Assembly: GCA_049297675.1 (NCBI GenBank)
Contig: JBAQUS010000010.1
Span: 6,781-70,780, forward strand
DNA length: 64,000 nucleotides
Direction: 5' to 3'
Origin: Minisyncoccia bacterium
GTDB lineage: Bacteria; Patescibacteriota; Minisyncoccia; Phycocordibacterales; DATDWN01
The position numbers and the translations under genes were made by a program. Below are positions 1-64,000 of this stretch, in pieces. The notes under the pieces were generated by a model. That model searched no databases and had not been told where the DNA came from. It saw only the letters and a program-made list of their open reading frames with translations. How positions within the stretch are numbered: position 1 is the first letter of the stretch; each line of letters opens with the position of its first letter.

Positions 1-846
1 GGGAAAATTATTTTTGAAATAGAGTCAGGCGAGTTAAAAAAATACGGATCGGAAGAGGTCAGAGTATCTGACCTCGAAGAATTTGTAGAAGAGCTCCACC
101 TTAAAAATATTTACGTAATAGGTCGCGTGGCTGTTTTTCAAGATGAATACTTTGTAAAATTCAGACCAGATTTAGCAATAAAAAATAGGTCAGGTGAAAA
201 TATTTGGAAGGACAGGAAGGGAATATCTTGGATAGATCCTGCATCAAAAGAATATTGGGACTATATAATATTAATATCAAAGGAAGCTAGAAAAATTGGT
301 TTTGATGAGATAAATTTTGATTATATTAGATTTCCATCGGATGGAAACATGGTAGACATTTCATATCCCTTGAGCTCGACTACTCCAAAGTCTGAAGTTA
401 TGGAAAGTTTTTTTCGATATTTAAAAGAAAATCTGTCAGGAACAGGATTGAAAACCTCTGCAGATCTTTTTGGTATGACGACGACCTCGTATGACGACAT
501 GGGCATCGGTCAAGTTTTGGAAAAGGCTTTGCCTTATTTTGATTATGTTTCTCCTATGGTTTATCCATCGCATTATCCTCCAGGCTTTCAAGGCTATAAG
601 GATCCAGAAGCTCATCCATATGAGATGATTAGTTTTACATTAAAATCAGCATTGGATAGGACTATAAAAGCTAGTTCCACACCCGAAAAAATCAGACCTT
701 GGCTTCAAGACTTCGGGCTGAGGGTCTTTTACAGTTCAAAGGATGTTAGGGCTCAGATTAAGGCAGTAAATGACCTAGGTCTCTCATCTTGGATGCTCTG
801 GTCTCCATCAAACAAATATTCAAAAGACTCCTTTAATAATATATAG
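1..846 (+). CDS. 5'-truncated putative glycoside hydrolase-like TIM-barrel protein (GHL10/DUF4015-like)
   Basis: Frame 1 is open from base 1 through the first Met at 127, so the gene runs off the window start. Motifs such as FDEINFDYIRFP and WIDPASKEYWDYI resemble the DUF4015 hypothetical glycosyl-hydrolase family. Assignment is from memory of the family only. Confidence 0.45.
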   Translation, partial: GKIIFEIESGELKKYGSEEVRVSDLEEFVEELHLKNIYVIGRVAVFQDEYFVKFRPDLAIKNRSGENIWKDRKGISWIDPASKEYWDYIILISKEARKIGFDEINFDYIRFPSDGNMVDISYPLSSTTPKSEVMESFFRYLKENLSGTGLKTSADLFGMTTTSYDDMGIGQVLEKALPYFDYVSPMVYPSHYPPGFQGYKDPEAHPYEMISFTLKSALDRTIKASSTPEKIRPWLQDFGLRVFYSSKDVRAQIKAVNDLGLSSWMLWSPSNKYSKDSFNNI

Positions 847-950
847 GGCTTTTGTCTTTTGTAAATTCGAGTTATACTTTGTTAGGTTTAGTAATATAAA
901 AAACATGACACGGGGTTCACCCCTGCACTAAGTTTGCTCTAGCATTTTTG

Positions 951-986
951 TTGACACATGACATTAACTCTATAAAGTTTTATAAT
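951..986 (+). promoter_or_regulatory. Candidate sigma70-like promoter upstream of the pilin gene (TTGACA ... TATAAT)
   Basis: A perfect TTGACA lies at 951-956 and a perfect TATAAT at 981-986. The 24-nt spacing is too long for a canonical promoter, but an alternative TATAAA lies at 971-976 with 14-nt spacing. Real usage is uncertain. Confidence 0.2.
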
Positions 987-1008
987 GTAACATTAAGTGA
1001 TTTTATTT

Positions 1009-1464
1009 ATGAAAATTAAAAAAATGCTGACAACAAGACCAAACTTAGTGCGGGGGTTTACTCTCATAGAGCTCTTGGTGGTTATTGCAATTATTGGAAT
1101 ACTAAGTTCAATTGTCTTGGTTTCTTTAAGTACCGCAAGAGACAAAGCCGCAAATGCTGGAGTTAAGTCAAATATAAGTGGGATACGAAATCAAGCAGAA
1201 ATTTCCTATGATGAAAATAATAATCTCTATACAAGTGTTTGTTCTGATTCAAAGGTCATGCAGGCACTCTCTGCCGCCAGTTTAGCTGGAACTGCTACAA
1301 CAACTAGTTATATTTGCAATGATGATGACAATTATTGGGTGGCTCAAACTCCACTTAAGATTGCGGATAATGATGGAAGTACGCTTTGGTGTATTGATAG
1401 CTCAGGGTCACCTAAGGGGGGGACGACTGCCATCATCCAAGATGTGGACACCTCCTGCCCATAA
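1009..1464 (+). CDS. Type IV pilin / pseudopilin with prepilin-type N-terminal cleavage-methylation motif
   Basis: The sequence MKIKKMLTTRPNLVRG|FTLIELLVVIAIIGILSSIVLVSL is a classic class III signal peptide, with G-1, F+1 and E+5 followed by a hydrophobic helix. The C-terminal region carries four Cys. The ORF track starts at GTG 997; the ATG at 1009 (or the one at 1024) is the more likely start. Confidence 0.85.
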   Translation: MKIKKMLTTRPNLVRGFTLIELLVVIAIIGILSSIVLVSLSTARDKAANAGVKSNISGIRNQAEISYDENNNLYTSVCSDSKVMQALSAASLAGTATTTSYICNDDDNYWVAQTPLKIADNDGSTLWCIDSSGSPKGGTTAIIQDVDTSCP

Positions 1465-1803
1465 TTAAACTTTCAAAACTGGCGCATTTCGTCGTTGGAA
1501 AGGCAAATGTGCTCGTCAACGTATATCCAATACGTCTCCTCGCCCATTCACCTTTCCGCCTAGAACTGCATCCAGTTTTGAAAGTTTAAGTGTTACGGAT
1601 GCAACGCTTCAGTATTTTGTACATCTGATGTCCAAGTGGCACTAACAAAATTTCGTTGACTAAATACTTTTCAGAGACTCCGCAACCCTCTAGCATGGTG
1701 TCGTCAATGACCCGAGCAAAGCGAGGGCTCTTGACGACTAGAGGGTGAGGACAAGGCTCAAAAAATTCACTGGAATTTTTTGAGCTCGCTCTGAAAAGTA
1801 TTT
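1465..1803. repeat. Two tandem large nested inverted-repeat (cruciform/hairpin) structures in a 370-bp non-coding spacer
   Basis: An 18-bp perfect IR pairs ttaaactttcaaaactgg (1465-1482) with ccagttttgaaagtttaa (1573-1590). A 15-bp perfect IR pairs aaatacttttcagag (1662-1676) with ctctgaaaagtattt (1789-1803). Inside the second are nested IRs: ccctctag/ctagaggg, gtcgtcaa/ttgacgac, and gctcaaaaaattc/gaattttttgagc. Confidence 0.6.
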
Positions 1804-1837
1804 AGGAGAAAGAAATTTTGTGTTATAATACGCCGAA

Positions 1838-3661
1838 ATGGATAACGATATAACATATTTTGCAGAAACTGATGCTAGAAATAAAAAAGTTAAATTTGGA
1901 ATAAAGGCCAAGGATAGATTAAAACATCTCTATGTTATTGGGAAAACAGGAATGGGAAAGTCTACCCTTCTTGAGAATATGGCCATTCAGGATATTCAAA
2001 GCGGAAACGGCTTGGCCGTTATTGATCCTCACGGAAGTATGGCCGAGAAGCTTTTGGATTATGTGCCAGAAAATAGAATAGACGATGTTTTGTATTTTGC
2101 TCCTTTTGATCTAGATTACCCAATTTCCTTTAACATTATGGAGGATGTTGGAGCTGACAAAAGGCACTTGGTAGTGGCGGGACTGATGGCCACATTTGAG
2201 AAGATTTGGGCCGATGCTTGGTCGGCAAGAATGGCATATATATTACAGAACACACTTTTAGCCCTCCTTGAATTTCCGGGAGCGACTCTTCTCGGTGTAA
2301 ACAGGATGTATACCGACAAGAATTTTCGAAATCAGGTAGTTGATAATATAAAGGATGTTGCTGTGCGCTCTTTTTGGGTTGATGAGTTTACAAAATATAC
2401 AGATAGATATACTCAGGAAGCGACGCCTGCAATACAGAACAAAATTGGTCAATTTGCTAGTAATCCTCTCATTAGAAACATTATCGGTCAGAGTAAATCA
2501 AGTTTTAATTTGAGAGACATAATGGATCAAAAAAAGATTCTTATAATGAATCTTTCAAAAGGTCTGGTCGGTGAGGGCAATGCCAAACTACTTGGCTCAA
2601 TGCTTATCACCAAAATTTACCTAGCTGCCATGAGTCGAGCTGACCTCAGTGCCAAAGAGATGATTTCAACTCCTAATTTTTATTTTTATGTTGATGAGTT
2701 TCAATCTTTCGCTAACAAATCATTTGCTGATATTTTATCTGAGGCCAGAAAATACAAACTCAATTTGACGATTGCTCACCAGTACATTGAGCAGATGGAA
2801 GAAGAGGTTCGGGATGCTGTTTTTGGAAACGTTGGAACAATGATTACTTTTAGAGTGGGAGCTTTTGATGCAGAAGTGTTAGAGAAAGAATTTTTCCCTA
2901 CATTTACTGCATCAGATTTGGTCAATCTTGGTTTTGCTCAAGTTTACTTGAAACTGATGATAGACGGAGTGTCATCTCAACCTTTTTCGGCTAGAACAAT
3001 TGCTCCAATACCTAAACCGGTAATTAGCTATAAAAATGCAGTAATAAAAAGTTCCAGAGATCAGTTCGGTCGTTCGAGAATAGATGTGGAGAAAGAAATA
3101 AATGAGTGGCATGGATCAAGTCCAGCAAGCACAAAAGAAGAGAAGCCTCAACAAAGAAGAGAATGGGATAGACCAAAGGAGTATCCAAAACCAAGTGATG
3201 GTGGAAGACCTAATCCACAGTTAGCTCAAGTTCTAACACAATTTACAAAACCTATTGAGCACAAAGAGAGCTTTCAAAAGCCAACAGAGGAGTTTAGAAA
3301 AAGAGAGACTTCTCCAAAACCAATTGCACCAGTGCATAACAATCCTAATCCAAACCAGACGGTTTCACTTTCAAATTTAAGTAGTATAAAAGACAATAAA
3401 AAACCGACAATGGAAGGCATATCCAGTTTAAAAGAAGCACTTTCTAAAGTAATAAATAAACCCAGAATTGAGCCCGAGACAAAACCAATAGTAAAACTTG
3501 AGGCAAAACCACTAGAGAGAAAAATTACCACAGAGAACAATAAAGATAATAGTAAAGATATGAAAGATCAGCAGAGAGAGAATGTTAAAAAAGAAACGCC
3601 TCCAAAAGAGGTCCCAGAAGAAGTTCTTAGGAAAATATTAAGCATGGATGGAAACAAATAG
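1838..3661 (+). CDS. FtsK/HerA-superfamily P-loop NTPase (TraD/VirD4 coupling-protein-like or DUF87/DUF853-like) with a ~200-aa Lys/Glu/Pro-rich low-complexity C-terminal tail
   Basis: Walker A (VIGKTGMGKST) is followed by VIDPHG, and a Walker B-like FYVDEFQSF is followed by IAHQ. There is no N-terminal TM segment. The C-terminus (about aa 400-607) is K/E/P-rich and predicted disordered. Confidence 0.5.
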   Translation: MDNDITYFAETDARNKKVKFGIKAKDRLKHLYVIGKTGMGKSTLLENMAIQDIQSGNGLAVIDPHGSMAEKLLDYVPENRIDDVLYFAPFDLDYPISFNIMEDVGADKRHLVVAGLMATFEKIWADAWSARMAYILQNTLLALLEFPGATLLGVNRMYTDKNFRNQVVDNIKDVAVRSFWVDEFTKYTDRYTQEATPAIQNKIGQFASNPLIRNIIGQSKSSFNLRDIMDQKKILIMNLSKGLVGEGNAKLLGSMLITKIYLAAMSRADLSAKEMISTPNFYFYVDEFQSFANKSFADILSEARKYKLNLTIAHQYIEQMEEEVRDAVFGNVGTMITFRVGAFDAEVLEKEFFPTFTASDLVNLGFAQVYLKLMIDGVSSQPFSARTIAPIPKPVISYKNAVIKSSRDQFGRSRIDVEKEINEWHGSSPASTKEEKPQQRREWDRPKEYPKPSDGGRPNPQLAQVLTQFTKPIEHKESFQKPTEEFRKRETSPKPIAPVHNNPNPNQTVSLSNLSSIKDNKKPTMEGISSLKEALSKVINKPRIEPETKPIVKLEAKPLERKITTENNKDNSKDMKDQQRENVKKETPPKEVPEEVLRKILSMDGNK

Positions 3662-4859
3662 AAATATGATGTACGAAGATCGAAGCACTAAAAGGAGAAT
3701 ATTAATTTTTTCGACAGCCTATTATCCTTTCATGGCAGGGGCCGAGATAGCAATAAAGGAAATAACAAATAGATTGTCGGAAGATTTTGAATTTGACTTG
3801 ATTACCGCAAAACTAGATAAAAATTTAAAAAGTTTTGAGAAAATTGGGGTAGTAAATGTCTATAGGTTGGGTTCTGGCAAGCCTATATTTGATAAATTTT
3901 TTTTACCTTTTCTTGGTGCAATTCGGGCATATAAACTTAGCAGGCAAAATAACTATTTTTGTCTTTGGGCGGTTATGATTACTTTTGCAAGTGGAGCTGG
4001 ATTTCTCTTAAATATTCTTAGATTCTTAACTGGAAAAAATAGAATCCCTATGGTTCTTTCACTTCAAGAAGGGGATTCAGAAAGCCACTTGAAATACAGA
4101 TGGGCAGGCTTAATCTCATTGTCGTGGCGCTTGGCTCTTAGTCAGACGGATATATTGACCGGATTAAGTAATTTTTTATTGAATAGAGCAAAAAAATATG
4201 GTTATAAAGGTGAGGCTGTTCTAGTTCCAAACGGCGTGGATTTATCAATTTTTTTAAATGAAGTTAGTCTGGATGATAAAAATTCACTTAAAGTAAAATT
4301 AGGTAAAAAAGATGAAGAAGTTTTTCTGGTCACAACAAGCAGACTTAACCACAAAAATGCAGTTGATGATATTATAAGAAGTTTAGTAAGTCTTCCGGAA
4401 AATATAACCTTGATTGTTATTGGAAAAGGTGAAGAAGGCCAAAGGCTTCAAAAACTGGCAGATGATTTGAAGGTAGCGCATAGGGTGAAATTTTTAGGTT
4501 TTTTGGATTATGAGGAATTACCAAAACATCTTTCAGTTTGTGATATTTTTATAAGACCCTCTCGTTCGGAAGGATTCGGAAATTCTTTCATAGAGGCGAT
4601 GGCAGTAGGGCTACCGGTTATAGGGACACCAGTTGGCGGTATACCTGATTTTCTTGACGATAAAGAAACTGGAGTTTTTTGCTCACCTGACAATCCGCAG
4701 AGCATTGCTATGGCAGTAAATTTAATTCTTTCGGACAGAGAGCTCCGAGAAAAAATAATTTATAACGCAAAAGACAGGGTTGTTGCCATGTATGGTTGGG
4801 ATCACATATCTCAAAAAATGAAAGGTCTTGCATTTGATAGATTGCTAAAATATGTATAG
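3648..4859 (+). CDS. Glycosyltransferase family 1 (GT4-type, GT-B fold)
   Basis: Carries the C-terminal GT1 signature EGFGNSFIEAMAVGLPVIGTPVGGIPDFL. The start overlaps the upstream gene by 14 nt, consistent with an operon. Confidence 0.8.
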   Translation: METNRNMMYEDRSTKRRILIFSTAYYPFMAGAEIAIKEITNRLSEDFEFDLITAKLDKNLKSFEKIGVVNVYRLGSGKPIFDKFFLPFLGAIRAYKLSRQNNYFCLWAVMITFASGAGFLLNILRFLTGKNRIPMVLSLQEGDSESHLKYRWAGLISLSWRLALSQTDILTGLSNFLLNRAKKYGYKGEAVLVPNGVDLSIFLNEVSLDDKNSLKVKLGKKDEEVFLVTTSRLNHKNAVDDIIRSLVSLPENITLIVIGKGEEGQRLQKLADDLKVAHRVKFLGFLDYEELPKHLSVCDIFIRPSRSEGFGNSFIEAMAVGLPVIGTPVGGIPDFLDDKETGVFCSPDNPQSIAMAVNLILSDRELREKIIYNAKDRVVAMYGWDHISQKMKGLAFDRLLKYV

Positions 4860-4876
4860 TATAGACGCCTTATGAG

Positions 4877-4991
4877 TCCCGTTAGAAACCGCGGTCACGA
4901 AGTAGTATGATTAGTTATAAAAAGTATATGTTAGTCGAATATAAATTAACAAAATTACAGATTGCGATGATCGCGACCTGTTTCTAACGGG
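4877..4991. repeat. MITE-like palindromic element, family 1 copy a (terminal IR CCCGTTAGAAAC / GTTTCTAACGGG)
   Basis: Reads tcccgttagaaaccgcggtcacgaagt ... ttaacaaaattacagattgcgatgatcgcgacctgtttctaacggga, with perfect 12-bp terminal inverted repeats. It is near-identical at both ends to the copy at 13555-13670. The right terminus abuts the ATG of the downstream GT gene (ctaacggg-ATG). Confidence 0.65.
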
Positions 4992-5999
4992 ATGAGAATT
5001 CTAATTACAACAGGTATATATCCACCAAAGGTAGGTGGTCCATCACAGTATGCCAAAAACTTATTTGAAGTCTGGCAAAAGGCGGGTCATGAAGTTTTAG
5101 TTCGAACTTACACTATTGAGAATAGTATACCTACTGGAATAAGACACATTTGGTTTTTTTTGAAAATTATTCCTGCAGTGTTAAAATCGGATTTTGTCCT
5201 AAGCCTTGATACTTATAGTGTTGGGTTTCCCTCTGTCTTTGCCTCAAAAATTTTTGGGAAAAAAGTAATGATTCGTACAGGAGGAGATTTTCTCTGGGAG
5301 AGCTATGTAGAAAGAACAAGAGAAAGAGTATTGTTTAGAAATTTCTACGAAGATAAAGCTGTCAAACTGAATCTTAAAGAAAAAGTTATTTTTTCTATCA
5401 CCAAGTGGACTTTGAAAAATGCTAATAAACTCATTTTTTCGACAAATTGGCAGAGGGACATTTTCGTTAAAGCTTACCAGTTGGATATAGAAAAAACATC
5501 TATTATAGAAAATTATTATGGCCAGAAAGAATCCAGTTTGGGTCCAAATTCTAAAGATTTTATAGCTTCGACTAGAAATTTGTATTGGAAAAATCTCGAT
5601 GTATTGAAAAAGATCTTCGTGAGAATTGTTCGCAAGAACTCGCAGGTAAAGCTTTACACTTTGAATACCGATTATGATTCATTTATGGAAAGGATGAGGG
5701 GTAGTTTTGCTGTTGTTCTTGTCTCACTTGGGGACATAAGTCCAAACATGATTCTCGATGCCATAAGACTAAATAAGCCTTTTATTTGCACAAAAGAAGT
5801 TGGGATTTTTGATAGAATAAAAGATGCCGGTATTTTTGTGGATCCACTGAATGAAAATGAAATTGAGGAGGCTGTTTTAAAACTACTCAATCCTGAGGAA
5901 TATTCAAAAGCTAAAGAGAAGGTCAAAAATTTTAATTTTACACATACATGGGAAGAGATTTGTAATGAATTCATAACAATTTATAATTCAATAGAATAA
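4992..5999 (+). CDS. Glycosyltransferase (GT-B, GT4-like N-terminal domain)
   Basis: The N-terminus MRILITTGIYPPKVGGPSQYAKNL is the typical GT4 N-terminal motif. The C-terminal half is only weakly GT1-like. Confidence 0.55.
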   Translation: MRILITTGIYPPKVGGPSQYAKNLFEVWQKAGHEVLVRTYTIENSIPTGIRHIWFFLKIIPAVLKSDFVLSLDTYSVGFPSVFASKIFGKKVMIRTGGDFLWESYVERTRERVLFRNFYEDKAVKLNLKEKVIFSITKWTLKNANKLIFSTNWQRDIFVKAYQLDIEKTSIIENYYGQKESSLGPNSKDFIASTRNLYWKNLDVLKKIFVRIVRKNSQVKLYTLNTDYDSFMERMRGSFAVVLVSLGDISPNMILDAIRLNKPFICTKEVGIFDRIKDAGIFVDPLNENEIEEAVLKLLNPEEYSKAKEKVKNFNFTHTWEEICNEFITIYNSIE

Positions 6000-6003
6000 A
6001 GGG

Positions 6004-7155
6004 ATGAAAGTCTTATCAATCGGAATGGATAGAAAGTTGTTTGAAGAGGGAAGTTCTGTTTTGGAGCGTTCAAAAGAATATGCCGAAAAAATGGAGGAGC
6101 TCCACATAGTTGTCTTTTCATTACAAAGACACAACCTTTTATACAAAAAATACCAAAATTTGCATATTTATCCGACAAATTCATATTCCAGGATCACTTT
6201 TTTGTTCGGGGCATACTTCCTCGGAAAGAAAATAATAGAGGAGAATAATTTTTTGACGAGTAGATCAATTATAACAGTCCAAGATCCTATGACCATAGTC
6301 GGATATTGCCTATCAAAGAAATTCAAACTTCCCATTCAGCTTCAGATTCACACTGATATATTCAACTCTAATTTTAAAAAATCTCTGATTGGATTTGGAA
6401 ATTTCTGGTATTCTGGGCTCGTTCAGGTTCCACTGACTACTTATTTTCTACCTAGAGTTTCTGGAATAAGAGTGGTTAGCCAATCGATCAAAGATTCTAT
6501 TTTGACTAAGTTTAGTTTTTTAGATAGAAAAATAGAAGTTTTACCAATATATGTCGATATAAATCATCTAATAAGTAGTTATCCAGGAAGGGATATAAAA
6601 AAGGATTTTCCTGGGTTCAACAGTATCATTCTTATGGCCTCTAGATTATCAAAAGAGAAAAGAATCGATATTGCTTTAAATTCCTTTAAGAAAGTATTGT
6701 CAAAGTTTCCACTGGCCGGATTGGTTATTTGTGGGGAGGGTCTTGAAAGAGAAAATCTCATAGTCAAAGCTAAGGAGTTAGATATTTCAAAAAGTGTCGT
6801 TTTTTTGCCTTGGCAGAGCGATCTCATGTCATACTATAAAACTTGCGATGTTTTTCTTCTTACTTCTGAGTATGAGGGGTACGGAATGACGCTTATAGAA
6901 GCTGGGGCATCGGGCTGTCCTGTAGTTACAACAAAGGTAGGTGTGGCTAACTCAAATCTTTTTGAGGATGGAAGAAATTCTTACGTTTGCGAAATCAACG
7001 ATACCGATTGTCTCTCTGAAAAAATTACCATATTATTAGATAACAATACCAAGAGAGACGATTTCAAGAGGAATTTGCAGAAAAACATAAAAAATTATTC
7101 AAAGACAAAAGAAGAGTATGTTGATCAATATGTTTCCTTACTTGAAAAACTTTAA
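6004..7155 (+). CDS. Glycosyltransferase family 1 (GT4-type)
   Basis: Carries the GT1 C-terminal signature SEYEGYGMTLIEAGASGCPVVTTKVG. Confidence 0.75.
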   Translation: MKVLSIGMDRKLFEEGSSVLERSKEYAEKMEELHIVVFSLQRHNLLYKKYQNLHIYPTNSYSRITFLFGAYFLGKKIIEENNFLTSRSIITVQDPMTIVGYCLSKKFKLPIQLQIHTDIFNSNFKKSLIGFGNFWYSGLVQVPLTTYFLPRVSGIRVVSQSIKDSILTKFSFLDRKIEVLPIYVDINHLISSYPGRDIKKDFPGFNSIILMASRLSKEKRIDIALNSFKKVLSKFPLAGLVICGEGLERENLIVKAKELDISKSVVFLPWQSDLMSYYKTCDVFLLTSEYEGYGMTLIEAGASGCPVVTTKVGVANSNLFEDGRNSYVCEINDTDCLSEKITILLDNNTKRDDFKRNLQKNIKNYSKTKEEYVDQYVSLLEKL

Positions 7156-7164
7156 AAAATTTCG

Positions 7165-7590
7165 ATGCATAAAAAAATATTTACTCTAGTTTTGGATGTT
7201 TTGGAGGAACACAAAATACTTAGATACATTATCTCTGGCGGTATGAGTGCTACGGTAAACATTTCTCTTTTCTCTCTATTTTTTTATATCTTTGATATTT
7301 ATTACATAATCTCAAACATTATGGCTTTTTCGGTAGCTTTTTTTGTCAGTTTGTTTTTACAAAAATTTTGGACATTTAGAGATCATTCAACAGAAAATAT
7401 GCACATTCAAGGGATGTATTATCTTCTCAACTCTCTTTTAGGTTTGGCAATAAACACCACAGTCCTTTATGTTTGTGTTGATTATTTGAAATTTATACCG
7501 ATTGTAGGAGTAATCATAGCTGGAATATGTACTGCTCTAGTAACATTTCAGATTTCTAGTAGATATGTGTTTAATAATAGCTTTAAATGA
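7165..7590 (+). CDS. GtrA-family small membrane protein (putative polyprenol-phosphate-sugar flippase)
   Basis: A 141-aa protein with four predicted TM segments. The N-terminal LRYIISGGMSATVNISLFSLF matches the GtrA-family pattern. Confidence 0.6.
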   Translation: MHKKIFTLVLDVLEEHKILRYIISGGMSATVNISLFSLFFYIFDIYYIISNIMAFSVAFFVSLFLQKFWTFRDHSTENMHIQGMYYLLNSLLGLAINTTVLYVCVDYLKFIPIVGVIIAGICTALVTFQISSRYVFNNSFK

Positions 7591-7622
7591 TTCCATAATT
7601 TTGACAGAAATGAGTGTGTATA

Positions 7623-7641
7623 ATGGTACCTGACACCATTT
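7623..7641 (+). repeat. REP-like palindromic sequence (AATGGTACCTGACACCAtt), copy 1
   Basis: One of four copies of the 17-18-bp motif AATGGTACCTGACACCA. It contains the TGGT...ACCA stem and a KpnI-type GGTACC core. It sits at the left edge of the RAYT-containing cassette. Confidence 0.6.
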
Positions 7642-7682
7642 CTCCCTTGGTGTTCCAGTTGATAAATTGCTAAAATAATAAT

Positions 7683-8699
7683 ATGAAAAATCTTGGACAG
7701 TTAACTCCTGCACATGAAAGTGTAGAGAAAAAAGAAAATGGTGTAGAAATTTCTGCTACGAAAGAATCGGCAGTCGTTTCATTTCGTAATCTTGAATTAA
7801 ATGAACAAAACCCCAGATCGCCAGAGATTAAAATTGTTGTTGAAAAACAACCTGTTGAATTAGTTGAGGGGAAAAGCTATGTCAATTCTGCGGTTTTAAT
7901 TGATAAAGAAACGGAAAGAATGCAGTCACTTGCAACTCAGGCGGAAGCACTTTTAGAAATACCAGAAAATGAGAGGCCAGCAAAAGTTTTAGAGATTTTG
8001 AGAAGCAAAATGCACTACGCATACAATGATGTTCTTGATAAACTTTCTGAAAGTGATCCTGATTTAGCAAAATGGGTTGCAGAAAATACTGGTCTTAGTT
8101 CTCCATTTTCCCATGATGTTCCTTTATCGGATCTTGTGGAGAAAGGCTATGGTGTATGTAGGCATTTGTCCGTTGCATATTTATGGTTGGCACAAAAGGC
8201 AGGATTGAAAGGCGTTTTGTTGAGTAGTGAGTATGGTTCAATAAAAAATATTGAAAGAACTGATACAAAACAAAAATTATTTAGATCGGCAGATATTGGT
8301 AAACCAGTTTCTGCTCATTCTTGGGTAGAAATAAAAACAAGTGACGGACAGTGGATTCCAGTTGATCCATCCACGAAACTTGTTGGTGATTCAGAAGAAG
8401 GGCTAGCCATGTTTAAAGAAGCAAATTATTTGGCTATTGGATATGGGATAGACATTGACGCGGAACCAGGAGATAAGTTGGGGGTTGATAGAACAGCAAT
8501 ATTTTTTGCTCCTGCAGAGCCAACATCTTCTGGAACGTTTTGTTTAGAACTTCGTAGTTCAAAACCCACTATCAGATTCGGAAAAGAAAATTTACCGCCT
8601 ACTAATGTCCCGTATTCAGGAGAAGGAAAATTGAAAATAGAAAAAGACGATAATTATGGAGGTTTTGCACTTGATATTTTGGAAGTTAAGGTAGAATAA
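7683..8699 (+). CDS. Transglutaminase-like cysteine-protease-superfamily protein
   Basis: Shows a Cys-His-Asp triad pattern: GYGVCRHLSVAYLW (Cys), SAHSWVEIKTSDGQWIPVDPS (His and Asp). Confidence 0.6.
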   Translation: MKNLGQLTPAHESVEKKENGVEISATKESAVVSFRNLELNEQNPRSPEIKIVVEKQPVELVEGKSYVNSAVLIDKETERMQSLATQAEALLEIPENERPAKVLEILRSKMHYAYNDVLDKLSESDPDLAKWVAENTGLSSPFSHDVPLSDLVEKGYGVCRHLSVAYLWLAQKAGLKGVLLSSEYGSIKNIERTDTKQKLFRSADIGKPVSAHSWVEIKTSDGQWIPVDPSTKLVGDSEEGLAMFKEANYLAIGYGIDIDAEPGDKLGVDRTAIFFAPAEPTSSGTFCLELRSSKPTIRFGKENLPPTNVPYSGEGKLKIEKDDNYGGFALDILEVKVE

Positions 8700-8740
8700 A
8701 AATTATTTTATCAATCCACAGTCTCCATGAAATTGGGAAA

Positions 8741-8758
8741 TTGGTGTCAGGTACCATT
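8741..8758 (-). repeat. REP-like palindromic sequence, copy 2 (inverted orientation)
   Basis: ttggtgtcaggtaccatt is the reverse complement of aatggtacctgacaccaa. It lies immediately upstream of the RAYT gene and is inverted relative to copy 3. Confidence 0.6.
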
Positions 8759-8786
8759 TTTTGTAATTACATGCTAGAGTCACTAA

Positions 8787-9449
8787 ATGTCACGAGTACC
8801 TAGAGTAGATATAGGAGATGAGATTTACCATGTTCTCAACAGAAGTAATGGTCGTGTAAAAATATTCAATAATGACAAAGACTACAAAAACTTTGTAGAT
8901 TTACTGATCGAGACAAAAGAGAAGTTTGATATGAGGATTCTTGCTTACTGTATAATGCCGAATCATTGGCATCTAGTTCTGTATCCAAAGAAAGACGGAG
9001 ATCTTTCAAAATTCATGCAATGGTTATCATTAACTCATACACAAAGATATCATGTTAAAACCGAGACTGTTGGATTTGGTCACCTGTACCAAGGAAGGTA
9101 TAAATCATTTTTAGTATCAAGAGACAACTATCTTCTCCAGGTTATTAGATATGTCGAACAAAATCCACTAAGGGCAAAAATTGTTAAAAGAGCTGAGGAT
9201 TGGAAGTGGGGAAGTGGGTTTAATAGATTTAATCCTTCAGAAAAAAACTTTGTTTCTGAATGTCCGATTGATCTACCAAACGATTATAGACAATGGTTAA
9301 ATGAGGTTCACGAAAAAGATGAATTAGAGAACATTAGACTGTCAGTAGAAAAGAGTAAACCATTTGGTACAATTAGTTGGGTAGATAAAATGGTCGAAAC
9401 TTTTAAATTGGGTTTAACCACAAGACTAAGAGGAAGACCCACGAAATAA
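8787..9449 (+). CDS. REP-associated tyrosine transposase (RAYT; IS200/IS605 TnpA-like HUH Y1 transposase)
   Basis: Has the HUH motif MPNHWHLVLYP and the C-terminal catalytic Tyr helix LLQVIRYVEQNPLRAKIV. It is about 220 aa, typical of the Y1_Tnp family. It is flanked by inverted REP copies at 8741-8758 and 9449-9467. Confidence 0.8.
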   Translation: MSRVPRVDIGDEIYHVLNRSNGRVKIFNNDKDYKNFVDLLIETKEKFDMRILAYCIMPNHWHLVLYPKKDGDLSKFMQWLSLTHTQRYHVKTETVGFGHLYQGRYKSFLVSRDNYLLQVIRYVEQNPLRAKIVKRAEDWKWGSGFNRFNPSEKNFVSECPIDLPNDYRQWLNEVHEKDELENIRLSVEKSKPFGTISWVDKMVETFKLGLTTRLRGRPTK

Positions 9450-9467
9450 TGGTACCTGACACCATTT
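9449..9467 (+). repeat. REP-like palindromic sequence, copy 3
   Basis: aatggtacctgacaccatt overlaps the RAYT stop codon. It is followed by the tandem tacattcatt tacattta. Confidence 0.6.
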
Positions 9468-9502
9468 ACATTCATTTACATTTATCTTGAGGTAAAAAAA
9501 AT

Positions 9503-10723
9503 ATGAAAAAAAATATTCCAAAATTGAACAAAATAATAGGACAATCAAATATAAGTGATCACATTACAACATTCGAGAAGAAATTAGAGGAATTTCTTAA
9601 GAAACACAATAAACCAATCCAATTATCTGTTAATGATATTAAAGATATGGTCTGGAATGATAGGGACAACAAAACTTTAATGAGGCTGGTTTTTTTAATT
9701 GCTGAAAGAAATAATATTAAAGATATAAATATGGTCATGTCCATTCTATCCGAAGCATGGAATAATTTTCCGAGGATAGATATGAACGGATTATCACCCC
9801 AAGAAATGACTCTACGATTAAAAATTGATCCAGATTTTGACTATAAAGATAGACCAGACTTTACACAAATTTTCATTGATGATTTTCCAGAAAAAGATTC
9901 TATAGAAAAAATTAACGAGCATGATTGGCAATGGAGTTTTTCCGGGACAACAAGATTAGATATGGACAAACTAGAATTTATTGATAGTCCAAATAATTTC
10001 AATGATGAAAGTGGTGAATTAGTTGACGAAATATTTAGTCCGCTAAAAATCGAAATGGCAAAGGAACTTTTGTCTGTTAACCCGTTACTTTTCAAGGCAT
10101 CTATCATACTTGCTAATCACGAATTTCAATCTGGATTTTCAAACAGGGCAAAACAAATTCTCCTTGAAACCATAACAAACGCAAAAAAAATGATTCCAAG
10201 CGAATTTGAAATTGGAAAGGATTTGATTCAATGGGGATTTTTGGATAACAGATCATATATCCTACTTTTGGGAGAGCATGCAACTTTAATTGAAGCTGTA
10301 GATGGTATGAAAGCAGCAATACCTCTATATGAAGAGATAGTCTCAATAAATCCAAATGACAATACCGGTATCAGGTCATTTTTAGCAACGGCATATATAG
10401 CAACAAACCAACTTGATAAGCTGTTTATTCTTGATAATAAATATCCGGATGATATGGTTACAGAATTATCAATGGGGACTGTACTTGCTTGGATAAAAGT
10501 TGGAAATTTTGATTTAGCAAAAAAGCGTATCCAAAAGAATAAGAAAATTTGGAAAAATTTATATAGTGAGATTTTAAGTCATGAACACATAAAACCAGAC
10601 TTACTTAGGGATAGGATTTTGATGGGCGGAGAAGATGAAGCATGGTTATACTGGATAAACCAAGGTAATTTTTGGATGACAACAAAGGGAGCAAGAGAAT
10701 TTCTTCAAGAATGCATAAAGTAA
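9503..10723 (+). CDS. Hypothetical protein (406 aa), no recognisable domain
   Basis: A long ORF with plausible codon usage and a GAGGT Shine-Dalgarno 10 nt upstream. No motif recognised. Confidence 0.5.
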   Translation: MKKNIPKLNKIIGQSNISDHITTFEKKLEEFLKKHNKPIQLSVNDIKDMVWNDRDNKTLMRLVFLIAERNNIKDINMVMSILSEAWNNFPRIDMNGLSPQEMTLRLKIDPDFDYKDRPDFTQIFIDDFPEKDSIEKINEHDWQWSFSGTTRLDMDKLEFIDSPNNFNDESGELVDEIFSPLKIEMAKELLSVNPLLFKASIILANHEFQSGFSNRAKQILLETITNAKKMIPSEFEIGKDLIQWGFLDNRSYILLLGEHATLIEAVDGMKAAIPLYEEIVSINPNDNTGIRSFLATAYIATNQLDKLFILDNKYPDDMVTELSMGTVLAWIKVGNFDLAKKRIQKNKKIWKNLYSEILSHEHIKPDLLRDRILMGGEDEAWLYWINQGNFWMTTKGAREFLQECIK

Positions 10724-10748
10724 GAATGATTACTTTTGTACAAAAAAT

Positions 10749-10766
10749 AATGGTACCTGACACCAA
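10749..10766 (+). repeat. REP-like palindromic sequence, copy 4
   Basis: aatggtacctgacaccaa, preceded by the same ataatggtacc context as copy 3. It marks the right boundary of the cassette. Confidence 0.6.
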
Positions 10767-10772
10767 ATAGTA

Positions 10773-11813
10773 ATGAAACTTCTAATCTTTACACAAAAAG
10801 TTGATACAGATGATGTGGTGCTAGGGTTTTTTCACGAGTGGATTTTGGAATTTTCAAAAAAATGTCAGTCAATCAAGGTAATTTGTTTGTATAAGAGTGA
10901 ATTTGACTTACCTGAAAACGTGGAAGTTTTTTCTTTGGGAAAGGAAGATGGTACTTCAAAGATTGGTCAGGGAATAAACTTGTTCAAATATTTATTTCGA
11001 TTGAACGGCTCTTACGACAAAGTTTTTGTTCACATGGATCCCATTTATCTGGTTTTGTGCGGTTGGTATCTATGGATAAAAGATGTACCTGTTTATATGT
11101 GGTATGTGCATAGAAGTGTAGACTTGAAACTAAGGATTGCAACTTTTTTTTCTAGAAAAATTTTCACATCCTCTCCAGAAAGTTTTGGTATAAAGACACC
11201 TAAAGTGGTTTACATGGGTCACGGTATTAACACAGACGAACTGATATATATTGAAAGAGATTTTTCAAAAAAACCCTTGTCTCTGGTTCATCTCGGAAGA
11301 GTTACTCCGATCAAAAATTTAGACACATTGATTTTGACAGGAGCTAATTTGAAAGAAAAAGGGGTAAACGTTTCCGTATCATTTCATGGAGATTGTGTAA
11401 CCGAGACTGACAAAGATTACAAAGCATCTCTTGAGTCTCTTGCTGACACAAAAGGGCTTAAAAACGAGATTATTTGGGCTGGCAAATATAGGCATGATAA
11501 TTTGGCGGAAGTGCTAAAAAATGCTCAAATAAGCCTAAATTTAGCCCCTACAGGGGGTATGGATAAGGCAGTTTTGGAGTCTATACTCATGGGGATTCCT
11601 GTCTTTGTCTCTAATAATGCATTCAACGATCTGTTCGGAGATAATAAGAATCTGTTTGTCTTTAATAACAAAGACCATCTCGATCTCTCTCAAAAAATAG
11701 TCAGATTTTTGGAGCTTGAAAACAAGAAAGAAATAATGAAAAATCTAGACAAAAAAGTCAGAGAAAATTTCAGTTTAACTCGTTTGATAGACAGAATGAT
11801 TGAGACAATGTAA
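10773..11813 (+). CDS. Glycosyltransferase family 1 (GT-B)
   Basis: The N-terminus MKLLIFTQKVDTDDVVLGFFHEW is typical of many GT4 proteins. The C-terminal GGMDKAVLESILMGIPVFVSN matches the GT1 E-x7-E region. Confidence 0.6.
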   Translation: MKLLIFTQKVDTDDVVLGFFHEWILEFSKKCQSIKVICLYKSEFDLPENVEVFSLGKEDGTSKIGQGINLFKYLFRLNGSYDKVFVHMDPIYLVLCGWYLWIKDVPVYMWYVHRSVDLKLRIATFFSRKIFTSSPESFGIKTPKVVYMGHGINTDELIYIERDFSKKPLSLVHLGRVTPIKNLDTLILTGANLKEKGVNVSVSFHGDCVTETDKDYKASLESLADTKGLKNEIIWAGKYRHDNLAEVLKNAQISLNLAPTGGMDKAVLESILMGIPVFVSNNAFNDLFGDNKNLFVFNNKDHLDLSQKIVRFLELENKKEIMKNLDKKVRENFSLTRLIDRMIETM

Positions 11814-11879
11814 TCTATCTAAATATTTTGACTCTTGACTTTTAAACTTATTTGTCTACAATGGAGCTATATCAATACG

Positions 11880-11926
11880 AAAAGGGGTCCGAAAAGTGCA
11901 GGTGCTTAAGGCACCCTTTTCTTTTG
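11880..11926. terminator. Bidirectional rho-independent terminator between convergent genes
   Basis: aaaaggggtcc...ggtgcttaaggcaccctttt cttttg forms a stem (aaaaggg/ccctttt outer, ggtgc/gcacc inner). It is followed by a T-run on the + strand and preceded by an A-run (a T-run on the - strand). Confidence 0.5.
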
Positions 11927-12385
11927 CAAAAATTCTATTTTAGATTTTATGTCTTCTCTTTCTAGAAAATCAAAATAAAAGTTACTCAAATATTTAAATA
12001 ATGATGATGAAAATTTTCGATTTGGGAAAAGTATTTTTTTGAATTTATTTTTCTTTATCAAATAGTCAACTATCTTTATGTAGTCACCATCTCCAGATAC
12101 AAGTATTATTTTATCAAAATTCTTATTATCGATAAGGTTCTTCATAATTTCAAAAACTATATCAGTGTCAACATTTCCTTTCTTTGTTCCCATTAATGTT
12201 GAATCATGTTTTTTGAATGAAATAATAAATCCAGCTTTTTGAATATTATTATATAAATCTTGCTCAGTTTCTGAAACATAACCCAAGAAGTAATACGCCT
12301 CAGTAACCGAATATTTATCTCTCAGGTATGTTCTAAACTTAAAAAGATCTACCCTCCATTCATTTTGGATAGTTCCAAGATGCAA
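11906..12385 (-). CDS. NYN-domain (LabA/YacP-like) putative ribonuclease
   Basis: ILVSGDGDYIKIVDYLIKKNKFKKILFP is the characteristic NYN/DUF88 core. The called start is TTG. The conserved N-terminal motif (N-I-A-F-I-D-G-Q-N) is encoded in-frame immediately upstream (12386-12415), before any canonical start codon. Confidence 0.6.
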   Translation of the reverse strand: MHLGTIQNEWRVDLFKFRTYLRDKYSVTEAYYFLGYVSETEQDLYNNIQKAGFIISFKKHDSTLMGTKKGNVDTDIVFEIMKNLIDNKNFDKIILVSGDGDYIKIVDYLIKKNKFKKILFPNRKFSSSLFKYLSNFYFDFLEREDIKSKIEFLQKKRVP

Positions 12386-12466
12386 GTTTTGACCATCAAT
12401 AAACGCTATGTTGGATTACCTATCTTTTTTCATGCCGAAACTATAGGATAATCTAAACTTCAAAGC

Positions 12467-12475
12467 GTGTATAAT
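12467..12475 (+). promoter_or_regulatory. Candidate extended -10 element (TGTATAAT) immediately upstream of the GT gene
   Basis: The sequence reads gtgtataat at 12467-12475, and the annotated ATG (12478) or the second ATG (12484) follows within 10 nt. This suggests a possible leaderless transcript. Confidence 0.25.
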
Positions 12476-12477
12476 AT

Positions 12478-13545
12478 ATGATTATGAGAGTTTGTTATTT
12501 TGGCACATACGATCCTGCTTATAGCAGAAATAAGATTTTAATAAGAGGACTCGAGGAGAACGAGGTCACTGTTTTGGAGTGTCGGACTGACAAGAGAGGT
12601 TTATCAAAGTATTTTGATCTTTTTAAGAAACATTGGGTTATTAGAAAAGATTATGATGTTATGGTGGTTGGTTTTCCTGGATTTCAGGCAGTCATTCTAG
12701 CAAGATTTCTAACATCGAAACCGATTATTTTTGATGCTTTTGTTTCTATGTATGATTCAATGGTTTTGGATAGGGGAGAAGCCAAGCCTTTTTCTCTAAG
12801 AGCAAAATATTATTGGTGGCTGGATAAAATTTCTATGACATTTCCTGAGGTTGTTCTTTTTGATACACAGAATCACATAGATTTTGTCAAAAATGAATTT
12901 GGCATACAAGACAATAAATTTGTCAGAATTTTTGTTGGTGCAGATATGGAAGTTTTTTTTCCAAAAAAAGAAAGTAAGTGGCAACCAAAGGGAGAGAAGT
13001 TTAAGGTAGTAAGTTATGGCCACTACGTTCCGCTTCAAGGAATGGAGTATGTAGTGAAGTCTGCTTATTTTTTGAAAGATTATGACGATATTGAATTTAA
13101 GATAATTGGCGATGGTAAAGGCAAAGATGACCTAATTAGTTTTTCAGAAGAAAATAACCTGAGAAATATTGAATTTATTTCCAATATTCCACTAGAAGAT
13201 CTGGCTCTACTTATGTCAGAGGCGGATGTATGCCTAGGTATTTTCGGCAACTCTCCGAAGACTAAAAGGGTTATACCGAATAAGGTTTATGAGGCGGTTG
13301 CTTTAAAAAAACCAGTTATAACATCTGATACTCCAGCAGTCAGAGAATTATTTTCTCCAGAGGATTTGTTTCTGATAGAAGTTTCTTCGGCAGAGTCTAT
13401 AGCTAAAAATATTCTTTTTGTGAAGGAAAATAAAGAGGAAGCAGAAAGAAGAGCCGAAAATGCTTACAGTAAACTTCTTGAGTTTGCTTCAACAAAAGAG
13501 TTGGGGTTACAGCTTAAGAAAATTGCCGAAATGTATGTAAAATAA
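12478..13545 (+). CDS. Glycosyltransferase family 1/4-like (GT-B)
   Basis: The N-terminus VCYFGTYDPAYSRNKILIRGLEENEV resembles the GT4/WbuB-like N-terminal pattern. The C-terminal half has an E..A...P GT1-like region (KVYEAVALKKPVITSD). Confidence 0.5.
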   Translation: MIMRVCYFGTYDPAYSRNKILIRGLEENEVTVLECRTDKRGLSKYFDLFKKHWVIRKDYDVMVVGFPGFQAVILARFLTSKPIIFDAFVSMYDSMVLDRGEAKPFSLRAKYYWWLDKISMTFPEVVLFDTQNHIDFVKNEFGIQDNKFVRIFVGADMEVFFPKKESKWQPKGEKFKVVSYGHYVPLQGMEYVVKSAYFLKDYDDIEFKIIGDGKGKDDLISFSEENNLRNIEFISNIPLEDLALLMSEADVCLGIFGNSPKTKRVIPNKVYEAVALKKPVITSDTPAVRELFSPEDLFLIEVSSAESIAKNILFVKENKEEAERRAENAYSKLLEFASTKELGLQLKKIAEMYVK

Positions 13546-13554
13546 AACTATTTA

Positions 13555-13670
13555 TCCCGTCAGAAACCGCGGTCACGAAGTGATATAATCAGTCAAGTAA
13601 GATTTATATTATATTAATTTACATTAACAAAATTACAGATCGTGATGATCGCGACCTGTTTCTAACGGGA
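13555..13670. repeat. MITE-like palindromic element, family 1 copy b
   Basis: Reads tcccgtcagaaaccgcggtcacgaagt ... ttaacaaaattacagatcgtgatgatcgcgacctgtttctaacggga. The left 28 nt and right about 45 nt are near-identical to the copy at 4877-4991. Again the right end abuts the ATG of the downstream gene. Confidence 0.65.
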
Positions 13671-14650
13671 TGAAATACAAAATAACAGTTATTACCCCAA
13701 AGAATAAAAACGATTATTTGACCGATACAGTTATTGACGGTCTTCTGGCTCTGAGAGAGGAGAATTACGATCTAGAGTTTTACATGCCGGATTCTTATCC
13801 AACAGACTTGGAAGTTTTGAGTTTTCGGAAAAGCGAGGGGGATTTTTTTAACTACGCTATTGAAGCGGACATAATTTTATTTGCTTGGGGAAAAGACAAT
13901 ACGAACTATGAACTTGCAGAAAAAATAAATAGATACGAGAGAACTATTTTTATAGATGGATCTGAAATAGGCAGAAATGGAAGATATGATGAGAAAATAC
14001 AAAAATCAATAATTGAAGGAACATATGAGGGTAGGAGCAAAATTGATTTAGAGATGGAGAAAAAATGTACCCAATACTTAAGAAGAGAAAAACCATACTT
14101 AAGAAACATCATTCCTTTTCCTTTTGGAATAGAAAGAAAATATACTAAGCATTACTCAGAAAATACGAAAAAAGATATAGATTTTTTCTGTGTATTTGGA
14201 CAGGACGAATATCCTATAATGCGTAGGGAAGTCAGAGGGACACTAATAGAGTTTTGCAAGAAAAATAATTTTAAATGTTTTACTGAAAAGACTGATAAGG
14301 ATAATTTTTATAGAATGCTCTCTCGATCACGGGTTGGGATTTCTGTCGGTGGGGGTGGTTTTGATACGGCACGCTTCTGGGAGATATTGGGGAACAATTG
14401 CATTCTTTTGACTGAAACGATTGATATCTACGAGCCAAATTCCAATAGACTTAAATATGAGAGAATCAGGCAGTTTAAGGATTTGTCAGAATTTAAGCTT
14501 AAACTTGAGAAGCTTGGGGAGTACTTAAAATCAGAATATGACCAAGATTCACTAAGCTCAGAATATCAAAAAATTATAGTAGATCACTCATCCAAATCAA
14601 GAGTTTTAGAGATAATAAAGAAAGCCAAAGAAAAGGGTATAATTGATTAA
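13670..14650 (+). CDS. CgeB-like glycosyltransferase (Glyco_trans_1_2 / DUF3880-type)
   Basis: The C-terminal RFWEILGNNCILLTE matches the CgeB/Glyco_trans_1_2 motif (R.FE.la.g.lllt). The N-terminal region is not otherwise recognisable. Confidence 0.4.
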   Translation: MKYKITVITPKNKNDYLTDTVIDGLLALREENYDLEFYMPDSYPTDLEVLSFRKSEGDFFNYAIEADIILFAWGKDNTNYELAEKINRYERTIFIDGSEIGRNGRYDEKIQKSIIEGTYEGRSKIDLEMEKKCTQYLRREKPYLRNIIPFPFGIERKYTKHYSENTKKDIDFFCVFGQDEYPIMRREVRGTLIEFCKKNNFKCFTEKTDKDNFYRMLSRSRVGISVGGGGFDTARFWEILGNNCILLTETIDIYEPNSNRLKYERIRQFKDLSEFKLKLEKLGEYLKSEYDQDSLSSEYQKIIVDHSSKSRVLEIIKKAKEKGIID

Positions 14651-14653
14651 GCT

Positions 14654-15556
14654 ATGGATAAAAAATGTTACATCTGCCAGAGTACAACATCTTTTTTTAT
14701 AAGTCAGCAAGGTTTTACTTTTAATAAATGCAAAAACTGCAGTTTGTTTTTTGTAGATCCAATGCCAACTGATCAGGAGTTATCACGAGTTTATTCTCCC
14801 ACAACAAACTACCAGTCCAATAAGATAAGAAAGGATTACAAAAAAGAGAAAAATCTAAAATTTATAAAGATTTTCGATAAGTTGAGAAAGTATGAACTGC
14901 CAAATCAGAAGGTTCTAGATGTCGGAGCTTCAGATGGGGAGTTTTTATATTATGCTAAAAATAATGGATTTGAACCCTTTGGAGTTGAACCAAACAAGAC
15001 CACAGCAGACTTGGCAAATAAAAATAACCTCAATGTTTTTAACGGCTTTTTATCAGATTGTAACTTTTCAAAAAACTCCTTTGGTTTATTAAGACTGGGA
15101 GACGTTTTAGAGCACTCAAATAATCCGCAAAAGCTTATTAATGAGTGTCAGTCCTTCCTGGTTTCAGGGGGGTTACTTGTTGTTTCAATACCAAACATGG
15201 ACTCAAATTGGGTTAGGAGTACTTATTTATTAAAAAAAATATTCAGCATACCCTGGTCAATTTTAGAGCCACCCCACCATTTGTTGTATTTTAGAGAAAA
15301 TAATTTGGATTTATTTATGGACAAGGAAGGTTTTAAGAAAATTACATCATGGTATGATAGACCACCAACCCTAAAATACGAGTTAGGCAACACTCACCTT
15401 TTCGGCAAATTTAATAAACAAAAAAATCTGACAAATTTTCTTCAGTTTTTTTTCGGTTTCTCACTATACACCATTCTCTATTCATTGGATTACATCATTA
15501 CACCTTTAAAGAAAAAAGATTATAGTATGGTTTGTATATACAAAAAAAATGCTTAA
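14654..15556 (+). CDS. Class I SAM-dependent methyltransferase with N-terminal Zn-ribbon (CxxC...CxxC)
   Basis: The Zn ribbon is CYICQ...CKNC. The SAM-binding motif I is VLDVGASDGEFLYYAKNNGFEPFGVE. Confidence 0.75.
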   Translation: MDKKCYICQSTTSFFISQQGFTFNKCKNCSLFFVDPMPTDQELSRVYSPTTNYQSNKIRKDYKKEKNLKFIKIFDKLRKYELPNQKVLDVGASDGEFLYYAKNNGFEPFGVEPNKTTADLANKNNLNVFNGFLSDCNFSKNSFGLLRLGDVLEHSNNPQKLINECQSFLVSGGLLVVSIPNMDSNWVRSTYLLKKIFSIPWSILEPPHHLLYFRENNLDLFMDKEGFKKITSWYDRPPTLKYELGNTHLFGKFNKQKNLTNFLQFFFGFSLYTILYSLDYIITPLKKKDYSMVCIYKKNA

Positions 15557-16592
15557 TATTTATATCCACAAAAAACTTGATAAATTGTCACACATCCCAC
15601 TACTGGACTATTATTTTGGTAGGAGCAATTTAGGAGTAGAAAGATATGGTGATCAAGCCATTGGTCTTTTAAATAAGCAGTTTTTTAATTTAGTAATGTC
15701 TCCAGAAGAAGCGGATTATTTTTTAATACCTCATAATTTCTTTTATATAAAAGACCAAAAGTATCTTGATGATTTTGTTGGTTTATCCAAAAAATACAAC
15801 AAAAAAATTATTATTTTTTCCTATGGCGATTCAGATAATGATATAAATATTCCAAACAGCATCATCTTTCGAAGTTCGCAATATGCTTATAAAGCCAGGA
15901 GAAACGAAATAATAATGCCAGCTATAGCTGATGATTTATCTATAGGATTAGATTTGAGACCTAGACAAAAATCTGAGAAACCAGTTGTTGGATTTTGTGG
16001 TTGGGCAGACTATCCGAATTTTTACAGAGCTATAATCGAAAATATTAAATCAACCGTAGTTAGTTTTAAAAGTGTGTTCATTGGGAACTATTATTACCAA
16101 AAAAGAGGGCTCATGTTTCGAATAGAGGCGATAAAACATCTAAGAAAATCAAATTTATTGCAAGCGAACTTTATTATTCGTGATACATTTTCAGGTAACG
16201 AAAAAACAAGAAAAATAGACCCAAAAGTGGCAAGAGAAGAATATATTAAAAATATCTTAGAATCTGACATGTCCTTGGCTGTTAAGGGAGATGGCAATTT
16301 CTCTATAAGATTTTATGAAATTTTGAGCTTAGGAAGAATCCCTATTCTGGTTGATACAAGTTGTCCTTTGCCACTAAAAGATATTGTTAAATATAGCGAT
16401 TTTTCTGTAAGAGTTGATTCAAAAAATCTCAGCAATCTATCTGAAACAATATTAAAATTTTATACAAATTTGTCTGAAGATCAGTTCATAATGATGCAAA
16501 AAAATGCTAAGATAACCTTTGACTCGTATTTGAGAATCGATCAATTTTTCTCATACACTTTCACAGCTGAATTTCTAAAAAAATTTGACTAG
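15549..16592 (+). CDS. Putative glycosyltransferase (exostosin-like / CgeB-like GT-B C-terminal domain)
   Basis: DYFLIPHNFFY and the C-terminal IRFYEILSLGRIPILVDTS resemble the exostosin/Glyco_trans_1_2 motif. Confidence 0.4.
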   Translation: MLNIYIHKKLDKLSHIPLLDYYFGRSNLGVERYGDQAIGLLNKQFFNLVMSPEEADYFLIPHNFFYIKDQKYLDDFVGLSKKYNKKIIIFSYGDSDNDINIPNSIIFRSSQYAYKARRNEIIMPAIADDLSIGLDLRPRQKSEKPVVGFCGWADYPNFYRAIIENIKSTVVSFKSVFIGNYYYQKRGLMFRIEAIKHLRKSNLLQANFIIRDTFSGNEKTRKIDPKVAREEYIKNILESDMSLAVKGDGNFSIRFYEILSLGRIPILVDTSCPLPLKDIVKYSDFSVRVDSKNLSNLSETILKFYTNLSEDQFIMMQKNAKITFDSYLRIDQFFSYTFTAEFLKKFD

Positions 16593-18015
16593 CTCTATGG
16601 TAAAACCGCTCAAAATTGCTCCAGTTGTTTTTCTCTTATTAGTCACTACTTTTTTCTCTATTTACAAACTTTCTGAAAGTCCAAGAACATGGATGGATGA
16701 GGGTATTATCACACAGGTTTCAAAAAATGTTGCTGAATATGGAAAGCATGCTTTGCAGGTGGCACCAGAGAGATTTGTTTCGGCAGGTATAGTCTCAACA
16801 GGTTTTCCTGTCACTTTTCCTATAGCGTTATCTTTCAAATTCTTTGGCACTGGTTTGCTTCAGGCTAGAATAGTTATGGTTATTTTTATACTGCTACTTA
16901 TTTCTACAGTATTTTTTTATTTAAAGAGACTTTATGGAATGAAAGTTGGATTTTGGGGAACTTTACTTGTGGCCACTTTTTCTCCACTTTATGGTAATGG
17001 TAAAAATGTATTAGGTGAAGTTCCAGGTCTCTTTTTCTTTTTTGCAATGCTTTTGTTTATTGACAAAGCTATTCATGACAAAGAGAAAATTAGTAATTAT
17101 ATTCTTGCTGGTTTGTTTACAGGCTTAGCATTTTCAACTAAATCAATTTTCATTCTACTATTACCAGCACTATTGGTAGCTAGTTTATGGCATTTTTATA
17201 GAGGAGGTATTAATTTTGACAAGTATTACTTGTATTCATTTATAAGTTTTATAGCTGTCTTTTTTCTGTGGATATACATTCAGTTCAGTAATGATTCAAT
17301 ATCTAAGATATTGCTTATTTATGCTAATCCTTATTACATATCTGTAATTGATTCAATAAAAAATAATTTACTGTTGTTTATAGGTAGACCTGAACCAATT
17401 TATTTTCTAGGGACATTACTAATTTGGATAGTTTCATATTTCTATCGTATCAAAAAGGCAGTACCAATTAATTTTTCAGAGTCCCTTGCTCTCATGTTCT
17501 CAATACTGATCTTTCTGGCATTTTTTAGAACTCCTGGTTATTTTAGATATTTCTTTCTAGCACAGTTTATAAGTCTTGTGTATTTACTACCCTCATTGAA
17601 CTCTTTATTTTCACATACCAAACTATCAAAATTTATTTTATGGGGTATAGGAATCCTTATTGTTTTTCATATTTATATGACATCATTCCATTCTTGGGTG
17701 GCAAGTCATTACAGAGGTACTAGATCCCATGATATATCGATTTTGGCGAATGAAATATCGGATGATGGCAAAATATTGTTTTACCAAGTTCCAGAATTTA
17801 TTATTTTTCTAAAAAACAACAATTATCATCAGTTTATAGATATTACAGCTCTCATAAAAGTTGGAGAAGAAAATAAAGCATTAGTTGAGAATGGTTATTT
17901 TGATAAAATAGTCATTAATGATTCAGTCTATGATAAAAATGACTCAATGTTTAAATATTATGGTAGAGTTGGGGGTCTTGACCACTATATAATTCTGAAA
18001 AAAAATAAATTATGA
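16585..18015 (+). CDS. GT-C fold membrane glycosyltransferase (ArnT/PMT-like)
   Basis: About 11 predicted TM helices. The first extracytoplasmic loop reads ESPRTWMDEGIITQVSKNV (acidic DE motif), as in the ArnT/PMT family. Confidence 0.5.
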   Translation: MTSSMVKPLKIAPVVFLLLVTTFFSIYKLSESPRTWMDEGIITQVSKNVAEYGKHALQVAPERFVSAGIVSTGFPVTFPIALSFKFFGTGLLQARIVMVIFILLLISTVFFYLKRLYGMKVGFWGTLLVATFSPLYGNGKNVLGEVPGLFFFFAMLLFIDKAIHDKEKISNYILAGLFTGLAFSTKSIFILLLPALLVASLWHFYRGGINFDKYYLYSFISFIAVFFLWIYIQFSNDSISKILLIYANPYYISVIDSIKNNLLLFIGRPEPIYFLGTLLIWIVSYFYRIKKAVPINFSESLALMFSILIFLAFFRTPGYFRYFFLAQFISLVYLLPSLNSLFSHTKLSKFILWGIGILIVFHIYMTSFHSWVASHYRGTRSHDISILANEISDDGKILFYQVPEFIIFLKNNNYHQFIDITALIKVGEENKALVENGYFDKIVINDSVYDKNDSMFKYYGRVGGLDHYIILKKNKL

Positions 18016-19118
18016 AAATAGTCTATATAGCTTCCGTGAGGTTACCCACTGAGAAAGCTCATGGTGTTCAGATAATGAAAACCTGCGAAGCATTAGCTAA
18101 ATCAGGAATAAAAACATCTTTGTTTGTTCCGAATTATTCTAGTACAAATGATATAAAAGAAGACGCCTTTCTTTACTATGGAGTCAGAAAATTGTTTACC
18201 ATTAAGAAACTCTTTGGAATAAGGCTTATTCGTTTAGGTGCCCTTGGATTTTTTTCTGAGAGTTTAATATTTTTTATCTCGGTCATTTTTTCTTCTGATT
18301 TTTGGAAAGCCGACTACATATACAGTCGAGATGAGATGATCGTGGTTCTTTCAAGTCTTCTAGGCAGAAAATCTATTTGGGAGACTCACACTGGGAGCTA
18401 TAACTATTTTGCAAAAATAGCCTTGAAAAAGGCTTACTTAATAGTTGCAATTTCACAAGGTTTAAAAGACTTTTATGTAGAAAAAGGAACTAATAGTAAT
18501 AAGGTGGTAGTGGCTCATGACAGTGTTGATTTGGACGAGTTCAAAGTCTCTAAAACTAAAAACGAATTAAGGGAAAAATTCGGGTTACCACAAGACAAAA
18601 AAATAATTCTATATGTTGGTAGACTGGATGGATGGAAAGGAATAAAAGTTTTTCTTGATGCAACTAAATATTTCAACGATTTGCAAGTAGCACTAATAAT
18701 AGGAGGAGACAATGATCAAATAAATAATCTATCAAAGGATTACAAAAATGTTATTTTTTGGGGTTATAGGCCATACAAGGATTTACCAATGTATCAAAAA
18801 TTAGCTGATGTATTAGTTGTACCAAATACAGGCAAGAGCGAAGTATCAAAATTTTTTACTTCACCTCTTAAAGTTTTTGCTTATATGGCTTCTGGAGTTT
18901 CTATTGTTGCATCAGATTTACCCTCTATACGAGAGATATTAAATGAAGATAATTCAATACTGGTAGAGCCTGATAATCCTAAAGCTTTCGCGGACGCCAT
19001 TAATATGATTCTAGGGGATGAAGGAAGAGCAAGAATGATAAGAGAGCAGGCACTCAGAGATGTTAGAATGTATACATGGGATGAAAGAGTGAAAAATATT
19101 CTTTCTTCATTAAAATAG
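18012..19118 (+). CDS. Glycosyltransferase family 1 (GT4-type)
   Basis: The N-terminal EKAHGVQIMKTCEALAKSGI is the GT4 N-domain motif. The C-terminal region carries an E..A.G.P-type GT1 motif. Confidence 0.7.
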   Translation: MKIVYIASVRLPTEKAHGVQIMKTCEALAKSGIKTSLFVPNYSSTNDIKEDAFLYYGVRKLFTIKKLFGIRLIRLGALGFFSESLIFFISVIFSSDFWKADYIYSRDEMIVVLSSLLGRKSIWETHTGSYNYFAKIALKKAYLIVAISQGLKDFYVEKGTNSNKVVVAHDSVDLDEFKVSKTKNELREKFGLPQDKKIILYVGRLDGWKGIKVFLDATKYFNDLQVALIIGGDNDQINNLSKDYKNVIFWGYRPYKDLPMYQKLADVLVVPNTGKSEVSKFFTSPLKVFAYMASGVSIVASDLPSIREILNEDNSILVEPDNPKAFADAINMILGDEGRARMIREQALRDVRMYTWDERVKNILSSLK

Positions 19119-19823
19119 ATGAAAAATGTAGTCATTATTCCAACATATAATGAGAAGGAAAATATTGAGGTTATTATTCCTCTAATTTATAAATTATATC
19201 CGGAAATATATGTTTGTGTTGTTGATGACAATTCTCCTGATGGGACTGCAGGTTCAGTTAATTTATTAAAGAAACAATATGTGAATTTAAGTTTGATTTT
19301 ACGAAAAGGGAAAGAAGGTCTAGCAAAAGCATACATACATGCTTTCAAGGAGGTACTTAAAGACAATGACGTTGAAACAATAATAATGATGGATGCCGAT
19401 CTTTCTCATGATCCAAAGCATATAGGTGAAATGATTGAGCTTAGAAAAAAATATGATGTGATAGTTGGTTCTAGGTATATAAAAGGCGGAAGAACTGAGG
19501 GCTGGGAATTTTATAGAAGATTATTGAGTCGTTTAGGTAATATTTATGCCAAACTAATCACACAGATGCCTGTCAACGAGTGCACTGGAGGGTTTAACGC
19601 AATTAATGCTAATATACTAAGAAAGATAAACCTAGATGAGATTAATATGTCAGGTTACGCTTTCATAATGTATTTTAAGTATGTACTGTATAAAAATGGA
19701 GCAAAGTTTTTTGAGATTCCAATATGTTTCAAGAACAGAGTAGAAGGTGTCTCAAAGCTATCAAATATGATTATTCGCGAAGGGATACTTGCTCCATGGG
19801 AAATGATTTTTTCAAAGAAATAA
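19119..19823 (+). CDS. Polyprenol-phosphate sugar synthase (DPM1-like GT2, soluble)
   Basis: Motifs VIIPTYNEKENIE, VVDDNSPDGT and DADLSHDP form a DxD-type GT2 catalytic core typical of dolichol/undecaprenol-phosphate mannose or glucose synthases. Confidence 0.75.
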   Translation: MKNVVIIPTYNEKENIEVIIPLIYKLYPEIYVCVVDDNSPDGTAGSVNLLKKQYVNLSLILRKGKEGLAKAYIHAFKEVLKDNDVETIIMMDADLSHDPKHIGEMIELRKKYDVIVGSRYIKGGRTEGWEFYRRLLSRLGNIYAKLITQMPVNECTGGFNAINANILRKINLDEINMSGYAFIMYFKYVLYKNGAKFFEIPICFKNRVEGVSKLSNMIIREGILAPWEMIFSKK

Positions 19824-19875
19824 ATTTTAGATGCATTGGATTCTTTGAGTAAAAAGGATTATAGTACTCAATAAT

Positions 19876-20823
19876 ATGAAAATTTCTGTTGTTACACCCA
19901 TATACAATGAAGCCAAAAATATACCCATTTTACTTAAAGAGTTGAAGGATGTTCTAGTTAATATTAGTGATGATTATGAGATTATTACTATTGATGATGG
20001 TTCAAGGGATAATTCATTTGATGTATTATCAAATATTGCACAAAGTGATATTCACATTAAGGTAATAAATTTCAGAGTAAATAATGGTCAAACTGCAGCA
20101 ATATCTGCTGGAATTGAGCACGCAACTGGTGATCTAATTATCCCAATAGATAGTGATTTGGAAAATGATCCAAAGGATATTCCAAAATTGTTGTTAAAAA
20201 TAAATGAAGGTTTTGATGTTGTTTCTGGTTGGCGAAAAAATAGATGGAAGGACAAACTTTTGACAAGAAAATTACCATCAATGTGTGCTAATTGGATTAT
20301 ATCAAAGATTACGAGATTGAAGCTTCATGATTATGGTTGTACTTTGAAAGTTTACAAGAGGGAAGTAATAGAATATACAAATCTCTATGGTGAGATGCAC
20401 AGATTTATCCCAGCCTATGCATACTGGAGAGGGGCAAAAGTTACTGAGGTTATCATCAATCATAGATCCAGAATTCATGGTGAAAGTAATTATGGATTCA
20501 ATAGACTTTTCAAAGTTTTGCTGGACTTGATTGTAATAAAATTTCTAGAAAAATATATGAACAAGCCGATACATTTTTTCGGAGGACTCGGTTTTATATT
20601 ATTTGGTTTCGGTATATTTTTTGGCCTAACTTCTATAATTCTAAAAATTATCCAACTGAGAGATTTTGTCTCGACACCACTCCCTGTATTTTCCGCCTTC
20701 CTTTTAGTTGTAGGTATTCAACTTATTGTCATGGGAATTATTGCTGAAATACTGATGAGGACATATTACGAATCTCAAGGTAAGAAGTCATATATTATTA
20801 AGGATAAGATAAATTTGAAATAA
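19876..20823 (+). CDS. GtrB-like GT2 polyprenol-phosphate sugar synthase with C-terminal TM helices
   Basis: GT2 motifs ISVVTPIYNE, IDDGSRD and DSDLENDP are present. Two C-terminal hydrophobic helices follow, as in GtrB/ArnC. Confidence 0.75.
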   Translation: MKISVVTPIYNEAKNIPILLKELKDVLVNISDDYEIITIDDGSRDNSFDVLSNIAQSDIHIKVINFRVNNGQTAAISAGIEHATGDLIIPIDSDLENDPKDIPKLLLKINEGFDVVSGWRKNRWKDKLLTRKLPSMCANWIISKITRLKLHDYGCTLKVYKREVIEYTNLYGEMHRFIPAYAYWRGAKVTEVIINHRSRIHGESNYGFNRLFKVLLDLIVIKFLEKYMNKPIHFFGGLGFILFGFGIFFGLTSIILKIIQLRDFVSTPLPVFSAFLLVVGIQLIVMGIIAEILMRTYYESQGKKSYIIKDKINLK

Positions 20824-20824
20824 A

Positions 20825-22684
20825 ATGTGTGGTATAGCAGGTTTCGTTGGTCAAGGTGATGTATCAGACCTAGAAAAGATGACAGCATCCCTATCTAACA
20901 GAGGTCCTGATGATAGCGGTTTGTTTTGTGAAGACGGGGTTGGTTTGGGACACACAAGGCTAAGTATTATAGATCTAAGTCCTACTGGGCATCAACCAAT
21001 GTTTTCCAGTGATAAAAAAGTTGGCATCGTTTTTAATGGTGAGATGTATAATTACTTAGAATTGAAGGAAGAATTACGAAGTCAGAATTACAATTTTAAA
21101 TCTACTTCGGATACTGAAGTCATAATTGCTTTGTACATAAAGTATGGTGAGAAGTGTTTCGAAAAGATGAATGGTATGTTTGCCTTAGCTATTTATGATT
21201 TTGAGAAAGGGAAATTGATTCTCGCTCGAGACAGGCTAGGCAAAAAGCCTCTCTATTGGGCAATATTTGATAACACTTTAATTTTCGGTTCGGAACTCAA
21301 GTCTCTTCTTAAACACCCTTCATTTGTTAAAGAGATGGATCCAGAATCCCTGGAGTTATATCTTCAGCTGGATTATGTTCCCACACCGAAAACAATTTAC
21401 AAAAATGTTTTTAAGCTCGAACCAGCAAGTTTTCTTAAATTTCAAAACGGACAATATGAAGTAAAAAAGTTTTGGGAGTTGGGGGCAAAAGAAGAAGAAA
21501 AAATCTCACTAAGTGATGCCATGAAAAAACTTCATAGAGAGTTACAAGTTGCTGTAAAATCAAGAATGATCTCTGATGTTCCACTCGGTGTCTTTCTAAG
21601 CGGTGGCCTGGATAGTTCTACTGTAGCTTATTATGCTAAGAATGCTTATAAAAACGATATTCACACATTCTCAATTGGATTTAAGGAAAAAAGTTTTGAT
21701 GAGTCAAAATACGCTATTAAAGTGGCAAAATATCTTGGTACTACTCACCATCACAAAATTGTCTCGGCCAGGGACTGTTTTGAGACACTGGACGAAATAG
21801 TTGAAATTTTTGATGAACCAGTAGCCGATGCCTCTGTCATCCCAACATATCTTTTATCAAAATTTGCCAAAGAAAGCGTAACTGTAGCTATAGGTGGAGA
21901 CGGTGGGGATGAGTTGTTTGCAGGTTATCCAACTTTTCAAGCAGATAAATACCACAAAACTTATTTAAATCTACCTTCTGTGGTTAAGAAGCTAATTTCC
22001 GTAGTAATAAGTTTAATTCCGGCAACAGACAATAATTTTGGGTTGAAATTTAAACTCCAAAAATTTATTGAGGGTATTGATAAAGATAGGTTTATGAGTC
22101 ATCAAAACTGGTTAGGGACATTTTCCAGGTCTGACTTAGAAAGTTTGCTTAGGTCAAAGACTGGGAAAAATTTGGTAAAAGATTACTTGGGAAATGTATT
22201 AAGTGAGACAAAAATAAAAGATGAGGATAATAAATTACTTTACTCATACATGAGAACTTACATGATGGATGAAGTTTTGGTAAAGGTTGATAGAGCTAGT
22301 ATGTTTGCATCTCTTGAAACCAGATCACCCTTTCTCGATTATAGATTGGTAGAATTTGTATTTAGTCTACCATACTCCTTTAAACTGTATGGTTTTAAGA
22401 CAAAATTTATTCTAAAAATGCTTATGTCAACAAAATTGCCAAGATCGATTGTTTGGAGAAAAAAGAAAGGATTTGGAATACCGCTTACAAAGTGGCTAAA
22501 AGGGGACCTAAAAGAGTTTTGTCTCAGTTTGCTTTCCAAAGAAAATATTTTAAAGCAAGGTATATTTGATTATGAATTTATAGAAAAAACCTTAAATGAA
22601 CACTTTTCAAACAAACAAGACAATCGTAAAAAAATATGGAATTTGATGGTTTTTCAGATGTGGTATAGGAGGTATATGAAATAG
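20825..22684 (+). CDS. asnB: Asparagine synthetase, glutamine-hydrolysing (class II amidotransferase)
   Basis: The N-terminal MCGIAGFVG places the catalytic Cys at position 2. The PP-loop SGGLDSS marks the synthetase domain. Confidence 0.9.
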   Translation: MCGIAGFVGQGDVSDLEKMTASLSNRGPDDSGLFCEDGVGLGHTRLSIIDLSPTGHQPMFSSDKKVGIVFNGEMYNYLELKEELRSQNYNFKSTSDTEVIIALYIKYGEKCFEKMNGMFALAIYDFEKGKLILARDRLGKKPLYWAIFDNTLIFGSELKSLLKHPSFVKEMDPESLELYLQLDYVPTPKTIYKNVFKLEPASFLKFQNGQYEVKKFWELGAKEEEKISLSDAMKKLHRELQVAVKSRMISDVPLGVFLSGGLDSSTVAYYAKNAYKNDIHTFSIGFKEKSFDESKYAIKVAKYLGTTHHHKIVSARDCFETLDEIVEIFDEPVADASVIPTYLLSKFAKESVTVAIGGDGGDELFAGYPTFQADKYHKTYLNLPSVVKKLISVVISLIPATDNNFGLKFKLQKFIEGIDKDRFMSHQNWLGTFSRSDLESLLRSKTGKNLVKDYLGNVLSETKIKDEDNKLLYSYMRTYMMDEVLVKVDRASMFASLETRSPFLDYRLVEFVFSLPYSFKLYGFKTKFILKMLMSTKLPRSIVWRKKKGFGIPLTKWLKGDLKEFCLSLLSKENILKQGIFDYEFIEKTLNEHFSNKQDNRKKIWNLMVFQMWYRRYMK

Positions 22685-22802
22685 TTTTATTGTTTATCCA
22701 CAACTAACCATAATAAATCAATTTACACAATTTTAGTGATAATATATAATTGAAAGTAGAAAATATCACCTTTCCGTTATATATTATAAATAATACAATT
22801 TT

Positions 22803-23390
22803 ATGTCTACCGACAACCTTATTGCTAAGTTATATGAATCCACGAAAACAATTCTAACCATAAAGGACATAGCTTTAATTTGGGGGGAAACTAACACCGT
22901 CAGTCTTATCTCAAAGATCAAATACTATGCTAAACAAGGGTCGCTCAACCGCCTGACTCGTGGTGTGTTTGCAAAAAATAATGGGTATGATGTTAAAGAA
23001 TTAGCGACTAGCATCTATACCCCATCATATATAAGTTTTGAAACAGTCCTAAGAGAAGCCGGGATTATTTTTCAGCATCAGACTGCTATCTTTGTAGCCG
23101 GTCCATATCCAACTACAAAAAAGATTGGTGATAAAACAATTACATTTAGAAAATTAAAAGACAGTATTCTCTACAGTGCAGTTGGTGTGAAAAATGAAAA
23201 AAATTACAGCATTGCTACACCGGAGCGAGCATTTCTAGATACAATTTATTTATCTCCTAAATTATATTTTGACAATCTCCAATCCATTAACTGGGAGACA
23301 TGTTTTGAAATCGTGAAAATTTACGATAATAAACAACTAATAAAACGCCTAAAAAAATATCAGACTAACTACCAAAAACATGCTCAATAA
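22803..23390 (+). CDS. AbiEi-family antitoxin (type IV TA system)
   Basis: RLTRGVFAKN and PSYISFETVLREAGII match the AbiEi_4 pattern (rGvY ... SYiSlesAL). It overlaps the downstream toxin gene by 11 nt. Confidence 0.65.
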   Translation: MSTDNLIAKLYESTKTILTIKDIALIWGETNTVSLISKIKYYAKQGSLNRLTRGVFAKNNGYDVKELATSIYTPSYISFETVLREAGIIFQHQTAIFVAGPYPTTKKIGDKTITFRKLKDSILYSAVGVKNEKNYSIATPERAFLDTIYLSPKLYFDNLQSINWETCFEIVKIYDNKQLIKRLKKYQTNYQKHAQ

Positions 23391-24093
23391 AGAAAAACAC
23401 CAGCTTATCATGGGACAGATTCTCCGAGACATTTACTCGGATACTTCCATTTCTTCCCTTATCGGATTCAAGGGCGGTACCTGTGCCTACTTTTTCTATG
23501 GACTGACTCGTTTCTCTGTTGATTTAGACTTTGATCTCTTCTCTACCGATGAAGCCACACAAAAATTGGTGTACGAAAGAATCCAGAGGCTATTAGGAAA
23601 ATACGGAGAGGTTAAAGATAACTATATAAAACGTAACACCATCTTCTTCCTGATATCCTATGGTGATGCGGACCACAATATCAAAGTTGAAGTGAATGTC
23701 AGAATCCTTGTGCCGGATATTAGAAAACATTATGAAGTGATGAAATATCTTGGAATTTCCATGTTGGTTGGAAAAAAAGATTATATCTTTGCCAGTAAGC
23801 TTACTGCTCTGACAAGTCGAAGCGAAACAGCCATGCGTGATATTTATGACATCTGGTTTTTTGGCATCAATCATTGGGACATCAATGCCGAGGTGATCAA
23901 AGCTCGAACTGGCAAGACTATTAAAGAATATATAGCTGATTGTATTCCTGTTGTTGAAGTGGTTAAAGATAATGAAATCTTGAGAGGTCTGGCAGAGTTA
24001 TTGACTGATGAAAAAGAAAAGATGTGGGTTAAAACACATCTGCGAAAGGAGGTTATCTTCCTGCTTAAGAACTATCAGTCAATATTAAAATAA
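23380..24093 (+). CDS. AbiEii/AbiGii-family nucleotidyltransferase toxin (DUF1814)
   Basis: FKGGTCAYFFYGLTRFSVDLDFDL carries the GG[ST]...D.D nucleotidyltransferase motif of AbiEii toxins. Confidence 0.7.
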   Translation: MLNKEKHQLIMGQILRDIYSDTSISSLIGFKGGTCAYFFYGLTRFSVDLDFDLFSTDEATQKLVYERIQRLLGKYGEVKDNYIKRNTIFFLISYGDADHNIKVEVNVRILVPDIRKHYEVMKYLGISMLVGKKDYIFASKLTALTSRSETAMRDIYDIWFFGINHWDINAEVIKARTGKTIKEYIADCIPVVEVVKDNEILRGLAELLTDEKEKMWVKTHLRKEVIFLLKNYQSILK

Positions 24094-24110
24094 AATTTAT
24101 GATTCACAAA

Positions 24111-24198
24111 ATGACCACTTTTCAAGCCGAGAAGATAATCGTAAAAAAATCTGGAATCTAGTGGTTTTTCAGATGTGGTATGATAGATATATGAAATA
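24111..24198 (+). pseudogene. Diverged duplicate of the asnB 3' end (remnant fragment)
   Basis: About 88 nt with roughly 85% identity to 22597-22684. It would encode ...NRKKIWNLVVFQMWYDRYMK*, against the asnB C-terminus ...NRKKIWNLMVFQMWYRRYMK*. Confidence 0.7.
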
Positions 24199-24230
24199 AC
24201 TTTTATTATTAATAATAAATTTAAACCTTA

Positions 24231-25712
24231 ATGAAAAAAATAACTAATGTATTTATGTCGATCATTTTGTCTGTTTTGGTGGCAATTCCATTCAATGTTT
24301 TTGCCTTTACTTCTGAGTGTACTGGTGGAACTATTACTAATGTCGGAGCAAATACAGTTCACACTTTTACATCGAGCGGAACTTTTGAATGTTCTAGTGC
24401 AGGAACAGGAAATGTAGATTATTTGGTTGTTGCAGGCGGTGGTGGAGGTGGTGGAGCAAACAGTGCTGGTGGTGGCGGTGCTGGTGGTGTGAGGATGGGT
24501 ACTTCACTCTCATTCTCGGGCAGTTCATCTGTAACAGTTGGTTCTGGAGGTACAGGTGGGGCTGACACTGGGGTAACTGGATCGAATGGTTCTGACTCGG
24601 TGTGGAATAGTATAATCTCAATTGGTGGCAGTGGAGGTGGTGGCAATACTGCCCCCTCAAACGCTGGGACTAATGGTGGTTCAGGCGGTGGAAATGCTGG
24701 ATTTGGTACTGGACTTGCTGGATCGGGAATAGTTGGTCAAGGTAATGATGGGGGTGTTGGTGCAGATAATCCTTTTCCTTCTGGTGGGGGTGGTGGAGCA
24801 GGTTCAACTGGACAAGCTGGGACGGGTTTTCAATCAGGGTCTGGAGGAGCTGGCATAGTTAGTTCAATTTCTGGTTCTGCTATTTACTATGGAGGCGGAG
24901 GTGGTGGAGGCTCTAGCTCACAAGGATCATTATATGGACTCGGTGGTATAGGTGGTGGTGGAAATGGAGGAGAATTGGGGAATCCAACGTTAGGTGTTGC
25001 CAATACTGGAGGGGGAGGTGGTGGTTCGGGTAGTGCTAACACTGTTGGAGCGTCAGGCGGTTCGGGTATTGTAATACTGAGTTATGTAACCCCGGTCTAT
25101 CTTCCACCAATAACTGGAACTGGAATAAATAATAGATTAGCAAAATTTTCATCAGCCACCACAATAACTAACTCCTTACTTTCCGATGATGGACTAAACA
25201 TATCTCTTACCTCTGGTAACTTATTTATCTCGAACGGTTCTTTATTTTCACAATTTATTAGTTTATTAGCTGACGGTTTGGGTTTAGATACTGATACTCC
25301 CAGACTTCTCTCTATTGGCTCTACAACCGCAACTTCAATAAATATTGGTAGGGCAAATGTTACAACTACAATATTTGGTACAACAAAAATATCAAATATT
25401 GGTACTGTCTCAAATTGTGTTTCAACAATCACTCCTGCTGTATGTGGTTCTGCTCCATCTGGAAGTGTAGCAATGTCAACTGGAGGTAGTACTTTAATAG
25501 TGAATACAACAGCAGTGACATCAGATAGTCAGATATTTGTAATAGAAGATGCATCACTTGGTGCAAGACTAGGTATTACTTGTAGTGGTGCAGGGGCAAA
25601 TAGAAGTTTTAGTATTAGTGCTAGAACGGCTAATACTAGTTACACTATTAAATCTAGTGGTAATATAACTGGTGCTAACAAAGCTTGTTTGAGTTATTTT
25701 ATAGTGAACTAA
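24231..25712 (+). CDS. Secreted glycine-rich domain protein (Gly_rich-like) with conserved C-terminal Ser/Thr-rich domain; paralog A
   Basis: A signal peptide (MKKITNVFMSIILSVLVAIPFNVFA) is followed by VDYLVVAGGGGGGG and long GGxGG tracts, then GSGIVILSY. The C-terminal roughly 190 aa are about 75-80% identical to the paralog at 52750-54213. Both end in CLSYFIVN. Confidence 0.75.
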   Translation: MKKITNVFMSIILSVLVAIPFNVFAFTSECTGGTITNVGANTVHTFTSSGTFECSSAGTGNVDYLVVAGGGGGGGANSAGGGGAGGVRMGTSLSFSGSSSVTVGSGGTGGADTGVTGSNGSDSVWNSIISIGGSGGGGNTAPSNAGTNGGSGGGNAGFGTGLAGSGIVGQGNDGGVGADNPFPSGGGGGAGSTGQAGTGFQSGSGGAGIVSSISGSAIYYGGGGGGGSSSQGSLYGLGGIGGGGNGGELGNPTLGVANTGGGGGGSGSANTVGASGGSGIVILSYVTPVYLPPITGTGINNRLAKFSSATTITNSLLSDDGLNISLTSGNLFISNGSLFSQFISLLADGLGLDTDTPRLLSIGSTTATSINIGRANVTTTIFGTTKISNIGTVSNCVSTITPAVCGSAPSGSVAMSTGGSTLIVNTTAVTSDSQIFVIEDASLGARLGITCSGAGANRSFSISARTANTSYTIKSSGNITGANKACLSYFIVN

Positions 25713-25757
25713 ACTTTGATTAAAAAACAGATTTTTTATAGCTAACAATTCAGTGCA

Positions 25758-26582
25758 TTGAAAGATATGTCTAATGATGATAAAACAGCACAAGCCTTTG
25801 CCACTTCATGGAATAATTTACCTAAAGGATCAATTTACACTGCGGACCAGTTCGTTGATTGGATGACTCCAATTACAAAAGGAGATGTAAAAAATAAAAG
25901 AGTGCTTGAGCTCGGTTGTGGTAATGCTAGTCTCATGGTTCATATATTGAATTGGGGACCATCCTATCTTGAGGGTGTTGATTTGGGTGATTCTGTTCTA
26001 TCGGCAGAAGAAAACTTATTAAGCAAGAAAAATTGGAAAATTGTTAAAGCTGATCTTACACAATATCGAAGTGAGGGTTTTGATGTGGTTTATTGCATTG
26101 GGGTAATACATCATTTAAAAAGTCCCAAGTCAGGATTTGATTCTGTGATTAAAAATACAGAAAAAGGAGGGAAATTTCATGTCTGGGTATATGCTAAAGA
26201 GGGAAACGGGATAATAATATATATTGTTGATCCAATTAGAAAAGTTGCTTCGGCACTACCGTGGTGGATTATAAAATATTTTATTGCCACTCCTCTCGTT
26301 ACACCATTCTTTTTTTATGCTAATATTGTTAGGATTTTTAAAAATGTTGGTTTTGTAAAGAGATTGCCTCTTTATGAATATAGTCAGTGGATTTCAAAAA
26401 GAGAATATAGTTTTTTTAGACATGTTGCTTTCGATCAGCTGGTTACACCACAGACTACATATATAACACGAAGCACAATTGAAAGTTGGCTTGTCTCTAA
26501 CGATAGAATTGATAAAAATACTACTTATGTAATATTAAGAAATGGTAACTCTTGGAAATTTGGTGGAAGTTTAAAGTTGTAG
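25758..26582 (+). CDS. Class I SAM-dependent methyltransferase
   Basis: Motif I is VLELGCGNASLMVHIL, followed by VDLGDSV. Confidence 0.7.
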   Translation: MKDMSNDDKTAQAFATSWNNLPKGSIYTADQFVDWMTPITKGDVKNKRVLELGCGNASLMVHILNWGPSYLEGVDLGDSVLSAEENLLSKKNWKIVKADLTQYRSEGFDVVYCIGVIHHLKSPKSGFDSVIKNTEKGGKFHVWVYAKEGNGIIIYIVDPIRKVASALPWWIIKYFIATPLVTPFFFYANIVRIFKNVGFVKRLPLYEYSQWISKREYSFFRHVAFDQLVTPQTTYITRSTIESWLVSNDRIDKNTTYVILRNGNSWKFGGSLKL

Positions 26583-26635
26583 TGTTTCGTTTGACATAAT
26601 ATATTTTTCTGTTAATACTTAGCTGTATAAATTAA

Positions 26636-27565
26636 ATGATTTCTATTGTTATCCCCGTGTATAATGAGGAAGAAAATGTTGTCTTGTTATATAACAAGAT
26701 AGTTTCAGTGATGGAAAAAATGAAAGATAATTATGAAATTATTTTTAGTGATAATGCTTCTACAGACTCTACATTAAAAAAACTTAAAACATTACCAAGA
26801 GTAAAAATTTTGTTGTTGTCTAGAAATTTCGGACAAACATCTAATCTTGATGCTGCAATTCATGAGGCTATTGGTGATATTATAGTGACAATGGACGGTG
26901 ATTTACAAAATGATCCTGAAGATATTCCAAAACTAGTTGAGAAAATTAACGAGGGTTATGATGTTGTTTCTGGATGGAGAATTGAAAGAAATGATTCATT
27001 TAGTAGAAGGTCATTATCTAGGTCTGCTAATTGGCTTGCCAGCATTGTTACTGGTTTAAAACTAAAAGACTCTGCATGTGCTATCAAGGCGTATAAAAGT
27101 GAAGTATTAAGTGATATTCATTTGTATGGAGAGATGCACGTGTTTTTGCCAGCATATTTGTATATGAGAGGAGCAAAAGTTTGTGAGATTCCAGTTAAAC
27201 ACCATTCAAGGAAGCATGGATTTTCAAAACATAATTTTATGAAAGCGGTAAAGGACATATCCGATTTACTAACCATTCGTTTCTTATCAAGTATGAATGG
27301 TAGACCACTCGTGTTTTTTGGTGGTGTTGGTGTTGTATCTATGTTTCTTGGATTTATCATTTTTGCTATTTCAGTATACTTAAAACTTGCTTCAATAAGA
27401 AATTTTGGACAAACACCCTTACCAATTCTCGCTATATTTTTTGTTTTATCATCAATTATTTTCATACTTTTAGGGTTTCTTGCTGAATTGATGTTGAGAA
27501 TATATTTTGAAACAAGTAACAAAAAACCATATTCAATAAGGGAAAGGATAATTATAGGTAAATAA
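26636..27565 (+). CDS. GtrB-like GT2 polyprenol-phosphate sugar synthase with C-terminal TM helices (paralog of 19876..20823)
   Basis: Motifs ISIVIPVYNEEENV and DGDLQNDPEDIPKLVEKINEGYDVVSGWR, plus two C-terminal TM helices. It is co-linear with the paralog at 19876..20823. Confidence 0.75.
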   Translation: MISIVIPVYNEEENVVLLYNKIVSVMEKMKDNYEIIFSDNASTDSTLKKLKTLPRVKILLLSRNFGQTSNLDAAIHEAIGDIIVTMDGDLQNDPEDIPKLVEKINEGYDVVSGWRIERNDSFSRRSLSRSANWLASIVTGLKLKDSACAIKAYKSEVLSDIHLYGEMHVFLPAYLYMRGAKVCEIPVKHHSRKHGFSKHNFMKAVKDISDLLTIRFLSSMNGRPLVFFGGVGVVSMFLGFIIFAISVYLKLASIRNFGQTPLPILAIFFVLSSIIFILLGFLAELMLRIYFETSNKKPYSIRERIIIGK

Positions 27566-27569
27566 AATT

Positions 27570-28259
27570 ATGAAAGTAGTAATATTGGCTGCAGGTGAAG
27601 GTGTTCGTATGAGACCACTTACTCTTACAACACCAAAACCACTTATTATAGTATCTGGTAAACCAATACTCGATCATATTTTTGTGGCACTGCCTTTGGA
27701 AATTAATGAAGTTATAATAGTAGTTGGACATCTCGGCAACAAAATAAAAGATTATTGTGGTGATAGTTTTTACAACAGAAGAATAAAGTATGTTGAGGGT
27801 TCAAAGGAGGGTAACGCTATGAGTTTTTTGTCAGCAAAACCATTTTTAGAAAATGAAGAACGTTTTTTGCTAGTACAAGGTGATGAATTGCCATATAAAA
27901 AAGACGTAGAAAGATGCTTGAGTCATAAATCAAGCAGTCTTTGTTGGGAGATAAATGACCCATGGAATCATGGAGTTATAACTTTAAAAGATGGAATGAT
28001 AAATGATATTATTGAGAAGCCAAAAAATCCACTATCAAATTTAATAAGTAATGGTGTAATGGTTATTACGAGTAAAATTTTTGATTGTATTCCAAAAAGA
28101 GAAAACAATGGTGAGTATTATTTTTCATCCATGTTTAATCAGTACATTAAAAAAGAAAATGTTGTAGCGGTTTCAACGATCTATGGTACAGTGGGTTTTT
28201 CAAGTCCAGAAGATATAAAAAGAAACGAGGAGGTTTTAAAATCTCGACCAAAAATCTAA
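27570..28259 (+). CDS. Sugar-1-phosphate nucleotidyltransferase (HddC-like heptose-1-P guanylyltransferase candidate)
   Basis: The NTP_transferase N-terminus is MKVVILAAGEGVRMRPLTLTTPKPLIIVSGKPILDHI. The HddC assignment is inferred from the pathway context (adjacent HddA-like kinase, GmhA, GmhB). Confidence 0.55.
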   Translation: MKVVILAAGEGVRMRPLTLTTPKPLIIVSGKPILDHIFVALPLEINEVIIVVGHLGNKIKDYCGDSFYNRRIKYVEGSKEGNAMSFLSAKPFLENEERFLLVQGDELPYKKDVERCLSHKSSSLCWEINDPWNHGVITLKDGMINDIIEKPKNPLSNLISNGVMVITSKIFDCIPKRENNGEYYFSSMFNQYIKKENVVAVSTIYGTVGFSSPEDIKRNEEVLKSRPKI

Positions 28260-28287
28260 GTTGAAAAAATGGCTGACATGACCTATA

Positions 28288-29307
28288 GTGAGTGGTATGA
28301 TAATTAGTCGTACCCCATTTCGAATACCATTAGGAGGAGGATCAACAGATTTACCAGCATATTACGAGAAGTATGGAGGTTTTATTTTTGCTGTAACTAT
28401 TAATTTGTATATGTATATAGGGGCAAATAGGCCACCGGTTGATGATTTAATAAGAGTAAAATATCATGAAAGTGAGACGGTTTCAGATGTGAATGATTTA
28501 AGGCACGGATTAGCGAAGTATGCCTTAAAAAGAACCAGGTTGAACAAAATGATTGAGATATCTTCAAAGGCTGATGTTCCCGATGGTACTGGACTAGGAA
28601 GTTCGGCAAGTTATCTTGTGGGACTTCTTAATGTTCTCCATACATTGAATGGTCGTAATATTTCGAGACGTCAAATTGCTGAAGAGGCATTTCAGATTGC
28701 CACAAAGGATTTAGATCTACCAGATGGTAAACAGGATTTTTATGTTACGTCCTTCGGAAATTTTACTGTTTTAGATATTGATAAAAATGGAAACGTAAAA
28801 GTGTCCAACGCAAAAGTTAGCAGTGATACACAGAAGAAATTTGAGGATCAAACCCTTTTATTTTATACCGGGGTAAGAAGATCCAGCACTGACATTTTGA
28901 AAGAGCAACAAAAAAAGATTAAATCAAATGATTTAAAATCTATAAAACTAAAACATGAGATAAAAAAAATTGGTCAGCAGATACATAAAGTATTTGAAGA
29001 GGGAGACCTTGATACTTTTGGTAAATTAATGCACAAACATTGGGAACTTAAGAAAAAGATGTCAGATAAAATGTCCAATGATATTTTTGATGAAATCTAT
29101 GAGAAAGTTAGGAAGCAAGGGGTAGTAGGAGGGAAAATATTGGGTGCAGGTGGCGGGGGATTTTTTCTTGTTTATTGTAGAAAGGGAACTCAAAATGCAA
29201 TTAAAAAGATATTTAGTAACTACAAAATGAGGCATATTCCTATTAGAGTTGACTCGGGAGGAACACAAATAATCGTTAATCACCCACGTAATTCAAATAC
29301 AATATAA
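28288..29307 (+). CDS. GHMP kinase, D-glycero-alpha-D-manno-heptose-7-phosphate kinase (HddA)-like
   Basis: The N-terminal IISRTPFRIPLGGGSTDLP resembles HddA. The GHMP ATP-binding motif is PDGTGLGSSASYLVGLL. Confidence 0.65.
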   Translation: MSGMIISRTPFRIPLGGGSTDLPAYYEKYGGFIFAVTINLYMYIGANRPPVDDLIRVKYHESETVSDVNDLRHGLAKYALKRTRLNKMIEISSKADVPDGTGLGSSASYLVGLLNVLHTLNGRNISRRQIAEEAFQIATKDLDLPDGKQDFYVTSFGNFTVLDIDKNGNVKVSNAKVSSDTQKKFEDQTLLFYTGVRRSSTDILKEQQKKIKSNDLKSIKLKHEIKKIGQQIHKVFEEGDLDTFGKLMHKHWELKKKMSDKMSNDIFDEIYEKVRKQGVVGGKILGAGGGGFFLVYCRKGTQNAIKKIFSNYKMRHIPIRVDSGGTQIIVNHPRNSNTI

Positions 29308-30134
29308 TGTCTAGGAAAAAAGTTATAGTAATAGTTGGTGCCACGGGTGTACTTGGCTCTTCTATTGCTGAAAAATTTACTGACTCTGATGCTGAATTAG
29401 TATTAACTTGTAGCACAAGGAACAAAATTAAATTGCTAAAAGGTTCAATGACCGAAGTTGTTGATGTTACATCGGACAAGTCGGTTAAAAATTTCTTCAA
29501 AAAAGTACAAATAAGATACAAAAAAATTGACGTTTTGATTACAGCCTTTGGGGTTTATGGAAGCATCGGTCTTTTAAGTGATATTGACCCAAGGAGATGG
29601 GAAAATGCAATCAATGTAAATTTATTTGGGAATGTTAAATGTTTTTATTATGCAATTCCACTTCTTAAAAAATCTAAAAATGGGAAAATAATAACTTTTG
29701 CTGGTGGTGGAGAGGGGGCGAAGCCAAACTTCACTTCTTATGTCAGTAGTAAAATGGCTGTAGTAAGATTGATCGAAACTTTGGGTGAAGAATTAAAGGA
29801 TAATAACATTGATGTGAACGCCATCTCTCCGGGTCCTATAAAATCTAGATTCACTGAAGATATAATAAAAGCCGGTGCTAAGCTTGCTGGTAAAAAATCA
29901 TTTGATGAGGCAAAGGAGCAAATGAGTGGTAGAAAAGAAACAGTAGATCCAAAATTAATTGCGAATCTTGTAGAATTTCTTTCATCATCTGATTCAGATG
30001 GCATAACTGGTAAAAACATTAGCGCAGTTCATGATCCATGGAGGGATTTTTCAAATCATAAAAAAGATATAATAAACTCCAAGGTTTATACATTTCATAG
30101 AATTAAGCCTAAGGAAGAAGGTTATGACTGGTAA
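29307..30134 (+). CDS. Short-chain dehydrogenase/reductase (SDR) family oxidoreductase
   Basis: The Rossmann motif is VIVIVGATGVLGSSIAEKF. The SDR catalytic region YVSSKMAV has the YxxxK signature. Confidence 0.75.
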   Translation: MSRKKVIVIVGATGVLGSSIAEKFTDSDAELVLTCSTRNKIKLLKGSMTEVVDVTSDKSVKNFFKKVQIRYKKIDVLITAFGVYGSIGLLSDIDPRRWENAINVNLFGNVKCFYYAIPLLKKSKNGKIITFAGGGEGAKPNFTSYVSSKMAVVRLIETLGEELKDNNIDVNAISPGPIKSRFTEDIIKAGAKLAGKKSFDEAKEQMSGRKETVDPKLIANLVEFLSSSDSDGITGKNISAVHDPWRDFSNHKKDIINSKVYTFHRIKPKEEGYDW

Positions 30135-31131
30135 AAATATTAAAATTGGAATCATTGGAGCTGGGAAAATGGGTTCGCGTTGGGCAGATATTGTAAGCAA
30201 AAATAAGGATACTAATCTAACAGTTATTATTGATACAAATAATGCTTCAGGATTAAATTTATCAAAAAAATATTCTGCTAAATACTACCAAGACCTCAAG
30301 TCAATTTTAGAATCTGATATTCCAGATGCTTTTTTAGTTATAACACCACACAGGTTTTTATCAGATTATGCAAGAGAAATTTTGACCATGAATAAGCACG
30401 TTTTTATCGAAAAACCAGGTGCATCATCAGCTAAGGACATGAAAAGCATTATCGGTTTAGCAAAAAGAAAGAAGAGGATTTTAATGGTAGGATTTAATTA
30501 CCGATTTTTTGATGCTATTAGTCGTGCTTATAATATTGTTAAAAAAGGCGAGATAGGTAAATTGTTATCTATACGTATCAAACACGGTCACGCTGGTCGT
30601 CCTGGTTATGAAAATGAATGGAGAATGAACAAAAAAATGGCTGGTGGTGGGGTCTTGATGGATCAAGGGGTCCATCTTATTGACCTGGCACTTTGGTTTT
30701 TTGGTAGTCAAAAAAAAGGCAAGATCAAATTTGTTTCAGGAGTAATGAGTAATTTATTTTTAAATACAAAGGTAGAAGATAATGCCATGGTGGTTCTGAA
30801 ACATTCCAACGGAAGCATTGCTTCGATTTCTGTTGGAGTTAGTGAGTGGCAACCTGTTTTCCAATTAGAGGCCATATGTACTTTAGGTTTGTGTAGGGTA
30901 GATGGTGTAGGTAGGAAATATGGAGGTAGGGAGTTGTTGACAGTGACGAAACATGACAGTAAAGCTGAACTCAGTTCCAAGGAATTTGAGTGTAATTCAG
31001 ACCCTGATAATTCTTTAAGATATGAATTAGCAGAATTTATCAATGCTATTAAGGGTCATAGAAAACCAGTTCCTGGCGGGGATGATGCCCTAAACACCCT
31101 TTTAGTTATTGGTAAAATTTACTCTAAATAA
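30124..31131 (+). CDS. Gfo/Idh/MocA-family NAD(P)-dependent oxidoreductase
   Basis: Contains IKIGIIGAGKMGSRWADIV and the EKP motif FIEKPGASS. Confidence 0.75.
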   Translation: MTGKNIKIGIIGAGKMGSRWADIVSKNKDTNLTVIIDTNNASGLNLSKKYSAKYYQDLKSILESDIPDAFLVITPHRFLSDYAREILTMNKHVFIEKPGASSAKDMKSIIGLAKRKKRILMVGFNYRFFDAISRAYNIVKKGEIGKLLSIRIKHGHAGRPGYENEWRMNKKMAGGGVLMDQGVHLIDLALWFFGSQKKGKIKFVSGVMSNLFLNTKVEDNAMVVLKHSNGSIASISVGVSEWQPVFQLEAICTLGLCRVDGVGRKYGGRELLTVTKHDSKAELSSKEFECNSDPDNSLRYELAEFINAIKGHRKPVPGGDDALNTLLVIGKIYSK

Positions 31132-31132
31132 A

Positions 31133-32260
31133 ATGAGAAAAAAATTTAAAAAAATACTTGTTACGGGGGGGGCTGGCTTCATAGGTTCACATGTAGTAGA
31201 TGAGCTAGTCAAATCTGGCTACAAGGTAAGAATATTAGATTCACTTTGTTATCCCTCTCATGATGGCAAATTGCCGTTTTGGATAAACAAAAAGGCTGAG
31301 TTTATACATGGAGATGTAACTAAAAAGAAAGACTGGGTTAGAGCTTTAGATGGAGTTGAAGCCATAATACATCTTGCCGCCTACATGGATTATCATAAAA
31401 ATTTTAGTGGATATGTTAGAACAAACATAGAAAGTATCGCTTTAATGTTTGAGGTTATACTTGAAAACAATATTAAAATAAAAAAAATTATTTCAGCATC
31501 CTCACAATCTGTATATGGTGAGGGTAAGTACAAATGTATCAAACACGGAGAGTTTTATGGGGTGAAAAGAAGTGAGGATCAACTCAGAAAACACATTTGG
31601 GAACAACTTTGTCCTCGATGTGATAGAGTTTCACTTCCTGTTATAGAAGAAGAAGAAGATGATAATTTAAATCCTCTTTCTCCTTACGGTATTTCCAAAT
31701 TATCAAGTGAATTAATGCTAAAAAATTTAGGGCATGAGTATAATGTACCCGTGGTTCTTTTGAGATTTAGTATAGTACTTGGTGCTAGACAATCATATCG
31801 TCACTTTTATTCCGGAGCCTTAAGATCATTTACAGTAAATGTATTGAGTAATGACCCTATCCAACTAAATGAGGATGGTAAACAAATAAGGGATTTTGTC
31901 CATGTTCGCGATGTTGCCTTGGTCCATATCTTTGTTCTCGAGGATAACAGAACTAATTTTGAAAGTTATAATGTTGGTAGAGGTAAATCTACATCAGTTC
32001 TTGAGTTGGCAAAAATGGTTGCCAAGGTTGGCATGGTTGATTTTAATCCATTATTAAATAATCGTTTTAGAGTAGGAAGCACACGTCATTCCATGATGAG
32101 CATTGCAAAATTAAGAAAATTAGGTTGGAAACCAAAGTACTCAATAGAAGATGCTGTCAAAGAATATTATAAATGGATAAGGCAATTTAAAGATCTTGAT
32201 AAGATATTGACTAGTAACGAATTACAAATGAAAAATAGTGGGATTATAAAAAATTACTAA
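31133..32260 (+). CDS. NAD-dependent epimerase/dehydratase (extended SDR) acting on a nucleotide sugar
   Basis: The motif ILVTGGAGFIGSHVVDELVKSGYKV is present and the YxxxK region reads YGISKLSSE. The start was moved to the ATG at 31133, just after the upstream stop. Confidence 0.75.
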   Translation: MRKKFKKILVTGGAGFIGSHVVDELVKSGYKVRILDSLCYPSHDGKLPFWINKKAEFIHGDVTKKKDWVRALDGVEAIIHLAAYMDYHKNFSGYVRTNIESIALMFEVILENNIKIKKIISASSQSVYGEGKYKCIKHGEFYGVKRSEDQLRKHIWEQLCPRCDRVSLPVIEEEEDDNLNPLSPYGISKLSSELMLKNLGHEYNVPVVLLRFSIVLGARQSYRHFYSGALRSFTVNVLSNDPIQLNEDGKQIRDFVHVRDVALVHIFVLEDNRTNFESYNVGRGKSTSVLELAKMVAKVGMVDFNPLLNNRFRVGSTRHSMMSIAKLRKLGWKPKYSIEDAVKEYYKWIRQFKDLDKILTSNELQMKNSGIIKNY

Positions 32261-32261
32261 T

Positions 32262-33539
32262 ATGAAAATTTCTGTAATAGGATTGTGGCATTTAGGAAAC
32301 GTAATATCAGCGTCAATGGCAGAATTAGGACATGATGTTGTAGGTATTGATTTCGATGACAAAAAAATAGATGAGTTAAGAAGAAATAAAATTCCTGTCA
32401 ATGAACAAGGTTTATCACAAATGCTTAATAAGCATCAAAGTAAGGGTAGACTGAAATTTGATTCAAATCCTGAAGCAGTAAAAAATTCTAATGTTTTAAT
32501 TATTGCATATGATACTCCTGTATCTAAAAATGATGAAGTTGATACTACAGTTATTTTTCAAGCAATGAAGAAGATTAGGCCATTTTTGAATAAAAATGTA
32601 CTTGTAGTTGTAATGAGCCAAGTTCCAGTTGGCACCACAGCTTTATTGTCAAAAGGTTTTAAAAAAATAATTTATTGTCCAGAAAATTTGCAACTCGGAA
32701 AAGCTATCGATTGTTTTTTAAATCCAGATAGAATCATTATTGGTTCAAATGATAAGGATTCTACCGAGATGTTCATTAAAGTAATAAAAGACATAAAAGG
32801 ACCAAGAATTTTTATGAGTATTGCCTCTGCTGAAATGAGTAAGCACGCCTTAAATGCATTTTTAGCCACATCCCTTTCCTTTACTTATAACATTTCAGAT
32901 TTATGTGAAAGGGTTAACGCGGATGTAATAGATGTTATGAAGGCGTTAAAAAGTGATAATCGTGTAGGAAATTTAGCCTATTTGGACACGAGTTTAGGTT
33001 TTTCCGGAGGAACTTTAATGAGAGATTTAAGGATTTTAGAATCTTTTGGCAAAAAATACAAAACACATATTCCAGTTGTCAGAGCAGTATTAAAAACAAA
33101 TGAACTAAGAAGAAAGTTAGTTGTAAAAAAGCTTGAGAAAGTATTATCACAACTTTCTACTAAAAAAATTACTATATATGGAGTTACTTATAAGCCTGGG
33201 ACCTCAACATTAAGACAATCAATTTCCATTGAACTAATTAGTGTATTAAAAAAATATAGAATAAGTGTTTCAGCATTTGATCCAAGTGCCGATAAAAATG
33301 AATTTTATAAGCAAACTGGTTTTCATTTATCAGACGATCCATATTTAGCTGCAGAAGGAAGTCATTGTCTACTTTTTATTACGCCATGCCCTGAATTCCT
33401 CAATCTAAACATCAATAATCTAAAGTCTAAAATGAAAAAACCTTACATATTTTTTGATACAAGAGGTATGTTTAAAAACATAGAATTAAATATTTCTAAA
33501 ACTGGATTAAATTATATGAGACTTGGCAAGGGTTTTTAA
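32262..33539 (+). CDS. Nucleotide-sugar dehydrogenase (UDP-glucose/GDP-mannose dehydrogenase family)
   Basis: The N-terminal MKISVIGLWHLGNVISASMAELGHDVVGIDFDDKKIDEL matches the family. The C-terminal YGVTYKPGTSTLRQSISIELI is the UDPG_MGDP_dh_C region. Confidence 0.75.
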   Translation: MKISVIGLWHLGNVISASMAELGHDVVGIDFDDKKIDELRRNKIPVNEQGLSQMLNKHQSKGRLKFDSNPEAVKNSNVLIIAYDTPVSKNDEVDTTVIFQAMKKIRPFLNKNVLVVVMSQVPVGTTALLSKGFKKIIYCPENLQLGKAIDCFLNPDRIIIGSNDKDSTEMFIKVIKDIKGPRIFMSIASAEMSKHALNAFLATSLSFTYNISDLCERVNADVIDVMKALKSDNRVGNLAYLDTSLGFSGGTLMRDLRILESFGKKYKTHIPVVRAVLKTNELRRKLVVKKLEKVLSQLSTKKITIYGVTYKPGTSTLRQSISIELISVLKKYRISVSAFDPSADKNEFYKQTGFHLSDDPYLAAEGSHCLLFITPCPEFLNLNINNLKSKMKKPYIFFDTRGMFKNIELNISKTGLNYMRLGKGF

Positions 33540-33561
33540 AGTGCTATGATGTCTAAAATAT

Positions 33562-34230
33562 ATGAATAATAATAAAAAAATTAAATCATTTTCAGATAAT
33601 TTTTTGAAGGATATTGAGGATGTTGTAATTCGTACATCCAGAGAGTATTCTTCCAAGTTAGATAATGCAATAGAGCTTCTTTTCAATGCGTGGAAAAATG
33701 ATAACTGGGTTTATATTATGGGGAATGGTGGTTCTGCATCTACTGCCACCCATATTGCTGCCGACTTGGCAAAAACTATTTGTTCTGGTCCTGAAGATCG
33801 AGGTATGAAGGCAATGGCTCTTGTAGATAATATTCCCTTGGTTAGTGCTTTAACTAACGATTGGGGTTGGGAGAATATATATGTTAACCAATTAACAACT
33901 TTTTATGAGAAGGATGGTGTAGGCGTCGGTATAAGTGTTCATGGTGGAAGTGGAAAAGATATCTCTGGTAAGTGGTCTCAAAATCTATTAAAAGGTCTGC
34001 AGTATATTAAAGATAGAGGGGGGAAAACAATTGGACTGTCTGGTTTTGATGGAGGTCCAATGAAAAAATTAGTTGATGTGAGTATAGTTGTTTCAGCAGA
34101 TTCAACTCCTATCGTTGAAGGCATGCACGTTGTACTGCATCATTTGATTGTTTTTGGTCTTAAAGAAAAAATTAATGAATACAAAAAAACTATTAATCCG
34201 GCAAAAAAGAAAAGCAGTATTTCTAGATAG
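33562..34230 (+). CDS. gmhA: Sedoheptulose-7-phosphate isomerase (SIS domain, GmhA-like)
   Basis: The SIS core GNGGSASTATHIAADLAKT and the downstream DxxxxSxSG-type region are present. Confidence 0.7.
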   Translation: MNNNKKIKSFSDNFLKDIEDVVIRTSREYSSKLDNAIELLFNAWKNDNWVYIMGNGGSASTATHIAADLAKTICSGPEDRGMKAMALVDNIPLVSALTNDWGWENIYVNQLTTFYEKDGVGVGISVHGGSGKDISGKWSQNLLKGLQYIKDRGGKTIGLSGFDGGPMKKLVDVSIVVSADSTPIVEGMHVVLHHLIVFGLKEKINEYKKTINPAKKKSSISR

Positions 34231-34750
34231 AGATGGAGTGATAAATGAACTAGTTTTTAGAGGGGAAGATTTTTTGGTTGCAAACGAAAAAGTGAGTCAC
34301 ACTGCTCCATTTTTTTTACATGAACTAAAAATCAAGAATGAAATAATTGACTCGATTATTAAAATAAAGGATATGGGTTTTTTGTGTATCTTAGTGACTA
34401 ACCAACCGGATGTGTATTATGGGGTAATGCAAGATGAAGAGTATCATAAAATTATGTCTGAAATTTCTAAATTGCCTCTGGACGATATTTTTGTTTGTAG
34501 ACATGGTAGAGACGAAAATTGTCAATGCAAAAAACCAAAAACAGGCATGTTCATAAAAGCTTCAAAGAAGTGGGATATTGATTTTGAAAAATCATTTATG
34601 GTTGGAGATAGTGATACAGACATTTTAGCAGGTAGGCATGTTGGATGTACTACCGTTTTAGTCAAAGATTGTGAACTAGAAAATGTCGATTATCATCATC
34701 GAATTAGCCATTTAAGTGAACTTTCGTCAATTCTTGTTAAGTACTCCTAG
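34175..34750 (+). CDS. gmhB: D,D-heptose-1,7-bisphosphate phosphatase (HAD family, GmhB-like)
   Basis: The HAD motif I is AVFLDRDGVINE. The GmhB Zn-binding signature CQCKKPKTGM matches CxCRKPxPGM. The ORF track starts at 34148; the ATG at 34175 gives the typical short N-terminus. Either start overlaps gmhA. Confidence 0.7.
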   Translation: MNTKKLLIRQKRKAVFLDRDGVINELVFRGEDFLVANEKVSHTAPFFLHELKIKNEIIDSIIKIKDMGFLCILVTNQPDVYYGVMQDEEYHKIMSEISKLPLDDIFVCRHGRDENCQCKKPKTGMFIKASKKWDIDFEKSFMVGDSDTDILAGRHVGCTTVLVKDCELENVDYHHRISHLSELSSILVKYS

Positions 34751-34768
34751 ATACAGTAAAATTAATTC

Positions 34769-35503
34769 ATGAAAATATTTATAGACAGTGCGAATCTTGC
34801 TGATATAGAAGAGTCATTGAGAAGGGGTTTTGCTCATGGCATTACTACTAACCCGTCTTTATTAGCTAAGGAACCAAAAGGGTCATTTAATAGTCATGTA
34901 CTAAAAATAATAAAGTTAATAAAAAAATATAAGCCTGGTACGCATTTAAGTATAGAGGTTTTTTCAAAGAATCCTGAGGAAATATATAAACAAGCATGTG
35001 ATTTTGTTAAGCGTTTCAACTATTCTCATTTAAGCATAAAGGTTCAGGTTGGATGGGATGAACTTGAGGTTATAAAAAAATTATCTGATAAAAGAATTTC
35101 AGTTAACTGTACTGCATGTATGAATACAACACAGGCTGTCATGGCTGCAAAAGCTGGAGCAAAATACGTTAGTCTTTTTTGGGGTAGGATAAAGGACGGT
35201 GGTATAGACACTGCATTTGAAAAAGTTAGAAGTGAGATGATTGAGAAAAGTGTGATAGACAAAAACGACTTCAATCCTGCGTTTGTAGTAAAGTCAGTTA
35301 GGCAAATCTTGGATGATCAAAATATTAAGTCAGAGATTATTGTCGGAAGTATTCGTGGTGTAACGGATATTCGCGATGCGGCCTTATCAGGTGCTCATAT
35401 TGTGACTATACCACCAAAATTTTTCCCTCAGATGATGAATCATTTCAAAACTGATCAGGTAGTTGAGCAGTTTTTAAGTGATTTTGATCACTGGTTGTCC
35501 TGA
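34769..35503 (+). CDS. Transaldolase / fructose-6-phosphate aldolase family (TalC/FSA-like)
   Basis: MKIFIDSANLADIEE...GITTNPSLL and IKVQVGWDELEVIKKLSDKRISVNCTACMNTTQAVMAAKAGAKYVSLFWGRIKD match the FSA/TalC core. The Schiff-base Lys lies in IKV. Confidence 0.75.
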   Translation: MKIFIDSANLADIEESLRRGFAHGITTNPSLLAKEPKGSFNSHVLKIIKLIKKYKPGTHLSIEVFSKNPEEIYKQACDFVKRFNYSHLSIKVQVGWDELEVIKKLSDKRISVNCTACMNTTQAVMAAKAGAKYVSLFWGRIKDGGIDTAFEKVRSEMIEKSVIDKNDFNPAFVVKSVRQILDDQNIKSEIIVGSIRGVTDIRDAALSGAHIVTIPPKFFPQMMNHFKTDQVVEQFLSDFDHWLS

Positions 35504-35522
35504 TTGGTTTAAGTAAAATTTT

Positions 35523-37475
35523 GTGTTAACCATATTACTAACACTTCTATTCTTCATAGTTACCTTTTTCTTTGGAATAACCTTCTCTATTGTTGTTATA
35601 GATGAAAAAAGATGTTTTGCATTGTTGGGACTGAGTATAATTATTGGTATTAATAGTTACGTCTTTTTTTTGAATTTTCTTTCTTACTTTCTACCATTTT
35701 TTTACAGTTCTTGGCTTTCCTTGATCTCATTGTTACTTATCTCTTTATTTATATATTTACTTTATATAAAAGGTAATAGAGTAGGTAATTTGTTTGAAAA
35801 CACACTAGATAAAGGTCAATCTAAATTACTCTATATCGTTATATCAATTATTGTTATTATCTGTGGGGTTGCCACTTTCAGAACCAATGTCTTTGATCCA
35901 CTCCACATAGCTTTTGCTCATACAATAAGTGAAGGTAATTTTCCTATGGTAGATCCTACATCACCAGATCATCCATTTGCATATCATTATGGTTCTGACT
36001 TACTTACAGCAGGTATGTATAAAATAGCTGGGGGACCTCTTCTATGGTTAGCTTTTAATCTCCAGATAGTATTTTTTCTTTTTGGTATATTATTGATTCT
36101 ATTCACTATCGCATATGATTTCTCTAAAAATTTTTACAAAGCATTAATTTGTTCAGTTTTTTTCGTTTTTGTATCTGGTCTTCAATTTCTCAACCTTTTC
36201 TTAGAGGGTTTTCCAGTTTTATATCAAAAATTTTTTCTGAATACAGAAGTTGTCGCTCAATGGAAATTTGTGGCTTCTGCAGTTTTTCCCCCCTTGAACA
36301 CGAGTTATGTGTTTGGCATGCATAATCACTCACTAGCAATGGGGATGCCACTATTACTACTTGTTTTGTATCTATATTTTAAATTTCACCATAGTTTAGA
36401 TTATTCAAATAAAGGTAATCTTGTAGTAGCAGTTTTTTCCGGTTTGTTTTTTGGTCTTAGCGCCTTAAGTGTCGAAACTTACTTTGGAGTTTTTGCAATT
36501 GCCTTCATTCTTCTTTTCTTAAAACAAGCTGTAATTGACAAGAGATTAAATTTTTATATTATAGTCATATTGTTCGTTGGTTTTTTTACTGCTTTTTTAC
36601 AAGGTGGTGTTTTAACTCATATTTTTGATTCAAGTGATGGTAGTACTAAGTTAGTGTTTGTAAAGAGTCTACATGACTTGATAAACTGGAATTTATCAAT
36701 AAATCAGCCAGGTATAATCGACCCCAATAGCATAACTAGAGTATTCAGTCTTAACTTCATTATTCAATTTGGTTTGTCAATTTTTCTAATTATCCCAGCA
36801 CTTATACATTACAGAAAAAATGAAAAGATTTTGTTTCTGGGTGTTATAGGTCTTGGTGCTTTTTTTGCACCAGTATTGTTTCATTATACAGAAAGACCTT
36901 GGGAAATGACCAGATTTTTTACGTTGGCATTACCTTTTTTTGCGTATGTAGTTGGTATGTATTTTGTTGATTTGTATGATAAGGGATTTCCTAGATGGAT
37001 AATTTATCTTAGTTCCGTGTTTATTATAATAACAGGATTATTCTCCCAAGTAATGTTTATGTTGACGCCGTTAGATAATTTTGGTGCAATTAGTGTTCCA
37101 TTTGTGGGAGGGCTAATGGAGCCAACTCAGGCAAAAAAAGATTTATATGAGTGGATAGACAAAAATACTACAATCAACGACAGATTTTTTCCTTACAATA
37201 CGGATATCATGACGTATACTGGTAGATTTACACCCGGTTACTCTCTCATATCTTTCTCATCTAGAAATAAAGATTTTGAAAATTATAATTCTATTCTCTC
37301 TTCCTGCAGTCAACAGACTTTGGGTATACTCAAAATAACTCATATCGTAGTTGTTTCTCCAGAAATAGAGAAGTTTTTCAGTGATAGGTGCGATACAAAA
37401 TTATTTACTAAGTTGTATAATGATTTGGAAAATCATTATTATGTATACAAAATTAATATCAACCTTAAGAAATAA
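35523..37475 (+). CDS. Large polytopic membrane protein (>12 TM), candidate GT-C-like glycosyltransferase/polymerase
   Basis: 650 aa, highly hydrophobic, with a GTG start. Extracytoplasmic loops contain acidic and aromatic clusters (VDPTSPDHPFAYHYG). No firm family recognised. Confidence 0.45.
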   Translation: MLTILLTLLFFIVTFFFGITFSIVVIDEKRCFALLGLSIIIGINSYVFFLNFLSYFLPFFYSSWLSLISLLLISLFIYLLYIKGNRVGNLFENTLDKGQSKLLYIVISIIVIICGVATFRTNVFDPLHIAFAHTISEGNFPMVDPTSPDHPFAYHYGSDLLTAGMYKIAGGPLLWLAFNLQIVFFLFGILLILFTIAYDFSKNFYKALICSVFFVFVSGLQFLNLFLEGFPVLYQKFFLNTEVVAQWKFVASAVFPPLNTSYVFGMHNHSLAMGMPLLLLVLYLYFKFHHSLDYSNKGNLVVAVFSGLFFGLSALSVETYFGVFAIAFILLFLKQAVIDKRLNFYIIVILFVGFFTAFLQGGVLTHIFDSSDGSTKLVFVKSLHDLINWNLSINQPGIIDPNSITRVFSLNFIIQFGLSIFLIIPALIHYRKNEKILFLGVIGLGAFFAPVLFHYTERPWEMTRFFTLALPFFAYVVGMYFVDLYDKGFPRWIIYLSSVFIIITGLFSQVMFMLTPLDNFGAISVPFVGGLMEPTQAKKDLYEWIDKNTTINDRFFPYNTDIMTYTGRFTPGYSLISFSSRNKDFENYNSILSSCSQQTLGILKITHIVVVSPEIEKFFSDRCDTKLFTKLYNDLENHYYVYKININLKK

Positions 37476-39219
37476 CTACATAGCTTTTCTGTTTTCACTG
37501 TTAGTTGGTATTGTATATATTTTCCCACATGTTTATTTTATTTTGGATCAGGGAGAAAATTACAAAGGTATATACATATCTAGATCGTACGACGAAGACA
37601 CATACTACTCATCCATAAGGCAAATTTATGATGGAAAATCTGCCACCATGAATCCCTATCTACCTGAATATGAAGAAAAGACCATTGTTTCAGCTTATAA
37701 GTTTATTGAGAGTATAATAGGATATTTGGGGGTATTTTTCAATTTGAGCATATCCAGTCTAGCAATTTTATCTAAATTTATCTTTCCGACATTAATATTT
37801 TTGTCAGTATACTTCTTTATTCTTGTGCTTTTCCACGATAAATTAACGGCTATTTTCACAGCGTTTTTTGTGCTTCTCGGACAGGAATTAGCACCACTCA
37901 ATATTACATCTGCCATAGAAACATTCATGTTCCAGAGCCCATTTCATAGTTTTCTCCTATTCAATCGTCCCATAAATCCACAAGTAAGTATAATTTTCTT
38001 TTTCTTAGTTTTGTGTTTACTAGCTAAGCTTTGGAACAATACTCATTCAAAAAAATATGCAATTTTGAGTGGTATTATTGTTGGTTTTTTGTCATATATA
38101 TATTTTTATTATTGGAATTTCACTTTAATATTTCTTGGGTTAATTTTTCTGTACTCTATTTTTTTGAAGGAAAAGGAGTTATTGAAAAACATTTCAATTT
38201 CTATTATTGTAAGTTTAGCTGTAGCAATGCCATTTATAGTAAATACATTACTAGCACTCAAGACAGGAGCCATGAGTGTTAGTAAAAATTATATTCTTAC
38301 CCACAGATATATAAACGAAAAAGTTATCCTTCTTCCACTTATAGTGTTCATTGTTATTTATCTTTGGAATACAATAATTTCAAAAAAATTTAACATTAGT
38401 GTGGTGTTATCATTTATCAATGAAAAAAAATTTTTGTTTATATTCCTTCTGGTTGTCACAGGATTTCTTGCTACGAATCAACAGGTGATTCATGGTTATG
38501 AGATACAACAACATCACTATCATTTCATGACTAATATTTCAGTATTTATCATTACTATGTCAGTAATTTTTAGTACTTTTTTAAAGAGTCATATCAATAA
38601 ATACAAATTATTTATAGTTTCCTTAGTAATGTTTGTTATTTTCATCCATGCAATAAGTGTTCAGGCTTCATCATATAAGTACTGGGTGGATAAATTCGGA
38701 CATTTTCAGGATTATTCCCCAGTATTTGATTGGTTAAATAATAATTCAAAAGCTGATGACGTAGTTTATTCAAGCACAGAAATTTCCGAGATCATTCCTG
38801 TCTACACACATAATAGTGTTTACGGCTCTCTTCATGCAAGTGTTTATCCTGTGCCAACAGAAAGACTTGCTCACAATTATTTCACCTTAATGTATTTAAG
38901 AGGAATTTCAGGAAAGGAAGTTAAAACTTATCTATATGATGAAAAGTATAGAAACGAATTCGGTCATATGGTTTTTGAGGGACAATATTGGAGAAGTGTA
39001 TGCGGGTCATTTGGCTGTTTTCCGGACTCTGTATTGGATAGTTACATAAAAAATTATGAACTACTTGTCAAGGACTCGTTTGAAACTAATTTAAAAAAAT
39101 ATAAAATTGACTACATTTTATGGGATAGTGAATTAAACCCTGAATGGGAGATTGATAAATTCAATTTTGTTAAAGAAGTGTTTAGACACGAAAGTATTCA
39201 CTTATTTTCTGTCATATGA
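37441..39219 (+). CDS. Large polytopic membrane protein, candidate GT-C-like glycosyltransferase
   Basis: About 590 aa with many TM helices and a large C-terminal soluble domain. The ORF track starts at 37381 inside the upstream gene; the ATG at 37441 is the more plausible start. Confidence 0.45.
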   Translation: MYTKLISTLRNNYIAFLFSLLVGIVYIFPHVYFILDQGENYKGIYISRSYDEDTYYSSIRQIYDGKSATMNPYLPEYEEKTIVSAYKFIESIIGYLGVFFNLSISSLAILSKFIFPTLIFLSVYFFILVLFHDKLTAIFTAFFVLLGQELAPLNITSAIETFMFQSPFHSFLLFNRPINPQVSIIFFFLVLCLLAKLWNNTHSKKYAILSGIIVGFLSYIYFYYWNFTLIFLGLIFLYSIFLKEKELLKNISISIIVSLAVAMPFIVNTLLALKTGAMSVSKNYILTHRYINEKVILLPLIVFIVIYLWNTIISKKFNISVVLSFINEKKFLFIFLLVVTGFLATNQQVIHGYEIQQHHYHFMTNISVFIITMSVIFSTFLKSHINKYKLFIVSLVMFVIFIHAISVQASSYKYWVDKFGHFQDYSPVFDWLNNNSKADDVVYSSTEISEIIPVYTHNSVYGSLHASVYPVPTERLAHNYFTLMYLRGISGKEVKTYLYDEKYRNEFGHMVFEGQYWRSVCGSFGCFPDSVLDSYIKNYELLVKDSFETNLKKYKIDYILWDSELNPEWEIDKFNFVKEVFRHESIHLFSVI

Positions 39220-39281
39220 TCCGATTCTATCAGCTTCGTTGTATACAGTGATTATTATTGATAGAAAAATTTCTTCCATTT

Positions 39282-40232
39282 TTATTCTTTATGCCAATTT
39301 GAGAGTGATTCAATCAAGGCTTCCTCAACAGTTCGGATTTTTACTCCTGTTTTAAGGAGTTTAGACACGTCAAGAATACAATTTGATCTTGGAGTTTTTG
39401 CTATTTTAGAGTAGAATTCTTTATCGTTTTTCCAAAAAATAAGTTTTTTCTTTGGTCTCAGTGTTTTTTCAACCATTTCCACTACTTTTTTGGTCGTAAT
39501 AAATCCAGGGTTAGCTATGTTATATATTCCATATGGAGCACCTATTTTCCACAAATCTAAAGAAGCTTTGACAAAATCTCCGAGATGGGAAAGTGTGTTG
39601 GTGTTGTTGTAAACCTTGCTATATCTTTGAATTTTAGAGAGATAGTTACGATTATTATCGAATTCATCAAACGGCACACGAAGTCTTAGTATATATACTT
39701 TTCCTGAATTTTTTAAAAGAATTTCTTCAGCCAGTGCTTTTGTACCACTATAAAAACTACATGGTCCATTTCTAAAAGAAAAATTTGGGGTGTCCTTTTC
39801 GTTAAATCCTCGGATTTTTTCTGGACTGTTTTCAATAATAGATCTTATTTCTGGTTTATTAAGATTTTTTTCAATAACAGTCTTTCCGTTCCTTGATATT
39901 TTTGTCCCGTTGTATATACAGCCAGACGATATGTGCGCCCATGGTATGTTTTCCGTCTGACAAACCTCCGCAATAGTAGTGGGAAGGACTACGTTTCCAA
40001 GAAGCGTATCTGCCCAGTTCAGTTCGCAAGCGTCGATATTTGGTTTTCCCGTATATCCAGCAGCATTAATGACAAAATCAGGTTTTCTTTTTTTGAGTAA
40101 TTTTAGAAGTTTACTGTAGTTTGTGTAGTCTAATGCTTTTCGTGTTGGGGCAAAAAAACGAATCTTTCTTGCCCTGAGTTCTTTTTTGAAAGCTTCTCCA
40201 ACATACCCTGATCCGCCTAATAATATAATCAT
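39282..40232 (-). CDS. RmlD-like NAD(P)-dependent sugar-nucleotide reductase (dTDP-4-dehydrorhamnose reductase family)
   Basis: MIILLGGSGYVGEAFKKEL...FVINAAGYTGKPNIDACE is the RmlD substrate-binding-domain pattern. Confidence 0.65.
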   Translation of the reverse strand: MIILLGGSGYVGEAFKKELRARKIRFFAPTRKALDYTNYSKLLKLLKKRKPDFVINAAGYTGKPNIDACELNWADTLLGNVVLPTTIAEVCQTENIPWAHISSGCIYNGTKISRNGKTVIEKNLNKPEIRSIIENSPEKIRGFNEKDTPNFSFRNGPCSFYSGTKALAEEILLKNSGKVYILRLRVPFDEFDNNRNYLSKIQRYSKVYNNTNTLSHLGDFVKASLDLWKIGAPYGIYNIANPGFITTKKVVEMVEKTLRPKKKLIFWKNDKEFYSKIAKTPRSNCILDVSKLLKTGVKIRTVEEALIESLSNWHKE

Positions 40233-41155
40233 TTTTTATATATTTTAAGGATTGTTTTCACAATAGATGTTGAATCAAGCCCAGCTTTATTCAGTAGAAA
40301 ATTACGACTTCCAACATCTTTTATAAAATGATCAGGTAATCCAAATATTTTGAAAAGTTTAGGTCTCATTGATGATTGCATTAAAAGCTCGGAGACTGCT
40401 CCACCAAATCCTCCTTGCATTCCATTTTCTTCTATCGTAAAAATTGCCTCAGCTTTTTTATTTTTATACAGTATGAGTTTTTTATCAAGCGGTTTTACCG
40501 ATGGCATACTAATAACAGAAATACTCTTTTTTAGTTTTTTCTCCAAAATATTTCCTGCTTCAACAACCACATCCAAAATGTTACCAGTTGATAAAAGTAT
40601 AACATCTTCACCTTTCTTTACCTCATATCCCTTGCCTATTTCAAATTTCCAACCTGGTTTCTCGAAATGTGTGCTGGGACTTTTGCCAAGACGCATATAT
40701 GTTGGTCCTTTGGTCTCAAAAGCTACTCTAGTTGCGCCTTCCGCTTCCCATGCATATGCAGGATTCATGACCTTCATATTTGGTAAGGAGCGCATTATGG
40801 CCAAATCCTCCACGGTATGGTGAGTTATGCCGTGAGTTGCATAGTTATATCCTCCACCAGCCCCAAACAGTTTAACGTCAAGGTTGTGATAGCAAATGTC
40901 TGTCCTAATTTGTTCAAAACAACGTAGAGTTAAAAATGAAGCTATGGAGTAGGCGATAACCGTCTTACCAGTCAAGGCTAGACCACAGGCAACGCCAATC
41001 ATATTTGATTCTGCAACGCCCACATTTATAAATCTATCTGGAAAAGCATCTCTTATTGGTTCAAGAGCATTAAACCCCAAGTCACCAGTTAGAAAGAATA
41101 TATTTTTATTCTTTTTCATTTCAACCAAAGCTTGTTTTACAAAACTATTTCGCAT
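40229..41155 (-). CDS. Transketolase, C-terminal (pyrimidine-binding) subunit
   Basis: FPDRFINVGVAESNMIGVACGLALTGK is the transketolase pyrimidine-binding domain. It overlaps the upstream N-terminal subunit by 11 nt. Confidence 0.85.
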   Translation of the reverse strand: MRNSFVKQALVEMKKNKNIFFLTGDLGFNALEPIRDAFPDRFINVGVAESNMIGVACGLALTGKTVIAYSIASFLTLRCFEQIRTDICYHNLDVKLFGAGGGYNYATHGITHHTVEDLAIMRSLPNMKVMNPAYAWEAEGATRVAFETKGPTYMRLGKSPSTHFEKPGWKFEIGKGYEVKKGEDVILLSTGNILDVVVEAGNILEKKLKKSISVISMPSVKPLDKKLILYKNKKAEAIFTIEENGMQGGFGGAVSELLMQSSMRPKLFKIFGLPDHFIKDVGSRNFLLNKAGLDSTSIVKTILKIYKK

Positions 41156-41981
41156 GTTTTTTCCGGGTCATTTTTTGACTCTCTATGTATGTTTCCTTGT
41201 CAGGAACAAAGTAGTGAGCAAGCAAAGTGTTTTCTATTTTTGGAACTCCCTTACCGCTCACAGTATCTGCTAGTACTATTGCCGGACGATCGGTGTATAT
41301 CGCTTCTGTAATAATTTGCTCTAGTTCTTTTATATCATGACCTGATGATCTAAAGACATCCCATCCAAAAGCCGACCACTTTTTCACTAAATCCATAGTG
41401 TGAACTTTTTTCGTCTCGCCAAATCCTTGGAATTTATTTTCGTCTATTATAGCCACTACATTATTTAGTTTATGAGTTGATGTAAACATAGCCGCTTCCC
41501 ATATTGATCCTTCGTTGCATTCTCCGTCTCCCATGAGTACAAATACTTTTCGATCAGGATGGGTTTCTCTTATAGATAGAGCAACACCAGCTCCAATCGA
41601 TAAACCGTGTCCAAGTGAACCGGTTGAGACCTCAATTCCCTTGGCAGCAAATGAGCAAGGATGAAGATGAAAAATGCCATTATCAACTCTATATTTTTTT
41701 AGATCAGATTTTGGGAAAAAACCGCGTAAAGCTAAGGCCGAGTATAGTGCCGCTCCACCATGACCTTTGCTCAAAATAAACCTATCTCGATTTGGGTGAT
41801 CTGGTTTTTTGGGGTCTATGTGAAGAATACGAAAATAAAGTACTGCTAATATGTCACTAATACAAAGTGCTGAGCCACTTTCTCCAGATTGGCTATTATA
41901 CGACATCTCAATAATCAGTCGTTTCATTTCTGCACTTATCGCTGTAACATCTTTATGTGTATAGAGCTTATTATGAGCCAT
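41145..41981 (-). CDS. Transketolase, N-terminal (thiamine-diphosphate-binding) subunit
   Basis: Carries the TPP-binding region GHGGAALYSALALRGFF, GSLGHGLSIGAGVALS, MGDGECNEGSIWEAAMF. Confidence 0.85.
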   Translation of the reverse strand: MAHNKLYTHKDVTAISAEMKRLIIEMSYNSQSGESGSALCISDILAVLYFRILHIDPKKPDHPNRDRFILSKGHGGAALYSALALRGFFPKSDLKKYRVDNGIFHLHPCSFAAKGIEVSTGSLGHGLSIGAGVALSIRETHPDRKVFVLMGDGECNEGSIWEAAMFTSTHKLNNVVAIIDENKFQGFGETKKVHTMDLVKKWSAFGWDVFRSSGHDIKELEQIITEAIYTDRPAIVLADTVSGKGVPKIENTLLAHYFVPDKETYIESQKMTRKKHAK

Positions 41982-42089
41982 ATGTAGTCACAAAGTATTG
42001 TCTATTTTAGGACTGATGTCAATTCTATTCTTCTGGTCAAAAGAAAAGTTTTGAGATAGTATAGGTCATAATAAATTGCTAAGCCTAAA

Positions 42090-43052
42090 ATGACTAGTCA
42101 CTCCCCAGAATCAATAAAGAATAAGAAAATTTCCGCTATTATCGCCTGTTACAGGGATGGTCAAGCTATTCCTTTTATGCATGAACGTTTAACCAAAACT
42201 TTTAAAGAGATTGGATGTAAATACGAAATTATCTTTGTTAATGATGGAAGTCCAGATAATTCTGAAGCCGTTTTGGATAAAATCGCAGAAGCTGACCACA
42301 ATGTGGTTGCTATCACACATTCGAGGAATTTCAGTTCTCAAAATGCCTTCTTTAGCGGTTTAACAGTCTCAACAGGGGATTCAGCTGTATTTTTAGATGG
42401 TGATTTACAAGATCCTCCAGAGGTTATAAAGGAGTTCGCTCAAAAGTGGATGGAAGGGTTCGATGTGGTTTATGGTGTGAGGGTTAAAAGAGATGCTTCA
42501 CTTTCTCTACGTGTCGGATTTAAGGCTTTCTATTGGATATTCAGTAAACTCTCATACATTAAAATTCCTCGAGATGCAGGGGACTTTGGTCTAATCGATC
42601 GAAAGGTTATTGATGTTATTTTGTCCATGCCAGAGAAAGATCTTTTTATCCGTGGTATGAGAGCCTGGGCAGGCTACAAGCAAGTTGGAGTTCCGTATTT
42701 TAGACCAGAGAGAATGTTTGGAGTTACAACTAATAGTTTTTGGAAAAACGTACGCTGGGCTAAAAAGGGGGTCTTCTCATTCTCCTATGAGCCACTAGAG
42801 TTTATTTTTTATCTATCACTAGTTACATTCTGTATTGCACTAATAGGTATTATCACATACATAAGTTTTTACTTTGTATACCCAGATCAACCGCGAGGAA
42901 TTACCACTATAATAGTACTCATACTTTTTTTCAGTAGTGTACAGCTACTGAGTATAAGTATTATTGGGGAATATCTCGGGCGTATTTTTGAAGAAGTTAA
43001 AGATAGACCACGGTTTGTGGTTAAGAAAATATTAAATAAACCCAAAAAATAG
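42090..43052 (+). CDS. GtrB-like GT2 polyprenol-phosphate sugar synthase with C-terminal TM helices (third paralog)
   Basis: Motifs ISAIIACYRDGQAIP, VNDGSPDNS and LDGDLQDPPE, plus C-terminal TM helices. Confidence 0.75.
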   Translation: MTSHSPESIKNKKISAIIACYRDGQAIPFMHERLTKTFKEIGCKYEIIFVNDGSPDNSEAVLDKIAEADHNVVAITHSRNFSSQNAFFSGLTVSTGDSAVFLDGDLQDPPEVIKEFAQKWMEGFDVVYGVRVKRDASLSLRVGFKAFYWIFSKLSYIKIPRDAGDFGLIDRKVIDVILSMPEKDLFIRGMRAWAGYKQVGVPYFRPERMFGVTTNSFWKNVRWAKKGVFSFSYEPLEFIFYLSLVTFCIALIGIITYISFYFVYPDQPRGITTIIVLILFFSSVQLLSISIIGEYLGRIFEEVKDRPRFVVKKILNKPKK

Positions 43053-43063
43053 AAGATTGCAAA

Positions 43064-43199
43064 ATTCAAAACTCGACGAAAACACACGTTTTCTGGCGTA
43101 TCTCGGAGAGCGTGAAGCTCGAGAGCTAAGGAAAATTTTTAGCATAAAATTATTCCGGCGCCAGAAAATATGTGTTGAGTAAGAGTTTTGTATTTAGCG
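43064..43199. repeat. MITE-like palindromic element, family 2 copy A
   Basis: Reads aaaactcgacgaaaacacacgttttctggcgtatctcggagagcgtgaagctcgagagctaaggaaaattt...attattccggcgccagaaaatatgtgttgagtaagagttttgta. The internal IR is acacgttttctggcg / cgccagaaaatatgtgt. It is near-identical to 57611-57780 apart from a 34-bp insertion in that copy. Confidence 0.65.
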
Positions 43200-43207
43200 A
43201 CTATCGA

Positions 43208-44152
43208 TTATTTTTGATAGTAGGATTTGTGATCTTTCATCCAAGTAATCATTTTCTCTAAACCATTCTCAAAAGACATTTCAGTTTTAAAACCAAGAAG
43301 TTTTTCTGCCTTCGAGCTATCGGCTACCCAAATAGAGGTATCAAAAGGTCTTTTTGGATAGCTATTCCAAAGAAGTTTTGATGTGCTTTTTGTTACCCTC
43401 ATACAGGTGTCCACGGCAGTTTTTATTGTTTCTTGTTTTCCGCTACCTATATTGAAGACTTCTCCTGAAAGATCTGGTCTTTCTCCCGCGAGTATAAATG
43501 CTCTGACAACATCATCTATATAAATAAAGTCTCTTGCCGTATCTGGCGAGGCTAGTGGTGCATCTTTATTCTCTAGGGTATTAAGTATAAGTGTCGGGAC
43601 AAATCTTCCTGGTTCTTCAAAAGCCCCGTATACAGAAAAAAGACGTAGGGTTATTGTAGGCAAGCCTTTCTCTTTGGAGAAGTGAGAGCAAAGTAGAGTT
43701 TGTGCCACTTTCCCCACAGCATAAAAACTGTTTGGCACAACTATTTCGTCTTCACGCATGGGATGATCTTTTGTGCCGTATTCAGAGGAGCTTCCAGTGT
43801 TTACAAACATTTTTACATCGTTTTCCTTTGCTGATTCAAGAAGATAGAGTGTTGCCATAACCGATGACTCTAGTGTCAGTTCAGGATCTTTTTGAGTAGG
43901 GTAGGCACCATAGACAGCTAGATGATATATTACATCTGGTTTTACTTCTGAAATAACTTTTTTAATAAATTCTTTATCTATAATACTACCAGTATGTATT
44001 TTTATTTTTGATTTTATTTCTTCTAGCCTCCATGCATTCTTGGATTCATCTCTGACAATACCATGGACTTCGTGCCCGTTTTCTACTACTCCTCTTGCCA
44101 GGTTTGCACCGACAAATCCAGAGATTCCTGTTATTAGTATTTTTTGTGACAT
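43208..44152 (-). CDS. NAD-dependent sugar-nucleotide epimerase/dehydratase (GMD/Rmd-like extended SDR)
   Basis: Contains KILITGISGFVGANLARGVVENGHEVHGI. The Y-x3-K region reads YAVGKVAQTLL. Confidence 0.75.
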   Translation of the reverse strand: MSQKILITGISGFVGANLARGVVENGHEVHGIVRDESKNAWRLEEIKSKIKIHTGSIIDKEFIKKVISEVKPDVIYHLAVYGAYPTQKDPELTLESSVMATLYLLESAKENDVKMFVNTGSSSEYGTKDHPMREDEIVVPNSFYAVGKVAQTLLCSHFSKEKGLPTITLRLFSVYGAFEEPGRFVPTLILNTLENKDAPLASPDTARDFIYIDDVVRAFILAGERPDLSGEVFNIGSGKQETIKTAVDTCMRVTKSTSKLLWNSYPKRPFDTSIWVADSSKAEKLLGFKTEMSFENGLEKMITWMKDHKSYYQK

Positions 44153-44245
44153 ATTGTTTCCAATAATTTTACCTTAATTATTTCTGAATATAAAGAGTTG
44201 ACAAAGAAATATTAACATGATCCTATTTATGGTAGGAGGATAAAG

Positions 44246-44527
44246 GTGAGTCCAGAAACAATGGGAGTGCTGGCGACGGCTGTCACACTGCTCTACACTC
44301 TTCTCGGTCTGCCGTCGCAGATTTGGAAGAATTACCAGAACAAGTCTATTGAGGGCATTTCGCTCTCGATGACCATTCTGCTCTGCCTGACCTTTACCAC
44401 ATGGGTCGTGTACGGATGGGTGATGAAGGACATCTACATCATCATCTCGAACACGACCGGAGGTATTGGAGGGTACGCGATCCTCTTTCAGTTCTTTCAC
44501 TTTCGAAGCGGGAGGCGACATGTCTGA
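44246..44527 (+). CDS. SemiSWEET / PQ-loop family 3-TM sugar transporter, encoded in a G+C-rich islet
   Basis: 93 aa with three TM helices. GLPSQIWKNYQNKSIEGISL matches the PQ-loop motif (l[PS]Qi.k.y.tks..gis). A strong GGAGGA Shine-Dalgarno lies 6 nt upstream of the GTG start. The local G+C is visibly far above the genome background. Confidence 0.6.
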   Translation: MSPETMGVLATAVTLLYTLLGLPSQIWKNYQNKSIEGISLSMTILLCLTFTTWVVYGWVMKDIYIIISNTTGGIGGYAILFQFFHFRSGRRHV

Positions 44528-45101
44528 GTCAGACGTCTTGCTCACCGAGGACGAGCAGGTAGAGCTCGCTCGTCTCATGGAGAAGCGGGCACTCCACCCT
44601 CGTCAGAGGGTTACGCTAGATCTGTTCTTAGCGGGGATTAAGGTCCACACGTCGAACTCGTCGGAGGTGGCAATCCTTCGCCACGGTTCGAATGGTCTCG
44701 AGATCTACCTCTTGCAGAGACCGGAGAACGACCCGTTCTACGCTGGCGAGTGGCACATGCCCGGGGTGATGCTCTTCTACGATGAACTCATCCACGACGG
44801 CGCAGTCCGCGCCATGAAGGAGGCGCTCAAAGAGGAGGTGGATCCGAGTACGATCCCGCCTCATCACCAGGTCTTCGAGTGGCTCATGGGCAACAAGTCC
44901 GGTCACTGCCCTCGCGGTCACACTGTCTGTTTCCTCCACACGATCATCGTGTCGGAGGAACATGCATGGAAACTCACGAAGGGACAGTTCTTTCCACTCA
45001 AGTCTACACCGACGCCGATGATCGAGGTACACGGAAGGTATCTTACATGGCTTCGGGCCAATCTCCAGTCTGTTCTGAACCGACACAGACAACTGGTCTA
45101 G
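44520..45101 (+). CDS. NUDIX-family hydrolase-like protein, encoded in the G+C-rich islet
   Basis: GEWHMPGVMLFYDELIHDGAVRAMKEALKEEVD partly matches the NUDIX box (G.5E.7REuxEExGu). The ATG at 44520 overlaps the SemiSWEET stop. The ORF track lists a TTG start at 44466. Confidence 0.45.
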   Translation: MSESDVLLTEDEQVELARLMEKRALHPRQRVTLDLFLAGIKVHTSNSSEVAILRHGSNGLEIYLLQRPENDPFYAGEWHMPGVMLFYDELIHDGAVRAMKEALKEEVDPSTIPPHHQVFEWLMGNKSGHCPRGHTVCFLHTIIVSEEHAWKLTKGQFFPLKSTPTPMIEVHGRYLTWLRANLQSVLNRHRQLV

Positions 45102-45125
45102 GTCGAACGACAACAAGTACAAAAG

Positions 45126-45164
45126 ACGGTCCCACGCATACGCGGGGACCGTTCTTCTTTTTAT
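45126..45164 (+). terminator. Rho-independent terminator closing the G+C-rich islet
   Basis: The stem acggtccc / gggaccgt (with an extra cgc/gcg) is followed by tcttctttttat. Confidence 0.55.
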
Positions 45165-45214
45165 AAATTTATAGAGAATGGACAATTTGTTGTTTTTTAG
45201 GATAATGTTATGTA

Positions 45215-46156
45215 ATGAATGAAGGCAATTCTCCCATAGTTCTAAGTATAGTTACTAAATGTGCGATTTGTGGAACTTTTGGTAATTCTAGGGAAATTTA
45301 TAAAGCTAGACTCCATGGAGAAAATTTAGATGAAAAGGCCTTTTCAGCTCGTCGTTTTTACAATGAAAAAATTCATTTTAGAATGGTAAAGTGTCTTACA
45401 TGCGGGCTACTGCGTTCTGATCCGATCATTGACCCAAAAATATATGATGAATTGTATCTTAGAAGTGAGTTTACATATATCGGGCTGGTAGAAAATCTCA
45501 AAAAAACTTACGGATATTATTTGAAAAAGGCTGAAAAATATGTACCATCCAAAAATTCTTTGCTTGAAATTGGATGTGGAAACGGATTCTTTCTTGAAGA
45601 GGCACTGGAGCAAGGGTATAAAAACGTCTCTGGGGTTGAACCAGGACGAGAGGCAATAGAGAAGGCAAGAGGGGATATAAAAAAACATATAAAGATGGAA
45701 ATGTTTACAAAAGATTCTTTACCTCCCAATTCCTTTGATTGTATATGCATTTTTCAGACGCTAGATCACTTACTTGATCCAGTAAAAATGCTGGAGGATG
45801 CTCTGGCTATTCTAAAACCCGGAGGAGTGTTGATTGCTATAAATCATAATCTCAATTCTTTAAGTAGCAAGATTCTTGGAGAAAAATCACCCATAATAGA
45901 TATAGAGCATACATATCTATATAATAAAAATACAATTAGAAAGTTATTTGAAAAAAGCGGATTTGAAGTTATAAAAATTTTCTTCCCTTACAGCAGGCAT
46001 TCTGTTGGTTATTTGTTTTCTCTTTTGCCTATACAACCTGTTGGATTAAAAAAAATGATTCACAGAATCTTAGATTTTCTCCGAGTTTCAGATGTTCCAC
46101 TTTTTGTACCGATAGGTAATCTTGGGATTGTTGCTAAAAAGAAAGTTAATTTTTAA
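45215..46156 (+). CDS. Class I SAM-dependent methyltransferase with N-terminal Zn-ribbon
   Basis: The Zn ribbon is CAICG...CLTCG. Motif I is LLEIGCGNGFFLEEALEQGYKNVSGVEPG. Confidence 0.75.
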   Translation: MNEGNSPIVLSIVTKCAICGTFGNSREIYKARLHGENLDEKAFSARRFYNEKIHFRMVKCLTCGLLRSDPIIDPKIYDELYLRSEFTYIGLVENLKKTYGYYLKKAEKYVPSKNSLLEIGCGNGFFLEEALEQGYKNVSGVEPGREAIEKARGDIKKHIKMEMFTKDSLPPNSFDCICIFQTLDHLLDPVKMLEDALAILKPGGVLIAINHNLNSLSSKILGEKSPIIDIEHTYLYNKNTIRKLFEKSGFEVIKIFFPYSRHSVGYLFSLLPIQPVGLKKMIHRILDFLRVSDVPLFVPIGNLGIVAKKKVNF

Positions 46157-46158
46157 AA

Positions 46159-48459
46159 ATGAGCAAGTTTTTCTTCTATATATTTATACCAGTACTAGTC
46201 ATCATAACCCCAATATTTTTTTTTGGGAAAGTTTTTTTATCAGGAGACACACTACATTATGTTTATCCTGCCGTTGAGTTTTTCCAGAATAACTATCTTT
46301 CTGGACTTAATCCAAATCTTTATTTAGGTTTTCCAGTAGCCTCTTCATTTCATTATGCTTTTTTTAATCCTGTATATTTATTAATTTTTGGCTTGTTTGA
46401 TTTTTTGACTGGCTTCAATTTAGTTTTAGCATTTGATATTTTTCTAGGAGCGCTGTTTTTCTATTTTTTTGCAAGAAATCTCTCATTTGATAAGGAGGAG
46501 TCTACATTGGCGAGCATCACATATATTTTCAGCCAGTTCAGCACATTCTGGTTTGCTTCACTTACTATTTCTAATGGGCTTTTTATTTTACCAGCTATTT
46601 GTTTTGTTGTTTGCAAAATTACGACTGGAAAAAGGTGGTATTTCTTACTTTTGTCGGTCATATTGGGATACGCTTTTTTAAGCTCACACACTCAGTTTAT
46701 TGTTATGGCATTTGTAGGAGGGGCGGTTTTTCTCCTCTATCGCATCTGGGAAATGTATGACAGCAACATATCAATTTTTAAAAATTTTACACCAATATTT
46801 TTATATTTTCTTGGATTAGTCGGTGGGGTGATTTTGGGTGCACCGCAAATTTTAAATATTCTTAGGTTTTTCAAATACATTACTCGTTCAGACTTTATTA
46901 CGTTCGATTATATTAAGATTCTGGATCCCTTAAAGTACTTATTGCCTAGCTTTAATGTATACAAGCTTACTAGTCAGGAGTTTCTGCCTTACGTAGGACT
47001 GATCCCTTTGTTTTTGATTCTATATGCCGTAATATACAAAGTTCGTACTGACAAGAAAATATTTTTCTATTCAGCGTCGTTCGTTCTTTTTTTCAGTCTA
47101 ATGATCAAATATTCACCAACTGCTTATGTCTTAAAACATCTACCGGTTTTTCAGTATTTTTCTCAACCAGTTAGGTGGCTATATGTCGGTAATTTGTTTC
47201 TAGCACTTCTTTCCGGGGTAGGTTTGAGATTATTGAGAGAAAACAAAGAATCTGAATTTTTCAAAACTGCTTTAAAGTATTATAAGAAGACATTAATTCT
47301 AGTAGTTTTTCTATTTATCTTGTTGAACGCTTTAGGGTACTTCTTTGGGACCTATTTTGTCAGTAAAGTTCAGAATTATTTTGATCTGCACTTGTATGCC
47401 AAAACCTCACAGCTTTCAACAGACTATTATCATAATATTATTAAAGTTCTTGTTGACGGTATTATATATAATTTTAGCTTTACTAACCCTAATGTGCTTC
47501 TGTTTTTCTCAGTAGTTGTTTCGTTTTATATATTACTTAAGTATTTTCGAAATAGTCGATTTTTTGTAAATAACATCTTAATTCTGGTAATTTTTAATCT
47601 ATTAGGGTCGTTTTTTATAAATACTAAATTTACTGATAAAAATCAAGTATTAAATAAACCAGACTTTGTGAAATTTATACAAGATAAAGAAAAAGACACA
47701 AATTCTTTTAGAGTTTTCAGTTATGCTATTCCTGATGCTCAATATAAAAAAATTGCGGCCATATATCCAAATGAATCACTTGAGATTGAGAAGTTTGCTA
47801 TCGAGGGTATTATTGGAAACACAAACGACTTAGCATTAGTTGGGGGACTGGAGCCAAATGGAGATAAAAAAGTCCAACAAATTATATATTTTTATTTAAA
47901 TCAAAAGGAGGATAATTTTGATAAAAAAATTCCTATACTTTCAGCCATTAACACAAAATATATTGTTACTCCCTATATATTAAATTCCAAAGGTCTATCT
48001 TTAGCCACAAGTACTTCGGTAACCAAATTTAATGTTCCACTTTACTTGTATGAAAATAAGAATGCTTTACCAAGAGTCTATTTATCAAAAAAAGTTACTT
48101 ATCTTAATGAGGGTGAAGATAAAAAAAACCTAAGTCTTGTTTTAGACGATAAAAATGATTTTTCTAAAATTACTTTTATTGAATGTGACACTTGCAGTGA
48201 CTATGTCTTAAGTCAGGTTAGTACAGACTCAGCCTCTGTTTTAGAATATAATAATGAGTATATTAGAATTAGTGTTAAAAGCAGATTAGGTGGCTGGGTT
48301 GTTATTGGAAATGCAAATGTGCTTGGCTGGACAGCCAGTGTTGATGGCGTTGATACTAAGATATATCCTGCGAACTACATATTACAAGGAGTTTATCTAA
48401 GCGGAGGAGAACGTCTTTTGGAGTTATCTCATAAAACTATTTGGTATCCATCCATATGA
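46159..48459 (+). CDS. YfhO-like GT-C family membrane glycosyltransferase
   Basis: 766 aa and polytopic. The N-terminal region FFGKVFLSGDTLHYVYPAVEFFQNNYLSGLNPNLYLGFPVASSF matches the YfhO pattern (f.g.d...Q..P......l..G..P.W...G.P). Confidence 0.55.
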   Translation: MSKFFFYIFIPVLVIITPIFFFGKVFLSGDTLHYVYPAVEFFQNNYLSGLNPNLYLGFPVASSFHYAFFNPVYLLIFGLFDFLTGFNLVLAFDIFLGALFFYFFARNLSFDKEESTLASITYIFSQFSTFWFASLTISNGLFILPAICFVVCKITTGKRWYFLLLSVILGYAFLSSHTQFIVMAFVGGAVFLLYRIWEMYDSNISIFKNFTPIFLYFLGLVGGVILGAPQILNILRFFKYITRSDFITFDYIKILDPLKYLLPSFNVYKLTSQEFLPYVGLIPLFLILYAVIYKVRTDKKIFFYSASFVLFFSLMIKYSPTAYVLKHLPVFQYFSQPVRWLYVGNLFLALLSGVGLRLLRENKESEFFKTALKYYKKTLILVVFLFILLNALGYFFGTYFVSKVQNYFDLHLYAKTSQLSTDYYHNIIKVLVDGIIYNFSFTNPNVLLFFSVVVSFYILLKYFRNSRFFVNNILILVIFNLLGSFFINTKFTDKNQVLNKPDFVKFIQDKEKDTNSFRVFSYAIPDAQYKKIAAIYPNESLEIEKFAIEGIIGNTNDLALVGGLEPNGDKKVQQIIYFYLNQKEDNFDKKIPILSAINTKYIVTPYILNSKGLSLATSTSVTKFNVPLYLYENKNALPRVYLSKKVTYLNEGEDKKNLSLVLDDKNDFSKITFIECDTCSDYVLSQVSTDSASVLEYNNEYIRISVKSRLGGWVVIGNANVLGWTASVDGVDTKIYPANYILQGVYLSGGERLLELSHKTIWYPSI

Positions 48460-49529
48460 AAGTATTAGTAATTACTAAAACAGTAAAAAAAGATTCTGGT
48501 TGGGGACGGTATTCTAGCTCAGTTGTAGAGGAGTACAAGAATTTTGGTATTGATTATAGAGTTATAACAGAAGGGGAAGAGTTATTGCCCTTAAATTCCT
48601 TTTTTTTATTTATAAAAAATTGCCTAGGAGTTAGAAGGATTTCCAAAGAGTTTGATATTGTTCATGCCTTTGATGGTTGGCCGTATGGTGTTTATGCGTG
48701 GTTTTCAACAATAGGTACAAATAAGAAATTATTTATAAACGCCATCGGTACTTACTCTGTGGCACCACTGAATGATCTTTTCAAAGGTCTATTATTGAAG
48801 ATTGCATATAAAAATTCTAACGCGGTGTTCGCTATAAGTAATTTTTTGAAAGAAAAGATTTTGTCACTGGTTAGTCTTAAAAATATACATACAGTTTATT
48901 TGGCTTCATCGGATTTTCCTCATCTATCACAACTGGAAATAGATGGATATAAATCTCGTTTTGGTATTTCAGGAGTGAGCCCGATTATATTAACGGTCGG
49001 TGAGATAAAGGATAGAAAGGGTCAGTACGAAGTGGTGGAGGCAATTGAGATTTTAAAAAATAAATATCCCAATATACTGTATATTATGGTTGGTTCGATC
49101 GAGAGAAATAAAGGTTATACAGGAGAGATAAATAATTTTATTCTAAAAAAATCGCTTCAGAAAAACATAAAGATAGTTTCTGATGCAAAAAACGATTCAG
49201 ATCTGGTATTTTTCTACAATATAGCGGATGTGTTTGTGCTCAATGCCAAGAAAAATGATAGACACTTTGAGGGATTTGGTATTGTCATGCTTGAAGCCGC
49301 AAGTTTTGGAAAGGCAGTAATTGGTGTATCTGGTACTGCACTTGAAGAAACCATGAAAGATGGATTAAACGGCTTACTAATAAGAGACCAGAGCAAAGAG
49401 GGTATAAGTGAAACAATGAAAAAAGTTCTAGTGAATAAAGACAAATATGCTTCCAACTCTATTAATTTTAGAAATAACTTTTCTTGGAAGAAAACAGCTT
49501 CTGAGTATGTTAAGTATTATGAAAAATAA
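48456..49529 (+). CDS. Glycosyltransferase family 1 (GT4-type)
   Basis: Carries the signature EGFGIVMLEAASFGKAVIGVSGTALEETMKDGLNGLL. The start was moved to the ATG at 48456, which overlaps the upstream stop (ATGA). Confidence 0.8.
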   Translation: MKVLVITKTVKKDSGWGRYSSSVVEEYKNFGIDYRVITEGEELLPLNSFFLFIKNCLGVRRISKEFDIVHAFDGWPYGVYAWFSTIGTNKKLFINAIGTYSVAPLNDLFKGLLLKIAYKNSNAVFAISNFLKEKILSLVSLKNIHTVYLASSDFPHLSQLEIDGYKSRFGISGVSPIILTVGEIKDRKGQYEVVEAIEILKNKYPNILYIMVGSIERNKGYTGEINNFILKKSLQKNIKIVSDAKNDSDLVFFYNIADVFVLNAKKNDRHFEGFGIVMLEAASFGKAVIGVSGTALEETMKDGLNGLLIRDQSKEGISETMKKVLVNKDKYASNSINFRNNFSWKKTASEYVKYYEK

Positions 49530-50994
49530 TTTATACAAACACATAGATCATCTATCTTTTTTTATGGATAACAGAGAGAGAAAGTTATACATTTTTACTA
49601 TAGCAATTAGGGTAGTGTTTTTGATATTTGTGCTTTTTAGTTTTGGAGACAGGGGTTTAGTTATGATGGGGGATTCACCAGACTATCTTGTTCTTGCTCA
49701 AAAAATTGTTACAACTAATTCTATGATATCTGGAGGAGAAGGTTACGAGGATATATATGAAACAACAAGACTCCCAGGATTTCCTCTATTTTTGAGTGTT
49801 TTAGTTTTTTTCCAAATTCCTTTTTTTATTGGATCGTTAGTCCAGATACTTATTACTTCCTCCATTCCAATAATCATAATGCGTTTGGGTAAATATTGCG
49901 GACTCGACGGAAAAATAACTTTTCTAACAGGAATATTGTGTGCTTTTGAGCCTTCTGGAATAGTTTATGGCACTATGCTTTTACCAGATGCTTTCAATGC
50001 TTGGATGTTTATAGTTGCATTTTCTTATTTAGTCTATTTTATTAAGGAGACTAATTCTAAGTATCTTTATGCTTCAGCAGTTTTGTTTTCTATAATGAAT
50101 TATATACGTCCCTCAGGTTTGTTTTTAGGCATTATTCTTCCAGTTTGTCTGGTGTTGTATTCTCTTTTCCTTGAACGAGAGAAATTTAAGTCATACTTAA
50201 AAAATGCAATTGTTTTCGGGTTTATATTTTTTGCTATTCTTCTACCATGGATGACTCGTAACTATATACATTATAGGGTGTTCAGTTTTGCCTCTGGGAT
50301 AGAAAGACAAATTTATGAAATTACTGCCGTGGGAGTAAGAGCCTCATTTGAAAAGGTGTCTCAGGCGGAAATGCTTCAGAAAATGAGAGGAGAAATACTT
50401 CCTAAGCTTATTGAAAAAAGAGATCTTGCCAATTTCAGAAATAATGGAATATTACTTTCTCCAGCTTTAGATATAATTATTTCACACCCAGTCCAATACT
50501 TAAAACTCTACGTAATGTCTCTAGTTACTTTTTTTGCTTCTGGGAATTATCACTATATTGGTTCAGTTTTTCACCTGTTTGACAATTCAGAGATTTCAAC
50601 ATCTTACACAATGATTTATGCAACACAGGGAATTATACCAATGATAAAAGCTTTGTTTATGAGTGTTATGCGTCCCTACGGTGCCACAATCATATTTGGT
50701 AGGATATTGTGGGTGTTACTAGCGGTATTTACTATTATCGGGATGTTTATAGAAAGAAAAAATAAAGAAATTAGACCAATCACTATCTTTTTTTTATGTA
50801 TATGTATTTATATGGTCATCGTCATTTCTCATATAACTGTCGGTATTGAAGCGCGTCATCGTCTGTTTATTAATCCTTTTTATTATTTATTTACCGCTAT
50901 TTCCGTTCATGCTATGATTGCTCTATTAAAAAAATCTAAATATGTCAAAGCTATTTCCCAACAAAAAGATAGTAGTGGTACTTCCGGCGTATAA
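49519..50994 (+). CDS. GT-C fold membrane glycosyltransferase (PMT/ArnT GT39/GT83-like)
   Basis: Polytopic. The first loop ETTRLPGFPLFLS resembles the RLPsal motif of the PMT/ArnT family. The start is uncertain (ATG 49507 or 49519; the track gives 49447). Confidence 0.5.
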   Translation: MKNNLYKHIDHLSFFMDNRERKLYIFTIAIRVVFLIFVLFSFGDRGLVMMGDSPDYLVLAQKIVTTNSMISGGEGYEDIYETTRLPGFPLFLSVLVFFQIPFFIGSLVQILITSSIPIIIMRLGKYCGLDGKITFLTGILCAFEPSGIVYGTMLLPDAFNAWMFIVAFSYLVYFIKETNSKYLYASAVLFSIMNYIRPSGLFLGIILPVCLVLYSLFLEREKFKSYLKNAIVFGFIFFAILLPWMTRNYIHYRVFSFASGIERQIYEITAVGVRASFEKVSQAEMLQKMRGEILPKLIEKRDLANFRNNGILLSPALDIIISHPVQYLKLYVMSLVTFFASGNYHYIGSVFHLFDNSEISTSYTMIYATQGIIPMIKALFMSVMRPYGATIIFGRILWVLLAVFTIIGMFIERKNKEIRPITIFFLCICIYMVIVISHITVGIEARHRLFINPFYYLFTAISVHAMIALLKKSKYVKAISQQKDSSGTSGV

Positions 50995-52567
50995 TGCAGA
51001 AAAGACTCTCAAAAAGACTTTTGACACAATACCTAAGGATTATATTGACGACATAATATTGGTTGACGATTGTTCTAAAGATAATACAGTTTCGTATTCT
51101 CGATCACTTGGGATCAAGACTTTTAGACATGATATAAATCTTGGTTATGGAGGCAATCAGAAAACATGTTACAGAGAAGCAATAAAGCTTGGAGCAGATA
51201 TAGTCGTTATGGTTCATCCAGATTTTCAGTATAATCCGGTTTATATTCCAGATATGATTAAACCGATTGCAGAAGGTAAAGCCGAAGCTGTTTTCGGTTC
51301 AAGAATGATTATAAAAGGTGGGGCAAGAAAAGGAGGTATGCCACTATGGAAGTATATAGCTAATATAACTCTTACAAAGATTGCAAATTTATTTTTGTGG
51401 CTAAACTTGAGTGAATATCATTCTGGTTTTAGGGCTTATAGTAAAAAAGCTCTAGAGACGATGCCTATTCAAACAAACTCAAACAATTTTGTTTTTGATG
51501 CTCAAATTATCGCCCAATTAAAGCAATTCAATTTAAATATCGCAGAAGTTCCTATTACCACGAAATATTTCCCAGGTGCCTCAATGATAGGTTTTTGGAA
51601 GAGTGTTGAGTACGGAATATCTATTCTTCTGGTACTTTCATTATATATTCTTCACAATATAGGATTAAGAAAATATAGAATTCTGTTGCCACCCGTTAAA
51701 TCTAAGTGTAGAATTTGTGATTCTGAGACAGCCCAGCTGATTTATAAAGAAAGCGAAGATTGGAACAATTCAAATAACAAGTTCAAATCCTATCGCATAA
51801 CTGACAGTATTCGATCGCATGGAAAGATTTTGAAATGTGTAAAGTGTGATTTAATTTATGTATCAGTTGATTCATCTCCTGATGTAGCAAAAATATATTC
51901 TGAGCAAGTAATTGATGATGAATATATAAAGGAAGAATTTGGCAGAAGAAAGCAATATAAAAAAATTGTTTCATTTTTAAAAAGCATTGGTTCATTTGGT
52001 GAGTTGGTCGATATAGGTTCTGGTCCAGGTTTCTTTTTAGATGAAGCTAAAAAAGCTGGGTTTAAGGTCTCCGGAATTGAGTCCGGGAAAGTTTGGGTAA
52101 ATTATGCTAAGGAAAAATTAAGACTAACCCAAGTCAGTCTAGGTAGTTTCGAAGATTTAACAAAATACCCAGATAATTATTTTTCTGTTATTACGGCGTG
52201 GGATGTTATTGAACATGTTGATTCGCCCAAGTTTTTTATGGAATTAATACACAAGAAATTAAAAGTTGGAGGAATTTTTGCACTATCAACCCCGATTATT
52301 GATAGTTTAGCATCACGTGTTTTAGGAGAGAGGTGGCATGCTGTTATTCCTTCTCACTTGACTTACTTTACCAGGAGCACATTACTCAATAATCTAAAGG
52401 ATGTCGGATTTGTTGTAAAGAGAACAAAGTTTTACACTAGATTTTTTTCTTTGCAATATTTATTCAACCGATTATTTAAAAAGACCAAGGACAGTTTTAT
52501 GAGAAAAATTGTGGTTCCAGTATCCCTGTTTGATGAAATAGAATTATATGTTATAAAAAAACATTAA
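50942..52567 (+). CDS. Bifunctional GT2 glycosyltransferase fused to C-terminal Zn-ribbon class I SAM methyltransferase
   Basis: The N-terminal half reads VVLPAYNAEKTL...VDDCSKDNT...VHPD (GT2). A C-terminal TM segment follows. Then come CRICDSE...CVKCDL (Zn ribbon) and LVDIGSGPGFFLDEAKKAGFKVSGIESG (SAM motif I). Confidence 0.7.
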   Translation: MSKLFPNKKIVVVLPAYNAEKTLKKTFDTIPKDYIDDIILVDDCSKDNTVSYSRSLGIKTFRHDINLGYGGNQKTCYREAIKLGADIVVMVHPDFQYNPVYIPDMIKPIAEGKAEAVFGSRMIIKGGARKGGMPLWKYIANITLTKIANLFLWLNLSEYHSGFRAYSKKALETMPIQTNSNNFVFDAQIIAQLKQFNLNIAEVPITTKYFPGASMIGFWKSVEYGISILLVLSLYILHNIGLRKYRILLPPVKSKCRICDSETAQLIYKESEDWNNSNNKFKSYRITDSIRSHGKILKCVKCDLIYVSVDSSPDVAKIYSEQVIDDEYIKEEFGRRKQYKKIVSFLKSIGSFGELVDIGSGPGFFLDEAKKAGFKVSGIESGKVWVNYAKEKLRLTQVSLGSFEDLTKYPDNYFSVITAWDVIEHVDSPKFFMELIHKKLKVGGIFALSTPIIDSLASRVLGERWHAVIPSHLTYFTRSTLLNNLKDVGFVVKRTKFYTRFFSLQYLFNRLFKKTKDSFMRKIVVPVSLFDEIELYVIKKH

Positions 52568-52749
52568 AACTTAAGTTTAATTTGCAAACTAGATGTGTTA
52601 GAGTTAGAAGTTCTAGTTTCATATTTCGACTGGATTCAATCTAGTGTTTTTGTCAGTATTAATTCTACCACTGGAGATGTGGACAGGAGGTATATATAGT
52701 GTATACTCGTGAAATTAATATAGATTAATATTAAATATCCACTAAAATT

Positions 52750-54213
52750 ATGAAAAAAATAACCAGCTTATTAACATCATTATTTTTATCAATCTTACTT
52801 CTTTTCCCAATAAATAGTGCAAATGCATTTATCTCTGATTGTAGCGGGGGTAGCGTAACTCATGCTGGAGGAAAAACTATACATACTTTTAATTCAAGCG
52901 ATATATTAGATTGTACTGGAACAAGTGGTGGGGCAGTTGATTATCTAATTGTTGGAGGGGGTGGGGGAGGATCTTATCAAGATAGTGGTGCCGGCGGAGG
53001 TGCCGGCGGAGTATTGGTGGGTAATGATTACGTATTAAATGCACAATCTTATTCAGTTGTTGTGGGTGGTGGGGGTGCTATATTTTCAAAAGGAAACGAC
53101 TCTGTCTTTGATGGAATGACTGCTTACGGAGGGGGTACTCCAGTTACAGGTGGTACTGGCGACGCTATTGGTGGTTCTGGAGCTGGTGGGGGTGGCGGTG
53201 ATATTCCTGGTGCAGGAATATCTGGTCAGGGACATTCAGGTGGTTATGGACACACTGGTAGTGGCGGTGCGTGTTCTGGTGATCCCTATTCTACTGGTGG
53301 AGGTGGTGGGGCAAGTTCGATTGGGGTTGCAGGGACATCTTCTGGTTCAGGTAATGGTGGCGATGGTATAATGAGTTCAATATCTGGATCAAATTCATAT
53401 TATGGCGGAGGAGGTGGCGGAGGAGCTGAAATTTTTAGGCAATGTAGCGGGGGAAATGGGACAGGTGGTTTGGGTGGTGGCGGTAATGGTGGAACTGCTC
53501 CAAATGGTGACACAGGTTCGACTGCAGGAAGCGTAAATACAGGTGGAGGTGGTGGGAATTTTCGTTCAGGAGGTTCAGGTGTAGTAATAATAAGTTATCC
53601 TTCACTTCCAACAATAATAGGCTTGGGTGTAACAAATAGATTAGCAAAGTTCTCAACGACTAATACTATAGCTAGTTCTCTCTTCTCTGATGATGGATTA
53701 AACATCACTCTAACTTCTGGAAATTTATTTATCTCAGGAGGATCATTATTTACACAATTTATTAATATACTAGCAGATGGTCTAGGTTTAGATACAAGTA
53801 CAGCAGGACTTCTTTCCATCGGCTCTACTACTGCGACTTCAATTAATATAGGCAGATCAGGTGTAACCACAACGATACTTGGGAAGACAAAATTATCAAA
53901 TATTGGCACAATCTCAAATTGTAACTCCGTAGCTTCTCCAGCGGTATGTGGATCTGCACCGTCAGGTAGTGTTACAATGTCTAAAGGTGGCAGTACTTTA
54001 ATAGTGAATACAACATCTGTAACTCCTGATAGCCAGATATTTATCATTGAAGACTCATCACTTGGTGTAAGATTGGGAATTACCTGTAACACCGCTACAA
54101 ATCGTACTTATACAATAAGTGCAAGAGTACCTAGTACAAGCTTTACAATAAAATCAAGTAACAATGTGAATGGTGCAAACAATGCATGTCTAAGTTACTT
54201 TATTGTGAATTAA
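52750..54213 (+). CDS. Secreted glycine-rich domain protein (Gly_rich-like) with conserved C-terminal Ser/Thr-rich domain; paralog B
   Basis: A signal peptide (MKKITSLLTSLFLSILLLFPINSANA) is followed by VDYLIVGGGGGGS, GGxGG tracts and GSGVVIISY. The C-terminal domain is shared with the paralog at 24231..25712 and ends CLSYFIVN. Confidence 0.75.
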   Translation: MKKITSLLTSLFLSILLLFPINSANAFISDCSGGSVTHAGGKTIHTFNSSDILDCTGTSGGAVDYLIVGGGGGGSYQDSGAGGGAGGVLVGNDYVLNAQSYSVVVGGGGAIFSKGNDSVFDGMTAYGGGTPVTGGTGDAIGGSGAGGGGGDIPGAGISGQGHSGGYGHTGSGGACSGDPYSTGGGGGASSIGVAGTSSGSGNGGDGIMSSISGSNSYYGGGGGGGAEIFRQCSGGNGTGGLGGGGNGGTAPNGDTGSTAGSVNTGGGGGNFRSGGSGVVIISYPSLPTIIGLGVTNRLAKFSTTNTIASSLFSDDGLNITLTSGNLFISGGSLFTQFINILADGLGLDTSTAGLLSIGSTTATSINIGRSGVTTTILGKTKLSNIGTISNCNSVASPAVCGSAPSGSVTMSKGGSTLIVNTTSVTPDSQIFIIEDSSLGVRLGITCNTATNRTYTISARVPSTSFTIKSSNNVNGANNACLSYFIVN

Positions 54214-54222
54214 TAGTTATTA

Positions 54223-55458
54223 ATGAAAATTGTTATTTTATCAGATGGTTTTCCTCCACTTGCCTTGGGTGGCGCGGAAGTCATTGCTAGAAATTTAGCA
54301 AAGGCTTTAGCGGAAAGAGGTCATGAGGTTTCGGTTATAACTTCTACAAAAGATATAAATGATGCAGGAAAGTTTACGGACGGAAAAATAAATATATACA
54401 AAATATATAGTGATTATTCTGATAGGTGGAGAGCTTACAGGAGTTTGTACAATTCAGGGGTTGTTCATAAGGTAGAGTCGATTTTGTCAAAAATAAAACC
54501 TGATATTGTTCATATTCATAATATTCATAAGCATCTGTCATATGCTTGCATTAATGTGGCAAAAAAATACTCGAGAGGGATTGTATTGACTGCACATGAT
54601 CTTATGCTTGTACATTACGGGAAATTAGGTGCACATGTAGGCAAAAACAATGAGGTTGAAGTGGACAAAATAAGTTTTTTGAGTCAAATAATGCAATACA
54701 AATTTAGATATAATCCATTTAGGAATTTTGTAATACGGTACTATCTTCGCAAAGTAGATAAGATTTTTGCTGTTAGTAGTGCATTGAAGAATATCTTAGA
54801 AAGAGAGGGTATCTCCGGAATAGAAGTTTTACATAACGGTATTAAGGTTTCGGATTGGATTATTGATAAAAGTAAATTAATTGATTTTAAAAATAAATAC
54901 GAACTCTCTGACAAAAAAGTTCTTTTTTTTGGTGGTCGTTTAACTGGGATAAAAGGGGGTATCGTTGCACTTCAAGTATTGGAAAAAGTGTTATCAAAAA
55001 TCGATAATGCAGTTTTGATTGTTGTAGGTCACAAGGATGATTGGGGGAAAGAGATGTTGGAGAAAACAAAAGATATGAGAATAGATAGAAAAGTCATCTT
55101 TACAGGGTGGATTCCCCATGAAGATATCCGTTATGCTTACGCTTCTTCGGATGTGGTGCTAGTTTTATCTAGGTATCTAGATCCATTTCCTACAATAAAT
55201 CTTGAGGCTATGGCTACAAGCAAAGCTGTAGTTGGTACAATTTTAGGTGGTACTCCAGAGGCAGTATTAGATAACAAGACAGGGTATATAGTTGATCCAA
55301 ATAATATTGAGTTGGTAAGTGAAAAAGTGTTAGATTTGCTGAGTGACATTGATAAATTAAAATCATTTGGACTTTCAGGTTTCAAGAGAGTTTCAAATAT
55401 TAATAACGAAGAGATTTGGGTAGATAAAACTATTTTATGCTATACTTCAGTACTTTAG
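54223..55458 (+). CDS. Glycosyltransferase family 1 (GT4-type)
   Basis: The N-terminus is MKIVILSDGFPPLALGGAEVIARNLAKALAERGHEV. The C-terminal region carries the GT1 E..A...PVV-type motif. Confidence 0.75.
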   Translation: MKIVILSDGFPPLALGGAEVIARNLAKALAERGHEVSVITSTKDINDAGKFTDGKINIYKIYSDYSDRWRAYRSLYNSGVVHKVESILSKIKPDIVHIHNIHKHLSYACINVAKKYSRGIVLTAHDLMLVHYGKLGAHVGKNNEVEVDKISFLSQIMQYKFRYNPFRNFVIRYYLRKVDKIFAVSSALKNILEREGISGIEVLHNGIKVSDWIIDKSKLIDFKNKYELSDKKVLFFGGRLTGIKGGIVALQVLEKVLSKIDNAVLIVVGHKDDWGKEMLEKTKDMRIDRKVIFTGWIPHEDIRYAYASSDVVLVLSRYLDPFPTINLEAMATSKAVVGTILGGTPEAVLDNKTGYIVDPNNIELVSEKVLDLLSDIDKLKSFGLSGFKRVSNINNEEIWVDKTILCYTSVL

Positions 55459-55468
55459 AGTAAATCTC

Positions 55469-56185
55469 ATGGCAAATGAAAGTACTATAGATTACTACGA
55501 TAATCAAAGCGGTCAATACTCCCAGAAACGTTACGAAGGGAAGACAGAGACTTATTTTCAATTTCTCTTTAAGAGAAGAAGGCAGATTTTTTTGGGTTTT
55601 ATAGCTAGTCTTGGTGATTTTAAGGATTTTAGACTATTTGAAATTGGTTGTGCTGATGGTGTTTTAATAAAAAAAATATTACAGAAAATGCCAAACAGTT
55701 TTAGTAAAATAGTTGGCATAGACATTTCTCCAAAAATGTTGGAGAAGGCGAGAGCTACTACGGCAGACTCGAGGGTCAGTTACTTTTTGAGAGGTGAAGA
55801 AGATTTTTCAATAAAATATAACCTTGTTCTTGAGGTGGGTGTACACGTCTCAGATCTTTTAACTGAGGTAAAATTTGTAAGTAACAAACTTTCTGTTGGT
55901 GGCTATTTTATATATTCTACTGCAGGCAAGAATTCCCTCCATGCAAGAATAAAACTAAGAGATAAGGATTATGCCAAAGAATATATAACTTATTTTAAAT
56001 GTGAAGAAATCTTAAACAGATATTTTGAGATAATCTCATCCCAAGGCTATGGTCTTTTCATTCCCAAACTTTGGGCGGTTCCGGCTTTGGCAAGAGTGGT
56101 CCAGCCGATTGCCGAAGCTTTATTTCGAAAAATACTTCCAAATCTATTTCATGAAAAAATTTATCTTCTAAGAAAGAAAAACTAG
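55469..56185 (+). CDS. Class I SAM-dependent methyltransferase
   Basis: Motif I is LFEIGCADGVLIKKIL, followed by IVGIDISPKMLEKA. Confidence 0.7.
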   Translation: MANESTIDYYDNQSGQYSQKRYEGKTETYFQFLFKRRRQIFLGFIASLGDFKDFRLFEIGCADGVLIKKILQKMPNSFSKIVGIDISPKMLEKARATTADSRVSYFLRGEEDFSIKYNLVLEVGVHVSDLLTEVKFVSNKLSVGGYFIYSTAGKNSLHARIKLRDKDYAKEYITYFKCEEILNRYFEIISSQGYGLFIPKLWAVPALARVVQPIAEALFRKILPNLFHEKIYLLRKKN

Positions 56186-56190
56186 GAAAG

Positions 56191-56309
56191 TCCCGTTAGA
56201 AATCACTCGGTTATATTTAGAGAAAAAATGTATATTTAAAAAATCAGTGACTTTATATATATTATTCACCTAAACTACGGAAACAATAGGTTTCCTATCT
56301 CTAACGGGA
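56191..56309. repeat. MITE-like palindromic element, family 1 copy c (diverged interior)
   Basis: Has the terminal IRs tcccgttagaaatc and gatctctaacggga, matching the termini of the copies at 4877 and 13555. The interior is unrelated. The right terminus encodes the last codons and the stop (…LSR*) of the minus-strand Wzx gene. Confidence 0.55.
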
Positions 56310-57569
56310 TAGATCCTCCTTGTGTGTCGCGAAGAAGTAGTAGTTTACTAAAAGCATGATGAGCCAAGAGATGCCGTTTTCTATGACTGCACCTTTTAGT
56401 CCGAAATTGTAAATAAGCACAAAAGTTAGGGCAATAGTTATCAGGTTGCTAATTGTAGTTAGTTTGTACATTGTCTTTGCGTCTTTCTTTATCTGGAAAT
56501 AGATGCCAAAGAGTGATATGCCAGGAATAGCTATGAGTCCGAGCATGTAGATCTGTGAGTAAATAACTGCCTCGGTGTATTTGGGAAAGAAAAGCTCAAA
56601 GACAAATGGAGCTAAGACAATGTACACGGCAACAATGACAATTGTTATTAATGTAAGTTGCCATGTTTTCTTCATGATGCTACTTCGGAGGTTCGCTTCA
56701 TCCAACACAGCATATTTTGGAAGAGCAATGTTAAAGAGATTTTTATAGCTACCTTTTATTTGTTCAGGTATTGCTTGTGAAAAGGCATATATTGCCAAGT
56801 TAGCCGCACCAAGATAATGAAAGACTAAAATTTTGTCTAGCTGGTTTGCTAAACTGTTAAAGAAATTCATAAAGCTGACATGTTTGCCGTAAGAAAGGAA
56901 AGAATCATCTGTTTCCGTGTTGGGACGATATTTTGAGATTACATGAAAATAAGACCATGTGGCTGATCCCGCACTCAAAACAAAATATACTGCAACTAGA
57001 GATAAGACACTCTCAGAGAAAAGGGCTATAGCGATTATCCCCATGTTTAGAAGAAGTTGAGAAAAAATCCAGTAAACTGTGCTCAGCTTAAAATTTTTCT
57101 TTCCTGAAAAATATGTGCCGTATAATCCATATGAGTTTATAATCGGTAAGCAAACTGAAGCTATGGCAAAAGAAAATCCAAGAACTTTGTTTCCATTTAG
57201 AAGATAGTAGATAGACATACTTAAACCTACTAAAACCATAATAAAGCTCCATTTAAATGATAGAGAAACGGTTTTTCTAAGCATTCCTTCTTTTCCCTTA
57301 GCAATTGCTTGAGTTAATACGTTCGGCATTCCCGTTAAGGAAAGTGTTCCGAGGATGCCAATTGCTGAGAGTATAAATTTATACTGACCGTAAAAATCTT
57401 TTGAAACAAAGTTTGCAAAAAAGACAGACAGTCCGAATGCCATTACCACGGCTGAAATTTGCCCTACAGTCATCCAGAAACCACTTTTCGCAACATAAGC
57501 CATGTCGGTTTCGAAATAGTTTCCTAGCCAGTTTATGGCGTAGAGCCTCTTATCTTTGAGCTTTTGCAT
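56301..57569 (-). CDS. Wzx-like oligosaccharide/polysaccharide flippase (MOP superfamily, Polysacc_synt)
   Basis: 422 aa with about 12 TM helices. The N-terminal KSGFWMTVGQISAVVMAFGLSVFFANFVSKDFYGQYKFILSAIGILG is typical of Wzx. Confidence 0.65.
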   Translation of the reverse strand: MQKLKDKRLYAINWLGNYFETDMAYVAKSGFWMTVGQISAVVMAFGLSVFFANFVSKDFYGQYKFILSAIGILGTLSLTGMPNVLTQAIAKGKEGMLRKTVSLSFKWSFIMVLVGLSMSIYYLLNGNKVLGFSFAIASVCLPIINSYGLYGTYFSGKKNFKLSTVYWIFSQLLLNMGIIAIALFSESVLSLVAVYFVLSAGSATWSYFHVISKYRPNTETDDSFLSYGKHVSFMNFFNSLANQLDKILVFHYLGAANLAIYAFSQAIPEQIKGSYKNLFNIALPKYAVLDEANLRSSIMKKTWQLTLITIVIVAVYIVLAPFVFELFFPKYTEAVIYSQIYMLGLIAIPGISLFGIYFQIKKDAKTMYKLTTISNLITIALTFVLIYNFGLKGAVIENGISWLIMLLVNYYFFATHKEDLSR

Positions 57570-57610
57570 GGCGTCATATTACTTTATTTTTCATCTATTT
57601 GCCAACGCGA

Positions 57611-57780
57611 ATTATAAAACTCGACGAAAATACATGTTTTCTGGCGTATCTCGGAGAGCGTGAAGCTCAAGAGTTAAGGAAAATTTTCAGCCCGCCCGTA
57701 CCCGAACGGTACGTTCGGGCGGGCAGAAAATTATTCCGGCGCCAGAAAATATGTGTTGAGTAAGAGTTTTGTAGTTCGCG
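57611..57780. repeat. MITE-like palindromic element, family 2 copy B, carrying a 34-bp G+C-rich perfect-palindrome insertion
   Basis: The copy is co-linear with 43064-43199. An extra gcccgcccgtacccgaacggtacgttcgggcgggc lies at about 57690-57724. Its nested perfect stems are gcccgcccg/cgggcgggc and cccgaacg/cgttcggg with loop gta. The G+C content there is strikingly above the local level. Confidence 0.65.
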
Positions 57781-57806
57781 ATTTACTAGCTTGTGGGAAT
57801 ACCATT

Positions 57807-57815
57807 TGCTATACT
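57807..57815 (+). promoter_or_regulatory. Candidate extended -10 promoter element (TGCTATACT) giving a leaderless transcript for the ligase-like gene
   Basis: tgctatact at 57807-57815 has a TGn-TATACT architecture. The ATG at 57822 lies 7 nt downstream, and there is no Shine-Dalgarno. Confidence 0.3.
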
Positions 57816-57821
57816 CGACCC

Positions 57822-59999
57822 ATGAAAAATACAAAAAAAATACTTGAATATTTAATTATAAGCGGTTTGTTTTTATTGCCATTTATTCCTTTTATTGTTC
57901 CATCAAATTTCTTTTTCCCTTTTATTACAGGCAAAGGTTTTGCTTTCAGAATTTTGGTAGAAATTTTGTTCGGGCTTTTTGTCATACTTTGCTTTGTAGA
58001 TAAAGAATATAGACCAAATTTTTCGTGGATTACTAAATCCGTTTTACTTTTCACTTTCGTTACTTTTGTCGCAGATATTTTTGGTGAGAATCCTTACAAA
58101 AGCATGTGGAGTAACTTCGAAAGAATGGAAGGATTTGTCCTCATAGCTCACCTCTGTCTTTTTTATCTGGTTATATCTTCATTTATTAAACAGAAGAAAA
58201 AATGGCATCAATATATTAACCTAACCATAGGAGCAAGTGTCCTCATGTCCGTCTATTCACTTTTTCAGCTAGCAGGTAAGTTAAACATAAATCAAGGAGG
58301 AGTTCGTGTTGATGCTACGTTTGGAAACGCCACATACATGGCTATTTACGTTGTTTTTCATATATTCTTGTCTCTTTATATGCTTACAGAGAAAGAGAGC
58401 AAGAAATGGCAAAAATGGACGTATGGTGGCATTATCCTTCTCGAAACCACCATACTCTATTTCACAGCAACTAGAGGGGCAATCTTGGGGTTAATAGGAG
58501 GTGTTCTCCTTACAGGACTTATTCTTCTTTTCAAAGATAGAGGTAACGCACATTTGAGAAAAATTTCTTATTCTATCTTGGGATTGGTAGTGGCTATTGT
58601 GCTCATTTTTATTTCTGTAAAAGATACAGGTTATGTAAAAACAAGTCCAGTTCTCTCGAGATTTTCCTCACTTAGTTTTTCTGAAATAAAAACTCAGGGC
58701 AGATATTTTGTTTGGCCAATGGCAGTAAAGGGGGTTATCGAGCGACCGATTTTGGGTTGGGGACAGGAGAATTTTAACTTTGTCTTTAATAAAAATTACG
58801 ATCCAAGAATGTGGAATCAAGAACAGTGGTTTGATAGGACTCACAATGTTTTTCTCGATTGGCTTATCGCTGGAGGTCTCTTAGGTTTTCTGTCTTATGC
58901 CAGTATGTATTTGGCGCTCTTCTACTATATCTGGAGAAAGAAAACCGATCTGACAGTTCTTGAGAGGAGTGTTCTGACAGGGATGATATCGGCATATATT
59001 TTCCACAATATATTCGTATTCGACAATCTCATAAGTTACATAATGTTCTTTACTGTCTTGGGTTATATTCATGCCATTTCTACCCATGACGAACCTCGGT
59101 ATCATAAATTCCATTCTCTAAATTTCTCACACGATACAGTAAACTATGTTGTCTTTCCCACTGTTCTGGTGGCTACGATCGGGATGATTTACTTTGTAAA
59201 TATTCCTGCTATTTCTGCAAATATTAATCTAATCAAAGCTTTAACCCCGAGTGGTAATTATGAAAAGAATCTTGAGCTATTTAAAAAAGCATACAGTTAT
59301 AACTCCTTAGCTGATTCAGAAATAACAGAGCAGATTGTGACATCGGCGATTCAAGCAATAGGTACCCAGGGTGTCGATAATAAAATTAAAAATGATTTTT
59401 ACAATCTCGCTAAAACCCAAATTGAGAAGAAAATAAATAAAGTCCCAAATGATGCAAGGTATCTCGTTTTCGCTGGGAGTTTTTTCAACAGAGTAGGGCA
59501 GTTTGATGAGGCAATAAAGTATCTGGATATGGCAGTTAAAGAATCACCTAGAAAGCAATCAATTTTATTTGAGCTCGGTTCTTCATACATAGGCAAAGGA
59601 GATTTACCAAAAATGTTTGAAATGTTTAAGAAAGCATACGAACTTGAACCAAGCTCAAACGAGGCTTTAGCTTTGTATGCAGTTGGGGCAATATATACTA
59701 AAAATATTGCCGTACTTAAAGAACTACAATCAAAAATAAGTACTGAAGACCTCATTAAAGACGATAGATTTTTGAGGGCATATAGTGAGATAGGGGATTA
59801 TCAAACAGTCCTGACAATACTAAATGCCAGACTAGAAAAGGATCCAAAGAATCCTCAAAATAATTTACTTCTTGCTTCCACTTATGCTTCGCTTGGTCAA
59901 AAACAAAAAGCAATAGAAATTATTCAAAAAATAATAAATGAAAATCCTAGCTTCAAAGCACAAGGGGAAGGGTATATAAAAGAGATCGAATCAAGATAG
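57822..59999 (+). CDS. O-antigen ligase-like (Wzy_C domain) polytopic membrane protein fused to C-terminal TPR repeats
   Basis: TRGAILGLIGGVLLTGL and FVWPMAVKGVIERPILGWGQENFNFVF match the Wzy_C/O-antigen ligase signature. The C-terminal roughly 250 aa form TPR-like repeats (YLDMAVKESPRKQSILFELGSSYIGKGDLPKMFEMFKKAYELEPSS...). The track starts at 57753 within the repeat element; the ATG at 57822 is preferred. Confidence 0.65.
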   Translation: MKNTKKILEYLIISGLFLLPFIPFIVPSNFFFPFITGKGFAFRILVEILFGLFVILCFVDKEYRPNFSWITKSVLLFTFVTFVADIFGENPYKSMWSNFERMEGFVLIAHLCLFYLVISSFIKQKKKWHQYINLTIGASVLMSVYSLFQLAGKLNINQGGVRVDATFGNATYMAIYVVFHIFLSLYMLTEKESKKWQKWTYGGIILLETTILYFTATRGAILGLIGGVLLTGLILLFKDRGNAHLRKISYSILGLVVAIVLIFISVKDTGYVKTSPVLSRFSSLSFSEIKTQGRYFVWPMAVKGVIERPILGWGQENFNFVFNKNYDPRMWNQEQWFDRTHNVFLDWLIAGGLLGFLSYASMYLALFYYIWRKKTDLTVLERSVLTGMISAYIFHNIFVFDNLISYIMFFTVLGYIHAISTHDEPRYHKFHSLNFSHDTVNYVVFPTVLVATIGMIYFVNIPAISANINLIKALTPSGNYEKNLELFKKAYSYNSLADSEITEQIVTSAIQAIGTQGVDNKIKNDFYNLAKTQIEKKINKVPNDARYLVFAGSFFNRVGQFDEAIKYLDMAVKESPRKQSILFELGSSYIGKGDLPKMFEMFKKAYELEPSSNEALALYAVGAIYTKNIAVLKELQSKISTEDLIKDDRFLRAYSEIGDYQTVLTILNARLEKDPKNPQNNLLLASTYASLGQKQKAIEIIQKIINENPSFKAQGEGYIKEIESR

Positions 60000-61296
60000 T
60001 TTAGGGAAATAGTTTTCAACCAAAAGACGCAGATGGGCGTCTTTTGATTTGCTCAAATTGTTTGCACGACTGACCATTTAGGTCTATTGAAATTAATTAC
60101 TTATGTGTTGTAACTTTTTCTGTTCTCAGACAATAATATTAAAATTTATACAGAAGCATAAAATAAATCTGGGCAAATATTCAGAAAATGAAAACAACTT
60201 TTATCTACCATCTGCAGATATTTAATGGACAGATAAAAATTACAAATAAATATATGATCTACAGCTCAAGAATAAACATTAATAGATAATTAAAAATATG
60301 GCTAATAATAGTAAGTAAATTATATCTTATATTGATGTACAGAAATCCTACAATGGACAAATTAAAGTCAACAATGCTGAATACTCTCATCAATTTAAAT
60401 GTACAGAGTGATAATTAGGTAAGTCACATTGCATAGTACACAATTATAGAGCCAAAAAATTGAAAATTCAGTCGAAACCACAAAGCAAAATTCAGGTTCG
60501 AAATATTGAAACATATATTAACTCGCAGTCACTGCATTTGGTAGCAGAAGTAACATTCAGACTCAGAGAAATTGCTAAAACATTGAACTCGTCTAAACGA
60601 TATTTACCTTAATATATGAATATTACTGCAAATTAGTAATTTCATGACATATGTCAAAACTAGGAATATAAATGCATTATGTATTAATAAAGTACTAACC
60701 TGGTCTGATCTCTTAATTGATTCATTACAAGTTAATGGAAGATATTGTTTGTCATAAGCAATGAACTTAGAAGAAAGAATGTATGCGGGTAGGATGCCCG
60801 ATAATAAGTAGTTAGTGTCATAATAGGCTAGTAACTAGTAGTGTGTAGTTTCATCATCCCTCCTGAGGAGAACAGACTAATACATACAATAAACTGCATG
60901 GTTATAAATTAGTGAACGAAACTATACGAACAGGCGTGAGCTCCTTTGAACGAAGATGCTCATAACAACATATTACTCACTTAGGCAAAACAAACATATA
61001 TAAACATTGATAAAGATATATAAGTCTGCATGAAAATTTATATATGATTAATAATATTTAGTATGGAAAACTAGAATTACAGTTTTAATATTAGAGTTTT
61101 GTGATACATATTATTTTCTGACTATAGGTAACTCTATAGTTTTGGACTCTTCTCTAATTTAATTTTCTCTTTATTCTTTTGAAATAATTTTTTTATGAGG
61201 GCATTTTTAATCAATCTCGGATTAACAATAAATCCTTATTTATCCACACTTTTCTTCGATATTTTGGTGACTCGTTGTCAATTAAATCGTATAATA

Positions 61297-64000
61297 TTTT
61301 CAATGTCGCCAGATCTATTTTTTGAAAATAAAAAGTTCATAACTTCAAAGCAGGCGAGTAAGTTGACAGGCTACTCAAAAGATTACATCGGTCAGCTTTC
61401 TAGAAGTCAGAAAATTGAGTCACGAAGAATCGGACATACTTGGTATGTTTGTGAGGAGTCACTTTTGAACTATAAAAATTCTCCAACGGATTATGACTTC
61501 TCAAAAAATTTTTTGGGTAAGGAATTACTTAGTAGTGAGAAAGCTGAAGTTTTAAGTTTACCTGAAAATGCTACAAAGGAGGAGGTCAGTCAAGTAATCA
61601 ATGATGACATAAGTAGTTTTGTTAAATCTGTATCGTTAGGAAAATCTCACACTTCCATTTTTGAAAAGCATAATAATCATACATCTCTTTCTGAAGTTCA
61701 GAAGGTTAGAAAAACTGTTGATAATAAATCCCCTTACTTTGGAGAAATCTCAAAATATATTTTCCATCGTGGTGTTCCAGTTTTTGTTTCATTAGTTTTA
61801 TTTTTAGCTTTTGTTTTATCTGGAGCAAATTTTTCAAACATCAGAAGTTCTATGTTGGCTTCTGTTGCCACAACAACAGGCGATCTAAATTTGGTTGATG
61901 AGTCTGGAGTAGTTGTTTATCATGAAGTTAACGATTGGTTTTATTTTAATATTTACGAACCAGTTGCGGAACTTCTAAATAGAAGAATAATCGAGGTCAA
62001 TAATGTTTACATCGCAAAAAATCTGCCAGCAGTTTCGACAACTACAAATCGAATAATTCTTGCACAAGGGAATCCTGCACCTGTTGCTCCTAGAGTTGTA
62101 AACACAACAAACGTTGTTGAAAGAATATATGAGAGAGAAGTTCCATCTGATTTTTCAAAAGATTATTTGGAGTTGAGATTACAGGAATTAAATAACAAAA
62201 TTCAATCACAGCTTTCACAACTTTCAACCGGCAGTGGTGGAAATGTTACAAACATTTATCGTGAAATTGCTCAGAGTCAGAGGATCGATCAGCTCTCTGG
62301 AACTCAAATCAACAACCCAATAATTACAGGCGGATCAATAACTAACACTTCGATTAATGCTAGTAGTCTAAATGCCACAAGTCTTTCGGTTTCTGGCAGT
62401 GTTACTTTAGGTACGACAACAGTTACAAATCTCATAGTTACAAACACCTCGACCTCGACATTCTCTGGTGGAATTTCAGTAACTGGTGGATGTGTCTCTG
62501 TAAATGGAACCTGCCTTGGTACCGGATCTAGTGGAGGTGTATCTACTGGTGGAACATTCTCAACCACAACCTCTACAGTAGCCGGAATACTTGTGAACTA
62601 CTCAAATAACTCTACAGATATACTTGCAATTGGAGGAAATTCCACATCTTCATCAAAATTCTTTTATGATCCAAACTCACTAACCGGTTATCTTGCTGGT
62701 TCCTTAGGCATAGGCACTACCTCTCCTTATACTTCTCTAGGTGTAGCTGGCACAGTAGTAGCTAACAACTTTCTAGCTACCTCTACAACAGCTACCTCAA
62801 CCTTTTCAGGCGGTGTCTCAATCAATTCTCTTGCTGTAACTGGCACGATCTCTTCCTCAACTTTTGCAAATGGTATCAACCTAACAACTGGTTGTTTTGC
62901 AGTAAATGGAGTCTGTCTTGGAAATTCATCACCACTAACTTTTACATATCCTCTAACAAATTCTTCAAACGTAATCTCTTTAGCTTTCGGAACAACAACA
63001 GCAAACAGTTGGTCAGCCCTTCAAACATTTGCATACTCATCATCAACTGCTTACTCATCCTTCACAACTGCTTCAACAACAAATCTTTTTGCAGGAACAC
63101 TATCACTTCCAAACATCACACAAGGTTTTGCTTACTTTGGAACAAATGGAATCGTAAACTCTGTCGCTAGTTCATCCATCCGTCTCTCATGGTTTAACAA
63201 CGATAGCAACTTCCTATCATCATACGATGCATTCACACATCCACTTGCAGGTCAATCTGCAACAACATCTCTAGTATTATTTTACGGTCAAGCATCCTCC
63301 ACACAACTATCCGCTAACGTAGCTTACTTTGGAGGTACAGCCACAACCACAATCTCTCAGAACGGTAACCTAACAACTCAACAAGCTACAACAACAAATC
63401 TAGCTATCACAAACATTCTCTCCACTCTCCTCAAAACAAATGCACAAGGTTCAGTTATCCCAGCCATAGCTGGAACAGATTATCTTGCATCAACCTTCGC
63501 TTTCCCATTCACCACGAATGCTAACTACAACTCCACCTCAACAGTCATCGGATTCTCTGGCGGTCTCTTCTCCACAGCTTCATCAACATTTAACTCATCT
63601 CTCTTCTTATCAAATCTAACACAAGGTTACTCCTTCATCGGTTCAAACGGTCTAGTACAAACAGTATCTACATCAACACTAGCAGGACAAGTATTTCCTT
63701 TCACTAACAATGTTGGTTACAACTCTACATCAACTACACTAGGTCTACTCAATGGATTCTTCTCAACAGCCTCATCAACAATATCTGGAACATTTAACCT
63801 ACCAACACTCACTACAGGAGGCTTAGCAGTAAACCCTGCAGGACAAGTCTACAGCTATTCAACATCAACGTGGACTTTTGCATCATCTACCCTCCTATCC
63901 GACACTAACTTCTGGAGTGGAGTAAATAGATTCGCTTTCTCATCAACCACATACGGATCATTCACAACAGCTTCTACAACAAATCTTTTTGCAGGAACAC
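61297..64000 (+). CDS. 3'-truncated giant surface protein: N-terminal HTH (excisionase/MerR-like) domain + single TM helix + >650-aa Ser/Thr-rich repetitive extracellular region
   Basis: Frame 1 is open from the ATG at 61297 to the window end. It is not in the ORF track because no stop lies within the window. The HTH is KKFITSKQASKLTGYSKDYIGQLSRSQKIESRRIGHTWYV. The TM helix is VPVFVSLVLFLAFVLSGA. The remainder is S/T-rich, with repeated FxTASxT...NLTQG[FY]x[FY]xG[ST]NG[IL]V units. A 40-nt near-identical DNA repeat at 63061 and 63961 shows an approximately 300-aa period. Confidence 0.7.

Follow-up and report, generated by a model that had tools for sequence, protein, structure and literature searches.

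Introduction

Mosaic adhesive trimer (MAT) fibres such as Bd2133, Bd3182 and Bd2439 are large fibres on the surface of Bdellovibrio bacteriovorus, a bacterium that lives on other bacteria. They are trimeric adhesins, many with a self-cleaving S74 chaperone and others with varied tips, and they share a common, invariable N-terminal domain that is presumed to bind an element of the predator surface (PMC10769870). A C-terminal S74 domain, which acts as an intramolecular chaperone, also occurs in phage tail fibres and endosialidases, including T5 pb1 and the K1F endosialidase, as it does in the full-length relatives of the protein described here. Serine-rich repeat adhesins of the Fap1/GspB type have a long signal peptide, SxSx dipeptide repeats and an LPXTG anchor.

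At the inner end of the protein, the comparison shifts to membrane-tethered helix-turn-helix (HTH) proteins. In ToxR, CadC and TcpP, a cytoplasmic N-terminal DNA-binding domain is followed by a single transmembrane (TM) helix and an extracytoplasmic C-terminal part; the HTH is of the OmpR/PhoB type and a compact sensor domain of ~100–250 aa forms the outside part. RodZ likewise consists of an HTH, a linker, a single TM helix and an outside region, with an XRE-type HTH and a DUF4115 periplasmic domain, and its membrane-tethered HTH binds the protein MreB rather than DNA. RacA and Noc hold chromosomal DNA at the membrane, RacA via a MerR-like winged HTH (wHTH). Small wHTHs of the MerR/excisionase type, with the same fold as the HTH domain reported here, are found in TraN of pIP501, AM32 of pAMbeta1, RdfS, Xis and BldC; TraN carries two tandem copies, like the short forms of the present family. 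To our knowledge, a DNA-binding-type domain on the inner end of the fibre has been described for no fibre adhesin, and literature searches covering the architecture, the family and its promoter motifs retrieved no description of an HTH-TM-fibre protein.

Such a protein is encoded in Patescibacteria. In the account given in PMC11623550, this group accounts for a large part of bacterial diversity, and every member in culture lives attached to other microbes. Its envelope is reported as not Gram-negative (PMC6744442), and many informational and cell-biology proteins of other bacteria are reportedly missing from its ultra-small cells (PMC6744442).

Results

Gene model and family context

The window analysed here, a stretch of 64,000 nt, ends within a long-form HTH-TM-fibre gene that starts at the ATG at 61303 and is still open at 64000, with no stop codon; the CDS 61303..64000 (+) covers the first 899 codons and the gene runs beyond the window. 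Frame +1 contains no stop between 61183 and the end of the window, and the start (MSPDLFFENKK...) was set by family alignment. The sequence-only reading had recognized this ORF and its missing stop, both of which hold; the start that it placed at 61297 moves 6 nt downstream. An identical gene was found on the NCBI MAG contig JBAQRY010000017.1 (hereafter L002), the best of four contigs matched via a GT4 neighbour. This copy encodes at least 1187 aa and is also open at its contig end, so that the downstream sequence sought for the full length was extended by only 288 aa and the full length was not reached. An exact look-up of the Wzy neighbour for the full gene gave no match.

A profile of the N-terminal domain retrieved 7353 protein clusters (at 50% identity), and the 80 genome loci retrieved with one narrow peptide pattern were from Patescibacteria but for one 2.6-kb contig labelled Nitrospira. 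The majority of members, the short forms, measure ~320 aa and comprise two copies of the HTH, a single TM helix and a brief tail (median of 52 aa after the TM helix), whereas “long” members have added fibres of up to 3878 aa with an S74 chaperone of tail-fibre type at the end. Long-form genes are often immediately preceded by a short-form gene; in the 64-kb window, neither a second HTH copy nor a short-form gene was present. The usual family locus is a fixed housekeeping position, tyrS-obg-gatB, found with the same architecture in dozens of genomes, and the window gene lies outside the usual obg-gatB position. The window protein is thus a “long” paralogue of a type II (N-in) single-pass family that, among the retrieved loci, is confined almost entirely to Patescibacteria. 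On sequence comparison, conservation across this family centres on the HTH-TM module, to which the fibre is an add-on; since the commonest members are almost without an ectodomain, the module would be independent of a large ectodomain for its role. The architecture had been called atypical, which is the case in comparison with model organisms only, given 7353 related clusters and members already labelled at NCBI as “helix-turn-helix domain-containing protein” or “tail fiber domain-containing protein” (the latter for P0130, one of the long relatives). The CPR-enriched HTH_17 family of Meheust 2019 was considered and set aside as a different protein of 71 aa with no TM helix.

An excisionase-type wHTH at the N-terminus

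The N-terminal domain, aa 5–59 (61315..61479, +), is assigned as a cytoplasmic excisionase-type wHTH from an HTH_17 match, its AF2 model and Foldseek. Aa 13–59 matched HTH_17 (PF12728) with an E value of 6.1e-5 and 23.6 bits, below the gathering cut-off of 27 bits, and relatives retrieved with the N-domain profile scored above it (35.9 bits for P0134, 32.6 for P0130 and 30.9 for P0149). TIGR01764 (“excise”) matched the window protein at E 0.005, and a Pfam scan of the protein (E≤10) gave only HTH_17 and a spurious DMP12, with no Trans_reg_C. The AF2 model of aa 1–60 (pLDDT ~95) has the order b-b-a-a-b-b-a, a winged helix of excisionase topology. In Foldseek searches, phage excisionases matched at E 3.6e-4 (probability 1.00) and RdfS, TraN and BldC at probabilities of 0.98–0.99, with rmsd values of 1.9–3.0 Å over ~52 residues. 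The DNA-binding protein TraN is the closest solved relative, sharing 28–31% identity with the HTH domain in a fold match, and weak sequence matches to AM32/TraN were also obtained (E 0.04–0.3). The excisionase/MerR-like HTH proposed from the sequence is therefore supported as a wHTH by profile match, predicted fold and fold matches to excisionases, TraN and BldC. TraN, AM32, the excisionases and BldC are soluble and cytoplasmic, whereas the HTH of this family is membrane-tethered and carries the signature GY-x-x-DY[IV]GQL-x-R.

This signature covers the putative recognition helix, which is near-invariant, includes an Asp and is almost unchanged over thousands of clusters; the mean charge of the HTH domain across the family is +1.6. 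To judge from these residues, the near-invariant Asp and the modest charge would suit binding to DNA and to a conserved protein partner equally well. Hence the domain could have been repurposed, as in RodZ, into a protein-interaction module that docks the fibre or its anchor to the cytoskeleton, the divisome or the secretion machinery and not to DNA, an explanation to which the RodZ-like series of HTH, linker, TM helix and outside part, with a flexible linker fit for a tether, also lends itself. We consider it unlikely: every high-probability fold match of the domain is a DNA-binding wHTH, the HTH_17 core and wing residues R34, G44 and W47 are retained, and no conserved cytoskeletal gene neighbour was found. 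Neither the XRE-type HTH nor the DUF4115 profile of RodZ appeared in the Pfam scan of the window protein.

Membrane topology

The HTH is followed by a variable, presumably cytoplasmic linker of ~90 aa modelled with low confidence (aa 60–148; 61480..61746, +; pLDDT 42–59), neither the length nor the sequence of which is conserved (HTH and TM helix are separated by a median of 108 aa in the family). The predicted single TM helix, aa 149–175 (61747..61827, +), is assigned as a type II N-in anchor from hydropathy, AF2 (pLDDT 78–95 for the helix) and the positive-inside bias. Its hydrophobic core spans aa 157–175, with a Kyte-Doolittle peak of 2.33 and no comparable segment elsewhere in the 899 aa, and the ~150 aa before it contain 19–28% charged residues, in agreement with the soluble stretch of that length and the single hydrophobic helix described in the sequence-only reading. 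One TM helix was also predicted in 143 of the 150 top relatives. In the 15 aa flanking the TM helix on either side, 143 family members together have 542 Lys and Arg residues on the N-terminal side versus 185 on the C-terminal side. Moreover, paralogues carry the same ectodomain behind ordinary N-terminal signal or anchor sequences, which indicates that it is exported and, together with the charge bias, that the HTH is cytoplasmic. The helix lies too far into the protein for a cleaved signal peptide, and the check on topology thus returned an N-in orientation. Charge bias and paralogues place the HTH side of the TM helix in the cytoplasm and everything after aa 176 on the exported side.

Cytoplasmic HTH, one TM helix and outside domain follow each other as in ToxR/CadC, to which the protein had been likened. 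This order stands; the OmpR-type domain and the compact sensor domain do not, as the family HTH is of excisionase type, with HTH_17 as its only match and no Trans_reg_C, and what lies outside is minimal in short forms and, in long ones, a fibre of >1000 aa. A one-component regulator of this type, with an ectodomain that senses a surface or contact and either alters HTH-DNA binding or triggers proteolytic release of the HTH, so changing transcription, would be in keeping with the DNA-binding activity of TraN. It is nevertheless rather improbable, since the ectodomain is a repetitive fibre that also occurs in the signal-peptide paralogues, and no site-1/site-2 protease or other signalling partner was found among the conserved neighbours. 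Most family members have only ~52 aa outside, and sensing via a big ectodomain can therefore not be the family function. Because the HTH-TM module is the family core and the fibre an add-on, the protein was not read as a ToxR-like ligand sensor.

A modular fibre on the exported side

Outside the membrane, the juxtamembrane motif GVVVYHEVNDWFYFNIYEPVAELL (aa 202–225; 61906..61977, +) is conserved in long forms: an iterated HMM search found it in 44 long-form relatives and did not detect it in short forms. Short-form tails were examined as possible homologues of this motif and rejected, with no detectable homology. A helical “neck” (SKDYLELRLQELNNKIQSQLSQLS ... QSQRIDQL; aa 285–331; 62155..62295, +), kept in relatives, precedes the fibre, with helices predicted by AF2 at aa 286–309 and 315–326 (pLDDT ~80). 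The fibre itself, aa 330–899 and beyond (62290..64000, +), is Ser/Thr-rich, nearly uncharged and modular, as judged from composition, repeats and homologues. Over aa 301–899, S+T amounts to 30–39% and K+R+D+E to 0–4%, whereas aa 201–300 have only 9% S+T; the Ser/Thr-rich stretch is thus ~570–600 aa long in the window, less than the 650 aa or more first estimated, and at least 860 aa in L002. Tandem repeats of ~300 aa had also been proposed. An offset of 301 aa does exist (aa 543–599 versus 844–899, 46% identity), but the real pattern is a mosaic of modules of 60–110 aa with offsets of 64, 100, 139, 170, 301, 315, 405 and 485 aa, and no tandem repeat was found at the DNA level in the fibre region. 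The twice-repeated STFSGG...GCxxVNGxCLG module of the sequence-only reading is present, first as STFSGGISVTGGCVSVNGTCLG (aa 385–406; 62455..62520, +), which has a Cys-x6-Cys loop (C397, C404) and is kept in the consensus of the ectodomain profile A3, and then as STFSGG...GCFAVNGVCLG (aa 499–540; 62797..62922, +) with a second such loop (C531, C538).

The A3 profile matched MAT fibres in the PDB (8OND, 8OJN and 8OL4, E 7.7e-5 to 0.26), with E values of 7.7e-5 for Bd2133 (8OND) and 0.029 for Bd3182 (8OJN). The motif aligned to both proteins was GIGTTSPY (aa 469–476; 62707..62730, +), a beta-helix signature common to MAT fibres. The link to MATs is at the profile level only, as a phmmer search of the PDB with the 1187-aa protein gave no match. 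Like MAT fibres, the ectodomain contains repeated GxxGIGTxxP...L.V beta-helix modules (profile E 7.7e-5) and is built as a mosaic, and many members of both groups end in S74, MATs otherwise having varied tips. Going by the published description of the MAT N-domain (PMC10769870), the window protein would differ from MATs in its HTH-linker-TM N-terminus; it also belongs to an unrelated phylum with a different reported envelope. In total, 176 fibre homologues were identified, many with Peptidase_S74, and comparison with these related giant surface proteins, as the sequence-only reading had suggested, identifies the ectodomain as a surface fibre. In full-length relatives, the fibres of which are long and rich in Ser, Thr and Gly, S74 lies at the fibre end, at residues 3578–3635 of P0130 (3878 aa) and 1438–1491 of P0134 (1699 aa), and it is also present in P0017; it is not visible in the window protein because the gene is truncated. 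The AF2 monomer of aa 275–620 was poor (pLDDT 61), and its Foldseek matches, all non-significant (P2 spike, E 0.8), were set aside. From its composition, modules and homologues, the ectodomain is an exported, Ser/Thr-rich sequence of modular fibre type. Two traits of Fap1/GspB-type adhesins were absent from the 899 aa encoded in the window, which have an HTH in place of an N-terminal signal sequence and no dipeptide repeats.

An excisionase-type HTH and a tail-fibre S74 are both typical phage modules, and assemblies break inside family genes: many family loci are cut off by the end of a contig, and many members carry the label “partial” at NCBI. Mis-assembly or mis-annotation could in principle have fused a prophage tail-fibre gene to an excisionase gene, with no cellular surface protein involved. 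This is highly improbable, given that the gene is one continuous ORF with the TM helix between HTH and fibre, reproduced in the independent contig L002, and that the architecture recurs at tyrS-obg-gatB. Furthermore, a tblastn search with the fibre returned nothing from 50,697 phage records, the window protein matched no fibre family in PHROGs, and no phage genes were found near the window gene. In contrast to phage tail fibres, the family is cellular, membrane-anchored and chromosomally syntenic.

The gene lies near a glycan island with several GT1/GT2/GT4 glycosyltransferases, methyltransferases, Wzx, PMT_2 and, upstream of the fibre gene, a membrane protein combining an O-antigen-ligase-like Wzy_C domain (Pfam, E 9.6e-21) with TPRs (57753..59999, +). 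The O-oligosaccharyltransferases PglL and PilO carry Wzy_C. By this analogy and its adjacency, the Wzy_C+TPR protein is a candidate O-oligosaccharyltransferase for the fibre, and the neighbouring genes make glycosylation of the fibre plausible; in related loci the two genes are not adjacent.

A family-specific promoter module

The gene is preceded by a 1.3-kb AT-rich spacer, in which no pseudogene remnant and, at threshold, no Rfam family was found. It contains the conserved non-coding element TATAAACATTGATAAAG (60999..61015, +), shared by 11 loci, the core of which, ATAAACATT[GA]ATAAA, is invariant in these loci and lies 250–1200 nt upstream of family genes. Closer to the start is ATCTCGGAT (61214..61222, +), its sole exact copy in the window and the left arm of an operator-like family palindrome, TCTCGG-N4-CCGAGA, with a right arm that is degenerate here. 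Related loci have the palindrome at -78/-68; it was found at 25 of 81 family gene starts versus 3 of 425 other gene starts, and the frequency of TCTCG/CGAGA per 130 nt of upstream sequence was 1.38 for family genes versus 0.26 for control genes. A trimeric protein would be at odds with a two-fold palindrome.

An exact match to the DnaA-box consensus, TTATCCACA (61240..61248, +), lies 63 nt before the ATG and is one of two exact copies in 64 kb. A DnaA-box-type site at -72..-45 was present at 57 of 81 family gene starts and at none of 425 others. The best promoter-like match between 59950 and 61400 (10/12) is GTGACT, 17 nt, TATAAT (61267..61295, +), with the -10 at 61290–61295; a -10-like hexamer at -16..-11 occurred at 68 of 81 family starts versus 53 of 425 controls. 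As the hexamer ends 7 nt before the ATG, this spacing suggests that the mRNA is probably leaderless. The consensus promoter fragment of the family reads TCTCGGATAACCGAGA ... TTATCCACA. Judged by these counts, the promoter module of box, palindrome and -10 is family-specific, and the window gene keeps the box and the -10. Cumulative GC skew climbs through the window up to the gene and reverses in the last 2 kb, a reversal that overlaps the Ser/Thr-rich coding region and is probably compositional; with only one DnaA-type box in the spacer and the skew rising up to the gene, the spacer was not called an origin.

These elements bear on how the HTH is read. A conserved operator-like palindrome beside the gene's own promoter is what would be seen for an autoregulated factor, as in a ToxR/CadC-type regulator. 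If the HTH were instead a RodZ-like docking module, the family-specific cis-elements would still require a binding protein. It is also conceivable, if distinctly unlikely, that the HTH-TM module is a Patescibacteria-wide chromosome-envelope coupler, its HTH binding TCTCG palindromes or the TTATCCACA box at its own locus and its expression being timed by DnaA. In that case a defined site on the chromosome would be held beneath the membrane, and long forms would hold it immediately below the host-binding fibre. RacA and Noc are a functional analogy only, as they reach the membrane by DivIVA or an amphipathic helix, not an integral TM helix, and have no surface fibre.

Discussion

Our best reading, to which we give a probability of about one half, is that the gene encodes an adhesive fibre anchored by a membrane-tethered, putative DNA-binding module. 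Folding of the ectodomain would start at the C-terminal tip and yield a beta-helical trimer, as in phage tail fibres and MAT adhesins. The adjacent glycan island would O-glycosylate this fibre, which would extend outwards and attach to the surface of a host or partner. Each fibre would carry three HTH domains beneath the membrane, and these would bind DNA, thereby holding chromosomal DNA at the envelope, repressing their own promoter via a TCTCG-type operator, or both. Expression would proceed from the leaderless promoter with the DnaA-box-like site on a fixed helical face, and this arrangement suggests that it is probably tied to DnaA or replication status.

The present family is likely to be important to the Patescibacteria that carry it, as it is large, mostly occupies a fixed housekeeping position (80 loci) and has its own conserved promoter. 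The long forms in particular are strong candidates for fibres used in host recognition, with the MAT adhesins of Bdellovibrio as an analogy. The promoter module combines a DnaA-box-like site, a palindrome and a leaderless -10 within a short stretch of DNA that lends itself to testing, and it may be a first handle on cell-cycle-linked regulation in Patescibacteria. Should the HTH-TM module prove to be a chromosome-envelope coupler, a single polypeptide in these ultra-small cells would connect attachment to surfaces with the position of the chromosome and the state of replication.

Reading frame and domain order of the window gene

No stop interrupts the +1 frame between position 61183 and the window's end. 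The start codon was set by alignment with eight relatives at the ATG at 61303 (MSPDLFFENKK...), 6 nt later than the 61297 proposed in the sequence-only reading, whose ORF without a stop in the window was real and runs for 899 codons. The downstream sequence sought for the full length was partly supplied by an identical gene on NCBI MAG contig JBAQRY010000017.1 (locus L002), which reaches 1187 aa, still with no stop. The N-terminal region of the protein is charged (K+R+D+E 19–28%), and its sole strongly hydrophobic segment lies at aa 157–175 (Kyte-Doolittle 2.33; no other candidate among the 899 aa). From about aa 300 on, Ser+Thr make up 30–39% and charged residues 0–4%, so that both the single hydrophobic helix and the Ser/Thr-rich part seen at first hold. 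The STFSGG...GCxxVNGxCLG module likewise occurs twice, as described (aa 385–406 and 499–540). The internal repeats are real but form a mosaic of 60–110-aa modules that recur 64–485 aa apart (top pair, 69% identity across 64 aa) rather than the clean tandem of about 300 aa that had been reported, and no tandem repeat was found at DNA level in the window gene. The GC skew turns to -0.28 across 62001–64000; since the Ser/Thr-rich coding sequence falls on this stretch, the flip is taken as compositional and not as a replication landmark.

Fold and topology of the N-terminal domain

The excisionase/MerR-like helix-turn-helix (HTH) noticed earlier was supported by a Pfam HTH_17 match at aa 13–59 (E 6.1e-5; 23.6 bits, under the gathering score of 27 bits) and a TIGR01764 “excise” match (E 0.005). 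Relatives found with the N-domain profile exceeded the HTH_17 cut-off (35.9, 32.6 and 30.9 bits), AlphaFold2 with a 21-sequence alignment gave aa 1–60 a b-b-a-a-b-b-a excisionase topology (pLDDT ~95), and Foldseek returned RdfS excisionase, TraN of pIP501 (28–31% identity, rmsd 1.9–2.5 Å) and BldC at high probability, as well as phage excisionase/HTH_17 models (E from 3.6e-4, probability 1.00); on these three grounds the HTH_17-type fold is settled. The only PDB sequence matches of excisionase-type fold, AM32/TraN, were weak. GY-x-x-DY[IV]GQL-x-R ... G-x-x-W is a signature that family members share nearly without change. The near absence of variation in the “recognition” helix, an Asp within it and the just mildly basic charge of the domain make an HTH that binds protein, as in RodZ, a serious rival, if an unlikely one.

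Exactly one TM segment followed the last HTH in 143 of the 150 best family representatives, with K+R summing to 542 in the 15 residues before it vs 185 in the 15 after. In many paralogues the same Ser/Thr-rich ectodomain stands behind an ordinary N-terminal signal/anchor sequence (aa 4–25), which marks it as an exported module. This charge bias, the TM position and the exported ectodomain of the paralogues together place the HTH, by prediction, in the cytoplasm. HTH_17 does match, if under its gathering score, and the AlphaFold2 helix at aa 149–175 is too distant from the N-terminus to be a cleaved signal peptide, so neither the missing profile match nor the cleaved anchor on which the HTH call had been said to fall was found.

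A large family of membrane-anchored HTH proteins

When 1.84 billion representatives were searched with a profile built from residues 1–85, 7353 proteins scored E<=1e-3; of these, 3928 reached E<=1e-10 and 408 E<=1e-30. The typical member (~320 aa) has two tandem HTH, joined by a ~108-aa linker to a single TM helix, and ends in a tail of 52 aa; long forms, with HTH, TM and Ser/Thr-rich fibre, are a minority, and many reach contig ends, hence their “partial” database labels. The 80 loci retrieved with the narrow peptide pattern Y[ST]KDY[IV]GQ, a sample that favors sequences near to the window protein, carried Patescibacteria-type MAG labels in 79 cases, the exception being a 2.6-kb Nitrospira-labelled contig. 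The family gene follows gatB in 67 of these 80 loci, with obg also there in 58 (tyrS-obg-gatB-[family gene]). A short form (two HTH, TM, ~350 aa) lies directly 5' of a long form (one HTH, TM, fibre) in loci L048, L050, L051, L053, L054, L056 and L060, and this two-paralogue pair recurs downstream of tyrS-obg-gatB.

The window holds no obg, gatB or short-form gene. Its family gene comes instead after an envelope-glycan island (16585–18015, 48441–52567 and 54223–59999) encoding PMT_2 (protein mannosyltransferase-like), GT1/GT2/GT4 glycosyltransferases, methyltransferases, a Wzx flippase and a Wzy_C+TPR protein, a type that includes O-oligosaccharyltransferases; the island could glycosylate the Ser/Thr-rich fibre. 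Two Gly_rich_2 domain proteins (24231–25712 and 52750–54213, the latter with a weak match to K1-lyase_C, a capsule lyase C-terminal domain) may add to the surface proteins of fibre- or spike-like kind in the glycan region. An ORF at 1838–3661 weakly matches the type IV secretion coupling domains TrwB_AAD_bind and T4SS-DNA_transf.

The AT-rich spacer and a conserved promoter

Between island and gene lies a 1.3-kb AT-rich spacer (60000–61302, ~30% GC) in an otherwise tightly packed window, with no ORF >50 aa, Rfam match or neighboring-gene remnant. In family upstream regions a -10-like hexamer begins at -13, 7 nt ahead of the ATG, a spacing that implies a probably leaderless transcript. A DnaA-box-like TTATCCACA stands at -53/-54 or -63/-64, positions one helical turn apart, and directly upstream of it a TCTCGG-N4-CCGAGA palindrome at -78/-68, sometimes doubled; more distant loci have CTCGG...CGAG variants or an ATCTCG half-site touching the -10. 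The 81 family starts were enriched over 425 starts of other genes of the same loci: the TTATCCACA-type box stood at 57/81 of them vs 0/425, a -10 with this spacing at 68/81 vs 53/425 and the palindrome at 25/81 vs 3/425, and TCTCG/CGAGA numbered 1.38 vs 0.26 per 130 nt. The window gene keeps the exact box (61240–61248), a TATAAT 7 nt before the ATG (61290–61295; no other site in the region matched a promoter better) and, of the palindrome, the left arm (61214–61222), the right one being lost. This common promoter suggests that the window gene, though relocated, is orthologous to the gene linked to obg-gatB. The most evident candidate to bind TTATCCACA is DnaA; for the palindrome, the HTH that the gene itself encodes is the closest candidate.

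A second conserved non-coding element, TATAAACATTGATAAAG (60999–61015, alignment A5), has a core invariant in 11 loci, 250–1200 nt 5' of family genes; 60–70 nt downstream of it, several loci carry TGTGGATA, a DnaA-box-like sequence in reverse. The obg promoter of related genomes (L005–L037) likewise holds a reverse-orientation DnaA-box-like TGTGGATAA ~65 nt 5' of obg, together with TAGAGT at -13 and the conserved element CCATATTTGTACCAAATT. Exact boxes numbered 79 in 730 kb of loci vs ~9 expected, as estimated from base composition. Apart from the promoter copy, the window has one exact TTATCCACA (22694–22702), 109 nt 5' of an unannotated 195-aa ORF, probably an AbiEi-type antitoxin because an AbiEii toxin gene comes next (22803–24093 for the pair). 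Palindromes of the same type also occur inside some family coding sequences, including the non-conserved linker (+213 to +301 in L010, L020, L024, L028, L030 and L032–L034; +37 in L055, L059, L063, L066 and L074), with none in the window gene.

The ectodomain as a proposed adhesive fibre

A search with aa 341–899 returned 176 proteins; those with a named source were Patescibacteria (Minisyncoccia, Paceibacteria, Parcubacteria), bar one Thermoleophilia label. Some were named “helix-turn-helix domain-containing protein, partial” or “mucin-like protein”, and Peptidase_S74 was present in several. Two full-length HTH-bearing relatives, P0130 (named “tail fiber domain-containing protein”, 3878 aa) and P0134 (1699 aa), comprise HTH, TM, fibre, S74 and C-terminal extras. 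At profile level only, 22 aligned sequences of aa 275–620 matched crystal structures of Bdellovibrio mosaic adhesive trimer (MAT) fibres, Bd2133 (8OND, E 7.7e-5), Bd3182 and Bd2439, across a repeated GxxGIGTxxP...L.V module (aa 469–476 in the window protein); as a single sequence, the window protein had no match in the PDB, phage records or PHROG. The monomer AlphaFold2 model of the ectodomain was poor except for a helical neck (aa 286–326). MATs are trimeric surface fibres for prey recognition and handling, one of which binds specific prey surface glycans, with S74 at the end of ~60% (PMC10769870). MAT and tail fibres have modules in common with the window fibre, whereas the N-terminal anchoring differs.

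With a confidence of about 0.5, we read the window gene as encoding an N-in fibre protein, an adhesive, probably O-glycosylated ectodomain outside and a DNA-binding HTH under the membrane. The protein would insert N-in; its ectodomain would build a tail-fibre/MAT-like fibre, probably O-glycosylated and probably a trimer nucleated by a C-terminal tip, that may attach to partner or host surfaces, and the HTH, on a flexible leash, would bind DNA at the membrane inner face. A ToxR/CadC-style sensor, the one-component architecture first proposed, appears improbable: the commonest members are HTH-TM with essentially nothing outside, and the fibre is a secondary addition. For the same reason the HTH-TM module needs a role of its own, which may be membrane tethering of DNA or autoregulation. 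An origin as a phage or assembly artefact is very improbable. Domain order, fold, the topology-related charge bias, the size of the family, its synteny and the conservation of its promoter are observations, and trimerization, glycosylation, adhesion, DNA binding and DnaA control are inferred.

Membership of ToxR/CadC, RodZ and serine-rich-repeat adhesins was rejected, defining features of each having been looked for and found missing. Database entries for family members exist under generic names, and full-text literature searches on the architecture, family and promoter motifs, with the CPR protein-family census (PMC6744442), turned up no account of the architecture. The CPR-enriched HTH_17 family fam02572 of that census (767 proteins with a median length of 71 aa and no TM; 600 CPR vs 22 non-CPR genomes; PMC6744442 Supplementary Data 1) may be a related DNA-binding module but, being small and soluble, is distinct from the membrane-anchored family. 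The promoter module of the membrane-anchored family offers a concrete experimental handle.
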